A DNA stretch of 64,000 bases. It comes from Rozella allomycis CSF55 (lineage: Eukaryota). The stretch's first letter is position 1, and each line of letters starts with the position of its first letter. The notes under the pieces are model-generated. The model was given only the letters and a program-made list of their open reading frames with translations, was not told the DNA's origin and did no database searches. The stretch spans positions 1-64,000 of the forward strand of contig KE561045.1 in the NCBI GenBank assembly GCA_000442015.1, written 5' to 3'. Below, in pieces: positions 1-64,000 of the stretch. Both the position numbers and the translations under genes were made by a program.

Positions 1-2069
1 TCCACTTTCTCCACTAGCCCTTTGAGACATTCAATGAAGCGTTTGATTACACGACTACTAAATTCTGCAGGTTTATATGAAGCGATCTCATGTATGATTG
101 CATACGGAATAGATATACGACTGCCATTGATCAAACAAACAGAACTGTCCCGAAGACGTGCCCAACTCAAATTTCCAATGACCTTAGAATTTAGTACAAC
201 CTTTAACCCGGAAAAGGAATGTGCTGCTAGTTTGATAAAATCGATTTCTTTTAAAGTCTTGTACATTCCATTCTCTTTGACCTTTCCCCATGCTTCGATA
301 TAACATGCCTTGATGCTTTTAAATGCTTTTTCAGCCTCTTCTACGGTTGGAACCTTGTCATCTCTTTCAGAAACTTCNACGACTACTAAATTCGGCAGGT
401 TTATACGAAGCGATCTCATGTATGATTGCATACGGAATAGATATACGACTGCCATTNCCATCAATATTAATTTTTCCCCATGCTGCGATGTATTGGATCT
501 TGACGCTCTGAAATGCTTTTTCTGCTTCCTCAACTGTTGGAACCTTGTCATATCTGCCAGAAACGTCCTTGACTAGCAACAAGATATATTCTGTGAACCA
601 TCTTGGAACTCCTCCCAGATAAAACAAATGTCTTCGAACAGGGGTCTGTTTCAAAAGATCAATGCCACAGGGGATAGACTCAATTGATCGTGCCATTTCA
701 GCATCACTAAGAAGAGACATTGGCAAACGAAGGGTTTCTGTCTTGGTTGAATTGACAATTGAGATGGCAGAGAAATCTGTCCCAGCAAACATTGGGTAGA
801 TGCGAATGTGTTCAACAGGAGATGCTACAATCCCGCCAATAGCGTTGATCAAATCTTGCAAAAGTTCTTCTCTGCCAACTTTGATTCCCCTGACATCTTA
901 AATTGACTGATACTCATCCACTCCAAGAAACATATGAAACACGTCATTCTCGCCAATCACTCCCAAGGACACAGCCTTCATGCGGATCACTTTCAAGGCT
1001 TTACGAAGAGTTAACTCAGCTCCATTAACAGGTAAACATGTTTCAAACCACTCTATAAAGTCCACTCCATGTCCCTCTATAAACACCCGGTACAACAATC
1101 TCCATGAAAAGGATGCCTCAATTTGCATACTCTTCTCAACTGGCTGAGGATTATGCCCATTGTAGTAAGGAACAAGAACTCCAAAGCGTGGTTGACCTAC
1201 ACCGGCCAAGTCCAATATACGTTCAAATTCTTCCATCAACCGAGTCTTCCCAAGTCCACTCAATCCAGACGCTACAGGGATTTTCAATTCTACTTTACTT
1301 TTTCCAACAGGATTTGCAAACATTTTGAACTTATCTGCTGCCTGTGCAATTGCTTCTTCTCTTCCTGACAGTTCAATATTCCGNCGCCATTCCCTCAATA
1401 AACACTCGATACAACAATCGCCATGAAAATGATGCCTCAATCTTCATGGCCTCTTCAACTGGCTGAGGATTATGCCCATTGTAATAAGGAACAAGAACTC
1501 CAAAGCGTGGGCGCAATACGTCTGCCTCGTCGAATATTCTTTCCCATTCGTCCATCAACCTAGTCTTTCCAAGTCCGCTCAATCCAGACGCTACGGGAAG
1601 TTTTCGTGTTTCTTTATCCTTTCCAAAAGGATCTGCAAATACTTTGAACTTCTCGGCTGCTTGGTTAATTGCTGCTTCCCTTCCTGAAAATGCAATCTTG
1701 CGCTTCTCTTCAGATAGGAGTCGACAAGATGCAAACAGCTTAGATACATCAATCATCTGCATATTCATAAAATTCAACAAGGCCCGAGGATTGGATAAAT
1801 CAACTTGTTCTCCTCGAGGTCCATTCTGTTGATCTATTTCCATTGGTACTACTTATTATTTAACCAATCTTTTTATTCTTACTTGTTGGATGCAGCTCGT
1901 TGTAAATGAATGTCCCCCAGCGTTGAAATTCGTCCTTCCAATCCTCTTTTGTCATTTTGAGCAAGGCACCGAAAGGAGAGTCCTCGATAAAATTCTTGAT
2001 ACATTCCTTCGCTGTTTCACTCGAGCAGTTAGCTTCAACCCATTGCAAGAGCTCTTTTTTGGCCATCAT
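1..2069 (-). pseudogene. Crinkler(CR)-like effector: SAM-like N-terminal header + P-loop NTPase; mosaic of paralogous fragments across N joins, one in-frame stop
   Basis: Walker A VASGLSGLGKT (two diverged copies either side of N1384) and Walker B MFLGVDEYQ. N-terminal GALLKMTKEDWK..GTFIYNELHP is SAM-like. Intron 1852-1882. In-frame TAA at 898-900 joins ORFs 898..1440 and 367..861. Runs off the window start. Confidence 0.6.
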
Positions 2070-2432
2070 TTTTTGCCAGGGTATTCAAAAACATGGGTTC
2101 ATTTGTTTGCTTTGATTGGAAACAAATAATTTCAAAAGGTTCATAAGAAATATCTTCATGCAAGAGATGTAAAAAATAAAAAATTGACATCTCGAAAGCC
2201 TTGCTCAATTTCAAATTCAATTTTGGTCGGATGTAAAATTTCAATCTGGTTTCAAAAAGATCGTCTATCATTTTATTAAGAGTAAAAGGACAAATCAATG
2301 ACTTATCATCTAACACATAACAAAGGGATTTGGAACCCCAAACCAAGACCATGAGCTTATTGAGCTGGATTAACTTTTGATATGTGTGAGTAGCAAATGA
2401 TGAGAGAAGTTAATGGGTATGTTAATATTGTC

Positions 2433-2588
2433 TTTCATTGGTTTGTTTATTTAAAGGAAAAGAACTCTGTTACGACACTATGGCATTTGAGAGCTGCAAT
2501 TTTGACTGATTTTCATTGGTTTGTTCATTTAAAGGAAAAGAACTCTGTTACGACACTATGGCATTTGATAGCTGCAATTTTGACTGAT
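2433..2588. repeat. Two-copy tandem repeat of ~78 bp
   Basis: TTCATTGGTTTGTT(T/C)ATTTAAAGGAAAAGAACTCTGTTACGACACTATGGCATTTGA(G/T)AGCTGCAATTTTGACTGAT occurs twice. Confidence 0.9.
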
Positions 2589-3053
2589 GATCAAACTTTG
2601 ATTGGCAATGTGACTTGATGATTTGGGTATTGGATGGCTATGACTTGACGATTCTTGATCTGAGGTGACCGTTAATAGTTTTGGTGTCTTCTAGTGCTAA
2701 TGTTGTTGGGATAGTATAAATCGGAGCTTCAAGAGTTTATATTTTCAAGATGATTATAATTTATTCCAGTTGGGATAGATGCAGTAGATGAAATTTGAAA
2801 ATAGTACCTGACAATAAATAAATTAAGAGCATTCTTATTATTCCATATAGGACTAACCAAACGAATGTATAAGATAGTTTATTTATTCAAACTGCAAACA
2901 TCGATAAAATTGCTGTGTATTGAAACTAATGTTCAAAGTCAACCGTAACTCTTGTAGGACACTTGTTCATCTGGGCAGAGAAAGCAATTTTCTGTCTCTT
3001 GCATTTGTATGTTAAGCGCTTGATTTGACCTATAATATTCAGAACCTTTACTA

Positions 3054-3260
3054 TTAGCACTTTCTCGAGTCAATCGAGTTGTAACGAGCCTCTATCAAGT
3101 TTATAACAGAAATTGCATCTTTAAGCCAAGACACAGTCGCATCAGAACTTAGCTGTTGATGCAAGACCTTTATTTTGCTGATGTAGCATTCCTTTGACTT
3201 TGGGGACAAATTGTCATTTTGAATTGCTGTAATGATGGCTGTTATTGATTGATATTTCAT
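3054..3260 (-). pseudogene. Short ORF fragment, possibly a relic of a viral/Polinton-type integrase N-terminus
   Basis: NLSPKSKECYISKIKVL...WLKD...VINLIEARY pattern followed by stops. Assignment is from pattern memory only. Confidence 0.25.
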
Positions 3261-3942
3261 AGTTTATTAATTGAAATAGAAATAAATAAGTTTTTCATGA
3301 TATTATACTGTGTCAATTCATTGAGCTATCAACGTCTGTGTTCTATAATTTGGCTCAGTTTTCAAAAAAACGAAAGATTATGAATCAAAAAGTATTCGTT
3401 AATCGTCTAATAAATTTTGAGCTAATTGAGCTAAAATAATCAAAGGATTAAAGGCATAGGAAGTCCTGCTGGCTGATGAATTTTCGGCAAATCTTTGTAA
3501 GAAGAATAAGAAGTTGTTAACAAACTGAGTTAACAAGACTGGGGTCTTGGATTTCAGGAACTCTTGTATTTAATTAAAGGGTTATCTTTAATCTCTTATC
3601 TGATGATCTTCAAGGTTACTTCCTTATGCAATGGTTGACTCATTACATCACCCCCGCTTCTAAGGTTCTGTTCTGGTTGANTGCAATGTTGATGTTCCCT
3701 ACCTCTTTGGGCCAGGATTCAAGACTGCAACAATAATGTTTGCATCTGGGAAAGCTGAGTTGGAACTAGAATAAAATGTAATGTGCTTCCTTGGCATGAG
3801 ATAGTGTAGCAAAGTGAATTTAAAATACACTGTCCCGTTGAATCTTGATTTCAAGACACTACACATAAAATGCAATCGCTTTGACAATTGTGTGAAAAAA
3901 AACTATTTTTAGGTTGAAGGGAAGTGTGTAAAATCAAAATGT

Positions 3943-4985
3943 TTATTTCCTTAAAATTATTTCAGCTAGTCCTTTGGTATCTTCGTTTTGATTAACTTTT
4001 TCATCTTTTCTTTTTCGTATCATGTTCCGTTCTTTAAAAGAAATGTCATCTGCAACGATTGATGGGCAAAGTTCCATACAGACATCAAGGTCGTCATGCG
4101 TTATTAAATGATTCGTTTTAACCATTTGATTCTTCTCTGATGCCTTGTTTTTCCAAGATGGTGGTAATAAATCGCTCTTTTCATTCAAAGCACGAGGGCT
4201 AGTAAACCTGATTACGTCTTGAAGCATATTTTTAATGTGGTACTAATTTATTATTTACTATTTACTTACTTCAAGGCTTACATACATCGCATTGACGCAA
4301 TCATCGCTAACACCTCCAGGTACATCGTTATCGACAGCCAAAAATGCCAATTTTCGTTTCAGCTCTTCTTTCGTTCCCATATTATTTTCAAATGACATAA
4401 AATGGAGATTATCTGGCTTTAGGATATCTTTCAAAATAAAATAATCTACATACTCGATTTAGTTGACATTGGCGATACCGAAGATTCGCTAAAAGAATGA
4501 TGCTGCCTAAACCAATACGGTGATTCTGATAAAACGGGAGTTTGCTGTGATTCTGGTTGCTGCAAAAATAGTTGTTTAATTCGAGTGCGCTCTTGTTTGT
4601 TAATATGAAAAAATTCGCTTCCTTTTAACGATAATCGCCTATTGTTGACTCTTTTTACGCTCTTCTTTGCTTTCTTCTTAAATCGATCGTCTTCGTGCAC
4701 CAACTTTTTTCGAGGTTGTGAAGGAACCGGGTGGAATCTAGCGTTGCAAAGCAAAGCGTGAATCAAATCATTATGTATACACACTAAAATATGAATATTT
4801 GAAAACATTGTACGTTGATTGGTGGGGAAAAGATGCTTGACATGCAAATCGAATTCTTCTTTCGTGAGGCGACTAGTCAAAAATCGTTTTAATACTAGCC
4901 AGTATATAACGGATCGTTCCTTTAAAAGGTCATTGATGGAATTTCGTAGCGCATCAACGTCGATACGGCTGGAAACGTTACGCAT
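3943..4985 (-). CDS. TADA1: SAGA complex subunit Ada1/Tada1-like (3 introns)
   Basis: RIDVDALR...YWLVLKRFLTSRLTKEEFD...HNDLIHALLCNA. Downstream exons join in frame via GT-AG mini-introns. Confidence 0.75.
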
Positions 4986-5132
4986 TCCGAAATTTCAGAT
5001 TTGTTTTTATTTCAGCTAAGCCTTATACCATATTTGATTAGCGATAAAAACATGCCTTTTGTGGTGAAATATAATAAAACTCTGCAATATAGTCAAACCT
5101 ATCAGTAAAAAGTTTGAAGCAGAAAGATTCTT

Positions 5133-7698
5133 TTATTGTTGTTGAACGCCTTCAGCCTTTTGATCGTCAATTTGCTGAGTTATAGGCTCCACGTCATTTT
5201 GACTTTCTTCTTGTGTTACATCCGCTTTGACTAGTGGCTCAGATGCGGGAACATCGCTAGAATGTTGATTTTCTGTCAATTGACTTTCCTTTTCCTCCTT
5301 TCCTTCCTGTGTTTCTACTTGAATTTGTTGCTCTGTTGATTCAGGTTGTGGTTGCTCATTGCTGGGTACATCTGAAGGGGCGACGACTTCAGATTTGGAA
5401 TCTTCTGCAGTTGTATTTTCAGTTTTTAGTTCTTCCTGGTCAGCCAGATTTTCACTGGGAGCACCTTCAGTTTGTTGATTCTCAGCATTAGTAATTACTT
5501 CGCCAGGCGTTACTTGTTCAACTGGTTGTACCTCGTTGGTGGCTGGGCTAATGTCATCTTGTGTAACAAGAATATGTGGTTGTGAACCATTTGGAGTGCT
5601 AAAGAAGAAATTTATTTCCCTCTCTGCACTTTCTAGAGAGTCGCTTCCATGAACTGCGTTTAATGATCCATCTGTTCCAAACATGGCCCTTATACTGAAA
5701 TCAATGAAATAGAACCAAAATACCTATCTGGAGCCTCTTCTTTGGCTTTTATAGAATTAGTCGGTCCTATAGCTTGCCGCCAAGCCTGAACCGCATCTTC
5801 TTTCTCTAAAATCAACGCGATGATAGGAGAACAACTAAATTCACAAGGGCAAATTTTACCTTGAAATCCATGAAGTCAATGTTTCATAAAATGGCTTTCC
5901 TTCATGTTCCTTGTAAAATGATTTTGCCTCATCGATCGTTAAATGAATTTTCTTTTGAGCCGCAATGTTGAAGCCCTTTTGTCTGATTACATTTAAAACT
6001 TCTTCCTCTCTTCCAGAAGAAATGATGTCGGGTTTAATCATAGCAAATGTCCTTGGAAGAATAACTTCAGGCATGGAACCACTGCTTACAGAATTACCAG
6101 AAGAAAATAAGTGTGGGAAAATATATTCAATTTCAATGGACGCATAATCTACTGATTTAGATCCATGGACGGCGTTTTGAATCTCATTGGCGCCATAACG
6201 AGCACGCAAGCTAAAGAAGATCTTTACATAAGGTTACCATTCAGGGGCAAGTTCTTTGGCCATTGCAGGATTTGTAGGTCCTATACAATCTCTCCATTCT
6301 TTCACAGCATTTTCTTTCTCAAGAACCATCGCAAGTACTGGACCACTACCGTAAATTCATATTTCATTTTCTACCTGCTTAACCAATTTATAAGATTTGC
6401 AAAGTATGGCGCATTTCTGTGCGTTATGTAAAATCCAGTTGCAGACTCTTCAGTAAATTGAACTTGTTCCATTGTAATTATCTTAAAGTCATGATCCTTA
6501 ATGTAATCAACAACTTCTGCAGCCTTTCCTGACTGAACAAGATCTGGCTTAATGATAGCCAATGTACGTTGAATAGGTGATATATCTTCTGGAAAAAAGA
6601 ATTTAACTTCCCTCTTGGCTGCCTCCTCGGATTTGCTACCATGAATTGCATTTCTAACAGTATCAGTTCCAAACATGCCTCGCAAGCTATTTCCTTTGAC
6701 CTTTATTTTTACCATTTTGAATCATTTTCTTTGGCCAGTTTTGGATTGGATGCACCAATTAACGTCCTCCAGGCACTCACAGCATTTTCCTTTGACAAAA
6801 TCATAGCAAATACTGGTCCCCTATATTCAAATGTAAAAATAATTACTCGCTCATATAATTTACCAATGATTGAAAATATGGCTGGTTTTCGTGGTCCTTG
6901 AAAAATTCAGCAACCCTTTCTGGGGTAAGCAATACCTCTTGCTGTTGCACTATTTGAAAGCCATTCTTATAAATATATCGCTTCACATCGTCAACTTTAT
7001 TTTCACTAACAATATCAGGTTTTAAGATTGCTAAAGTCCTTTCTTCCCTTTCATTGTAGAACACATGTTTCAGAGATGAGCCTTGCCTATTGTTTATTGT
7101 TCTTGCTTTAATAGACGATCTATTTCCTTCTGTTTCATTCAACTGAAGGTAATGAATGAAAACTAGAAAAATATATTTGGAAAATGAAAAAAGCATAAAT
7201 TTTAGAAAAACTTACTGGTACATGAACACCTCCAGTCTTTTCAATGTTTACCTCTTCCTTTACATATTTCTCTAAAAGTGGGGTGTTCGCCCCTTTCACT
7301 TCCTTGACCAATACCCCAGCCTATGAGTTTTGACACGTCATAATTACTGCATAAATTAAGAAGGTCGGTCGTGATTTGTTTCTGTAGATTGATAAATCTG
7401 AGATTTGATCACATTGAACCTATAATTATAGATATCTAACCAATACCTTTGCAAATGAGACAAGATCGCCATTCTCCGTTTTCAGTTTCTTTAACACCAA
7501 TGACATAGCTTCACATGAGCCAGCCCAACTGGAAAATACATCAAATACTAGTAAATTATGCCCTTGTATGCGATTTACTGTGAACACCAGGTTTTTCACA
7601 TTCTCCCATAAATTCTTCATCTGTAGACAGAAAGTTTTTCTAGTATAATTCAATTAGTTCTATTTTACCTTGACTTCTTCAGTATTCTTTCCCAACAT
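5133..7698 (-). CDS. NME8: Thioredoxin-like domain + three nucleoside diphosphate kinase domains (NME8/NME9/TXNDC3-like axonemal protein), acidic tail; 11 introns
   Basis: FDVFSSWAGSCEAM Trx-like motif; three RT(L/F)A(I/M)(L/I)KPD ... NA(I/V)HGS NDK repeats. Confidence 0.8.
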
Positions 7699-7980
7699 AT
7701 AATGTAAATAGAACCCTTGCAATTGCGTGATGTATATTATTAAACAAAGTTATTTTGGTCTCATAAGTATAATTGATACAATTGCATTCGATATAAGATT
7801 CGTTAAATATCAACATGCGTGATGAATATATTTTATGAAGATACGATCCAAGATGATACCAATACGGAATACCATATTTGAAGTAATAAAAATATTTCAA
7901 ATTGTATTTAAGAGTATACTTTTTCTTATCTAAACCTTTTATTTACGGTTTATAAATTTCCGAATAGAAAAATCTTTGCC

Positions 7981-9350
7981 ATGAGACTTAGAACGACAGC
8001 GAGAAAAACAGCGACAATATCTGAGAATACAAACTCAAATAATACTTCAAGAAACACCTCAAGAAACGCTTCGCCAGTGCCAAAGCGCCGTGGACCAAAA
8101 AGGGCGGAACCCGCAAAAACGAAAAAGCCCAAAGTCAAAAATATTCCAAATGTTCCTAAAAACACTGTTACGGGTGATGTATATGTATTTGGATCTGGTG
8201 ATTGTGCGCAGTTAGGGATGGGAGAAGATGTGTTGTCATTGGCAAAACCTCAAATTCACCCATTCTTTGCTGACAAGAATATTATACAAGTAGAAGCTGG
8301 TGGTTTACACAGTCTACTTTTATCACTAGACGGAAAAGTATGTTAGTTGTTTTTATGTGATAGGTGTATTCTATGGGCTGCAATGACGATGGCGCGCTTG
8401 GACACGAAGAACCAGAATTTTCACCTGGTTTAGTTTTGGGGCTTGAAGATCAAAAGGTTGTGAATATTGCGTGTGGTGATTCGATTTCTGCGGCATTAAC
8501 TGCTGACGGAAAGGTTTTTGCTTGGGGAACATTTAGAGTAATTTAGTTATACTATTTGTGATAAAAGAGCTCGAGAGGCATTTTTGGTTTTGATGAACAT
8601 ACGACAATACAAAAACGCGCAACTCAGGTTTTAGGATTGAAAAATCAATTTGTTAAATACATTGCTTCAGGCGCTAATCATTTAATAGCTCTTACTTCTG
8701 ATGGAAAAATGTGGAGTTGGGGATGTACTGAGCAAGGGCAATTAGGAAGAAGACTTGTAGCGAGGCAAGAACTACAAACGTTAATTCCACGAACAGTGAC
8801 AAACTCAAGATCTAAACTTAATTCCGGCTATAAGACAGTTGTTTGTGGTTCTTATCACACTCTTACGATTAATGAACAAGGAGAAGTGTTTGGCTTCGGT
8901 TTGAATAATTATGGACAACTAGGATTGGGAGATGAAGAAAGTAGAGTAACGGCAGAGCAGATAGACCCAGAAAATTTTGATGGCGAAACTCCAATAGATT
9001 TAGCAGCTGGAGAACATCATTCAATTGCGTTGACTTCTTCAGGACATGTGTTTTCATTTGGAAGAGGTGATTCTGGTCAATTAGGATTGCCTGAGGAACC
9101 AAAGCATTCACCATTGCCAAAGAAGATTCCTTCATTAAAGAATGTAGAAATGATTTCGTCTGGAAGTAATCATTGTTTGGCCAAAACTAAATCTGGTGAA
9201 ATCTACAGTTGGGGATACGGAGAAATGCTCCAACTTGGAAATGGAAAAGAAGAAGATGAGGTTGTTCCATTTAAATTAAAGTTTGATGGATCAAAAGTCT
9301 TACAAATTCAAGGAGGAGGTCAACATTCGATGATACTTGTTCAAAAATAA
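7981..9350 (+). CDS. RCC1: RCC1 (Ran GEF, Prp20/Pim1-like); 2 introns
   Basis: Basic N-terminal tail and multiple RCC1 repeats ([33 protein letters not shown]). Confidence 0.9.
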
Positions 9351-9367
9351 TAAAGTGATTTCATTTA

Positions 9368-10008
9368 TTACATAAACAGTCCTAAATAATCTTCTTTGAT
9401 GGATCCTAATGCAATCTTTAAATTTAAGTATAAAATTTTCATTCTTACCATTTCTGAAGCCTGAACTGACAAGTTCACAATCTTCACTCTAACTTGTTCA
9501 TCTTTTATCAATTTCATCGTTTGATCTTCGGAAATATAATACGGTGGATTCGAGTTCGGTTCAAACGTAAATTCGTCGGGAAATCCCTGTTGCAGTATTT
9601 AATAACCATTTACATGATTAGATATAAAAACCCTTAGTGGGCCACAATCTACGTATATTCCAAACTATATACCAGACACATGTGAATCCATTACACTATT
9701 GACTTCGCTTATTTTCCCATCCAAAACTTGATTTTTAAATGGCCTAAACACTATGGCCTTGTATTTAATCAAAAACTTTGCAGCGCCAAATGTATCTTCT
9801 ATAACACCTCTACTTATATTATCTATATTCACAACACTAATAATATATCCAGTTTGGCCATGGAATTTCCCTTCAACTTCCATGTACAAACTGCGAGTAA
9901 GAATCTGCTTTAAACCAGGACCAAAAAATTTAGGCGGTAATGATACCTCATGTTCCAGGTCTTTCTAAAAGAATTAAAAGACACTGGAAATTTTACGAGA
10001 AAATACAT
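9368..10008 (-). CDS. RPB7: RNA polymerase II subunit Rpb7; 4 introns
   Basis: MYFLKDLEHEVSLPPKFFGP...EVEGK..GQTGYIISV...YKAIVFRPFKNQVLDG...ALGSIKEDYLG. Confidence 0.95.
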
Positions 10009-10298
10009 GTGCAAAAAACAACTGGAGTGTTTGAGAAATTTCTACTTTAATATTGATTCTTTAACGAATGTTATAAACTTGTATTTAAATAAACATTTTC
10101 ATGAAGCTTTGATTAGCAAGGTACCTATTCCTATTTACAATTTGAGATTTAAAATATCACATCAGTTCTACTTAATTTACCTAAGTTTGAAGTTTCTATG
10201 CTGCTTGTATTTTACATGATATATTTTGGGTTTTTTGATAAATAAGGCGGGAAATTAATTAAAACCAAAACAGGCATTTTAATCCTCAAAAACAAAAC

Positions 10299-12605
10299 AT
10301 GCCCGACCCGAATCGATTTTCTCAAAATAGTTTATCATTATTTCAGAGATGCAATGTGATAATTGATCGATTATTGCTTGTACCTGGATTCGATGAAACG
10401 TATCTTCAGCCCGTTCAAGAAATGACACAATCAGGAAAGAGACATTCTGTAGATCCATTGCAAGTATTATGGTCTGTTTTTAGACAAGCTGGTGGGCTAT
10501 GTATGCTAATGAATATTCTTAAACCCGGAAGCGTTGCATCGATTAATGAAATGCCAAAGAATCCATGTTTGGAAGACTTGTCGAATAATTTGAGCAAGGC
10601 GAATATGTATCATTTTCTGAAAATATGCCGTGAAGATTTGAAAATACCGCCGTCAGCATTGTTTTCGATTTCGGAAGCGTATATGGATGACACGAATTGT
10701 TTCATGAAGGTAATTCAATATAAATCGATTAATGAAAGGTAAGCTGAATGTTTTGAAGATTAAAGGTTTTGCAAACAGTTGAAGTTGTTTTAGACATAAT
10801 GGAAGGAAAGCAATTGCTTCCCAAAAACAGTGCGAGACTGTCAATGGAGAGATCAAAAGAATCTTTATTTCCTAAAGAGTTAATTGGAGATTTAGAGTTG
10901 CGAGCCAGGGTCATAACAGAGTTGATAGAAACAGAACGGAAATATGTCTCAGATTTAGAGATACTTCAAAAATACAGAGAAAATGCCGAGAGGTTGATAA
11001 CAGAAGAGGAGAATATTAAAATATTCAGCAACTTGAATGAACTATTAGATTTCCAGAGAAGGTTTCTGATATCTTTGGAATCAATGTTGCAAGTTCCCTT
11101 AAAAGACCAAACATTTGGACAAATATTTGTTTATATGAAGAGTGGATTTTCAGTTTACGAAACTTATTGTGCGACTCATAAAGTTGCGTCAGAAACAGTT
11201 TTGGAGATTAAAGAAAAACTTAAAGTAAAAGATGAATAATAAATCAACCAGCCAATTTCGCATATTTTGGATCCAGTTATTCAAATTCCATCATATTTAA
11301 TAAAACCAATTCAAAGAGTGTGTAAATATCCGCTATTGCTGCGCGAGTTGCTTAAAGGAACTCCTGAAAGCCATGATGATCATAAATGGATAGAAGAAGC
11401 TGTTGAAGTTTCAAAAGAAATAGCAGAAAAAGTTAATGAGAATCATCGACAGCAAGAAAATATTGCGATTGTTGCGGATATTGAAAAGCGGGTTGAAGAT
11501 TGGAAAGTAAGTTGAAAATAAACTTTCAACCAGGGACATGAAATTGGCCAATTTGGGGAACTTTTGCTGGAAGATAAATTATTAATTGTAGTTAATGGAA
11601 ACCAAAAAGATTTGCTAGTTTATTTATTTGAAAAGATTATTGTGATTCTAAAACAAACACAACCTTCTTTGATTAGAAGGAAATCTAAAAATCTTCAATT
11701 AAAAGGCCACATTTATCTGAAAGCAATTGACTCTATCGTTAATTGTTCAAAAGATGGTAAACTAATGATGTATGCTTAAAAGGAACATTTGCATTAAAAG
11801 TCTATTGGCAAGATGAATCTGAATTGGCGTCTTTTCAACTAATTTTCAGAATGGAAGAGCAAATGAACATGTGGCATTCAACATTAATTAGGCTATTGAA
11901 TAAACGACATTCATCCACAAGCACCATGCCTCACAATAGTTTCAGGTTTAGCACGACAACAACTTCCCGTGACTTTACGTCTAGTAAAATTAATTCTATT
12001 GTCAAATAGGGCCACTTTCACAATCCAAGAGTGTTGATGGTCTCTCCAAAGTATCCGAAAATGCAACACCGCCCAACATTCCCCTTCCAGAAAACCCATC
12101 AATTTCTCGCTCACAATCATCGCCAGACAATGAATGGAAGAAAATAACTCCACAAGCACTGCGAAAGAAGAGGGAATCCAACAACCATGAAGACTCGGGC
12201 CACTCGTTCACCCGATCACATTCACGTAACCAATCAATAGAATTCCATCGCAAATACATGAAAGATAAACAACCACAAGTGGATACAAATTCATTCGCTG
12301 ACGAGTTTGACCAATTGCTCTTAGAAACACAATTGCCGTCCCCTGCTTTTAGTCCAGTGGAGCAGGTTGCTAGGAAAGTTAAAATATACTTTGAAACTGA
12401 AATGCATTTAATGTACTTGTCGTTTCCAATGTCTTTTCAGGATTTGTTGGCGAGAGTGGTTAGCAAAATTGGCAAGGATGATGTCAAGATACAATTTGCT
12501 GATGATGAAGGCGATAGAATAATGATGACTTGTGATGATGATGTTGAATCGGCACTCTCCTTGTCACCTAATGGCACACTTAATTTATACGCTATAAGTG
12601 ATTAA
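10299..12605 (+). CDS. CDC24: Cdc24/Scd1 Rho GEF (CH-DH-PH-PB1)
   Basis: DPLQVLW..FRQ CH domain; ELIETERKYVSDLE and LIKPIQRVCKYPLLLRELL DH domain; C-terminal PB1 DDEGDRIMMTCDDDV. Confidence 0.92.
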
Positions 12606-12710
12606 ATAAATTAGATTAATGTAAATATATAGTATTAAACTATTAATGTATATAATAATTCACAACACAAATATCTTTCTTATAATTCTATAGTTCTCTT
12701 GAGTGGCTTG

Positions 12711-12973
12711 ATGCCACCGTCTTTTTGGACAAAGTTGGCATTAATTTGGGTAGCTAAAAAGGCTGTAGTGTATGGTATTGCTAGAGTATCTTCTATTTGA
12801 TAATTTAATAGGCATATGGCTTTCCAAGAATATATAGAAAAGTGTTAAGATTGAACAGAAGGTTTATAAAAGACCCTGAGACTAGAGATAAAATACAATA
12901 CATAGCAAAGACAATGATTCTATTTCCCAATATAATCAAACAAAAGTATTTAAAACTAAGAAACAAGCGATAA
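12711..12973 (+). CDS. Small basic hypothetical protein (~78 aa), 1 intron, absent from ORF track
   Basis: MPPSFWTKLALIWVAKKAVVYGIAR|AYGFPRIYRKVLRLNRRF...* after removing a 26-nt GT-AG intron. Confidence 0.6.
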
Positions 12974-13053
12974 GTGACGTTAAAATTTTTAGTTTAGACA
13001 TTAAATTTAATATCATGTATTTAATATAAATAATAAAAGTTATTTTATTTAAT

Positions 13054-14522
13054 TTATTCTTGTTCAACATCTTCTTGTTGTTCTTGTTCATCTTCTTGAA
13101 CTTTAATGTCATCGAGAGAAAGATTGTTTGATTTTTCCGAGAGAGATTCTTTTTCAAGGGTCAATTCAGTAACTTGGGCCAACAAATCTTTAATCTTTTG
13201 AGCGTTTGCAATTGAATCTTTTTTGGCTTGTTCACCATAAGAGATTATTTGAGAGTTTAATTTCTCAACACATGTAGGGATGTCATTAACGCTTGTTGGG
13301 ACAGCCACGACGACTTCAGAGAGACCAGCAATGACCCACATTGGAAGAGTAAATTTTGCTGGTGTAGAAGAAACGTTTGAAGAAGATTTCTTTGAAACTT
13401 TTTCCTTTTTCATTGAAGAATAGAAATCAGCGTCATCTTTTCTTTTAAACGCAACATCATTTTCATTCTTTTCAACAACGCGAATGTTTAATGAAGAAGA
13501 AGAGTTTGAAATGATTGAAGTTGAATTTGAAGTTTTTAAATAATTTGATTGAAAAAATTGAATTAAATTTTTGCATTTTATAATTTGTTCATTTTCGCCA
13601 GTTGATAATTGTTCTAGTCTTTTAACACTCTTTTGAGTTTCTTCAATCTTTCTTTCAACTTGTTTAACTTTATTCAACATTTCTCTCTTTTCTTTTTCTA
13701 GTTTAATTTTATTTTCATTCTTCTTTTTAAATTCTTGTAACTCTTGATAAATATCTTGCTTCTCTTTCTTCAATCTTTCAATTTCTTTATTGTTCTTTTC
13801 TCTTCTTTCATAAAAAACGTTGTTTTCATCTCTAACACTTTGCAAGGGTTTCAACTTTTCAATAATTTGGCTTCTTTCTTTTCTCGCTTGTCTCAACCTG
13901 GTTAAAACATCATTCAATTTCTCTTTCAACAAATTTATTTTTGGTTTATGTTCATTCACTGTGGTATTCTTAAATTGCTCAAAATCCTTCTTTGCCTTTG
14001 TCAACTTGGAAATATCTTGAAGCAATGACTTTTCTTGTTTCAATGAAAATGATTGTGACTCGATCATAACCTCCAATTCCCTACTAATCTAAATTTATTC
14101 TGTTTACTTTATGCGTCTATCAATCTCTTCAGTATTCTTGTATGGAAACTTTTCCTTTGCCTTGTTAATCTCATTGTTTCTTGAATCAGCCCTTTGCTTC
14201 ATTTCTTCAATGTCCTTTTCAACTAGCTCATACTCTTGCTCAAGCTCTTCAATCTCCTTCATTTTGTTCTTCTTCTCCAACATCAATTTCTTAATCTCTT
14301 CTCTAACAACAGATGACTTTTCTCTTTCTTCCAAATCTTTGTTTATTTTTTTCTGTCTTTTTATACTCATTTCCTTACTTGCTCATTAACCTTGGTCTTG
14401 ATTTTCTCTTCTACAACCTTGATACGGTCATAAAATTTATCTTTTTGGACCAAAAATGCCGATTTTGGTGCAGCGCGTGTTTTTTCCTTCTTTAGGGATT
14501 CCAAGCTGGCAGTCGATATCAT
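13054..14522 (-). CDS. Long coiled-coil protein, Bfr1-like; 2 introns
   Basis: K/E-rich heptads; FPYKNTEEIDRRI..LE.MIES.SFSLKQEK.LLQDISKL and FTLPMWVIAGLSEVVVAVP resemble Bfr1. Confidence 0.6.
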
Positions 14523-14830
14523 GTGTTCTTTTTTCAACCAGGGTATTGAGAAAATTCAAAATAGAAAGTGACAGATCAGGTTGAATACTCAACCTAAAAT
14601 AACCTGCAAGTTGTGTTACGCAATTGTTAATAAAATAATTAATATTTTGTTTGTCGTTATTATTGAATTAACTTTATTGATTTATTATGATCTGAATTTG
14701 GGCTATTGAACGCATGGTTTCAGAGTGAATTCTATTTTTATTACACAATGAAAACGTAATTGGTCTGTTTAGAAAATCTCCTGAATGAAAGACCCCGGAC
14801 ATATTCCGCAAACAAACTCAAGTTCATAAA

Positions 14831-15298
14831 ATGAGCTCAAATCAAAAATACTGCAACAACAAGAATCTGCATTTATCAAACAGTGCCGATGCAAAACACA
14901 AACATTCCAGGATTCGGTCTCCATCAGAGCCCAACAAAACTCCACGGAAACAGCGCCCCACTTCAAACTCTCAACAGTACAAAGAAAGACCACACTCGGC
15001 TAAATATTCCAAAGATTTATTTTCAGAAAGATATGCTGGAGCCGCGTACAATAATGCTCCATGCGCTAGCTCGCTCCCCATTCCTATTTTCAAAAAAGAA
15101 AAGACTGACTCTGAAAACTATGATAAACCAGAAAGCGGAATACACTCGTTATCCTCGTCTCCGGCTAGTTTACCATTTATTGTAGAGACAGGCGCTCTTA
15201 AATGGAATGGAATTTTATCGAAAAGGCGACCCAGCAATGAAGATATTAAACTGGATATGACGAATGATTTGAAGAGGCTTTTGAAGATCAACTCCTAG
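14831..15298 (+). CDS. PNRC/Edc1-like decapping-enhancer motif protein
   Basis: Disordered protein with YAGAAYNNAPCASSLPIP motif and C-terminal MTNDLKRLLKI. Confidence 0.7.
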   Translation: MSSNQKYCNNKNLHLSNSADAKHKHSRIRSPSEPNKTPRKQRPTSNSQQYKERPHSAKYSKDLFSERYAGAAYNNAPCASSLPIPIFKKEKTDSENYDKPESGIHSLSSSPASLPFIVETGALKWNGILSKRRPSNEDIKLDMTNDLKRLLKINS

Positions 15299-15480
15299 TC
15301 GACATTATGGAGCCGCATAACATGTATGAAGCCTATGGCGGAACCCTTTGTTATGCACTCCAAGTTTTGAAATTAAAAAAAATAAAAAAAATTTATTGCG
15401 GTGCGGGTGGAAACATTCGCATACGCCTAATTTATAATGAAATTTCTAAATTGCACCTTGTTACTTTATAGAATTATATA

Positions 15481-16176
15481 ATGACGTCAGAATGCCCTAT
15501 GCAAAACAAAGAAGGTGCAAAGGGTGACAATGTTGATGTAAAAGAATGCCCAATAGACCATTCAAAATTTGATACCAAGAATATGATGGAAAAGGACTTG
15601 CAAAAAGATGAAAATGTCAACGATGCACTGGGAAAGAATAGAGTGAAATCATCGATACCTAAAGATGATATCGAAGATCATTGGGTCTATCCTTCAGAGC
15701 AAATGTTCTTTAATGCTATGAAAAGAAAAGGATATCCAGCTCAGGAAAGAGATATTGGAAATTTAGTTACAGTACACAATGTCGTAAACGAACAATGCTG
15801 GGTTGAGATTCAAAGATGGGAAAAGAAATTTCATTGGTAAAAGTGCTTATTTATTATCTTCAGCGATTGTGATGACCTGAAACTTTCAAGATTTAGAGGC
15901 AAAGCAGAAAAACAATCATTGAAGGCTAGAATAAGGTCAATGTTGGGGTAATTAAAGTATCTATTATCAAGTAGTTATGTAGAACCATTCGATCGCCATG
16001 ATTGGGTGATTGATCGATGTGGGAAAGAAGTGTGTTACATCATCGATTTCTATCAGGGCAAAAATGAATCTAATTCTCCAATATCAATGTTTTTAGACGT
16101 TAGGCCTGCTTTAGAAAGCGTGTCGTCCCTCTGGGACAGAGTTAGAATGAGTATTGAAACATTTTCATGGAAATGA
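15481..16176 (+). CDS. Holocytochrome-c synthase (cytochrome c/c1 heme lyase); 2 introns
   Basis: N-terminal CP motifs, [45 protein letters not shown]. Confidence 0.95.
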
Positions 16177-16184
16177 GTAAAATT

Positions 16185-17506
<1,322 letters not shown>

Positions 17507-17678
17507 CGTATTTTATGTTTGGAATATTCAGCCACTCCGACAAAAGGCACAAAACTCAGTGAAAAACTAAGTTACGATTTATAGTAGTGAAAATGATCAA
17601 CTATCAATTATCATGATTTAAATAAATTTGTATTTCGAAATCGTTTAAAGAAACGTAATTTGTAATTTTCCAAGCTCA

Positions 17679-18428
17679 ATGGACAGCATTGATAAACTTC
17701 TGAAAAGGTTCATGATAACGAACAAAGAAATATCAGATACAGCGAATAATTATCATAGAAAAATTCAAAGCTATTTTAGTGATACAAGTTCCAAGTGTAT
17801 TTGCATAGATTTAGCATGCCGAATGTTAAAACAGAGTCCTGTCACCCAGACGAGTTTATTAGATGTTTCCGGGATTAAGATTACAGCATATAAGAAGCAG
17901 TATAATCAGATAAAACAGCTTTTGGGTCTGGAAATACCCGTAACATTTGAAGAGTTATCAGTTGCTTTGGGTGCCACCTCATTAAAGAAAGATTGTGAAA
18001 TTATTTATGAACAGATTAATGAGAGAATGCCAAATGTTTCGAGAAGCATTCTAGTCGGTGCCGTCTTCTATTGTGTTTGCAAGGCTAGTGGAATGAGTGA
18101 AAAGGCTGTATCTAAATCTAACATTATTGATAGGGTGATGGCCAATAAGAAAGAATTTGAAACATTAATAAAATCTATACAAGAAGTCGCAAAAGAGAGT
18201 TTAGCTGAATGTCAGCGCGCAACAAAAAGGCCGAGGAAAAAAGAAACCAATGATGGAATAGAGAAAGAAGAAAAGAAAGCGAAAAAGATTAAACAAGTAG
18301 AAATTATTAATATTGAGAATACCATGAAGAATGGCATACATAGAATGATTGAATACCGAAATTCATTCAAAGAAACAATTCAATTTAAAAACTACTTGAA
18401 TTGGAAAGAAAAAATACTTTCTGCATAA
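17679..18428 (+). CDS. ORC6: Origin recognition complex subunit 6-like
   Basis: KCICIDLAC...Y...IKQLLGL...VTFEELSVALG TFIIB-like fold; C-terminal Y.NWKEKIL. Confidence 0.7.
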   Translation: MDSIDKLLKRFMITNKEISDTANNYHRKIQSYFSDTSSKCICIDLACRMLKQSPVTQTSLLDVSGIKITAYKKQYNQIKQLLGLEIPVTFEELSVALGATSLKKDCEIIYEQINERMPNVSRSILVGAVFYCVCKASGMSEKAVSKSNIIDRVMANKKEFETLIKSIQEVAKESLAECQRATKRPRKKETNDGIEKEEKKAKKIKQVEIINIENTMKNGIHRMIEYRNSFKETIQFKNYLNWKEKILSA

Positions 18429-18445
18429 ATTTTTTTCATTTATTT

Positions 18446-19627
18446 CTAATGTGGATCTTTTTCATCTATTTTTCCTCTTTGTTTTGCGACAAATTTGTGA
18501 TAATCTAAAAATTCACATGTATGTTGATTTCGAAGGCTTAAAGACCAAGTAGGCGCTAAAGACTTTTGTGCAGCAGATTCGCTGTATCCACTACGGCTGA
18601 TAACTAATGAATCCATTCTAGTCATCAAAGACCAATCCAAGTGAGTTTTTAAGAAATAGTCAAACATTTTATTTTCATCTTGCAGCTCTAAGACCTCATC
18701 ATCGTTTGGTAAATCTATGTGTACAATTTGTTTGTCGACTGATTTTATTTCACTATCTGGTGATTGGAGTCTTAACCCATTTAAAATTTCATTGTGACTT
18801 TGAGGATTATCAGCAGTTATGAAAAATAAACATTTCTTGGTTTGTTCTTTGCATAGTTTAACAGCTTGACTAATAAAACATTGAATATTTTGCTGCTGCC
18901 TTGGCACTCCACCCCACAACATGTCGCCACCTCTGTACTGAATTCCAATTTTAAAGGTATTCTTGTTCTTTAGGTATTTTTGTATCTTTTTTTCTAATCT
19001 AGGTGTTTCTTGGAATGACAATCTTAGAGGAATCGCCGCTAGAATGTTTTTGTCGGCATTCTTTAGAAAGGGGAAAAAATGTTTTATGATTCTTTGATAT
19101 TTTGGATTTTCAAATAATTCTGTAAACTCATACTTGTTAGTTCGTATTTCTAGTTTATTCTTTTCCAACTTTGGCACGATTTCGTTCTCATATTGCACAT
19201 ATACACCAACATCATTGATAGACGAGCGATCAGGTTTATTAAAGGGAATGTCGTAATACAAATCAATTGGATAAAGCAGGTCCCATCGATATTCAAAGTT
19301 GTAATTGTTTAATAGAGCCAAGTAAAATGTGTAAATATATCCTCGGACCCGGTCACCCCATCCTCCACACCATTTTTCGTGGCATCTAAATACAATAGTT
19401 TTGGGACTTTTTGGTCTAAGCTTCAAGTAATTTCGAATATATTCTACATAATGATCAGCTAATTCACTATCTGATATACTCGTTTTAACTTTGCCATTCA
19501 GTACCTCTTGTTTAAAATCAATTGAATCGGGTTGAATGAAAAATGCAAGTAATGATACTAAAGCTAGACATTGCAACCAAATAATATACTTTCTTTTGAA
19601 CGAGCTAAACCCTTTGACGTTTTTCAT
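18446..19627 (-). CDS. Type II membrane GT-B fucosyltransferase-like protein (GT23/GT37/GT11 clan), intronless
   Basis: N-terminal TM segment; CGGWGDRVRG, KIGIQYRGGD, FFITADN, DWSLMTRMDSLVISRSGYS motifs. Confidence 0.7.
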   Translation of the reverse strand: MKNVKGFSSFKRKYIIWLQCLALVSLLAFFIQPDSIDFKQEVLNGKVKTSISDSELADHYVEYIRNYLKLRPKSPKTIVFRCHEKWCGGWGDRVRGYIYTFYLALLNNYNFEYRWDLLYPIDLYYDIPFNKPDRSSINDVGVYVQYENEIVPKLEKNKLEIRTNKYEFTELFENPKYQRIIKHFFPFLKNADKNILAAIPLRLSFQETPRLEKKIQKYLKNKNTFKIGIQYRGGDMLWGGVPRQQQNIQCFISQAVKLCKEQTKKCLFFITADNPQSHNEILNGLRLQSPDSEIKSVDKQIVHIDLPNDDEVLELQDENKMFDYFLKTHLDWSLMTRMDSLVISRSGYSESAAQKSLAPTWSLSLRNQHTCEFLDYHKFVAKQRGKIDEKDPH

Positions 19628-19653
19628 GTTTCGAAATTACGAAATTAAGCACA

Positions 19654-20199
19654 ATGGAAAACGATGATTATGTTTCTGAATTGTCGATTTCGGAAGATGA
19701 AGATGGGTTAATAATTGAAACTCATAGACAAATAAGTTCCAAATTAGATGAAAATAAAAGGGATGAGGAAAACCACAAAGAAGAGAAACCAGATATCATT
19801 AATGATCATCAAACTGAAACCAACACACGAAAGGAATCTGACATAAATATTGATATTCTCCATACGATTCTTTTGAACATTAAGCGAATCCAACTTGAGC
19901 AAGAGTACATTCAAAAAGAATTGGTTGAAATAAAGAAACGACAAGAAAGGCGCAAAATAATCCATGAAAAAATACAAGCAACCGAAGAAAGTAAATCAAA
20001 TTCTCAAAAGCTCTACAACAGTGATCAAAATTTGGCAGTCAATCCTGTAGTAAAGTCAGAAAAGTCTGGGACAATACCAAGACAAAGATCTTCCGAACCA
20101 ATTTTAAATTTGCAAGAAAAAATATCAGAATCCAAAGTATACCAGGATGCTTTAGATCTTTTAGTAAATGATATCATAAAGATGGAATTTTCCTTTTAA
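19654..20199 (+). CDS. Hypothetical coiled-coil protein
   Basis: 181-aa ATG-initiated ORF; no recognised domain. Confidence 0.5.
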   Translation: MENDDYVSELSISEDEDGLIIETHRQISSKLDENKRDEENHKEEKPDIINDHQTETNTRKESDINIDILHTILLNIKRIQLEQEYIQKELVEIKKRQERRKIIHEKIQATEESKSNSQKLYNSDQNLAVNPVVKSEKSGTIPRQRSSEPILNLQEKISESKVYQDALDLLVNDIIKMEFSF

Positions 20200-20216
20200 A
20201 TCTTTTTTTACTTTTT

Positions 20217-21176
20217 ATGACAAGAGGTTTTGAAAAACGCAAATGGACGAAAGAAACCCTGATAAGAGAAATCAATTCACAAAAATCAAAGTTTCGACGT
20301 AAATTTTGTCATAATTGGTGAGTTAGCTGATTCTTTGTCAGCTAAAGCTAACAAACACGATTGTTATGAAAAATCTGTTCAATCTGTTAAACAAGAGGTG
20401 CAAACTCTATTCAATCTGTATAAAACCTATTTTCCAAATAGGGTTCCATATATCCTGAGAGAAGATTTTTGTGGAACTGCATTATTGTGTAGAGAATGGC
20501 ATGATTTCAATGTCCAAAATACTGCATTAGGGGTTGATATTGATGACTCCGTTTTAAAATATTGCGCTGAAAGATATCCTGAGAAAATAGAGTCTGGTCG
20601 ATTAACGCTGTATAATCAAAATGTTCTAGATCGAAATGAGAGCATCCCAAAGGCTGATATCTTGTCTGCTTTGAATTATTCACTTTGCTATTGGAGAACT
20701 AAAGGTCAGCTAACTGAATACTTGAAAGTTTGCCACGATAATTTGAAAATCCATGGAGTTGCAGTTTTTGATCTATTTGGAGGTTACAATGTTTATAAGG
20801 GAGGAGATTTAACGTGCAGAGAATTTGATGAATTTTTGTATGTATTTGAAAAGCGAAAATACAATTTCATGATTGATAGGATTGAATGTCATATGCATTT
20901 CAGATTTCCAGATGGTAAGAATTGCTTTTAATGTTAATAGGGTCATGGCTAAAGGATGCATTTTTTTATGATTTTAGAGTTTGGGGAATCCCTGATATTT
21001 ATGAATCATTAAAGGAGGCGGGATTTAAACGAATCAGTACATGGGTATCGACATCGAAAATGAATGAAGATGGAGAATTAATTAGTGCCACTCCTTATGA
21101 ACAAATAACAAGTGATGAAGAAAGCTTGAAATTGAATAGTACCAACTGGAATGTCTACGTCGTAGCAAGTAAATAA
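20217..21176 (+). CDS. SAM-dependent methyltransferase; 2 introns
   Basis: YEKSVQ, LREDFCGTALL, ALGVDID, ADILSALNYS, FDLFGG, AFFYDFRVW. Confidence 0.8.
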
Positions 21177-21420
21177 ATAAATAAATAGAAATTTATTTGC
21201 ATTATAAAATCCCGTGGAATTTTGTTGGTGTATTGGACTTTATGGTAAGTATGATTACCTGATATTTATTCGCTAATCGCTCTTAGTCTTGGAGGGGGAA
21301 TGTCGATTGTCGGAAATGGTGCCATCAATTTTTGATTTTTGCGGGCAGGCAGTTTTGAGAGTATCAGAATTTACAGAGGATTAACAATGGAAAGTGAGAG
21401 GCCAGGTCATGTTTTAACTT

Positions 21421-22925
21421 TTATTGGATCCTTATTTATCAATTTGAGTATAGATAAGAGATTTCCACTGACTACGATGGGTATTTCGCGTGCCCAAATC
21501 TTAATGTCTTGTNACCATTTCGAAAAAAAATGTATCTAATTCAAGTAACTATTAATAAAAATAGTAAAACACTTCGCAAAGATAATTCATTCATGCTAAA
21601 TAATCCTCAGTCATTATTCATTCGCTTTCTTTCAAACTTACAAACTTCTTTGCCCGATGATGTAAAATTATACGAGATATACCTCGTTCATAGTACTAAC
21701 ACTACTGTTCGCTTTCAAGATGACGAATTTAATGAAATAGCACTTTCGTCACTATCTGATTGTTATCCAGCCTTGAAGCAGCTTACTTAAAGTATTAATA
21801 TTGAATCGTTTAGTTACCAATAAAGACACCAAATTAACTTTTATTTCTTATTAATTTTCCCTCTCAATATTAAGAAACGAAAACTTACTTGATTGTAATC
21901 CAGGATTTTTGTTAGTTTTATCAATGATTCTGAGAAGACTGGCATAAATACTTAAATAAAATTAGATGTTTTGGCCATCACAAAACTTACATACCATGAT
22001 TTATAATATTGTTAATCACAGTATCTCAAGCATTTGAGCGTTGTCATTATCAGCTCTATTTGCCGAATTTATGAAAACCAACTTGATTGTAATCCAGGAT
22101 TTTTGTAACTTTAAGTCTTGGCCATCACAATTCTTACCATGAAATTCCGTTCTACCTTCAAAAGTGTTTATGGCGTATCTATTTATTTATTGCTTTCTTT
22201 TGTATANAAAGAAAATACTGCTAAATAGGCCATTTTGCCATCTAGAAATTGAGTTTATCACAGTCGAAAACCTCAGTGATCAATATTAAATACTTTTAAC
22301 GTGGTAATTAAGGTCTAAATTTTGTCAATATTATAAAATAGAATAGTTAATTGAATGATGCAATTATTTTGTAAATCTGTTGCGGATAGGAATGTGCCAT
22401 CATGATGTCTATTTCCCTTCCTAAAGTTCAAAGTATCAGTTCTATCGGATTTAAATTTTTAAATGATACTGGATTATGGATAATGGAAAAGGACATTTAT
22501 TTAAATTATTACGTCCATATTATCTTTAATAGTAATTAATAAAATTAACATGATCTCTTGTAAGATCGCAACTTTAGGTTTACTCTAGCAGTATCGTACG
22601 ATATCACGGAGTATCCACTTCAAGAACTCACATTTCCTAGAAAAAACTCAGTACGAGAGTATTAATAAATAATGGCTTAACCCTTTTAACTAAATGGAGA
22701 ACTTGTAACTCACATTAGAAAAAACAGTCCCATACTTACCATTAAAGATATTTTTGGCAAATGGCAAGGCATAATCTGCTGCTTGCACAGTAAAAGAAAC
22801 AAAATCCATAAAATCAATAAGCAGAAATTGCTTTATGGAGGCTGTTCACCTTCTTNATGTTTTATTTGATCCCAATTTATCAATGTTAGTATAGATAAGA
22901 GATTTGGACTAACTACGATGGGTAA
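21421..22925. repeat. Gene-poor interval with degenerate dispersed repeats (21421-21485 ~ 22861-22925; 21887-21945 ~ 22081-22140)
   Basis: Shared ATTTATCAAT..AGTATAGATAAGAGATTT..ACT.ACTACGATGGGTA and ACTTGATTGTAATCCAGGATTTTTGT...TTGGCCATCACAA. Confidence 0.7.
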
Positions 22926-23051
22926 TCACACCATTACAAGCCAGGAGCTGGAGGGAATCAAGAGAGGCTAGCCGATGTTCAAATCCCTGCATCAGCGGGG
23001 AGATGCGATATGTTACAAGCAAAAAATTAACTTATTATGAATGAAATGAAT

Positions 23052-24929
23052 TTAGTTATGTTTATTGATTGATTGTAGATTTACAAGTTTTGAAAAGGAA
23101 CCGTTTGGATCTTCAAGCAATTCATCAAAGGAGCCCATACTCTCTATAGATCCTTTATTCAATACAATTATTTTGTCTGCTTGTCTTATTGTCGATAGTC
23201 TGTGTGCAATAATAAGAACGGTTCGTCCTTTGACAAGTCTTTCCAGAGATTGTTGAACAAGAACTTCACTTTCAGCATCCAATGCGCTACTCGCCTCATC
23301 TAGAATAAGAATTTTGGGATTTCTAAGAAACGCTCTAGCCATCGCAATGCGTTGCTTTTGACCCCCTGATAGAGACGTTCCTTTTTCTCCAACTAGAGTT
23401 TTAAATTTATCAGGAAAATTCATAATGAAAGAATAACAATTTGACATTTTTGAAGCTTCAATGATTTCTTCTTCTGTCGCGTCTGGATTTCCGTATCTAA
23501 TGTTCTCTTCAATTGTCCCATCAAATAAGATTGGCTCCTGATTAACAAGGCCAATAATCTTTCTCCATTCTGTTAATGAAATATCTTTTAACTCCAAACC
23601 ATCAATTTTAATCGAACCTTCCAAGGGATCATAAAATCTTAACAATAATTGAACCAAAGTAGATTTTCCAGATCCAGAATGACCAACACACGCTGTTGTC
23701 TTTCCTGCTTCTAATTCAAATGAAATTGAATTTAAAACAGATTGATTTCTACCAGGGTAAACAAAAGAAACCTCTTTGAATTCTATTTCAGGGGTTCTAT
23801 TTTTAGGTAGCATTAATTGATGATCTTTAATTGATTCAATTTTAGGATTATTTTCCAACATTTCAAATATTCTCTCACTAGCCCCAATGCCTTTATTGAC
23901 TTCACTGTAAAAGGAAGAAAGCATGGCCATTGAACTACCAACATAAACTGTATACAACAAAAATGATCCTAAACTTCCAACAGATATTTGTCCAGCTGAA
24001 ACTAAATCACCAGCCGTATAGAATATCCCAAGAATCGCCATATTCCCAGCAAAATTGATCTTTTAAACATAACGAATTCACTTACCAATGAATAAAATCC
24101 TGAACTCGCAATTGTTTCTTTTATCGCCAAATTATAAATCCTTTTTATTTTATCCTGATATGCATAAAGTTCTCTTGTTTCATTCCCAAATGCTTTCACA
24201 GTCTTTATTGAAGATAGACGCTCATCAGCAATCTCCATGGCTTTAGAAATAGCAGTTTGTGTATCAGATCCAAGTTTTCTAACGTATCTACCATACGCCA
24301 CTGCACTCAGCGCAATAGGTGACACAATTGAGAGCACAACAAAACTAAGATATGGTGACACAGCAGTCATCATTGCAACGCCAATAATAGTCTGGCATGT
24401 AGCTCTTAAACCGTCATTCAACTGAGACGTCAGTGACTTGCCCACAATTTGCGTATCCGATGAAAGTCTCTTGGATTATTCAAGCTTTAAATTACTACCG
24501 AAATTAATTCACCAGTCCTAGTCTTGTCAAAAAACGATATGTCTTGTTTCAATATGTGCTCATACAGGTCTGACCGAAGTTTGAATATGATCTTCTCTCC
24601 TGCTACCCTGAACATGAAAACACGGGCAAAATTTGCAATAATCCCGATTGTAAATAATCCAGACATTCCCCAAAGCACAGTGCTTAAAGAGTAGCCAATC
24701 TTTTCTGGTTGTGTTACAATGTCCACCATCTGTCCCATCGCGTATGGTACTGTCATTGATATCCCCGAAGTTAATACAAGTAATGTTGATGCCCCTATAG
24801 AATATAATTGAGAAATTTACCTGCAATAAGTTGACGATGCTCGCGAGCAAGATTGAAAAAGCGTTTAAATTTACTACTTTCTTTGCCTTGCAATGAATGA
24901 TTAAACCGTTTAAACACTTTGCAAAACAT
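23052..24929 (-). CDS. MDL1: Mitochondrial half ABC transporter ABCB10/Mdl1-like; 3 introns
   Basis: GHSGSGKST, LSGGQKQR, LILDEASSALD; TMD with FFDKTRTGELISRLSSD; basic presequence MFCKVFKRF. Confidence 0.88.
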
Positions 24930-26002
24930 TGCTTGTCCTCCCAGCGATTTTCTCATATATATCGATAGCATGACGCTTTCCTGTTTAATCAGTTTTGTTG
25001 TGGCTCAGATAGGCGATAGCTGATTACATTAACCATTCCGCACGATAGCGGCATAACCAAAGCTAGGAATTAGGGTGACNCTTGTAACGGAGAGAAAGTG
25101 TACAAACATAACGTTGAGAGTGGGTTGAAGTAATTATGTTCTTGAAGTTGAACGATAGCCACTGGACTGTTCGCACAGTGACAGACGCTTTGAAGGCTCT
25201 CAAACTGGCGATTAAAGAAAATGATACTGTAAATGATGAAAATAATGTCGTAACATGCTGCTGAAGTGTTAAACAATATGGAAAGTCTTGATATTAACAA
25301 TAATTTTATTGTAAGTACCCCGGTAGATCCAGAGGATCAATTCCTTTTTAATTTTACATAAATTTACTTACCCTGGTCTGAAAAAATTATTCTCTTTGTC
25401 ATAATGTCAGTCTACAACTTATAACAAATAATAAGGATTCAAGTGATGACGATCATTAAATCAATAACTAGTAATTTCCTCAATTGGCGTCACGATATTA
25501 TATTTTAAATATAAAAAACATTTTTCTCTAATATTGTGGGAAATCATGATGCTTCCGGACGTAGGTGCATGGTTCGAGCCCTATCACCCGTTTCCCGTAA
25601 AAATCCTGGTGATTTTTTCTGGTAATTTCCAAAACTTAGTACCGTAGAATTCTCCAGAGAATCATAAAACCCTATGAGTAGTATTGTCCCCAGCCCTGCT
25701 CCAATTACACCACGAAACATTTTTTTTATATTTAAAATAATTTAATGAAAACTCTGGCAAAATTTGGAATAATCAGTTTTGCTGTGGCCAGTAGGGGATT
25801 GATTACATTAACTATTCCAAAGCAAATAGCTTAGTTTAGGACAAGTCTAAATTTTATGTAAATGTTTATTGGAAAAAAGATCAGTCAATATTTGCAACTT
25901 TCCAGTTCTTCGGATTTAATATTCTCGTCATTNTTTGAATATGGTCTTCCCTCCTGCCACCCGACACATTTTTTTATATTTTAAACATTTTTTATTTAAA
26001 GT

Positions 26003-26157
26003 AAAGAAGGGGAAACCATTCGTCAAAATCACCTTGGGATCCTCCTGAAAATTTTAAAGAATTTAAGCTCCAAAAACCACATCCATTGGGAGTTGAACAC
26101 AGGGTTTTAAGTTAAAGACTTCAAAATTCCAGCGCCCTCTCCAATTCAAGCCGGGGG
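26003..26157 (-). mobile_element. Degenerate tRNA-derived (SINE-like) element, homologous to 35335-35484
   Basis: Reverse complement shares CCCA.TGGATGTGGT...AGCTTAA.TTCTT...CAAGGTGATTTTGAC.AATG.TTTCCCCTTC with the second copy; B-box-like GTTCAACTCC. Confidence 0.55.
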
Positions 26158-26857
26158 AAACAATAGTTATATTGTACTATTGTGAATAGTGTAGTCTTGA
26201 TTGTGGAGGTGTCCCGTCCAACAATATATTGACAAATGACAATATACGGAAATATTGTTCACTCTGGCAGTTAAATAGGAAAAAACCGAGGAACAAAGAT
26301 TGTGTTTCTGTGTTTTTTAAAGAGATTGAAGATAAACCTCATCATTACAAATGTNGCTGGCTAAGATTGACTAGAACCTAGCCTGAATTCGTCCAGCGGG
26401 CACATCTTTGGTTTCGGAAGCAATGATTTCTGCCACTGGGCATATTGCGCGGAGCTCCCGTGTCAATGAGACAAACAAACATCAACGACAAGATATTTCG
26501 CTGGTGATTTTCCAGGCACAAAATCGTTATATATAACGCTACACAAGCACTTCATTTTTGCAGTCAGGTGAGTACTTCATTTTTATTTTCATTAAAACCA
26601 GGTTGGGAGGCAAGAACTACAAAGAAAACGTAAAGTCTCTAGTAAAGGCTGCACCTTTGTTGCAGACTTAAAGCGTATTATCAAGCAGGTTTCCTCACTT
26701 GTTTGTTGCCTACGACGATTCTCAATTCACTGTCCTTCTGGTTGAAGGAATCACACAAATCGACTCAGAGATTTCCTATTGATGACTTGAAAGGGATTCA
26801 AAGATATTCCTTGGCAACGAGACGAAATAATNAATCTTTGAAAAACAATTTATTGAA

Positions 26858-27139
26858 TTATTTTGATGGAGTGTTTGGGTTCATCTAAGATAAAGAAATA
26901 GGCTAAATATTTACGCGAATTTTTTGACCAGAAGCAGCACCAACCATCATCTTATAGCGTCTCTTGTAAAGAACTCTTTTCTTTGCACGACCTACATCAT
27001 CACCGGGTATTAAAGATACCTCTAGGAGTTTTTGGTTTATCTACCTTTTCAACTTTTGGAGTTTGAGATTTAACTTTTCCGGCGCGCGCCAGAGAACCGT
27101 GCATTTTACCCTATACATAATAAAATAGACTCATACCAT
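26858..27139 (-). CDS. RPS30: 40S ribosomal protein eS30; 3 introns; absent from ORF track
   Basis: [23 protein letters not shown]...[14 protein letters not shown]...MNPNTPSK*. Confidence 0.95.
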
Positions 27140-27352
27140 TTTTGAAAAACTAAAGCAAGGGTCAAGTGGCGCAGAGTAGAATTTAAATTTCTGCCTTTGT
27201 GGTGCAAAATCCTTTGTGAGGTTAATAACATCCAAATATTGAATTGATTATAAACTTATTTTTTGCGACTAAAGAAGCTAACACCCCTTAATCTGATTTT
27301 TCGTAATTTGTGTGGCTAATTTTTCAACGCCCCCTGGTTATTCAAGGAAAAA

Positions 27353-27854
27353 ATGGTAATTCATTTGGTTGGCAATAAAGCTAGACTGACGACGCAGTTG
27401 AAATAAAGAAGAAAAGAACTTTTCGCAAGTATACCTATCGTGGAGTAGAATTGGAAAATCTTTTAGACCTTTCCTCCGAAAAAGTAAAATATGTGTCCTT
27501 AGCATGATATAGCTTATGGAACTTGTCAACGCTCGTGCTAGAAGACGTTTTCAACGTGGATTAAAAAGAAAGCCAATGGGGTTAATCAAAAAGCTTCGCA
27601 AAGCTAAGAAAGAAGCCGCTCAAGACGAGAAGCCGGCTGTTGTCAAAACTCATCTTCGTGATATGATTGTTGTTCCAGAAATGATTGGATCAGTTATCGG
27701 GATTTACAACGGAAAAGTCTTCAATCAAGTCGAAATTAAACCAGAAATGGTTGGACATTACCTTGGTGAATTTTCTATTACTTACAAGCCAGTCAAGCAT
27801 GGTCGCCCAGGTATCGGAGCTACATCTTCTTCAAAGTTTGTTCCTCTTAAATAA
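27353..27854 (+). CDS. RPS15: 40S ribosomal protein uS19 (S15); 2 introns
   Basis: [17 protein letters not shown]...[17 protein letters not shown]...[17 protein letters not shown]. Confidence 0.97.
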
Positions 27855-28165
27855 ATATGCACTTTCGATACTAGTTTTGTTATATTCATTGTTGGATTAG
27901 TTGCACGACCTTTTTTGATGTCAACCCTAAGTAATCACATTGGACCCTATAAAATTGGATTCGTTTTTTTCAATGAACTACTAAGATAATCTCGTAATGA
28001 TTTTTCAAGTGAATTTTTTTGAGATTGACAAAATAATAGTTATCACTTATCAGCTTATCATTAAAAATACCAGAAATCTGAGGGCATTAATTAGAACATT
28101 GCTCTTTTATGAATCCAGGATAACCGCGCACAGAGAAGTAAAAATAGATCCTAAAAATCTCCTGT

Positions 28166-29692
28166 ATGGGGAATTCTTCGTCCATGGAACCTTCCAATGA
28201 AAAATATTTTAGCTCCTCAAAAGAGGAAAGGGCGTTCTATTCCGAAAATATCTTAAGTGACTTCCATAATGAACAGTCAACATCAGATTTTAATAAAAAT
28301 GTGAGCAGTGTTAAATTACATGTAGAAGATATAACATCCAATCATTGTACGACAAAGGAAAACTATGAGAATAAAATTGACGTGTCCTCTTTTCATGCTG
28401 GGCGAAGAAAAACTATTCATGAAATGCCTAGATCAGGTATTATGATCTCATGAATGAGATAGGTTCCAATGACATACTTTTCACCAATGCGATACAATAC
28501 ATGAAATCTAAAGAAAAAAAGGATTCAAGCATAATATCAACGAGTGCTGGTTTCCTGTCTGTTAACCTGTCAGAAACAGAAAGTGCTTTGCAGTTGCCTC
28601 ACAGTAAACTCGCCATCAATAGTAAAATAAGTTAAAGTAGTGGAAGCCAATTCAATACTTAGTGTTTGTACTAATGACGTAAAACCTTTTCAACCAAACA
28701 ATTAGAATTCCCTGTTGTATCAAGCAGAGTCGATCTCAACAAATAATCTCGGTGCGACAAGCGTGAAAAATATCTATGAGATAATAAAGCCTAGCTCGGT
28801 GAGGAAGTCAAATTCGTGTTCAACACTATTTATTGAAAGCACAATCAGCAAAGCTGACTTGAAGCAGATGCTAAAATGGTAAAATTAAAGACATATTACG
28901 AAGACAGTGCCGCTAACGCTATATATTTTAGCATACAATACAGTCATGAAATCAAAAGATATCGAAGCCATGACATTTTCTCTGAAAAGCTTCATCCTTT
29001 GGGCGTAAAGAAAAATGAATTCCTTAAATAGCCTGACTTTAGAGCGAAAAAAGTTCCTTCCTTTGCCGATGTTTATAAGTTTTTGGATGGGATCTTTAGA
29101 TCTACTCAGGTAAGTTAAAATTGAAATATTGACAAGTTGAATTCAGAGACTGCAATTATTGCCAATATTTACATGGAAAGAATGATTCGAAACACAGGTG
29201 TTACATTATACTGCACGAATTGGCGGAGATGTGTGCTTGGGGCAATTCTCTTAGCGTCCAAGGTTTGGGATGATCAGGCGATATGGAATGTTGATTTTAA
29301 CGGATACTTTCCGCATGTGGCCGTGCAAGATTTGTAAATATTGTTCATTCTTAATTCTAGGAATAATCTGGAGAGATGGTATTTGAAGGCAATTAATTAC
29401 AATGTTAATGTGAAAGGAAGCACGTAAAACGATAATTTTTGTTTCATAAAGCTATGCTAATTATTTTTTTCAGCTGCGTGATACTATTACTAATCGGTAT
29501 CATGTCATAACGAGACCAATCAACAACTCACGAGCTCAGGAAATCGAAGCTGATACATCATATATTGCGACTGTAGGGGCTGATGGCAAAAAGACAAGGA
29601 GGAAAAGTATTTCTGTCGCTAAAAGCAAATCTGAACATGCTCTGAGCAATGTTGAACAAATCAAAGAGGTGGTTTCATTTGATGCATCATAG
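28166..29692 (+). CDS. Cyclin Y-like cyclin; ~9 introns
   Basis: MGNSSS myristoylation-type start; RKSNSCSTLFI; DIFSEKLHPL; NWRRCVLGAILLASKVWDDQAIWNVDF. Confidence 0.88.
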
Positions 29693-29737
29693 ACAGATGT
29701 TCTTAAATTGAAAACAATATTCAATTTTATAATAAAT

Positions 29738-31272
29738 TTATTTAATTCCTAGAGACGATTTTATCTTCTCCAAAGAAGACACTTGATCATTGTTTGATGG
29801 ACTGCACAATTCAGATAAATCGTACTTGTTCATCATCATAAGACACCTTCTGAGTGTATTCCAGAGACTTTTTGAATGTTCAAACGATGTTTGTGGTAAA
29901 TGCGAACTTATGGCTGAAATAAGCTGATTAACTGCCTCGTCATAACATCCAAGATTCATGCAAGCAACGGCTATGTTGTAGCGACCTCTTGCAAATGAAG
30001 GCCTTAAAGAAAGAGCCTTTTTATAAGCTTCCAGTGCTTCTTCTGATCTCCCACTATTTGCCAATGTTGCTCCTAATCTATTCCATAACAAATGATCCTT
30101 TTATAACCAAATGCAAACATTACATTTGTGCGAAATTGAAGCGCAGTTTTGAAACAGTCCGCAGCCTTGGAATAGTCCAAAGCATTGTAAAATAGTACAC
30201 CAATACCTACTTGCAAGTCAGTGTCATTCACAGAATGTTTAATTGCTCTAATAAACCCGTTAATTAGTTTTTCTCTTGAATTTTCTATATTGTCAAAGTT
30301 ATTTAAAGTTGTCTGAATGTTATATTTAGTTGAAAGCCATTGCGCCAATAATTGCAATGCTTCCCTTTCCCACCCCTCGTTGGTAACGCTGATAGCTAAA
30401 GCCTATTAAATGGAAATTGTAATAATCTACTAAAAGGGCATCTAGATTTGTGTTATCGTTATTGATGGCCTGTTTAAGGGCAATTATGGCCAGTTCTTCT
30501 TTTTCATTTTCTGCTTGGCAAAGCCCCAATTGAAACCAAGCTTCACTTATATTTTCATTCTTTTGAATAGCAGCTTCAAAAGCCAACGAAGCATTTTTCA
30601 AATCACCCGCCCTAAATAGTTCCAAACCTGTTTAAGAAGAACCCAAAAGTAATTACCTTTGTTAAGCGGGCTATCAAGGTTTAAAAACGGATTATTTTCA
30701 GCGAACGGATAAGGTCCAAAATCCAACATTGTGTTTTGCAACTCATCAAAAGTATTGTGAGCATTTTTCCACGACTCCTCGAACTTATCCAATTCTGGAA
30801 TTTCATTTAAATTTGTGTTTTGCATTTGAAGAGTTTCAAATTCCTTTTGCCACTCCAATTCATGAGATGCTGGAACGAATGCCCTTTCGAAGTTATGAAG
30901 TTCGTTAGATGAAGATTGATCCATTGTATGTAATGAGAAATCTTTTTCCCATTGGTTATGAGGCGGCATAATTTGACTATTCATCCATGATTGGTTAAAC
31001 ATGTTAAAGTCTGCTTGGGGTACTTGGTTAAAGTTATTGAATTGAACCGTCCAATCATTTACATGAGGTGCATGTGTTGCGTTTGATATAATATTTGTTT
31101 CAATATTTGACTGTTGACCTTGGTTAATGGCTTTTGCCTTTCCCTTTGGAACAAACCTAGCAGTGGAAGTTGAAGGTGCACTATTTGGCTAAATTTAATT
31201 TATGTGTGTATAAAATACCTGAAATGCTTTTATAATGCTATTTAAAGGATTTTGGGATGAACAATTTTCCAT
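29738..31272 (-). CDS. PEX5: Peroxisomal PTS1 receptor Pex5; 4 introns
   Basis: N-terminal Cys MENCSSQNPL, WxxxF motifs, TPRs (AFEAAIQK, LWNRLGATLANSGRSEEA). Confidence 0.95.
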
Positions 31273-31513
31273 TTTTGAAAATGCCAAAGTTTAAACCTTA
31301 ATTAGCAGAATAAAATAAGCTTAAATTCACTGAAAAATAATATTAATTATTCAAAATGTTGATAGAATAAAAGAATTTGAAAAATATTTATTAGAGAAAT
31401 CTTAANGCTTAATTAGGGGAAACATATAGAAGAATAAAATAAGTTTAAATTCATTGAAAATAATATTAATTATTCAATATGTTGATAGAATAAAAGAATT
31501 TGAAAAATATTTA

Positions 31514-33960
<2,447 letters not shown>

Positions 33961-34194
33961 TTCAATTAACAAGGGTTTTCAGGAAATTTACCAATTCTCA
34001 ACTAAAGCGAAATAACTTTAACAAACAATTACATTAAAGAGAACGAAATAGACATAACAAATATATATTATATTGGGATGGAAAAAGTTTAGTCTATCAA
34101 ATCAAAGTGTAAATGAATAAATACATGTCTTTCCAAATACTATTCAAAAATATTTGATATTTATTGCGAACGAAAACTAACAATGCGATTACGA

Positions 34195-34630
34195 TTGAAA
34201 CAACGTTTAAATTGTTAATTGAGTAAAGGACAAAAACTTATGGAATGCGAAAATACAAGGGAAAAAACATTAAAATACAAAACCACAATACAAACATCAA
34301 AAAACACAATGAAACAATTGATTAATAATCACGGTCACGGGAGCGGTAACCTCTGTCTTCATAACGGCCACGTCTTTCGTATCCTCTGTCGTTTCCATAT
34401 CTAGAGCCACCTTCGCGTCTGTATCCACCTCTTGATCCGAAGCCACCTTCGCGGCCACCACGGCGATTTCCATCACGTCTTTCAGAGCGTTCTCCAGCTC
34501 TATCGACACGGAGTCTGCGACCTAGACTTAATGACAAGTAGGGTAATTACCGTCGAATTCTTGGTCATTCATTTCTTTGATGGCATTAGCAGCATCGTCT
34601 TCGTTTGTGTAAGTGACGAATCCAAATCCA
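34195..34630 (-). repeat. Near-identical partial copy of the 3' half of the RRM gene (34632-35069) across N34631; likely second haplotype or assembly overlap
   Basis: A few SNPs (e.g. GRYEDRG vs GRDEDRG); the copy is truncated exactly at the N. Confidence 0.8.
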
Positions 34631-34760
34631 NGTTGAAACAACGTTTAAATTGTCAATTGAGTAAGAGGACAAAAACTTATAGAATGCGAAAATACAAGGG
34701 AAAAAACATTAAAATACAAAACCACAATACAAACATCAAAAAACACAATGAAAGAATTGA

Positions 34761-35230
34761 TTAATAATCACGGTCACGGGAGCGGTAACCTCTGTCTTCA
34801 TCACGGCCACGTCTTTCGTATCCTCTGTCGTTTCCATATCTAGAGCCACCTTCGCGTCTGTATCCACCTCTTGATCCGAAGCCACCTTCGCGGCCACCAC
34901 GGCGATTTCCATCACGTCTTTCAGAGCGTTCTCCAGCTCTATCGACACGGAGTCTGCGACCTAGACTTAATGACAAGTAGGGTAATTACCGTCGAATTCT
35001 TGGTCATTCATTTCTTTGATGGCATTAGCAGCATCGTCTTCGTTTGTGTAAGTGACGAATCCAAATCCACGAGAACGGCCAGAGTCCCTATCGCTGATGA
35101 CGACAGCATCTTCAACTTCACCGAATTCTTCGAATTTAGAGCTAAAGCTTATAATAAACATAATATTGTACCGAAGGCCTTCAGTGTCGGTCTTGTATGC
35201 GAGTCCTCCGATGTATAATTTAACAGACAT
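34761..35230 (-). CDS. Glycine-rich RRM RNA-binding protein (CIRBP/RBM3-like); 2 introns
   Basis: KLYIGGL RNP2, RSRGFGFVTY RNP1, RGG-rich tail. Confidence 0.9.
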
Positions 35231-35334
35231 GATGAAAAGTTTTCTACAAGGGTACCAGGACTAAATTTAGAAAATTCACAAATCAGATTTAAGAAAATTA
35301 GAAAAAATCAAAAAGTGACAAAATTTAGAAAAAA

Positions 35335-35484
35335 GGATCGGGTGGTGTAGTGGTGGCACTTTCAAGACTTTAGGTCTAGTAATACCATGTACAATTCCCA
35401 GTGGATGTGGTATATAAAGCTTAATTTCTTAGAATGCCTTGGTTCGATCTCAAGGTGATTTTGACAAATGATTTCCCCTTCCTT
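35335..35484 (+). mobile_element. Degenerate tRNA-derived element with Pol III A and B boxes
   Basis: A box TGGTGTAGTGG, D-arm GTGT/GCAC, B box GGTTCGATC in stem CTTGG/TCAAG. Acceptor stem is poor. Confidence 0.6.
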
Positions 35485-35580
35485 TAATCAACTTCATTAG
35501 AAAATATTGACAATTTGACATAAAATCTAAGCAATTTAATATTAAAAACGAATGATTATAGTTATGATGAAAATTTATTG

Positions 35581-37853
35581 TTAATATTTTTGTCTTTTTG
35601 ATTGAATTAAACTCATGGCAAGTTCTTCATCGTCTACTAGTTTCCTCTTTAAAGTATTTTGTTCATCATCAGAAACGTCTTCATTGGAAGAAATGTCTTC
35701 ATCTTTGTCACCTTGAGAAATCTCTTCTGCTTCATCATCATCTTCAGAAGCTTCATCATCGTTGTATGAATCTTGATTATTATTGAGTTGAACAGCAACT
35801 TGAACATCTTCTCCTCTTTTCTTTTTCTCTTTTTGCTTCTTTTCCCATTTCTTTTCCCTTCTTTTTTGCTTAGCGATTTCTTTGTCTTCGATGTCTTTAA
35901 TTGACATTTCATTTTGAGCTTCATCGAGCCTTTCTAGAATTCTTTCTTCCATTGGTCTTTGATTGATAAATTCTTTTTCATTTTCCAGGGCTAATAGATT
36001 CGTTTCCTTTTAAATTTAAAGAATTTGAATTACTTGGCCATCCTCATCAAAAACAACGTGAAGATTATTTTTCTCTTTTTTCAGTAAATGTTTCTTTTTA
36101 GTCTTTAAAATATCTCTTCTGCTCATTTCTAATGGTTCATTATTTGGGATTTTAACTTCTTCTATTGAATGATCAACTCTCTTCAAAGTAAAAATGTCAT
36201 CGTCATTTTCTTCTTCATTTTGACGAAGTTTGTTGTAATGCTCTGAAAGAACATCCAAATTTCTTCGTTGGAACATCTTGTCAACCCTGGTCTTTGGTTG
36301 ATCTTCTTTCTTTGGCTCCTGATTGATTAAATCACGACATTCATTCTTTTTATTTGTTGTAACAAACTTTATTTTAGGAGTTCCAGGCAATCCAAGTGAA
36401 GCAGCGTAATCATCAAGGGGAAGGTTATCAATGCTAAAGACTTCCTTGTTTGATTGAAGATAGATTGATCGAACATAAGAAACAAACGCCTAATTATTCA
36501 AAAAGATTAAATTTTACTTTTTGGCCAAGATATTTAAGCTCTGGATCTTGAGTACAAAACGCAGCCAATTGTTTGGAAATCGACATTGTCTTTTTAGCAT
36601 TCACCAACAATTTCTTTATTGGAATATTTTTATTTTCTAATATTTTAATCATCCCTGGCTCTTCACTCGGATTCAACATCAATAAAGACTTGCCCTGGCT
36701 TTGATATCTCGCTGTACGCCCAACTCTATGAATGTACGTCTCTACATCTTCTGGGCAATCCAATTGAATAACCCAATCCACAGACGCAAAATCTAACCCC
36801 CTCGCTGCTATATCTGTAGCAAACAGAAACGCGTGTTTCTTTTCACAAAAATCATAATAAATGTCCATTCTTTTACTCTGCTTTTGTTTTCCATGAAGGC
36901 AAAGAAGTGGCACCCCCGGCTGAAGGCGACAAAATGTTTCATGAATAAATCGAACTTGCTTACAGCTTGATATAAAAACCAACGCCTTGCAATGCAAATG
37001 AGTCTTTATGAAAGAAAATAATAAATCCAATTTTTGTGGTAATTCACTAACCATGTAATGTTGCTGAAGCTTATTAGGCGTAGCATATTGCGATTTCTCA
37101 TGAACCGAAACATACTCTGGCTTCTTCAAACTCAACCTTGCTAAATCTTTCACAGATTTTGTTTGAGTCGCTGAAAACAACAACGTTTGTCGTTCAGTAG
37201 GCAAATGTCCCAAAATCGCATTCAATGTCTTAGAAAAACCCATATCTAAACATCGATCAGCTTCATCCAATACTAATATTTGAACGTGACTCACATCAAA
37301 TCCAACCGTTTGATCTAAATGTTGCAAAAGTCTTCCTGGGGTCGCTACCAGAATATTCATCCTAAATATCCTCTTCTTTTCCTCTTCTAAACTCTTCCCT
37401 CCAATCACAAGTCCAGCTGAAAATCCATGAAATTCACCAACCTTCTTCAACACTTCAAAAATTTGTATCGCCAACTCTCTTGTTGGTGAAATAAGTAAAG
37501 CACCAAGACCATCTAACGGGGTCCAACATTCTTTATACAACTTTTCTACCACTGGAATAATAAAAGCTAGTGTCTTTCCACTTCCAGTCTTTGCAGCACC
37601 AAGAATATCTCTGGAACATAGCGACAGAGGTAAAGATTGCTGCTGTATCTCCGTCATTTTTTTATATCCTGCTTTCTTTAATCCTTTTATAAAGCGCTAA
37701 CCAATTCTATTTACCCATCTTTGTGCGATTAGATAATGGCAAATCAGAGAACAAAGATGCATTCTGAAACTCTCCTGGTGCTTTTGTCTTCTCTTTAAGC
37801 TGATTTATTTCATTCAACTCTGCGTCTCTTTGTTGTTTCTGTTTTTTCTTCAT
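35581..37853 (-). CDS. DBP4: DEAD-box helicase Dbp4/DDX10; 3 introns
   Basis: [53 protein letters not shown]. Confidence 0.95.
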
Positions 37854-38346
37854 GCACAGCCACCCAAATATTTTGGGCAATATTAAGACAAGCGTTATAG
37901 GATTAATGTTTACGTGCTAACGGATTTTTTAACTTATTTTTCATTGAAAACAATTATACATCTACATTGGCGTATGTGGCTTGACATTGGGCGCGAGAAA
38001 ATGAGAAAGTAAAAGCGCATGCTCGGTGTAAATGAATTAAAACTTTAAGTTTTGTTTCTTAATTTATTTATATTTATATTTAGAAATTTTTATTTTTCCA
38101 GTTTCCTGAGCACAAACGCAAAAGATTCGCGAATATAAAATCGGAAATGGAAACTTTACTCTTGGCTACGCTTTGACCAAATATAAAGATTTAAAAACTT
38201 TAAACTGGCTTCGATCGAGCCGATCATAAAAGAAGACTATAAAATCTTCCTTCTATTTAACATGGGTTGCCCGCAGAGGAAAAAATTTATTGTCCAATTT
38301 CTGAATTTTACGAAATCAATTAAGGAAATTATGCAGGTATAATTTA

Positions 38347-39698
38347 TTATATTGGGTTTCTGGTTATTGAATCTATTGCTACAAATTCAACGACTTTCCA
38401 GCCGTTTGTAATAGCATGAGTAGCCTTTTCTTCCCTTGTTAACGCTAGAATGTATTGTGCGTTAACTATATCGTCCTTTCAAATAAATGTAATGAATTTA
38501 CTTCTTTGCCTTCGACAATTTCACCATTTTTGTTTCTGTAGAAAGAAACTTGTTGGACATGGGCTGTAATTGTAATCACCGGCTCTTGATCCACCATTAG
38601 GAGTTTATTTATTTCTATTTCTCTCATATCTAACACTTTTCCTTCAATAAATAGTCCAGGCTTTAGTTTAGAATCAAATCGTACTTTCATTTGTGCAGTT
38701 GCCTATTTACTTTACGGAAATTGTTTTACTGCTTCAAATAACCAGGGTTTAAGGGCATCTTTGTCGCAATTCACATAAGATTCAATTATTTCTGGTAAAA
38801 TAAACTCTGTAGCTTCTTTCAAAAAAGAATCAATAGAAAATGATGGGTCTCTGTCCATTAAAACCCTTGTGACCTTCCCAGTCTCACTTTCTTCAAATAG
38901 CGATCCTTGTCAATACGAAATGTAACAATTACTCATTGAATATACTAAATTTCTGGCATGGTATACTAAAACATTATTGCTTTCATCAAAATTTTGTTTT
39001 ATCATTTTTGCCGATCGAATGATTGAGTTATTATTCGAAAAATCATCCCATTTTTGCTTCCAAGCAGATTCTTGATGCAATGTAACGGAAGTTCCTGCAT
39101 CGGGATTTTCAAGCGCTTTCATTTTTTCTTCCTCTAAAACTTTTAGCCTATGTGCTTCAAGTCTCTCTCCGCGGATTTTATCTCTATATTCCTTTTTGTA
39201 AAAACCACCATATCTCAAAGAATTTCTCTCGTCAACAATGACGTCCTTTGCAGTACTCAATCCATCGGAAACGGTATTGACAACGGGATTGTCAACCACT
39301 TTCTTCAAAGTTTCCAAAGTATCGTCACTAGGGGTTATTGATTCAGTAATCTTTCCTGTTGTTTCTCCAATTTTAGAAGTAACTTTATCAACTTTCTCTT
39401 TCATTTCTGATGCTCTTCTAAACAGCTCTTCATTCTGCTGTTTAAGTTCTTCTTTACTTTGCTGGGCGATTGCTCTAGCTCTTTCCGCAAATTTACTCTT
39501 TTTAACTACGATAATATTTTCTTCTAGCTTCTTGACTCCTTTCTGAAATTCTTGGTCTTTGTTCGCCTCTTTTTTGACCTCTTCAATAAAATTCTTGATT
39601 ATTCCATATGATCTACGATTCAGTACGGACTGTAAACCAATATAACTCGGTCTTAATGATCTTAAAGTTAGTTGATTAATTAGGCGACTAGATAACAT
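38347..39698 (-). CDS. TIM44: Mitochondrial import inner membrane translocase Tim44; 3 introns
   Basis: Presequence; ESAWKQKWDDF; LFEESETGKV...DPSFSIDSF; PVITITAHVQQVSFYRNKNGEIVEG. Confidence 0.88.
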
Positions 39699-40004
39699 CT
39701 AGAAATTAGAATTTCCTAATAAGGCTTGGTGAAATTCCTATTTGGTCTATACTTCTTTGTTCTTTACTATTGAAAGATATTTTTCACAATGCTATATTTT
39801 TGCAATAGATTGAGCAGTGAGCTTGATGAATTGATATNTATATTTTTGCAATAGATTGAGCTTGATTAATTGATATAGTGTTCGAGAAAGCGGATAATAA
39901 AAATCAAGAAAGCTATTATTATTTTTCTTTTATTAAAGAATTTAAAAAATAAGGATACAATTATTTTTTACGATAGCCCTAGTGAACCAGGAATTGAAAA
40001 TTTC

Positions 40005-41200
40005 ATGAACCTTCCACCACCGGGATATCCTGAAAACACGCGTATACATTTTGATTTGGAAACCCAAACGTATACAAAAAAAGACGAAGAATATAACGTT
40101 ATTGTTGAATGGGATCCTTTGAAAAAAGCTTGGTTTCCCAAAGTAATCATCTTCTTTTGCTTTTTTGAAGTTGGACGACCCAACCGTGGAAAATTCATTG
40201 GCCATTTACGATATGGAACATAATTTAATTGAAAAGAATCAAAATCTCGACGTAGAAGTCAAATCCAAAAAGAAGTCATCGAAAAAAAGAGTCAAAGAAA
40301 ATGTAAATACAAGTGTTTATGTATCGCAACTACCCGAAGATGTAACAGTGAAAGATCTAGAAAGGTATTTTGGTAAATGTGGGCTTTTTCTTGAGGATTT
40401 TGCAACTGGTACCTTGTTTTCTAAATATATACTAGGTCAACCTAGGATAAAAATTTATCATGATGAGCATGGGAATCCTAAAGGTGACGCTTTGATTACT
40501 TATTTCAAGCCCGAGTCTGTTGATCTTGCCATATCGCTGTTAGATGAAACAGAAATCGCACCAGGATGTATTATTCGAGTTCAAGAGCCTATTTACGAAA
40601 CCAAAGATGATGATAACATCGATGAAAAAAAGAAGAAAAAGAAAACAGACAAGAAGATTGTTAAAAAGCGAATTGAAACAATGGAAAAGTAAATTGCATT
40701 TATCGTTTACATCAGGAAATTGGGCTGGAATGAAGTAGATGAAGATGAAGAAGCCAAAAAATCGCGGCTGCAAAGGAATGTTCTTCTATATCCGATGTTC
40801 ACAAAAACCGAAATGGAAGTAAATTACATGTTTTTTTGATATTTTAAGAAAGATCCCCGCTTAATTTTGGAATTGAAAGACGAATTAAGATCAGAATGTG
40901 GTAAAATCGGGCCTGTTCCCAGCGTTCAGGTTTACGACAAGTCGGATGGGTTTTGTTCTGTTCGCTTCAAAAATGAAAATGACGCCGCTATCTGTATTAA
41001 AGTAATTTTATTTCAGAATAATAGAGTAGATAATGAATGGAAGGTATTTTGCGGGAAAGAAGCTTAATGCAAGGATTCCTTCTGAATTTTCAGAGTTAAC
41101 TAATTTGAAGAAGCTTCAAAGACAAGAAGAAGATGAAGAGGAAGAAGATCGAATAAATAAATTCGGTGAATGGCTGGAGAAACACGACGAAATTAAATAA
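40005..41200 (+). CDS. HTATSF1: U2 snRNP-associated HTATSF1/Cus2 (RRM+UHM); 5 introns
   Basis: EWDPLKKAWFP, NTSVYVSQLP, PRIKIY..GNPKGDALITYFKPESVDLA, MNGRYFAG. Confidence 0.9.
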
Positions 41201-41345
41201 ATTAGATCATTGCCTAGATATTGAACAATCATTTTTATTAACCATATTTAAAATGAGCCAATGACCATAATATCTTTCGTTTCCTGCCACATAAACTTAA
41301 TNATATTGTCATTTACCAAAATCCAAATTTGGAATTTTCAACGTT

Positions 41346-41956
41346 ATGCACATTGTGTCATCTGTCGCAAAACAATTTACTCGATTTCATTGGACTCATA
41401 TTCCAGGTACAATGATTGCATTTAATTATGTCAAGGTCGCTTAATTGGAATCTATCAACCAGAACAGACTGGAAGAAAGCCTATTCCTAGAGCAAATGCA
41501 CCGTTAAGCAAATCTAATGACTTGTTTAATTTACTCTATAAGTCAGGAAAACCCATTCCCGAGGATCATTACATCGGTGGGGCGAAAAAAGAAGAACTAA
41601 AAGAACTACCTCAAGAACTTCAAAGAGCCTTTTCTTTAGAATTTGCCAACAATAAACAAGTCCTGAGTTATAACAAGAAAATTGCAAGAGATCGCTATAA
41701 GACCTTTGAGCAAGACACCACCACATTGCCTGTTAAAATATCGCAAATTTCATTGAGGATGAATAATCTTGAAAGTCATGTAGAAACCCACAAAGCAGAC
41801 AAAAAAGCTAAGAGAGTGATTCGGTTATTATGGTGTACGAGGAGAAGATTATTAGCAACATTGAAAAGTCGCGATTTAATAATGTATTTTAGATTGCTTC
41901 GAGAGCTTCATATACCTGTTACTGATGCTATTTACAGGTATCGATTTGACAAATAA
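41346..41956 (+). CDS. Mitochondrial ribosomal protein uS15m-like; 1 intron
   Basis: FSLEFAN...EQDT....VKI..ISLRMNNLESHVETHKADKKAKR...RRRLLATLK..D...Y. Confidence 0.75.
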
Positions 41957-42002
41957 ACACTATTTTCTGTTTTTATGGCTTCATTTCGTGACTTAGCCAC
42001 TC

Positions 42003-43476
42003 ATGGGATTATCAGAATATGAGAAAAAGCGACAAGAAAATTTAAAAAGAAATCAAGAGGTTCTAGCTGCCTTAAAAATTCCAGTTTTGGAATCTATAAA
42101 GCCGGAAGCACCCGCAAAAAAGCGTGTCAAATCAGAAGTTCAAGTTGTTGGGCCTCTTAGATATTCTCGCCGCCAAAGAAATCAAAAGGCTGATTTTTCC
42201 CACATAGATTTTAACAACAAATCTTCGAATGACAAAGAGAGCCTTGATCTTTTGGAAAGTTTGAAGAATATCAAAAAGGAACTGACCGGCGAAAAAAATG
42301 AAGGAAAAATAGAGGCATCTGAAGTAGACTTTAAAGAAATTTCGTCTAAGCTACCTAAAGAGTATTCAATTATTCCCAGAACAACACACTATTCTTCGAT
42401 ATCTGCGTGGACTGAAAAGATTGGAATTAATCCTTACAATTATGCCAAGGTAACGCCTTCCAGAGTCATGTCCATGGCATTTCACCCAAATCCAGAATCT
42501 CCTATAATATTTTGTGGTGATCGATACGGAAACGTTGGAATATTTAACGTAAATGAGTATTTCAACGAAAACGATGGAAAAGAAACGAAAGATTTAAATA
42601 GACAATCTGGAGTCACTTTGTTTAAACCCCATAAAGACACAATCTCATGTATAAAAATGCACAATCATTATAGACTTCAATTGTTTAGTAGTTCGTATGA
42701 TGGAACTTTACAAAAACACGACATTGAGAGTCAAAAAATGGAGAAAGTTGTAAATATAAAAAATAGCTCGATTACTTGGATGGATTTCAGCTTTGAAAGT
42801 CATGACTTGGTTGGATTTGCAACAAAGGACGGAAGAGTTGGGTTTACTGATTTGCGTGCAAAAACCGATAACACATCATTTTATCAGTAGCCTTACTTTA
42901 TTTATTAAAATTAGACTTCATGAGAGAAAAGTTGGATGCATTTCATTTAATCCCACAGATACGAACATTTTTGCCACGAGCTCTTTAGATGCGTCTGTGG
43001 CACTTTGGGACTTTAGAAATTTAAAGACAGATGTAGAGCTCAATGAAAAAATTTTATCCATACAATCTAGGCGGTCTGTTACTTCAGCTTTCTTTTGTCC
43101 ATTCAATGGTAACTTGCTTCTCACGACTTCCTACGACGATTCTATCAAACTCTACACTTCCATCTTAAATAATCGCGACTTTAATATAGAGCCAAAAGCA
43201 ATCATAGAGCATAACAACCAAACTGGACGTTGGATAACACCCTTTAGAGCCACTTGGGCACCATCAAGTTATGAAGATAAAGAACCTTGGTTTTATGTTG
43301 GAAACATGAATAAGAATTTAGATATTTTTTCCGGTGAAGATGGCAGTCTAATTTCAAGTGTAAATTCAGATGTCATGTCAGCTCAGCCTGCCGTAAATAT
43401 CTTGCATCCCACAAATTCATGGATGGCGAGTGGAACTGGGAGTGGAAAAGTTGCTTTATGGAAAGATTTGGACTAA
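42003..43476 (+). CDS. CMR1: WD40 DNA-damage-binding protein Cmr1/WDR76; 1 intron
   Basis: LSEYEKKRQENLKRN, KVTPSRVMSMAFHP, HNNQTGRWITPFRATW. Confidence 0.92.
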
Positions 43477-43530
43477 AAGTTTCGATTGATAATAAACTTC
43501 TTAGTATTTCAAATTTACTAAATTTACTTA

Positions 43531-44257
43531 ATGGTTAGATCAACGATTATTGCCCGAGTTGCCGACGGTTTACCTCTGGCTGCCAGCTTAGATGATGACG
43601 AGGTATTAGATTTGAAAATATATGATAAAAGCAAGAATTTTCCATCCATAAACAACAAGCAAAAGCGCTTTTAAAAAGACTAACTGAATCTACGGACCAA
43701 AGATGCTCAGTCGAAACAGGACCTTACGTATTTCAGTAAAACAAAAAAATTGTGGTTTTAGTTATTTGATTGAATTGAACGTATGCTATCTTTGCATCTG
43801 TGATCGATCATATCCCAAAAAATTGGCATTTAGCTACTTGGAAGAGCTACAAAAAGAATTTCAACAAAGTTTTGCGGACAGAATTGAAACTGTAGATCGT
43901 CCTTACGCCCTCATAAAGTTCGGTAACAGGATTATTCTATAATCATTAAAAGACACGTATATTCAAAAAGCAAAAAGAAATTATCAAGACGCAAGATCTC
44001 AAAGAAATGTTGAAAAATTGAATGAAGATTTACAAGACGTTACGAGAATCATGACGAAAAATATTCAAGATGTGCTGGGTCGCGGTGAAAGAATTGATAA
44101 GATGACTGAAATATCCTCAAAGCTATCAGAAGAATCTAAAAAATATGCAAAAGAAGCCAGAAATCTGAATTTAATGGCGATGTATCGAAAATACGGACCT
44201 CCCGCTATTGTGGTGTTTATCGTCCTGGTCGTACTTTATCTTTATTCAAAATTCTAA
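43531..44257 (+). CDS. SEC22: R-SNARE Sec22; 3 introns
   Basis: MVRSTIIARVADGLPLAAS, SYPKKLAFSYL, RPYALIKFD, LQDVTRIMTKNIQDVL.RGE, C-terminal TM. Confidence 0.97.
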
Positions 44258-44341
44258 ATAAAATATTAACATATGTTTTTAATTGAGTCAGACTATTTTC
44301 GCAGCCAAATGTTGACCAAGCCACACTATTTTTTGTTTAAA

Positions 44342-46635
44342 ATGGGAAAGAAGAGAACTCAGGATGTTTATTCTGATGAAGAGGATTTAGAAATAACAAA
44401 AGATGATCTACTTGACGCTGAAATCGACTCTGAAGATGATGAAGAGATAGAAGAAGATCTCGCATTTGACGAAGAAGACGAAGAGCGATATGGAATGTAT
44501 TTTTCTAAATCTAATAAAAATGATTCTGATGAAGAAAGTGATGATGAGGATATTGACGAAGACGTAAGACATTTGGCTAGTTTAATAATAGTTGGACGAT
44601 GGGGCTATAGACATATCTGAACTTCTTGGAAAGGATAAAGATGTGGTTCAGTATCCCAAAGTAGACGATGATTTGGATTCAGATCCAGAAGATACTGAAG
44701 CGGCAGAAAAATTGGTAAATTTTGTGGCTAATTTGGATAATGAAAATCCGGTGTGTGAAGATAAGACTGAAAAGAAACTAAATATTGAATCTTTGTTGTC
44801 TGCTTTTAGCGGTGAATCTTTTGGTGGAAATTTAATAAAAAAAGTTCAATCCTTGGAGTCTAAACAAAAGTCTTTGGTGGTTGATGCACCATTGGCACCT
44901 AGAATTCAAAACAGAATTGATAGACAAGTTGCTTACGAAGATCAACAAAGGAATATGAATAAGTGGACTGGAATTATTCAACAGAATCGAAAAGCGGATG
45001 TTTTGGATTTTACCAAAAGAGAACAACGCATAAATTTGAGTAGTGCATCGTTAGCAGCTACATTCCAACCTCAAAATGATATGGAGAAAGAGATTCAAAG
45101 TGCCCTTGAAGCTCATGGCTTGACTGAAGAACAGATCAGAAAAGGAGAAGAGTTAGAAATGCGTGAGATGGACATTGAAGAAGTTAGACAGAAAAGGGCT
45201 GAATTGCAAAAGCTTCGATCCTTAATGTTTTTCCAAGAACAAAAATTGAAGCGAATTTCGAAAATTAAATCTAAAAAATATCGAAAAATCCTTAAAAAGG
45301 AAAAATTGCGACAACTTGAAAAGGAGGGTGTTCTTGAGGATGATGATAGAATGGAGAAAGAGATTGAAAGGGCAAGAGAAAGAATGACATTGAGACATCG
45401 TAGCAACAACAAATGGGTAAAGAATGGAATGAAGATGAATAACCCTGGTCACAACAAGGCGGCATTAGAGGCGCAGTTGAGAAGAGCGGATGAATTAGAA
45501 AGGAAGATTAAAGGAAATGAATCTGAAGAAGAAAGTGAAACAGAAATTATGGAAAGCATTCAGAAAATGGACGAGGAGTTACCCCAAAAAGGAATATTTG
45601 CTATGAAGTTTATGCGTGATGCTGCCATACGCGAAAGACAAGAAGCCATGAAATCATTGAATGAAGATGATAATATAGAAGAAGAAACTGGAAATGTTAA
45701 AAAGATTCAAAATAATCCTGGTAGAGTTCAAGTGAAGGCAAAGTCAGCGGTAAGGGAAAAAGAGAATGGAAGTGTAAATGTGTCATCCAAAGCACATGTT
45801 ACAGTTGTACCTCAAAATATTTCAATCAAGCCTTTATTGCCTACAGTGTCCTTTGATGATGAAATGGATGACGATGTAATAAAATTTGATGAGGAATCTT
45901 TTCATTCAATTAAAAAAGATGATAAAAAGGAGACCCGAAATCAAAGCGATTCTCAAAACCCCTGGCTTGAACAAGTCAATGCGCCACTTCAAAAATCAAA
46001 ACTTAAAAAAGAGCAACGAAAAGACATTGAGCCAAAAGAAATACCAATAAATGGTAAAAATTATTTGTTTAAAATAATAGTTAATATTTCAGAATCGATT
46101 GATGAATCAAATTTGCTTCGCCCACAAATCAATCAAAAAGATCTTGTCATGGAAGCGTTTGCCAATGATGATGTTGTTCAAGAATTTGAAAATGAAAAAG
46201 AAGAGATTATGAAAGATGAAGAGTCAAAGGAGGTTGATGAAACGTTGCCTGGATGGGACTCGTGGGGTGGAAGTGGCATTGAAGCACCAAAAAGAAAGAA
46301 GATTAAGAAAATTGAAGGAATTGATCGCGATGAAAGAAAAGATTCCAAACTAAAGCACGTCATTATTAATGAAAAGAAGTGCAAAGGCGTAAATTCAGTT
46401 AATGATGTTTAACATAGGCTGCCAAGTACATGGTCGACAAAGTTCCCTATCCCTTCCAGACAAGAGAACAATATGAAAGGTCTCTGCAACTGCCGATGGG
46501 CAAAGAATGGATGACAACACTGACATTTCAAAAACTTGTCAAACCAAAAGTAATCTTATCAAAATTCTTTATTGCTAGGTTATCACTCATTCAGGTATTG
46601 TTATTGATCCCATTAAATACACACCTAAAAAATAA
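44342..46635 (+). CDS. UTP14: U3 snoRNP protein Utp14; ~4 introns
   Basis: RIDRQVAYE, RISKIKSKKYR, RARERMTLRH, LPGWDSWGG, PYPFQTREQYERSL. Confidence 0.93.
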
Positions 46636-46746
46636 ACTTTTCAAATCTAATCATCAATACTTACTTATATTTATCATATATAGCTAGCTCAAATTCTATA
46701 ATATCTGTTTTCTAATTTTCAATTTCGTGTCAACCCTGGAAATTCA

Positions 46747-48450
<1,704 letters not shown>

Positions 48451-48483
48451 TAAATTTAGTTTTTACAATACATAAATACAGCT

Positions 48484-49566
48484 TTATTTACTTAAAGGCT
48501 TTACTTGAAGTTGAGAAACTATCATTGTCAACTTATCTACTCCTTGAGGAACAACTTTTCCAGCATTTTTGGACCAGCTGGGTTCAATCGCATAGTTTAA
48601 TATAAACCTAAACTTTCTCAAATTAAATGGCCAATCATTTTTGTTTCCAGTATTGGGATTATTAATTTCATGGGATTTTGTACCATCGCAAAAGAAGGTC
48701 AACCTATCCGGTGTTTTTTCGACTGCAAAAATCATAGGTTTGTTGGGCTGTATCGCACATTTGCTCGCAACACAATCGCATTTATCTCTATTTTTCGCTC
48801 CATAATGTGCTCCTTGGTTAACGGCAATTTGTCCCCATCCTTGATTATATTCGAAAATATCAATCTCTCCATCATATGGCCAATGAAAAGAATCATTTCC
48901 ATCTCCACCTGGTAACATCCATACAGCAGGAAACGCTCCTGGTACGGTCTCTGTCAAAGTTACTGTGGCTTCAAAACGTCCATAATCAAAGCCAACATTG
49001 GATTTTATTCTTGGTGCATACCATCTGCCATTTTTTCTTATTGCATGCAGATAAAGGCTACCATTCTTACTGTATATAACGTCGGGACTATCAGTATAGT
49101 CTTGAGCTTCTCCGTTACCATCCCGCCCCGTTTCTGCGGTCCAAATATCAAAACACCAATCAGACTTTTGAAAGTTTGCAAGATTTGCTGACCACGTACT
49201 ATAGCTATCGCTAGAATTAACTGGTGCTGGCGGCGCGTTATTTTGATTTGCATCTTGTTTTGAATTATCCTGATTTGTAGGAGATACTGGAGGGGTATTG
49301 GATGCAGGCGTGTTACTTGGAGGGGTGTTGGAAGCTGGCGGGGGTTCGGATTGCCTTTGAACTTGATTTCCGTTGGTATTTTGTTCAGTACTTGATGATA
49401 TCGCCTGTGGTTTTGTATTCCTTTGTTCTGCGATAAAATCGTTTACAAGTCGAACAATTTTCTGGACATCCTTAGATGACAGTCCATTGAATAATTCGTC
49501 AATATTGAATTGATACGAAATATTCAAAGCAAACATCACCAGTACTATTTTAGCGAAAAACTCCAT
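48484..49566 (-). CDS. Secreted GH16 glycoside hydrolase (beta-1,3-glucanase-like) with P/S/N-rich linker, intronless
   Basis: Signal peptide MEFFAKIVLVMFAL; GAFPAVWML; WPYDGEIDIFE catalytic motif; WPF...FILNYAI. Confidence 0.88.
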   Translation of the reverse strand: MEFFAKIVLVMFALNISYQFNIDELFNGLSSKDVQKIVRLVNDFIAEQRNTKPQAISSSTEQNTNGNQVQRQSEPPPASNTPPSNTPASNTPPVSPTNQDNSKQDANQNNAPPAPVNSSDSYSTWSANLANFQKSDWCFDIWTAETGRDGNGEAQDYTDSPDVIYSKNGSLYLHAIRKNGRWYAPRIKSNVGFDYGRFEATVTLTETVPGAFPAVWMLPGGDGNDSFHWPYDGEIDIFEYNQGWGQIAVNQGAHYGAKNRDKCDCVASKCAIQPNKPMIFAVEKTPDRLTFFCDGTKSHEINNPNTGNKNDWPFNLRKFRFILNYAIEPSWSKNAGKVVPQGVDKLTMIVSQLQVKPLSK

Positions 49567-49899
49567 TCTGTGTAAAACAGGAGTAACCAGGGAACATGTT
49601 ATATATAGCATCAGTTTGCTATTCAAATTGCATCGCTCGCATTGATAATGCTATTTTGACAGACTAATTCCCTGAATTATTTGGAGACTAACTGTAAATT
49701 TGTTTACTTGCAAAAAACACCACGAACAATTCTAGTCTTGGCAAGTTGGCGAAAACTTGATGTAATCTATTCAGCGGAATCACCAGATAAAGGACATTCA
49801 AACAAAGATCTTGATTGTTTTTATAACAATAGAATTCTCTAAATATCAGTGACAATTTTACGAAATCTTTTTGTTTGACTGAGCCACCAGAAAATACCC

Positions 49900-50856
49900 A
49901 TGACGCAATACAGCTGCGCTGTCTGCGGCGGTCCAGCATCCTCAGTCTGTAGCCAATGCAAGAAAATGCCTTACTGCTCAGTCATCTGTCAAAAGAAGGA
50001 TTGGCTATCTCACAAAAATAGCCACAAAATACCTAATTTACTCATTTACCCGGATCATGCGAAATGGACTCCTGATGAAATCATAAAATCTTTCAAGGAG
50101 CATGGCTATATCATTATTAAGCTCTTAAACAAGGAAAACCAACATCTGCTGCGTGAAATTGATAAAGCTAGAGCAAAGCTCTTTGAGTATCCAGTGGAAA
50201 CCGTGAGAAAAGAATTACATCTGCCTGATACAACGAAAGATGCTTGCTACATAGCTGGAAGTAACCTTCAAATGGTGGATATACGTCCATACGACAAAAT
50301 GACAAAAATATTGCCTGATCCATCTGTGTTAGTGCCTGGTTTTAAGGATATCTTTTTTCAATGTTTAAATTTCTTTAGTGAAATTTGCATTAAATTAACT
50401 GAATTGGTATTTGAAAAGGTGCCTACGGTTAAAATATTTGGCTGTTCAATTGCCAATGGTGGTGACTTGAGTTTCTGCAGAATGTTGAATTATGTTAAGG
50501 CTGGAGAATTGTTCCCACCTCATGTTGATAACGGTTTCTTTACTGTATCTACTAAATCTACATCAACGGGTTTGGCTGTTAAGAATCCGTTGACTGGAGA
50601 GTATGTCTATCCAGAGATGCTTATGACTGAAAATGACTTGGTTGTTATTGCAGGACAAATCATGGAAGGGTATACTAAAGGAATAATCAAAGCAACTCGG
50701 CACGCTGTTTTTGTTCAAACCCCTCCTAGGCAAACCACTCTCTTTAGTATCCATGTTGGTGGAAGTGTTTTTGGAATGATGGGAACAGAACCTGATGAAG
50801 ACGAAAAATTTGAAATGTTTATGCGCAAATATGAGCCAAAGCAGGTTGATTTCTGA
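49900..50856 (+). CDS. MYND zinc finger + 2OG-Fe(II) dioxygenase (IPNS-like fold), intronless
   Basis: CAVC..CSQC..YCS..CQKKDW..H; RMLNY, HVD, ATRHAV and R co-substrate residue. Confidence 0.8.
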   Translation: MTQYSCAVCGGPASSVCSQCKKMPYCSVICQKKDWLSHKNSHKIPNLLIYPDHAKWTPDEIIKSFKEHGYIIIKLLNKENQHLLREIDKARAKLFEYPVETVRKELHLPDTTKDACYIAGSNLQMVDIRPYDKMTKILPDPSVLVPGFKDIFFQCLNFFSEICIKLTELVFEKVPTVKIFGCSIANGGDLSFCRMLNYVKAGELFPPHVDNGFFTVSTKSTSTGLAVKNPLTGEYVYPEMLMTENDLVVIAGQIMEGYTKGIIKATRHAVFVQTPPRQTTLFSIHVGGSVFGMMGTEPDEDEKFEMFMRKYEPKQVDF

Positions 50857-51006
50857 AACTAAATAAAATCCATTTGCTTGTTTTAATCCACGTTTCCAAT
50901 TTTCTTAATTACATTTATTAAAGTAAATGATTTCTTTTAAATAACATTCACTCTTCCATTGTTTGTATGTTTTTAATATGCCAAAAAATTATACAAAGAT
51001 CATTCT

Positions 51007-53585
51007 TTAATATTTATTTGCATCCATTAATGTAGCTTTTGCCCTCAGGCTATATTCCTCCCTTTCCCTTGCTATTTTTATATATCGAGGGATGTCGGGA
51101 ATAATCCATTGAATAAACAACTTCACAAGAATAACAAGATGCTTTTTAAATGGGGTATTAAGTAGCTTACCTCAAAAAATAGAATGAACAGTAATCTAGC
51201 GGCAAGTATTCCGTTGGCATCATCTCTTACAAATTGTTTAAACACATTATCCAAATTTGAAAATGTTTCAATATTTTACTAGAAGCCATTGAGAAGAAAA
51301 TGCTATCAATGTAGCATTTGTTATCACTGAAAGATAGCTAATTGTTTGAAGAAATTTCAACCACACGCCTTGAAAATGTATTTTAACAATTCATACCTAT
51401 ATCTTGTGCTCTAAATGGAATGGGCCTTTTGCATGCAAATAGCAATAAATGGAAAATGTTCGTCTTACCATTTTCTTTGATGTTGTTCTAATTTCGAGAA
51501 TGTTATTTAAAAATGAAAAGAGAGGAGCTAATGGAAACGCAATACTGAAAAATGATATGAATCCAAATTGAATAACTAAAATTCATCAATAACGCAGAAT
51601 TGATTACTGGTAGCTTTGTACTCTTGTAAAAATGAAACAGGTTCTAGTAATGTCGAATCTTTAATGTATGAAACTTCTTGTGGATCCTTCAAAGGAATAA
51701 CTTTATCAGAGGCGAATTTATTTCTAATGTATGGCAAAATGAATCTCTATGGTCGTACGAATGTGATTACGGCAAAAAATAATTAAGAAATTGATTGTAG
51801 AACTGATTCCCAATAAAAAGCGTCACTAGCTGAAACATAAGATCAATCAAGCATGAATCCGTACAAGTGTCATTCCACTCATGATTTCCAAAAATTGCCT
51901 TTCCCCATGCCTCTTTAAAGTAGCCGATGTAGAAGAGAGATGAATATGAATTGATAAAGTCAAACAAAAATAACTTCAAAATAAGCGAGTCTTCAAATTG
52001 AGTATCAGTTTTGTGGTTTTCCCATTTTGTTAGCAACAATGAAATTCTTGCGTAAACCTTATATAGTTTTCAATTCAAAATTACTGAAGACAAAAGAATA
52101 ATTGACATAAGGTTAAACAAAGATGCTATAAAATTTGACAAGTATCCATTGTAGCCATTTTTTAAACTTAATGCTCTAATCCATGCTCGAAAGACAATTA
52201 TCCCGGTAACTGAAATCAAAACGATGGCAACCTTTTCGAAAACCACCTTAATTTTTACACACAGCAAAATGATCATCAAGGAAAATGTTATTTTTGCATT
52301 CATGAGCCATTCTGGATAATAGTCTTCAGTTTTCCCAGTGATTAGACTTATCCTTGTTTTAGTTGGTTTCCATTCTGGTCTAGTTATTTCCTGGAAAAAA
52401 AGTAGGAATTAATTTACTTCCTTTTCGAAATCCTGCGTTCCCCAATTATATGAGAGTTCGTTACTTTTTCTTTTCCACATTTCAGTAAGTATAGTCGACC
52501 AAATAGAAACAAGAAAAGAAAAAACAATGGTTAACTCGTTATCAAACAGCTTTCCAAATTTAAAATCTTTATCTTTTATCATCTTATAAACCCCAAATGC
52601 AAAAACAAAAATACCAATAATGGTTATAAAAAGCAATGATGTCGTGTAAAAGCCTTGCATGATGCATTGTTTGATTAAGATTACCAATCCAAGCATAAAA
52701 CAATGCTGCCTTTTCCCCGAAATATGATCTCACAAGATTTAATGGTTGCCTTAACGGATTCGGTGACCAACAAGAGGAAAGCATTTTTCTATCATCATGG
52801 GGGACATAATACGTTTCTATAAGTTTAAGTGATTTCAAATCGTTCAACCGCAGCCTTTTCTTTCCATATGAAATTTCCACTTTTTTAATCGAATCGTAGA
52901 CGACCAAGCTTCGAATACGAGAATCAAGCAAATGCTCTTTGGAATTTACCGACTCTGTCTTCTGAATAATAGGATCTTGATGTAACTTGTAATTTAGCTA
53001 TACTTTACATTACGAGTCGATCATTCAAATTCATATTCAATCTTTTTACCCCAATTTTAACCAGATCAAAAGGCATGAATATTTTCGCAAAGTATTTCCT
53101 CATGTTTAATTCTTCGATTACCTCTATAACGACATTTTCATTCGCAACAATTGTTTTAAAATATTCATCTCTTTGTTTCATTTTATCATCATCATTTTGA
53201 TTGTTAGGAAACAACATCACCAAATCTGGCAAACAATCATGCAACAGACAACTGATAACTGCATCGGCACCTGCTTCGTGGTCTCATAAATTGTCTAATT
53301 AATCATTACTGTATTTTTGCTTTAATATGACAAGATCGTAATTAGATAACGTGTTTTCCGCATCGGGGTCAACTCCATTCAATTTGAGCTCATTTAAAAT
53401 ATTTGTTAGAGTATCTTGATATGTGACGGGATATATTATTTTTCTTTGACTTGATAGTGTCAACTCTGCAGTCATAAATGTTTTGATTATCTCTGTAACC
53501 AATAATTTAATCAACAAACCACCCCAGTGATTCAGTGACAGTGTCTGAACACCTCATTAGCTAATATCGGTTAAGAAATAATACA
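51007..53585 (-). CDS. Anoctamin/TMEM16 channel-scramblase; ~14 introns including two GT-TG; 5' end uncertain
   Basis: QPLNLVRSYFGEKAALFYAW, LTKWENHKT..FEDSLILKLFLFDFINSYSSLFYI, IQFGFISFFSIAFPLAP, EIR...KRP...AQDIG.W. Confidence 0.9.
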
Positions 53586-53674
53586 ATCATTAAATTTATT
53601 GAATCTCTTGGGCACCGGTATACGAGAATTTCGATCCAGAATTAACTTTTATTCTTTTCTTCAAAGNTCCAGAT

Positions 53675-53944
53675 TTAAACTTTATTCTTTTCTTCAAAGT
53701 ACTTTTCAACATGACTTGGAACATTTATCCGAAAGACCGATTTATCTTTGATTATTTCATATTTCTTTTCTCCCTGCCTCATGAGATGTTCAATAGTATT
53801 AATTTGCGTTCTTGGAATATTGCGATTGATGTCAAATTCATAACGTATCGCTTTTTGGAATTCTTGCTGGAACTCTCTTGGTTTTGAATGTACAACCCTA
53901 ACAAGTTTTCGATAAAGTGCCAAAACGTCATTCTTTATGGTCAT
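53675..53944 (-). CDS. SDH6: LYR-motif succinate dehydrogenase assembly factor (Sdh6/SDHAF1-like)
   Basis: VLALYRKLVR..HSKP...IRYEF...IPRTQINTIEHLMRQG.KK. Confidence 0.75.
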   Translation of the reverse strand: MTIKNDVLALYRKLVRVVHSKPREFQQEFQKAIRYEFDINRNIPRTQINTIEHLMRQGEKKYEIIKDKSVFRINVPSHVEKYFEEKNKV

Positions 53945-54337
53945 CTGAATAATTGAATTTCGTAATGAAATTTTTGCCTCTTTATTCAAAAATCATAAAA
54001 AAATATTTTCAGTGTGAGTGTGCATACATTTCGTAAGCTAATAAATATGCTTCAAAGTCCAAACGTTCCATTAAACCCCAAAAGGCACAATTTTAAAGTC
54101 ACTTACGCTCCCCAACTCCAAAGCAATCCATTGAAAATCTAAAACAACATCATAATTTACTTACTGGATTTGCGCATTACCAATCCGGTTTTTTCGGACT
54201 CGACGTATTTCGTAAGTGAAGATTCCGAGAAAGATATGCGCGTTTATTTAAATCCCTTTAAATTTCATAATCAAACAATTTTGTGTTTTCGAAAATTTTC
54301 GTGTTGTAGAATCGGGCAAAGTTCCAATTTTCAAGGA

Positions 54338-56181
<1,844 letters not shown>

Positions 56182-56226
56182 ACTTTTTCTATTAAGCATT
56201 CATTATAATTGTGCTTTATATTTTAT

Positions 56227-57330
56227 TCACATGATAATGCAACTATCTGGACTCTTTTTCTCATTCTTCAAATGATACTTTCCTTTCTTTATTTCTTTCA
56301 GTCTTTCCGCTGCTCTTTGATATCCTTGCGCTGCTGAACGTGAATACCATCGTTTCGCTTCTTCTATATCAGGCTTCACCCCAATCCCTTTTTCAGAAAA
56401 GTATCCCACTGCATATTCCGCTTTTGCATTCTTTTGATCCGCAGCCTTTCTTGCGTAAACGTAGGCATCAGTGTCCGATTGTTTCAGAACTCCTTCAACT
56501 CCAGTCAAATACCACCCAGACAATGCAAGTTCAGCATCAGAATAGTGTTGATCTGCCGCCTTTTTGTAATTCTCAATCGATTGTTGCGGATCAACAGAAC
56601 ATCCTAACTGTCCATATTCGTAAAAACATCCAACCTTATAAAGCGATGGCGCATAGCCTTGTTCTGCCGCCTTTTTATACAATTCTAGGGCATATGACTC
56701 ATCTTGCAGAACAGCGGGGCAGTTTGGTGTCTCATAACATGCTGCTAAATCATGCAGTGCCTGCGGATTGTCGGACATATTTACAGTTCTTTTTAACCAT
56801 GTAACACCTTCCTTTGGATTTTTTGGTTGTCCAAGCCAGCCATTTAGCAATATCATACCCAGCTTGTGCATTGACAATGGGTCACCAAGAGAAGCTGCTT
56901 TGCGATAAAAGTTCACCGCTCTCCCAAAATCTTTCTTCGTTCCAGCACCCAATTCATAACATACTCCAACTCGATATGTTGCTGCAGGATGGTTCTGCTT
57001 ACTTCCCTGCAAATAATACCCGAAAGCCTTATCATGACTAATGGAGAGCCCATATAAACCTTTTCCGAACGCCTCTGCAAGAAAGAAATGAGCTTCAGGG
57101 AACGACACCTTTCCCGCGTTCTGCGTTGTTAATTTCCGAACAATTTTAATAGCTTCTTGTTGCAATGCGCTTTTTGCCTTTGGATCTGATAGAGCTTCAG
57201 AAGCGTCAATAAGATAATTTGCAAAATCAAACTGTACTTGAGGATCATTGCTCTTCAGTGCATTATTACGATACTGTTCTAACGTCTGATTAAAGTTTTG
57301 CGTAATTCGAGCCGGAGACGTGCTTGGCAT
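56227..57330 (-). CDS. Sel1-repeat chitin synthase activator (Chs4/Skt5-like), intronless
   Basis: DPQVQFDFANYL, YRVGVCYELG.GT, ELALSGWYLTGVEGVL.QSD..AY. Confidence 0.85.
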   Translation of the reverse strand: MPSTSPARITQNFNQTLEQYRNNALKSNDPQVQFDFANYLIDASEALSDPKAKSALQQEAIKIVRKLTTQNAGKVSFPEAHFFLAEAFGKGLYGLSISHDKAFGYYLQGSKQNHPAATYRVGVCYELGAGTKKDFGRAVNFYRKAASLGDPLSMHKLGMILLNGWLGQPKNPKEGVTWLKRTVNMSDNPQALHDLAACYETPNCPAVLQDESYALELYKKAAEQGYAPSLYKVGCFYEYGQLGCSVDPQQSIENYKKAADQHYSDAELALSGWYLTGVEGVLKQSDTDAYVYARKAADQKNAKAEYAVGYFSEKGIGVKPDIEEAKRWYSRSAAQGYQRAAERLKEIKKGKYHLKNEKKSPDSCIIM

Positions 57331-57512
57331 ATTTTGTAGAAATCAGACCGGTCGGAGTTTTAATTAATCGGGATTCTTTCGAAATGTCAAAACTCTTTTA
57401 AATTTAATCTCAAAGCATCCTTTCTTGTTTTGACGTTTAATTTTATTCCTTTTGGAGTCTTACACGAATTTGTGTCACTATAACATAAAATCGCATTATA
57501 ATTGGGTTCATT

Positions 57513-58716
57513 ATGAATATCTTAAATTTTTTACAAATATTCGCCTTATTAGGTTCACTGTTTGCTCAACAAAGCAAGTGCCCTAACGGGATTAGAATTC
57601 GAAAAGAAATAAGAGATATGACCAATGCAGAGCTGGAAGCATTAAAAAATGCCATTAATGTGATGAGAAGCACAAGCACTGGAAATAGAACAGAAACTAT
57701 TTACGATTACATCGTCAAAGTTCATTTGGATTACGTACCAATCGCTCACAAGTAACCTTATCACTAAAATGGAAATAGCACTCCCCAATTTCTGCCGTGG
57801 CATAGACTTTATGTACTTTACGTTGAAGACATTCTTCGTCAGATCGACCCTACGGTCACCATTCCTTATTGGGACTGGGGTGTTGATGCTGCCAGGCCTC
57901 TTAACAGTGTCGTGTTCAGTGATAAATACTTTAATATTCGACCAGGTAACATAATCTTAGGTCGAAATATTAAGGCCCACAAGGAGATTGCAGTTTTAGG
58001 GTGATTTACCCGCGAGTGCACTGTGTTGTTAGAAATTACAACGCCAACAATTTTACAACCTTTATAAACTCTGAAACTCTGCAAAGCATAGCTAGTGACA
58101 CTGAAGGAGATTATGGATCATTCAGGGAAACAATTGAGTTTATTCCCCATGCAGTTGTTCATTCTGGAGTTGGCGGAGTCAATGGTGATATGACGTAAAA
58201 TTGTACACTGAAATATAACAAAGTTCAATGATGAGCCCCAATGATCCCATATTCTGGCTTCACCATAGTATGATTGATAAGATTTGGGCTGATTGGCAAG
58301 AACAAACAGACAACTTTTGGTTGTATGAAGGGACCCACCTTGGACAAACAGCTAGTCTTTGGAACAATTTGGAACCATTCAAGTCGAATGTGTGGCAGAG
58401 TATGGACTTTGATTCCTTATGTTATCGTTACGCCCCGCTTTCCAACCGACCACAAATGTTAAGCCATGAGGAATTAGAAGATACTCCGCTACCCGATCGT
58501 ATTCCATTATCCTGGATTCAAATGCACGGGATGGACGAGGAAAAATTTAGAAACGTAGAAAACAGAATCAGATCTATAATGATGGCGCAAAAGGAAGGAA
58601 AAGAAATTTCCAGGGAAATTACAGGCGCTAAAGACAATAATGAAGGGGCAAAATTGTCATCAACACTGTTTTATTCAATAGCAATTGCACTATTGGCATT
58701 TATACCTGCCTTTTAA
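57513..58716 (+). CDS. Secreted tyrosinase-family di-copper protein with GPI-like C-terminus; 3 introns
   Basis: RIRKEIRDM, H...H, FLPWHR, IPYWDW, PHAVVH, SPNDPIFWLHH..IDKIW; hydrophobic N- and C-termini. Confidence 0.9.
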
Positions 58717-58721
58717 TAAAT

Positions 58722-59553
58722 TTAATGTCTAGCCCTTGAACTTCTGCTTGACCTGTAATCATCACGATCTGGAGATCTACTTTTGCTTTTTTCTCGATTT
58801 ATTCTTTCAAATCTAATTTGAATTATAATTACCTTTTCTCGCGATCCCTGTCATAGCTTGGAGATCTGGATCTTTTTCTTCGGCTCTTTCTGTCGTAACG
58901 GTCAGAGTAATCATCTCTTTCCTATATTATTAATATTGATTTTATTACGCTGCTGTGATAACGAGTACGACTTTTGTAATCTCTTTCGCGACTGGGCGAC
59001 CTTCTATAACTTCTTTCATTTAGCTCTTCATACTCCTCATTATTCGCATCAGCAACCTTTAGTAAAATAAATTTGTATTTTTTACGTATATTCGTTTCTG
59101 GTGACCGTAATCATCTCTGATTCTCCTTTGTTTTTGACAATATTGCTTCCATGTTTGTTCTGTAAATCCATAGTTAAAATAATCAGTTATATCAGCTCCA
59201 GGTTTTCTCCAAGGTTTTTCTTCTAACTCTTCTGGATCCACATCAATGATGTCTCTCCCATCCTCCAACTTTCCACTTGTTTGAATATCCAAAAATGATT
59301 TATTTTCAACGGTATTTGCTTCAGCAGGTTTTATTCCAGATTTAATATTGACTAAGTTTTGTTCCCTGAATATTAAAAAGCAAAGAAACTCACGTTGCAT
59401 CATCAAGAACAACCTCAAAATCACTTTCTTCACCCTCTTCCAATTCATCGTCAACAGCCCTGAATAAAATACAGAAATTATTTCTTACACTTCCTGTTCT
59501 GTTTTTTCTTCTTTCCCGTATAGAAATTCGTCGAGCTCGTCGACTTCTTCCAT
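58722..59553 (-). CDS. FIP1: Pre-mRNA 3'-end processing factor Fip1; 5 introns
   Basis: [33 protein letters not shown]-rich tail. Confidence 0.93.
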
Positions 59554-59816
59554 TTTAGAAAATTTTTGGAAATTTGGAAAGCTAAAAATTGTTCACATCG
59601 TCAAAAATATAATTCAAAGTAACTTTCGCGTTAGAGATTAAAAGATAAATTAATTATCTGTATAAAACTTATGTGATATCAAATGAGATTGATATCATGC
59701 AACAAAAACAATATAAACATATTTCATAGAACTTCGAATATTTTTACTGTTTTATTTTATAATTCTGATATTACTCTTCTTTTCATTTACTCTCAGACTG
59801 ACAAAAATGTTTTGCA

Positions 59817-62435
59817 AAGCCACCCAAAAAATTATAATGAAGTTGGGATTTCAAGTAAAAATATTTGTGAAGAAGAAATTAGTTAACAAATATATTTGGG
59901 CAACCATACACTTCGAGCAATATAGTATTTACGTCGCCAACAACGATAGTTACAGCTACATCTAACAGGGTGACGACTATGGATTTACAGGCACAGACAT
60001 CTGTTACGTTTCCATACGAGCTTCCAACCAGAATAGTAAAGCTGGCGTGTTATGGAAATTTAATTATGGCAGTTGATAGCGAAGGTCATTGTGCATGTTT
60101 GCATAGACTGAGTGGAGCTTGTTTGGCATGGTTAACTTTGACTATGCCGGTTAATGCAATGGCGTTTAGTCCCGATGGAAAGTAATGCATATTTAAGGTG
60201 ATAATAGTTATTTGGCTATTGCATGTGGAAAGTATATAGAGATCTGGCAGCCACCAAGTACCACAAAAAAGTCATTTCAACCATTTACAAAGATCAATAC
60301 CTACGGTGGACATTATGACAATATCACTTCTCTTTCATGGTCTTTGGATTCAAAATATTTACTGAGCGGAAGTCAAGACATGACGGCTAGAATTTACATG
60401 GTAGAGAATAGGGAATTTAAGAACTTGACACTCGCTGCGATGAGAGATGTTGTAATTGATGTATATTTTTCATCTACATCGGAATATGTAAATGAATTAA
60501 ATTTAATTTGATAGATTTATGTTGTTACAAGAGATGGAACTTTATTTATATGGAAATTTGATTCAGAATTGGAAGATGATTTTGCTCCGATTTACAAGGG
60601 TAGGTATGAATTAGCCAATAAGCATTATTTCAAAGTGGATAAAGTTTCTTCATCTTCTTTTAATTCAAAAACAAATATTCTTTGTGTTGGATTTCAGAAT
60701 GGATCATTTTCACTTTATGAAGTCCCCGATGTGAATCAAATCCATTCTCTCAGTTTAAATCAAAATAAGATTGATGCTGTGCAAATGAATACGAATGGGG
60801 AGTGGATAGCTTTTGGTTGTTCTTCCTTAGGTCAGTTGGTTGTTTGGGAATGGCAATCGGAAAGTTTTATTTTAAAGCAACAAGGTCATTCCTCTTTAAT
60901 AAACGCAATTTGCTATTCTCATGATGGCGACATTTTGGCCACAGGAGGTGACGATGGAAAGATAAAATTGTGGAATGCATTGAATGGTTATTCTTTTGTA
61001 ACTTTTGATGATCATTCAAGTTCTGTCACTGGATTGGTTTTTACTAAAAATTCTAAAGTTGTTGTTTCTTCCTCTCTTGACGGAACAGTCCGCGCATTCG
61101 ATACTACAAGATATCGAAATTTTAAAACATTTACTAGCCCTGAAAATCGCCAATTTTCGTGTGTAACTGTTGATTCAGCTGGTGATATTGTTATTGCTGG
61201 TACAATGGAAGGAGAAATTTATGTATTTGCTATGCAGACTGGAAATTTACTTGAGATTCTTTCAGATCATCAAGGTCCTGTATCCTCTGTTGCTTTCGAT
61301 CCAACTGGTACAATATTGGCTTCTTCTTCATGGGATAAAACAGGTAAAATGTTTCTGTATATTTAAAAAAGTGAAATTATGGAATGTTTTCGCAAAGAAT
61401 GGGAATAAGGAGTCCTTTGATTGTCAATCTGATGTTCTTTGTGTGGCTTGGCATCCTAATGGTCTAGAATTGGCGTCCGCTTCTTTGAATGGCGAGATAA
61501 CTTTTTGGAATACTGAATCTGGTCAACAAATTGGTTTCATCGAAGGCCATAAAGATATTTCCGGTACTAGAAGATCAACTGATTTGGCTAGAGTGAAATT
61601 TCAGCATTTCAATTCTCTACAATACAGTTTAGATGGACACATTTTATTAGCAGGTGGTCAAAGCAACTTTATGTGTCTCTATGATGTAGATAACAAAGTC
61701 CTTTTAAAGAGATATGAATTGACAAAAGACAAGAGTTTGGATGGAACAAAAACCATGTTAAATTCTAATAATAAAAACATTGTAGACACCGATCCATTAT
61801 ACGACAGGAAATTACCAGGGGTTCAAAAGGGTAACTTATCTGCCAAGAAGACTGAGATTCATGTTACTGACGCTTCCTTTTCACCATCAAATGATTCTTT
61901 CTGTGTAACCACCCCGCAAGGCATTTATATTTTCGGGAGACATCAAGCAATGAAATTTGATCCATTTGAAATCGATGTTAACGTGACCCCTGAAGCTGTT
62001 CAATCTGCTATTAATCAAAACCAATTTGGAAAGGCTTTAATTATCTCACTCAGATTAAGTGAACTGCATTTAATTTCAAATGTTTTCAATGCTATAAATC
62101 AATCTGAAATACAGAGCATCGTTTCCTCATTGCCTCAATCTTATGTTTATCCATTATTGTCACATCTTGCCTATGAATGGGAAACTTCAAAAAGAATTGA
62201 ATTTTTATTGTCTTGGCTATTTTTTATCTTAAATATTCATCGTCCAAAGAATAAGATCCTGCTGCAACGAATTCTTTCTAGAGTCCAGCACTATTATAAG
62301 AATTTACAACCTTTGGTTGATAAAACTAGAGGAACATTAAAATATCTTCAAACAATTATAGAATTGGAAAAACAAAGAAGACAATTGGAACAAGTTTTAT
62401 TGGATGATGAAGACGAATTCAATCCAGACGATTAA
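59817..62435 (+). CDS. PWP2: WD40 U3 snoRNP protein Pwp2/Utp1; 4 introns
   Basis: GQLVVWEWQSESFILKQQGH, DGTVRAFD..RYRNFKTF, FDPFEIDVNVTP. Confidence 0.95.
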
Positions 62436-62541
62436 CCAATAAATTATTNAAAAGGAATGCATCATTGATTCTGAAAAGACTAGCATAAGCATTTAAAACA
62501 AATATGTGTTTGGATTTAGAAGCTTTGTTAGGCTTGGCAAC

Positions 62542-64000
62542 ATGTCTATTCCGTTTTGCAACATTTGCGTCTTAGAGAATGTCCATCTAGATATAACAGC
62601 TTCGGAGGTGTGTCAAATAATAAATGATGGATTTAAAAAAGCTCCATATGGTCTGCAGGCATCAGCAGAAGTGTTTGCAGTGTTTACGGAACCATCGGGT
62701 GTAAAATATGCATTGTTTTCTTGGAACACCGGGCCTAGATTCGATATGCTAAATGAAGAACGCAGCACGTGGTCCCTTTTTCAGTACAAAAAACGTGCAT
62801 ATAGATACTATGCTCGACCCGAGAAAGATCGGCACAGAAAGTTTTTTGAAGCTTGTGTTTCAGCGCCGGCATATTTGTATGTTGAATTTGAAAGAGAAGC
62901 CATCACCTTTGAACAGTTAGTTGCAAAGTCTAAGGAGCTTTCTGGCCTTCTTATGGTGCACAAGGTTTTCTTTCACACCCAAGATTTGCTAAGTGAAGAG
63001 GTGTTGAATATTCTAAAGTTCTCTCTTAATGCGTCCTTCCAAAGTGTGCGAGATTTAGTGAAAGTGCACTTTGAAAGTGATGAAAATGTTCCTCTTGATT
63101 CACATTTTCTACAATTTTTGTCTCCTGAGGACCAAGATAAAGTTCTAAGAAACGATAATTACATGCATGCTATTAGAGATGGTATTGTTGATGTTCCCTT
63201 TAACCCATCAGAGAACAGGGGTGCCACGATTGTAGAGAGCGCCTTTAAAAGTGAAGTTGACCAAATGGCAGCAACGCACAAACGTCTATTTGCCAACGAA
63301 TTGAAGATTGTGCAGAATTTGGTTCCTTATTCGTTGCTCGAAAAATGTACATCAGGAGACGATGCGTCAATTCACAACGGGCATTACTTTAATCCTTTGG
63401 AAGTCGGCAAAAGTTTGGTAGGTCTTAGTGTGAAGTCTGCAGAAAATTTTGGCATACCAGGAATAACCATAGCAAACTCGTTCCTAAAGTTGCACGACAA
63501 CATTTATAGGACAGTGACTTTATTGGAGGGGAATGTTTCAGAGTCGTATATTCGAGGGAATTTCACGTCTTTATTAGTAGATGCATTTACGCCTTGGTTG
63601 TTGGATAAAGACCAGAAGCCAAATGTCGTTCTTCGTGAGTATGATTCCAAGGTCACGTGGTGGACTCGAAGCCATATGCAAATGTGGGATGCCTCCATCC
63701 ATTGTATAGACAAAAAAACAAAGGTGCGAAGAGAACCAGTGCTGATAGTTGAGGAAAAAACCGTTGGGTACAGTCCATCGAACATTATGACATCGAATGT
63801 TCCGATTGAAAAATACAACACCAATAATGCGGACATGTTAAAAAATCTTCGGGCAGCGAAAATGTTATTATTGAGAAGAGCTGATAAAGATGCGCTTCAA
63901 GTAGCCGTGCTTTTCCAGGGTTTTGAATACAGAATTTTCTTTTGTTCTTTGCTATCGAACAATGTTTGTGTTGCGACAGAAGTGTGCAGTGAAACTTTAG
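62542..64000 (+). CDS. Intronless >480-aa ORF (open to window end, missing from ORF track) with C-terminal PD-(D/E)XK restriction-endonuclease-like domain
   Basis: Stop-free translation from ATG 62542; SESYIR...MWDASI...VLIVEEK...NADMLKNLRAAKMLL...AVLFQGFEYRIF. Confidence 0.7.
   Translation, partial: MSIPFCNICVLENVHLDITASEVCQIINDGFKKAPYGLQASAEVFAVFTEPSGVKYALFSWNTGPRFDMLNEERSTWSLFQYKKRAYRYYARPEKDRHRKFFEACVSAPAYLYVEFEREAITFEQLVAKSKELSGLLMVHKVFFHTQDLLSEEVLNILKFSLNASFQSVRDLVKVHFESDENVPLDSHFLQFLSPEDQDKVLRNDNYMHAIRDGIVDVPFNPSENRGATIVESAFKSEVDQMAATHKRLFANELKIVQNLVPYSLLEKCTSGDDASIHNGHYFNPLEVGKSLVGLSVKSAENFGIPGITIANSFLKLHDNIYRTVTLLEGNVSESYIRGNFTSLLVDAFTPWLLDKDQKPNVVLREYDSKVTWWTRSHMQMWDASIHCIDKKTKVRREPVLIVEEKTVGYSPSNIMTSNVPIEKYNTNNADMLKNLRAAKMLLLRRADKDALQVAVLFQGFEYRIFFCSLLSNNVCVATEVCSETL

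What the first reader, a model, noticed from the sequence alone, without database searches (positions are those of the whole stretch)
10710..10765. Two back-to-back mini-introns with a zero-length exon (candidate recursive splicing) in CDC24
AAG|GTAATTCAATATAAATCGATTAATGAAAG|GTAAGCTGAATGTTTTGAAGATTAAAG|GTT TTG CAA. All 56 nt must be removed to give the conserved Cdc24 FMKVLQTV. The segment is twice the usual intron size and splits at an internal AG|GTAAG into 29-nt and 27-nt units that each look like a normal intron here. Recursive sites are best known from very long animal introns. Here they could let a length-limited spliceosome remove a longer intron (inference).
Basis: partly seen in the sequence, partly recalled or inferred. 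Interest (0 to 1): 0.8.

Follow-up and report, generated by a model that had tools for sequence, protein, structure and literature searches.

The report
Two abutting mini-introns in Rozella CDC24
In the CDC24 polarity gene of the parasitic fungus Rozella allomycis, a 56-base interruption consists of two complete 29- and 27-base introns placed end to end with nothing between them, so it is probably cut out in two steps, though no RNA data were available to show this.

Summary
The window is Rozella allomycis CSF55. Bases 10710-10765 interrupt the Cdc24/Scd1 gene after ...FMK and must be removed whole. That gives the contiguous F-x-K-V motif found in 61 of 70 homologues, and the public protein has the same junction.

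My gene models for the window predict 123 introns. Of these, 119 are 24-32 nt and the mode is 27. The 56-nt piece is therefore about twice the norm. It splits at an internal AAG|GTAAGC into 29 + 27 nt, and each unit scores like a good real intron (73rd and 91st percentile). It is the only abutting pair on either strand. Simulated 56-nt introns show such a centre in 0.07-0.3% of cases.

All three boundaries read AAG|GT, so either order of removal recreates a normal site. Every partly spliced form hits a stop codon.

Two-step splicing across a zero-length exon is the most likely route (about 0.55). It is untested, because no RNA run holds the locus. The "length-limited spliceosome" idea is weak: a probable 73-nt intron without internal sites lies in the same window.

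Zero-length exons are already shown in S. pombe and Cryptococcus, but only in introns over 330 nt. I rate this a new variant of a known kind, of moderate interest.

The parts
10299..10709 (+). Cdc24/Scd1 exon 1 (137 codons, ends ...FMK, phase 0)
   Evidence: Translation. Pfam CDC24-CH matches profile 1-80 of 89. 100% identical to public protein P0003 over the shared part.
10710..10738 (+). Mini-intron unit 1, 29 nt, GTAATT...GAAAG
   Evidence: With the matrix trained on 96 other introns: donor 8.8 bits (80th percentile), acceptor 5.9 (48th), sum at the 73rd percentile.
10738..10739 (+). Zero-length exon: an acceptor AG directly followed by a donor GT (AAG|GTAAGC)
   Evidence: It is the only abutting acceptor-donor pair of intron-like units in the window, both strands.
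10739..10765 (+). Mini-intron unit 2, 27 nt, GTAAGC...TTAAAG
   Evidence: Donor 8.6 bits (77th percentile), acceptor 7.5 (76th), sum at the 91st percentile.
10766..11224 (+). Cdc24 exon 2 (153 codons, starts VLQTV; end of CH domain and first part of the RhoGEF domain)
   Evidence: Translation. Pfam RhoGEF profile 1-107. The CDC24-CH match continues across the junction in P0003.
11225..11251 (+). Intron, 27 nt
   Evidence: Same junction as in P0003.
11252..11506 (+). Cdc24 exon 3 (end of the RhoGEF domain)
   Evidence: Pfam RhoGEF profile 129-180.
11507..11533 (+). Intron, 27 nt
   Evidence: Same junction as in P0003.
11534..11756 (+). Cdc24 exon 4 (PH domain)
   Evidence: Pfam PH_10.
11757..11782 (+). 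Intron, 26 nt
   Evidence: Same junction as in P0003.
11783..11983 (+). Cdc24 exon 5
11984..12009 (+). Intron, 26 nt
   Evidence: Same junction as in P0003.
12010..12605 (+). Cdc24 exon 6 with PB1 domain and stop codon
   Evidence: Pfam PB1. Gene model.

Best explanation
The 56-nt interruption of the Rozella allomycis Cdc24/Scd1 gene is two complete U2-type mini-introns of the species' normal size (29 + 27 nt). They lie end to end at one phase-0 position, so a 3' splice site abuts a 5' splice site: a zero-length exon.

Shown by the sequence:
- Each unit has its own strong GTAA donor and its own A/T-rich tail ending in AAG.
- All three boundaries read AAG|GT.
- Removing unit 1 therefore rebuilds AAG|GTAAGC, and removing unit 2 leaves unit 1's acceptor in front of GT as before.

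Inferred: the spliceosome pairs each outer site with the nearest partner at the usual ~27-nt spacing. The two units are too close to be processed at once, so they come out one after the other. Most likely unit 1 goes first as it is transcribed, followed by re-splicing at the regenerated donor (5' recursive splicing). Removal of all 56 nt in one step remains possible as a side route.

The arrangement is fail-safe. Every order gives the same mRNA, and every incomplete product carries an early stop codon.
For: Anatomy and frame.

All 56 nt must go: the homologue profile gives 436.7 against 418.2 bits; 61 of 70 homologues have the contiguous motif; the Pfam CH domain is unbroken across the junction in P0003.

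Usual intron size: 119 of 123 predicted introns are 24-32 nt, and 101 are 26-29 nt. The 96 training introns are all 24-31 nt.

Each unit scores like a real intron: 73rd and 91st percentile of 96 introns, which did not include the two units.

Units of this quality (donor and acceptor each at or above the 45th percentile) number 34 on both strands. 28 of them are predicted introns, and only 1 lies unpredicted inside a gene on the sense strand.

Only 1 abutting pair exists among 116 intron-like units. By my arithmetic, 116 x 116 / 128,000 gives about 0.1 expected.

Simulated 56-nt introns carry such a centre in 35 to 155 of 50,000 cases, depending on stringency.

No RNA structure hides the internal sites (z = +0.47).

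Precedent in fungi: zero-length exons with junction, branch or end-mapping evidence in C. neoformans BOT1 and S. pombe SPNCRNA.445 (passages read).
Against: There is no RNA evidence at all, so the order and number of steps are inferred.

A probable 73-nt intron without internal AG|GT lies in the same window. Microsporidia splice a 76-nt intron well. Both show that length alone need not force a split, so a one-step route using the outer donor and the last branch point is feasible.

The intron census comes from my own gene finder. Its matrices were trained on its own predictions. Only two junctions were checked by Pfam profile continuity: MCM and glycerol kinase.

No clear branch-point motif could be defined, so I cannot show that each unit has a branch site.

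This is a single case.
Confidence: 0.55

Rival explanations
1. It is one ordinary 56-nt intron, removed in a single step from the donor at 10710 to the acceptor at 10765. The internal AAG|GTAAGC is a leftover or an accident that the spliceosome mostly ignores.
For: A probable 73-nt intron with no internal AG|GT lies at 7143-7215 (minus strand) and is used by the public model P0123. A 76-nt microsporidian intron is spliced better than the miniature ones. The outer donor and outer acceptor are both strong.
Against: An internal acceptor plus donor of this quality arises in only 0.07-0.3% of simulated 56-nt introns. The internal sites are as good as those of real introns and sit at the modal spacing. 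28 of the 34 units of this quality in the window are predicted introns. No RNA structure masks them. Ignoring a canonical 29-nt intron would be odd for a machinery that splices about 120 such introns in this window.
Confidence: 0.33
2. Only a 20-nt intron (10739-10758) is removed. Unit 1 and the last 7 nt of unit 2 are coding, which gives a 12-residue insertion in the CH domain.
For: This model is in frame. My gene finder chose it when each intron cost 16 bits.
Against: The homologue profile scores it 18.5 bits lower and treats the 12 residues as an insertion between adjacent conserved columns. 61 of 70 homologues have no insertion there. 20 nt is below all 96 training introns, which are 24-31 nt. 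The public model does not use it.
Confidence: 0.05
3. It is an assembly artefact or a very recent tandem duplication of one intron, with no bearing on how splicing works.
For: All three boundaries share AAG|GT, the microhomology that a tandem duplication would use.
Against: The two units are no more alike than random pairs of introns from this window: alignment score 3, at the 50th percentile of 4,560 pairs. So this is not a duplicated read or a recent duplication. The public protein comes from a 76-kb contig with the same junction.
Confidence: 0.03

Closest known systems
Zero-length-exon recursive splicing in fungi: C. neoformans BOT1 (375-nt intron = 210 + 165) and S. pombe SPNCRNA.445 (336-nt intron). 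Preprints 10.1101/224170 and 10.1101/226894, passages read.
   Same: A 3' splice site sits directly next to a 5' splice site inside an annotated single intron, in a fungus. The final mRNA lacks the whole piece.
   Different: Those introns are 6-7 times longer, and their steps were shown by junction, branch or end mapping. Here the whole piece is 56 nt, each half has the species' modal intron size, it lies in a coding region, and no RNA evidence exists.
Zero-nucleotide ratchet points in long Drosophila introns (Duff et al., preprint 10.1101/006163; abstract in search listing only).
   Same: A juxtaposed acceptor and donor. The 5' splice site is regenerated after the first ligation.
   Different: Per the abstract, ratchet points subdivide large introns. 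The figure of tens of kilobases and the link to transcription time are my recall. Here both halves are minimal introns, and either order of removal would work.
Stwintrons and other complex intervening sequences of fungi (PMC5639578, PMC7138796; passages read).
   Same: Two U2-type introns at one position in a fungal gene, removed by consecutive reactions. They may originate through new splice sites or a duplicated donor within an intron.
   Different: [quoted passage not shown] Here neither unit interrupts the other, and both are intact from the start.
Miniature introns of Microsporidia, the sister lineage (PMC6349667; passages read).
   Same: Very short introns. That they show a narrow size class is my recall, from Lee et al. 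2010.
   Different: Microsporidia keep few introns. Their one long intron (76 nt) is reported as a single, well-spliced intron, not as a tandem.

Membership tests
Zero-length-exon (zero-nucleotide) recursive splice site | An acceptor AG immediately followed by a donor GT inside a piece that is absent from the mRNA | tested here: met
   AAG|GTAAGC at 10738|10739. The mRNA must lack 10710-10765.
Zero-length-exon (zero-nucleotide) recursive splice site | The first ligation regenerates a consensus 5' splice site | tested here: met
   Exon 1 ends AAG, so removing unit 1 gives AAG|GTAAGC, identical at positions -3 to +6 to the unspliced context. Donor score 8.6 bits, 77th percentile.
Zero-length-exon (zero-nucleotide) recursive splice site | Intermediate junctions or lariats seen in RNA | not testable with these tools
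   No RNA holder was listed. The one run laid did not cover the gene.
Zero-length-exon (zero-nucleotide) recursive splice site | The host intron is long for its genome | tested here: met
   56 nt against a mode of 27 nt. Only 4 of 123 predicted introns fall outside 24-32 nt. In absolute terms it is far shorter than any published case I read.
Zero-length-exon (zero-nucleotide) recursive splice site | The site is conserved in related species | not testable with these tools
   No relative closer than 44% protein identity was found. The metagenome scan found none.
Stwintron (strict sense) | An internal intron interrupts the donor, acceptor or branch element of the external intron | tested here: not met
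   Both units have intact donors and acceptors before any splicing.
Rozella mini-intron (U2-type GT-AG, as seen in this window) | GTA donor, length 24-32 nt, [A/C/T]AG acceptor | tested here: met
   Unit 1 is 29 nt (GTAATT...AAG) and unit 2 is 27 nt (GTAAGC...AAG). Both lie within the range of the 96 training introns.
Cdc24/Scd1 Cdc42-GEF | CDC24-CH, DH (RhoGEF), PH and PB1 domains in that order | tested here: met
   PF06395, PF00621, PF15411 and PF00564, all above their curated cut-offs.

The most novel reading that the evidence does not exclude
Rozella's spliceosome defines introns with a tight ruler of about 27 nt. An intervening sequence that holds internal sites at that spacing is then always taken out unit by unit. 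That would make this the smallest recursively spliced intron known (56 nt, two lariats of 29 and 27 nt). It would also be a natural test case for how a minimal, microsporidia-related spliceosome measures intron length. Genome-wide, most introns of about twice the modal length would be tandems of this kind.
Probability: 0.2. Interest if true: 0.75.

Novelty: new variant of a known kind. Interest (0 to 1): 0.52.

Why it matters
Recursive splicing across zero-length exons is usually explained as a way to handle very long introns. A case where both halves are already minimal introns would show something different: the arrangement can arise and persist simply because each half is an optimal substrate. 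It would also show that re-splicing at a regenerated donor works at the smallest scale.

It would offer a simple, single-locus assay (RT-PCR or lariat sequencing) for how an intron-definition spliceosome with a very narrow length optimum chooses its partner sites, in the lineage that leads to the reduced microsporidian spliceosome.

It also bears on annotation. Gene callers that do not expect 24-32-nt introns mis-model these genes, and two public models in this window differ from mine.

Tried and rejected
Whole genome: none is held for this window, so the genome-wide AGGT test could not be run.

RNA: no RNA holder was listed. The single run offered (X1, a metatranscriptome with the same species label, share 0.00) was laid on 9801-29800. 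It gave 9 contigs, and the pieces listed match only about 21-37 letters each; none covers the gene.

Relatives: the metagenome scan with P0003 found 174 pattern matches but no relative. The protein search found nothing closer than 44% identity.

Earlier findings of this scan: nothing relevant.

Gene finder with long introns allowed:
- With limits of 200-400 nt it chained neighbouring genes through spurious "introns", so I dropped those runs.
- Confined to single gene spans with introns up to 150 nt allowed, it proposed 17 introns over 34 nt, for gains of 0.2-6.1 bits.
- On inspection, 11 of them overlapped or extended short introns into neighbouring sequence and 6 cut out stretches with no short-model intron.
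- The 62-nt proposal of the 120-nt-limit run is refuted by Pfam continuity: the MCM profile runs 55-154 then 155-224.
- The 67-nt proposal of that run (dihydrolipoamide dehydrogenase gene) was rejected only by my reading of the frame and recalled conserved motifs. One search scanned the downstream exon alone.
- The 108-nt proposal of that run (Rpb7-like gene) and the 51-nt proposal (RRM gene) were rejected only on conserved motifs that I recall.

Recent duplication of one unit: rejected, because the units are no more alike than random intron pairs.

Branch-point motif: no clear motif emerged from 96 introns.

RNA structure over the region: none.

Rfam and tRNA scans of the window: nothing.

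Papers: James et al. 2013 is not held. Table S7 of PMC8042348, which should give Rozella's median intron length, is not among the supplement texts held. The main text says only that fungal intron medians ranged from 29 to 197 bp. I found no paper describing abutting mini-introns or Rozella intron sizes in searches.

Full report
**What is there.** Exon 1 ends ...TTC ATG AAG at 10709. A 29-nt unit follows (10710-10738, GTAATT...GAAAG), then a 27-nt unit (10739-10765, GTAAGC...TTAAAG), and then exon 2 begins with GTT TTG CAA.

The window comes from Rozella allomycis CSF55. Exon 1 is 100% identical to the public protein P0003, named 'Rho guanine nucleotide exchange factor scd1 and CDC24-like protein'. 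My gene model has six exons and encodes 715 residues. It carries the Cdc24 domain set: CDC24-CH, RhoGEF, PH_10 and PB1.

**Must all 56 nt go?** Yes.
- Leaving both units, unit 2 alone or unit 1 alone gives a stop after 10, 2 or 18 codons.
- The only other in-frame option is a 20-nt intron (10739-10758) with a 12-residue insertion. My gene finder picked it under a heavy intron penalty.
- A profile built from 70 of the 119 fetched Cdc24 homologues (P0003 left out) scores the 56-nt-removed model at 436.7 bits and the 20-nt model at 418.2 bits. It places the 12 residues as an insertion between adjacent conserved columns.
- A regex finds the contiguous T-N-x-F-x-K-V motif in 61 of the 70. I saw the other 9 only as regex snippets. 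One has a 7-residue insertion at this point, two diverge right after it, and six did not match.
- The three that break exactly here could reflect annotation trouble at an intron in the same position in Mucor and Gigasporaceae. That is a lead only; I had no DNA to check it.
- Pfam's CDC24-CH match in P0003 runs unbroken over profile positions 1-89 across the junction.
- The public model uses the same junction.

**How unusual is 56 nt here?** No genome is held, so I wrote a small gene finder for the window. It combines a three-periodic Markov coding score, splice-site matrices and dynamic programming.
- With introns limited to 20-34 nt it gives 42 gene models and 123 introns. 119 are 24-32 nt, 101 are 26-29 nt, and the mode is 27.
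- These models score higher than models that use longer introns. For example, the MCM gene scores 136 against 94 bits.
- Pfam continuity confirms two junctions. In MCM, profile 55-154 is followed by 155-224 across a 29-nt intron. In the glycerol-kinase gene, FGGY_C runs 77-108 and then 111-196.
- With introns up to 150 nt allowed inside the same gene spans, 17 longer ones appear for gains of 0.2-6.1 bits. On inspection none is convincing.
- Caveat: the census is my own prediction and its matrices were trained on its own output.
- A paper on single-cell genomes that includes R. allomycis says fungal intron medians ranged from 29 to 197 bp, without naming the species in the passage I read (PMC8042348). 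Its Table S7 is not among the supplement texts held.

**Are the two halves real intron units?**
- A matrix trained on 96 introns that exclude them puts unit 1 at the 73rd percentile and unit 2 at the 91st percentile of donor-plus-acceptor score.
- Units with donor and acceptor each at or above the 45th percentile number 34 on both strands. 28 are predicted introns, and only one lies unpredicted inside a gene on the sense strand.
- A scan for abutting pairs among 116 intron-like units found only this one. About 0.1 would be expected from 116 x 116 / 128,000, by my arithmetic.
- Simulated 56-nt introns with the real ends and an interior drawn from a first-order model of real introns have such a centre in 35 of 50,000 cases at the 45th-percentile level the real pair passes. 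At the 10th percentile it is 155 of 50,000, and any central AGGT occurs in 765 of 50,000.
- The region has no notable RNA structure (z = +0.47).
- No clear branch-point motif could be defined in this genome's introns.

**How it probably works.** All three boundaries read AAG|GT. Removing unit 1 rebuilds the donor context of unit 2 exactly. Removing unit 2 leaves unit 1's acceptor in front of GT as before.

I infer that each outer site pairs with the nearest partner at the usual spacing, and that the two units, being adjacent, cannot be processed at once. They would then leave one after the other, most likely unit 1 first as it is transcribed. That would be 5' recursive splicing across a zero-length exon. 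Every order gives the same mRNA, and every incomplete form carries an early stop.

None of this is shown by RNA. No RNA holder was listed, and the run laid did not cover the gene.

**Against a hard length limit.** A probable 73-nt, T-rich intron at 7143-7215 (minus strand) joins the thioredoxin part to the nucleoside-diphosphate-kinase part of one gene. My gene finder proposed it and the public model P0123 uses it. It has no internal AG|GT. It is not verified by RNA, and a two-gene reading is possible.

In Microsporidia a 76-nt intron is reported to be spliced at about 80%, against under 20% for the miniature introns (PMC6349667, passages). So the split is probably not needed. It is more likely the consequence of two optimal units lying side by side.

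**Origin.** The two units are no more alike than random intron pairs (score 3, 50th percentile of 4,560 pairs). A recent duplication or an assembly artefact is therefore unlikely. An old duplication at the AAG|GT microhomology, a second intron gain at the same proto-splice site, or new sites arising inside an older, longer intron all remain open. The last is the route proposed for Lipomyces stwintrons (PMC7138796).

**Comparison with what is known.** Zero-length exons with recursive splicing were shown in C. neoformans BOT1 (375 nt = 210 + 165; preprint 10.1101/224170). They were also shown in S. pombe (two instances, one in a 336-nt intron; preprint 10.1101/226894). They are known in flies as well (listing only).

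Strict stwintrons differ, because their internal intron interrupts a splice element of the outer one. That is not the case here.

I found no paper on abutting mini-introns of modal size or on Rozella intron sizes. James et al. 2013 is not held.

**Verdict.** The two-step reading is the best explanation at about 0.55 and a single-step 56-nt intron at about 0.33. The length-limit rationale is weak. I rate it a new variant of a known kind, of moderate interest, and easily testable with RNA.

Noticed in passing
whole window: Predicted introns are extremely short and uniform. Of 123 predicted, 119 are 24-32 nt and the mode is 27. Donors are mostly GTAA and acceptors [A/T/C]AG. I found no paper that discusses this for Rozella.
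   Followed up: partly
55658-55684 (+): In the glycerol-kinase-like gene, Pfam FGGY_C continuity (77-108, then 111-196) needs a 27-nt gap that starts GT but ends TG rather than AG. This is either a non-canonical 3' splice site or a base error.
   Followed up: partly
7143-7215 (-): A probable 73-nt, T-rich intron joins a thioredoxin-like part to three NDK domains. The public model P0123 uses it. It has no internal AG|GT. A two-gene reading is not excluded.
   Followed up: partly
10299-12973 (+) and 5133-7698 (-): Public protein models differ from mine. P0003 starts 41 residues later, drops 6 residues in the PH domain and reads past my stop codon through a 96-nt 'intron'. P0123 joins wrongly after ...YFQSL, where two mini-introns flank a 35-codon exon.
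   Followed up: partly
34227-34965: A direct repeat of at least 300 nt at 99% identity, spaced 439 nt apart, lies inside an RRM-protein region. It may be a tandem duplication or an assembly duplication.
   Followed up: no
1-1700: Several diverged direct repeats (78-97% identity) lie among tandem paralogous ORFs on the minus strand.
   Followed up: no
17 single positions, e.g. 378, 1384, 21513, 62449: Isolated single N letters are scattered through the window.
   Followed up: no
27353-27384 (+): One gene model has a first exon made of the start codon alone, followed directly by a 29-nt intron. The model scores low.
   Followed up: no

Follow-up and report, generated by a model that had tools for sequence, protein, structure and literature searches.

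Few signals in the expression of eukaryotic genes vary as little as the 3′ AG of U2-type introns. Departures from GT-AG reach the percent level among short introns in the compact genomes of the tunicates Oikopleura and Fritillaria, where they mostly affect the 5′ end of the intron, alone or together with the 3′ end. In human, TG acceptors have been verified in 36 genes (Szafranski et al. 2007, PMC2374985) and the TG is always an alternative to an AG within 28 nt, never the sole site, and is used at ~0.01% of the candidate motifs (PMC2374985). Ultra-short introns are documented in several lineages, with medians of 22-27 nt in myxozoans and Dicyema (PMC13644364) and lengths of ~25 nt in Paramecium and Nyctotherus (PMC5014332). 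Rozella introns are reported to be ~30 nt long (PMC6349667) and to occur at 2.5 per kb (PMC8476143). Here we describe three candidate introns, located in two genes of Rozella allomycis, that conform to the ultra-short class in donor and length and appear to have TG as their only productive acceptor.

The region analysed, referred to as the window, consists of positions 1 to 64,000 of contig KE561045.1 of the R. allomycis CSF55 assembly GCA_000442015.1. It is R. allomycis nuclear DNA with a G+C content of 32-41%. Genes were mapped by Pfam searches with the 325 stop-to-stop ORFs of at least 55 codons present in the whole window. A minus-strand exon (51773-52057) matches the NCBI protein ROZALSC1DRAFT_21527, designated P0001, at 100% identity, and an exon of the glycerol kinase gene (55237-55428) is 98% identical to the R. 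allomycis CSF55 protein designated P0004. The two genes that carry the candidate introns are listed with their relevant features in Table 1. Nine introns were modelled in the anoctamin gene downstream of 52700, and extra 5′ exons beyond the P0001 start are possible. Single anoctamin exons score 88.3 and 45.9 bits with PF04547 (gathering cut-off 28), and the modelled product aligns across the conserved segments with P0002, a jellyfish/cnidarian protein, and P0003, two distant database anoctamins used here for alignment and scoring; the protein itself is ordinary. Short exons of 34 and 35 aa gave no match when searched alone against Pfam, and a metagenome scan with a 95-aa anoctamin exon returned 10 loci, with 41-59% identity, none near Rozella. 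Every exon of both genes is open and conserved, and the three TG acceptors are their sole defects.

Table 1. Positions in the window of the two genes, the three candidate introns and the elements that flank I6
Feature	Positions	Strand	Description
Anoctamin (TMEM16-family) gene	51007..53181	-	P0001 start codon to the stop past ...ANKY; Pfam PF04547 on five exons
Exon upstream of I6	51469..51575	-	PF04547 positions 334-368, E 5e-12; FPLAPL...NNILEIR; ends ...SKKM
Candidate GT-TG intron I6	51443..51468	-	26 nt, GTAAG...TTG, phase 0
15-codon exon downstream of I6	51397..51442	-	Begins LFACKRP; contains PFRAQDIG; too short alone for hmmscan
First AG at a usable distance downstream of I6	51426..51427	-	43-nt intron, out of phase, stop codon
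Candidate GT-TG intron I8, same anoctamin gene	51252..51279	-	28 nt, GTAAA...TTG; 3′ boundary less certain
Glycerol kinase (FGGY) gene	54143..56096	+	Pfam FGGY_N and FGGY_C; 8 introns modelled
Candidate GT-TG intron, glycerol kinase gene	54791..54818	+	28 nt, GTAAAG...TTTTG

I6 is preceded by AAG AAA ATG and followed by CTA TTT GCA TGC AAA AGG CCC, and the minus-strand sequence given for it in a preliminary description of this DNA, with a GTAAG start and a TTG end, is exact. The exons on its two sides are in different frames, so that removal of 3n+2 nt is required. In the downstream exon, residues identical to those of the cnidarian P0002 (RP.PFRAQDIG and its neighbours) are present in one frame only, and this exon is directly followed by an ordinary 28-nt GT-AG intron. 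Removing exactly 26 nt restores the frame, and the spliced product aligns without gaps with both P0002 and P0003 from the NN..E.R motif through the RP.PFRAQDIG motif. The preliminary description had claimed that this removal results in the spacing typical of the family, based on a comparison with a TMEM16 motif; the alignments with P0002 and P0003, used in place of that motif, bear the claim out. With the donor fixed at 51468, all removals of 0-59 nt were scored against the same two proteins. The single best mean homology score among these 60 removals, 116.5, is obtained at 26 nt, followed by 110.5 at 23 nt and 109.0 at 20 nt. In-phase AG endings score lower, with 104.0 at 5 nt and 73.0 at 58 nt, and the AG that lies 5 nt into the segment is much too close for use as an acceptor. 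Retention of I6, resulting in a 9-residue insertion, or read-through with a frameshift (removals of 2 to 17 nt) was rejected, with scores of 104-106 versus 116.5. The first downstream AG had been described as out of phase and it is so; its use would remove the segment 51468-51426 and lead to a stop codon. Introns were also chained with our own dynamic-programming exon chainer, in which stop codons are forbidden and GT donors allowed. For the 3′ half of the anoctamin gene, GT-AG introns of 18-45 nt give no path and, when longer introns or GC/AT donors are admitted, the only paths are ones that lose conserved residues, the FPLAPL...NNILEIR segment for example.

The frame must change a second time, by 3n+1 nt, 190 nt past I6, where the exon that ends in SSQWLL gives way to the one holding ILAARLLFILFFE. 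Position 51279 provides the sole GT at this junction, there is no in-phase AG, and GT-AG routes drop conserved exons. Among the in-phase lengths from 24 to 32 nt, a G ending is present at 28 nt only, the length assigned to I8; this boundary is not fixed by homology because the encoded loop is variable.

The preliminary description had also cited an independent gene on the opposite strand as an argument against a local artefact. This gene is most likely the glycerol kinase gene, which does contain a parallel 28-nt GT...TTG case. Removal of this segment joins the exon ending DKNAFL to the strongly conserved STYFS exon, which shares 59-70% identity with its counterparts in the glycerol kinases of other eukaryotes. 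When the junction was scored, 28 nt was best (158.2), with 25 nt at 156.8 and 22 nt almost equal. The STYFS exon is preserved by 40 frame-consistent routes with an AG end, none of which has a GT or GC donor. Database proteins were searched for the Rozella STYFS exon and none contains it.

Gene finders restricted to GT-AG have produced a truncated anoctamin (P0001) and a glycerol kinase that lacks the STYFS segment (P0004). P0001 ends with ...NYFLP, at the donor of a 26-nt intron (51770-51745) located ~280 nt upstream of I6, and therefore never reaches I6; the first transmembrane exon is missing from it as well. In P0004, the candidate intron is treated as coding sequence and a 37-nt GT-AG piece is then excised, so that unrelated residues stand in place of the conserved segment.

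The intron census was based on 23 genes, 21 chained by the program and 2 by hand, all of them our own models predicted from sequence. The first ORF tried for a haem lyase gene (15268-15468) was left out of the census, as was the N-terminal part of an ABC transporter gene (25336-24817), which could be chained only through atypical donors. The models comprise 76 introns. Typical features, namely a GTA donor and a length of 24-38 nt, are present in 73 of them, and 51 of these have lengths of 26-28 nt, the mode; the other three are doubtful program calls of 18-20 nt. The donor is GTA in all 73 typical introns and GTAA in 63. At the 3′ end, 70 of the 73 have AG, with T the commonest base at position -3 (32 of the 70 end in TAG), and three have TG, all in the context TTG. 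I6 shares with this local class its donor (GTAAG), length (26 nt), and its agreement with frame and alignment, and departs from it in not ending with AG. Each of the three junctions that are insoluble with GT-AG can be solved by a GT...TTG segment of 26 or 28 nt, and they are located in two unrelated genes on opposite strands. Given that TG makes up 0.065 of the dinucleotides and TTG 0.026 of the trinucleotides in the window, the chance of finding TG at the single frame-compatible modal length at all three junctions, calculated post hoc, is p ~3e-4, and that of finding TTG is ~2e-5. A dynamic-programming run in which TG ends were made low in cost placed extra ends of this kind in the genes for the ABC transporter, MCM7, tyrosinase and glycerol kinase. 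These were not counted, as a GT-AG path exists; the extra picks with a GTA donor have an AG of the same frame class a few bases further on, and the remaining picks have non-GTA donors. An orphan-donor scan returned 58 orphans in 138 contexts; it was noisy, and its 40-codon limit missed short exons. An ORF-pair listing and counts of acceptor endings were similarly noisy, with a 40-codon limit that passes over short exons, and were not used.

All three segments are, in our judgement, likely to be real U2-type introns in which UG is the only productive 3′ splice site, and the preliminary interpretation of I6 as a GT-TG intron is supported at the level of sequence. That the RNA is cut at UG is inferred from the DNA sequence, frame logic, homology and the absence of a GT-AG alternative. 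An assembly or sequencing error, such that the true genome has AG, or an indel that would bring a downstream AG into phase, is barely conceivable as an explanation. The window does contain 17 single N positions and differs at many sites from other runs, and sequencing and assembly errors have been reported for genomes of this group (PMC13393502). Contigs from four public runs were, however, compared with the window over 46600-58800, and each of the three segments is spanned without gaps by X2, by X5 or by both. X2 is from a different sample and study from the probable source of the window. Its record 5 spans 50994-52617 with no gaps and three other letters, of which two are listed, at 51082 and 51614; because the table of differences lists only those away from contig ends, the third is probably ~30 nt or less from an end of the contig. 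Record 12 of X5 spans 46915-53030, with 30 gap letters, at 47679, 49819, 49820 and 49837, all outside the gene, and 60 base differences, 38 of which are beyond the differences listed. Record 14 of X5 covers the glycerol kinase intron with no gaps. Record 8 of X2 (54809-55024) has a single change, at 54942, and is thus direct confirmation that the glycerol kinase intron ends in TG. P0004, which derives from another assembly, has F-Y-F-E-N across this acceptor; the last two intron bases there must therefore be T or C followed by G, in agreement with the window in length and in lacking an A at position -2. None of the differences listed (40 of 115) is within the three segments. An AG in place of the TG in genomic DNA, named in the preliminary description as an outcome that would contradict it, is absent from the differences listed for X2, and X5 has no indel at that site. 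These comparisons exclude indel errors in all three segments and a base error in the glycerol kinase intron. At I6 and I8 a base error is unlikely, and a second haplotype could conceivably carry a substitution at the acceptor. It is, moreover, very unlikely that one kind of error would arise independently at three acceptors. The RNA run X13 matched this region only in 18-23 nt pieces of two contigs, and X12 had no match in it; neither result bears on expression.

If the DNA is correct, the three acceptors could be dead, with AG mutated to TG and the introns either retained or spliced at an out-of-phase AG, and the genes would then be young pseudogenes or weak alleles. We consider this unlikely. 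Two of the three cases are less than 220 nt apart in one gene, Rozella is a reduced obligate parasite (PMC6349667, PMC13393502), and in human AG-to-TG mutants splicing shifts to AGs close by and does not use the TG (PMC2374985). The correct mRNA of either gene, furthermore, is a prediction from the DNA. Random decay, however, should also have added exon frameshifts, stop codons and broken donors, of which there are none in either gene, and the three lesions are identical, each an A to T change at position -2. The 15-codon exon that follows I6 has kept the RP.PFRAQDIG residues in common with the cnidarian anoctamin, and X2 covers I6 and I8 with one unbroken contig, which we take to imply that the other haplotype in that run has no AG allele. 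A processed or decaying pseudogene was rejected on similar grounds: lesions of several kinds would be expected and only the three TG acceptors are seen. The exons might instead be joined in some other way, by non-canonical borders, by a downstream AG that results in a shortened or alternative protein, or by ribosomal frameshifting. The borders of I6 can be shifted by 1 or 2 nt, to GG...TT or TG...AT, with an identical mRNA as the product, the I8 boundary is left unfixed by homology, and all 40 AG-ending routes across the glycerol kinase junction, although frame-consistent, have non-GT donors. Such joining is nevertheless very unlikely, as each segment has a consensus donor, GTAA(A/G), and a modal length, no AG-ending route has a GT or GC donor (0/40), and use of a downstream AG leads to stop codons or to the loss of conserved residues. 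Two further classes of element were considered and rejected. U12-type introns have an extended donor consensus of the (A/G)TATCCTT type, unlike the donors GTAAGA, GTAAAA and GTAAAG present here. A TA-bounded internal eliminated sequence (IES) of the ciliate type, TA...TA, is possible for I6 only, when its position is shifted by one base, and Rozella is not a ciliate.

With the three segments read as introns that end in UG, I6 would be a member of the normal ultra-short class (GTA donor, 26-28 nt) in which UG has replaced AG. Its precise removal would join ...SKKM to LFACKRP... and so generate an intact TMEM16/anoctamin protein. The same would apply to I8 and to the glycerol kinase intron, and ~4% of the introns in the window would then have UUG as their only productive acceptor. 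The last G of an intron pairs with the first G in the second catalytic step, as known from the cryo-EM literature. At such short intron lengths, distance from the donor and branch point is probably the main determinant of which 3′ site is used; provided that the last G is kept, the A at position -2 could then be replaced by U. The wider proposal, that in Rozella a UG in UUG context is the constitutive and sole 3′ splice site of a few percent of the introns of 26-28 nt, we regard as evenly balanced. If it is correct, and the rate in the window holds genome-wide, there would be hundreds of such introns, acceptor choice would depend on distance and a terminal G rather than on the AG dinucleotide, and many of the public gene models for Rozella would be in error at these positions. 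Rozella is the reference genome at the base of the fungi and microsporidia, and these errors would therefore spread into studies of gene content and intron evolution. The same introns would provide a natural system for the study of second-step site choice in introns of 26-28 nt.

Literature searches identified no report of TG acceptors in Rozella, with the Rozella genome paper (Curr Biol 2013) located outside the search, and the PMC13393502 supplement makes no mention of TG acceptors. Like the human GT-TG introns, the candidates combine a GT donor with a TG acceptor, are otherwise ordinary in their U2-type features and have a pyrimidine, in all three cases T, at position -3. They also resemble them in having an AG within 28 nt downstream, at 17, 26 and 10 nt, which is expected by chance in AT-rich DNA. 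The human preference for a purine at +1 is seen in two of the three, with C following I6. In contrast to the human introns, the nearby AG breaks the frame in all three cases, which leaves the TG as the predicted sole productive site, and there are ~3 such introns among 73, all with lengths of 26-28 nt. Like the ultra-short introns of Rozella and other reduced eukaryotes, the candidates have a GTA donor and lengths that fall in a narrow range, at 26-28 nt. Those introns are, however, described as GT-AG, with weakened motifs in some lineages, and none of the accounts consulted reports TG acceptors. Compared with the departures from GT-AG in Oikopleura and Fritillaria, only the A at acceptor position -2 is altered here. 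If real, a TG that is the sole site would be a variant new to the rare class of GT-TG introns documented in human.

Introns are strikingly uniform across the window: 73 of those modelled are 24-38 nt long, 51 of them 26-28 nt, and nearly all begin with GTAA at the 5′-end. The sequence upstream of the intron AG is A-rich rather than pyrimidine-rich, and a TGAT or TTGA motif, which may be the branch site, is frequently present 10-16 nt from the 3′-end. An exon chain through the N-terminal part of an ABC transporter gene required atypical donors or short introns. Once TG ends were permitted, the dynamic-programming exon chainer selected within it a GTAAT...CTG segment that may be a further non-AG intron or may simply reflect a poor gene model.

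Positions of the features described, by gene or region
Feature	Positions	Strand	Length
Gene with nucleoside diphosphate kinase domains	5136-7211	-	
ABC transporter gene, stretch in the N-terminal part	25006-25103	-	
GTAAT...CTG segment	25027-25006	-	22 nt
Grouped substitutions (examples)	48118-48184; 52618-52679; 55025-55200		
ORF with weak GH16 match	48487-49650	-	388 codons
Anoctamin exon, first transmembrane segment	52560-52653	-	
Anoctamin GT-AG intron	52654-52684	-	31 nt
Region holding the segment absent from one X5 contig (length is that of the segment)	53634-53668		33 nt
Glycerol kinase GT-AG piece	54845-54881	+	37 nt

Two further loci have features of their own. One is a gene that encodes three nucleoside diphosphate kinase domains in tandem, the third followed by a long acidic tail rich in Q, E and S; the other is an ORF without introns, weakly matching GH16 glycoside hydrolases, with a repeat linker rich in proline, serine and threonine (PPASNTPPSNTPASNTPP).

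Within 46600-58800, the substitutions that distinguish the window from contigs of the public sequencing runs X2 and X5 are tightly grouped, with densities in the groups of 7 per 67 nt and 9 per 62 nt. At these sites both variants are present in X2, each at about half depth, a pattern that resembles a pair of diverged haplotypes. Single N positions number 17 in the window and may represent ambiguity codes for bases that vary in this way. One N, at 53667, lies in the region holding the segment absent from one X5 contig, and LKKRIK...SG occurs twice in the minus-strand translation, once on each side of this N. The segment, located at or just beyond the 3′-end of an LYR-family gene, on the side of the anoctamin gene, is either a tandem duplication missing from one haplotype or a gap-closing artefact.

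Both public Rozella protein models depart from the structures described here. The anoctamin model, P0001, leaves out the exon (beginning FYTTSLLFIT) for the first transmembrane segment, having there an intron of ~115 nt in place of the short GT-AG intron. In the glycerol kinase model P0004, from another assembly, a GT-AG piece is spliced out that is coding sequence, within a conserved glycerol kinase exon.
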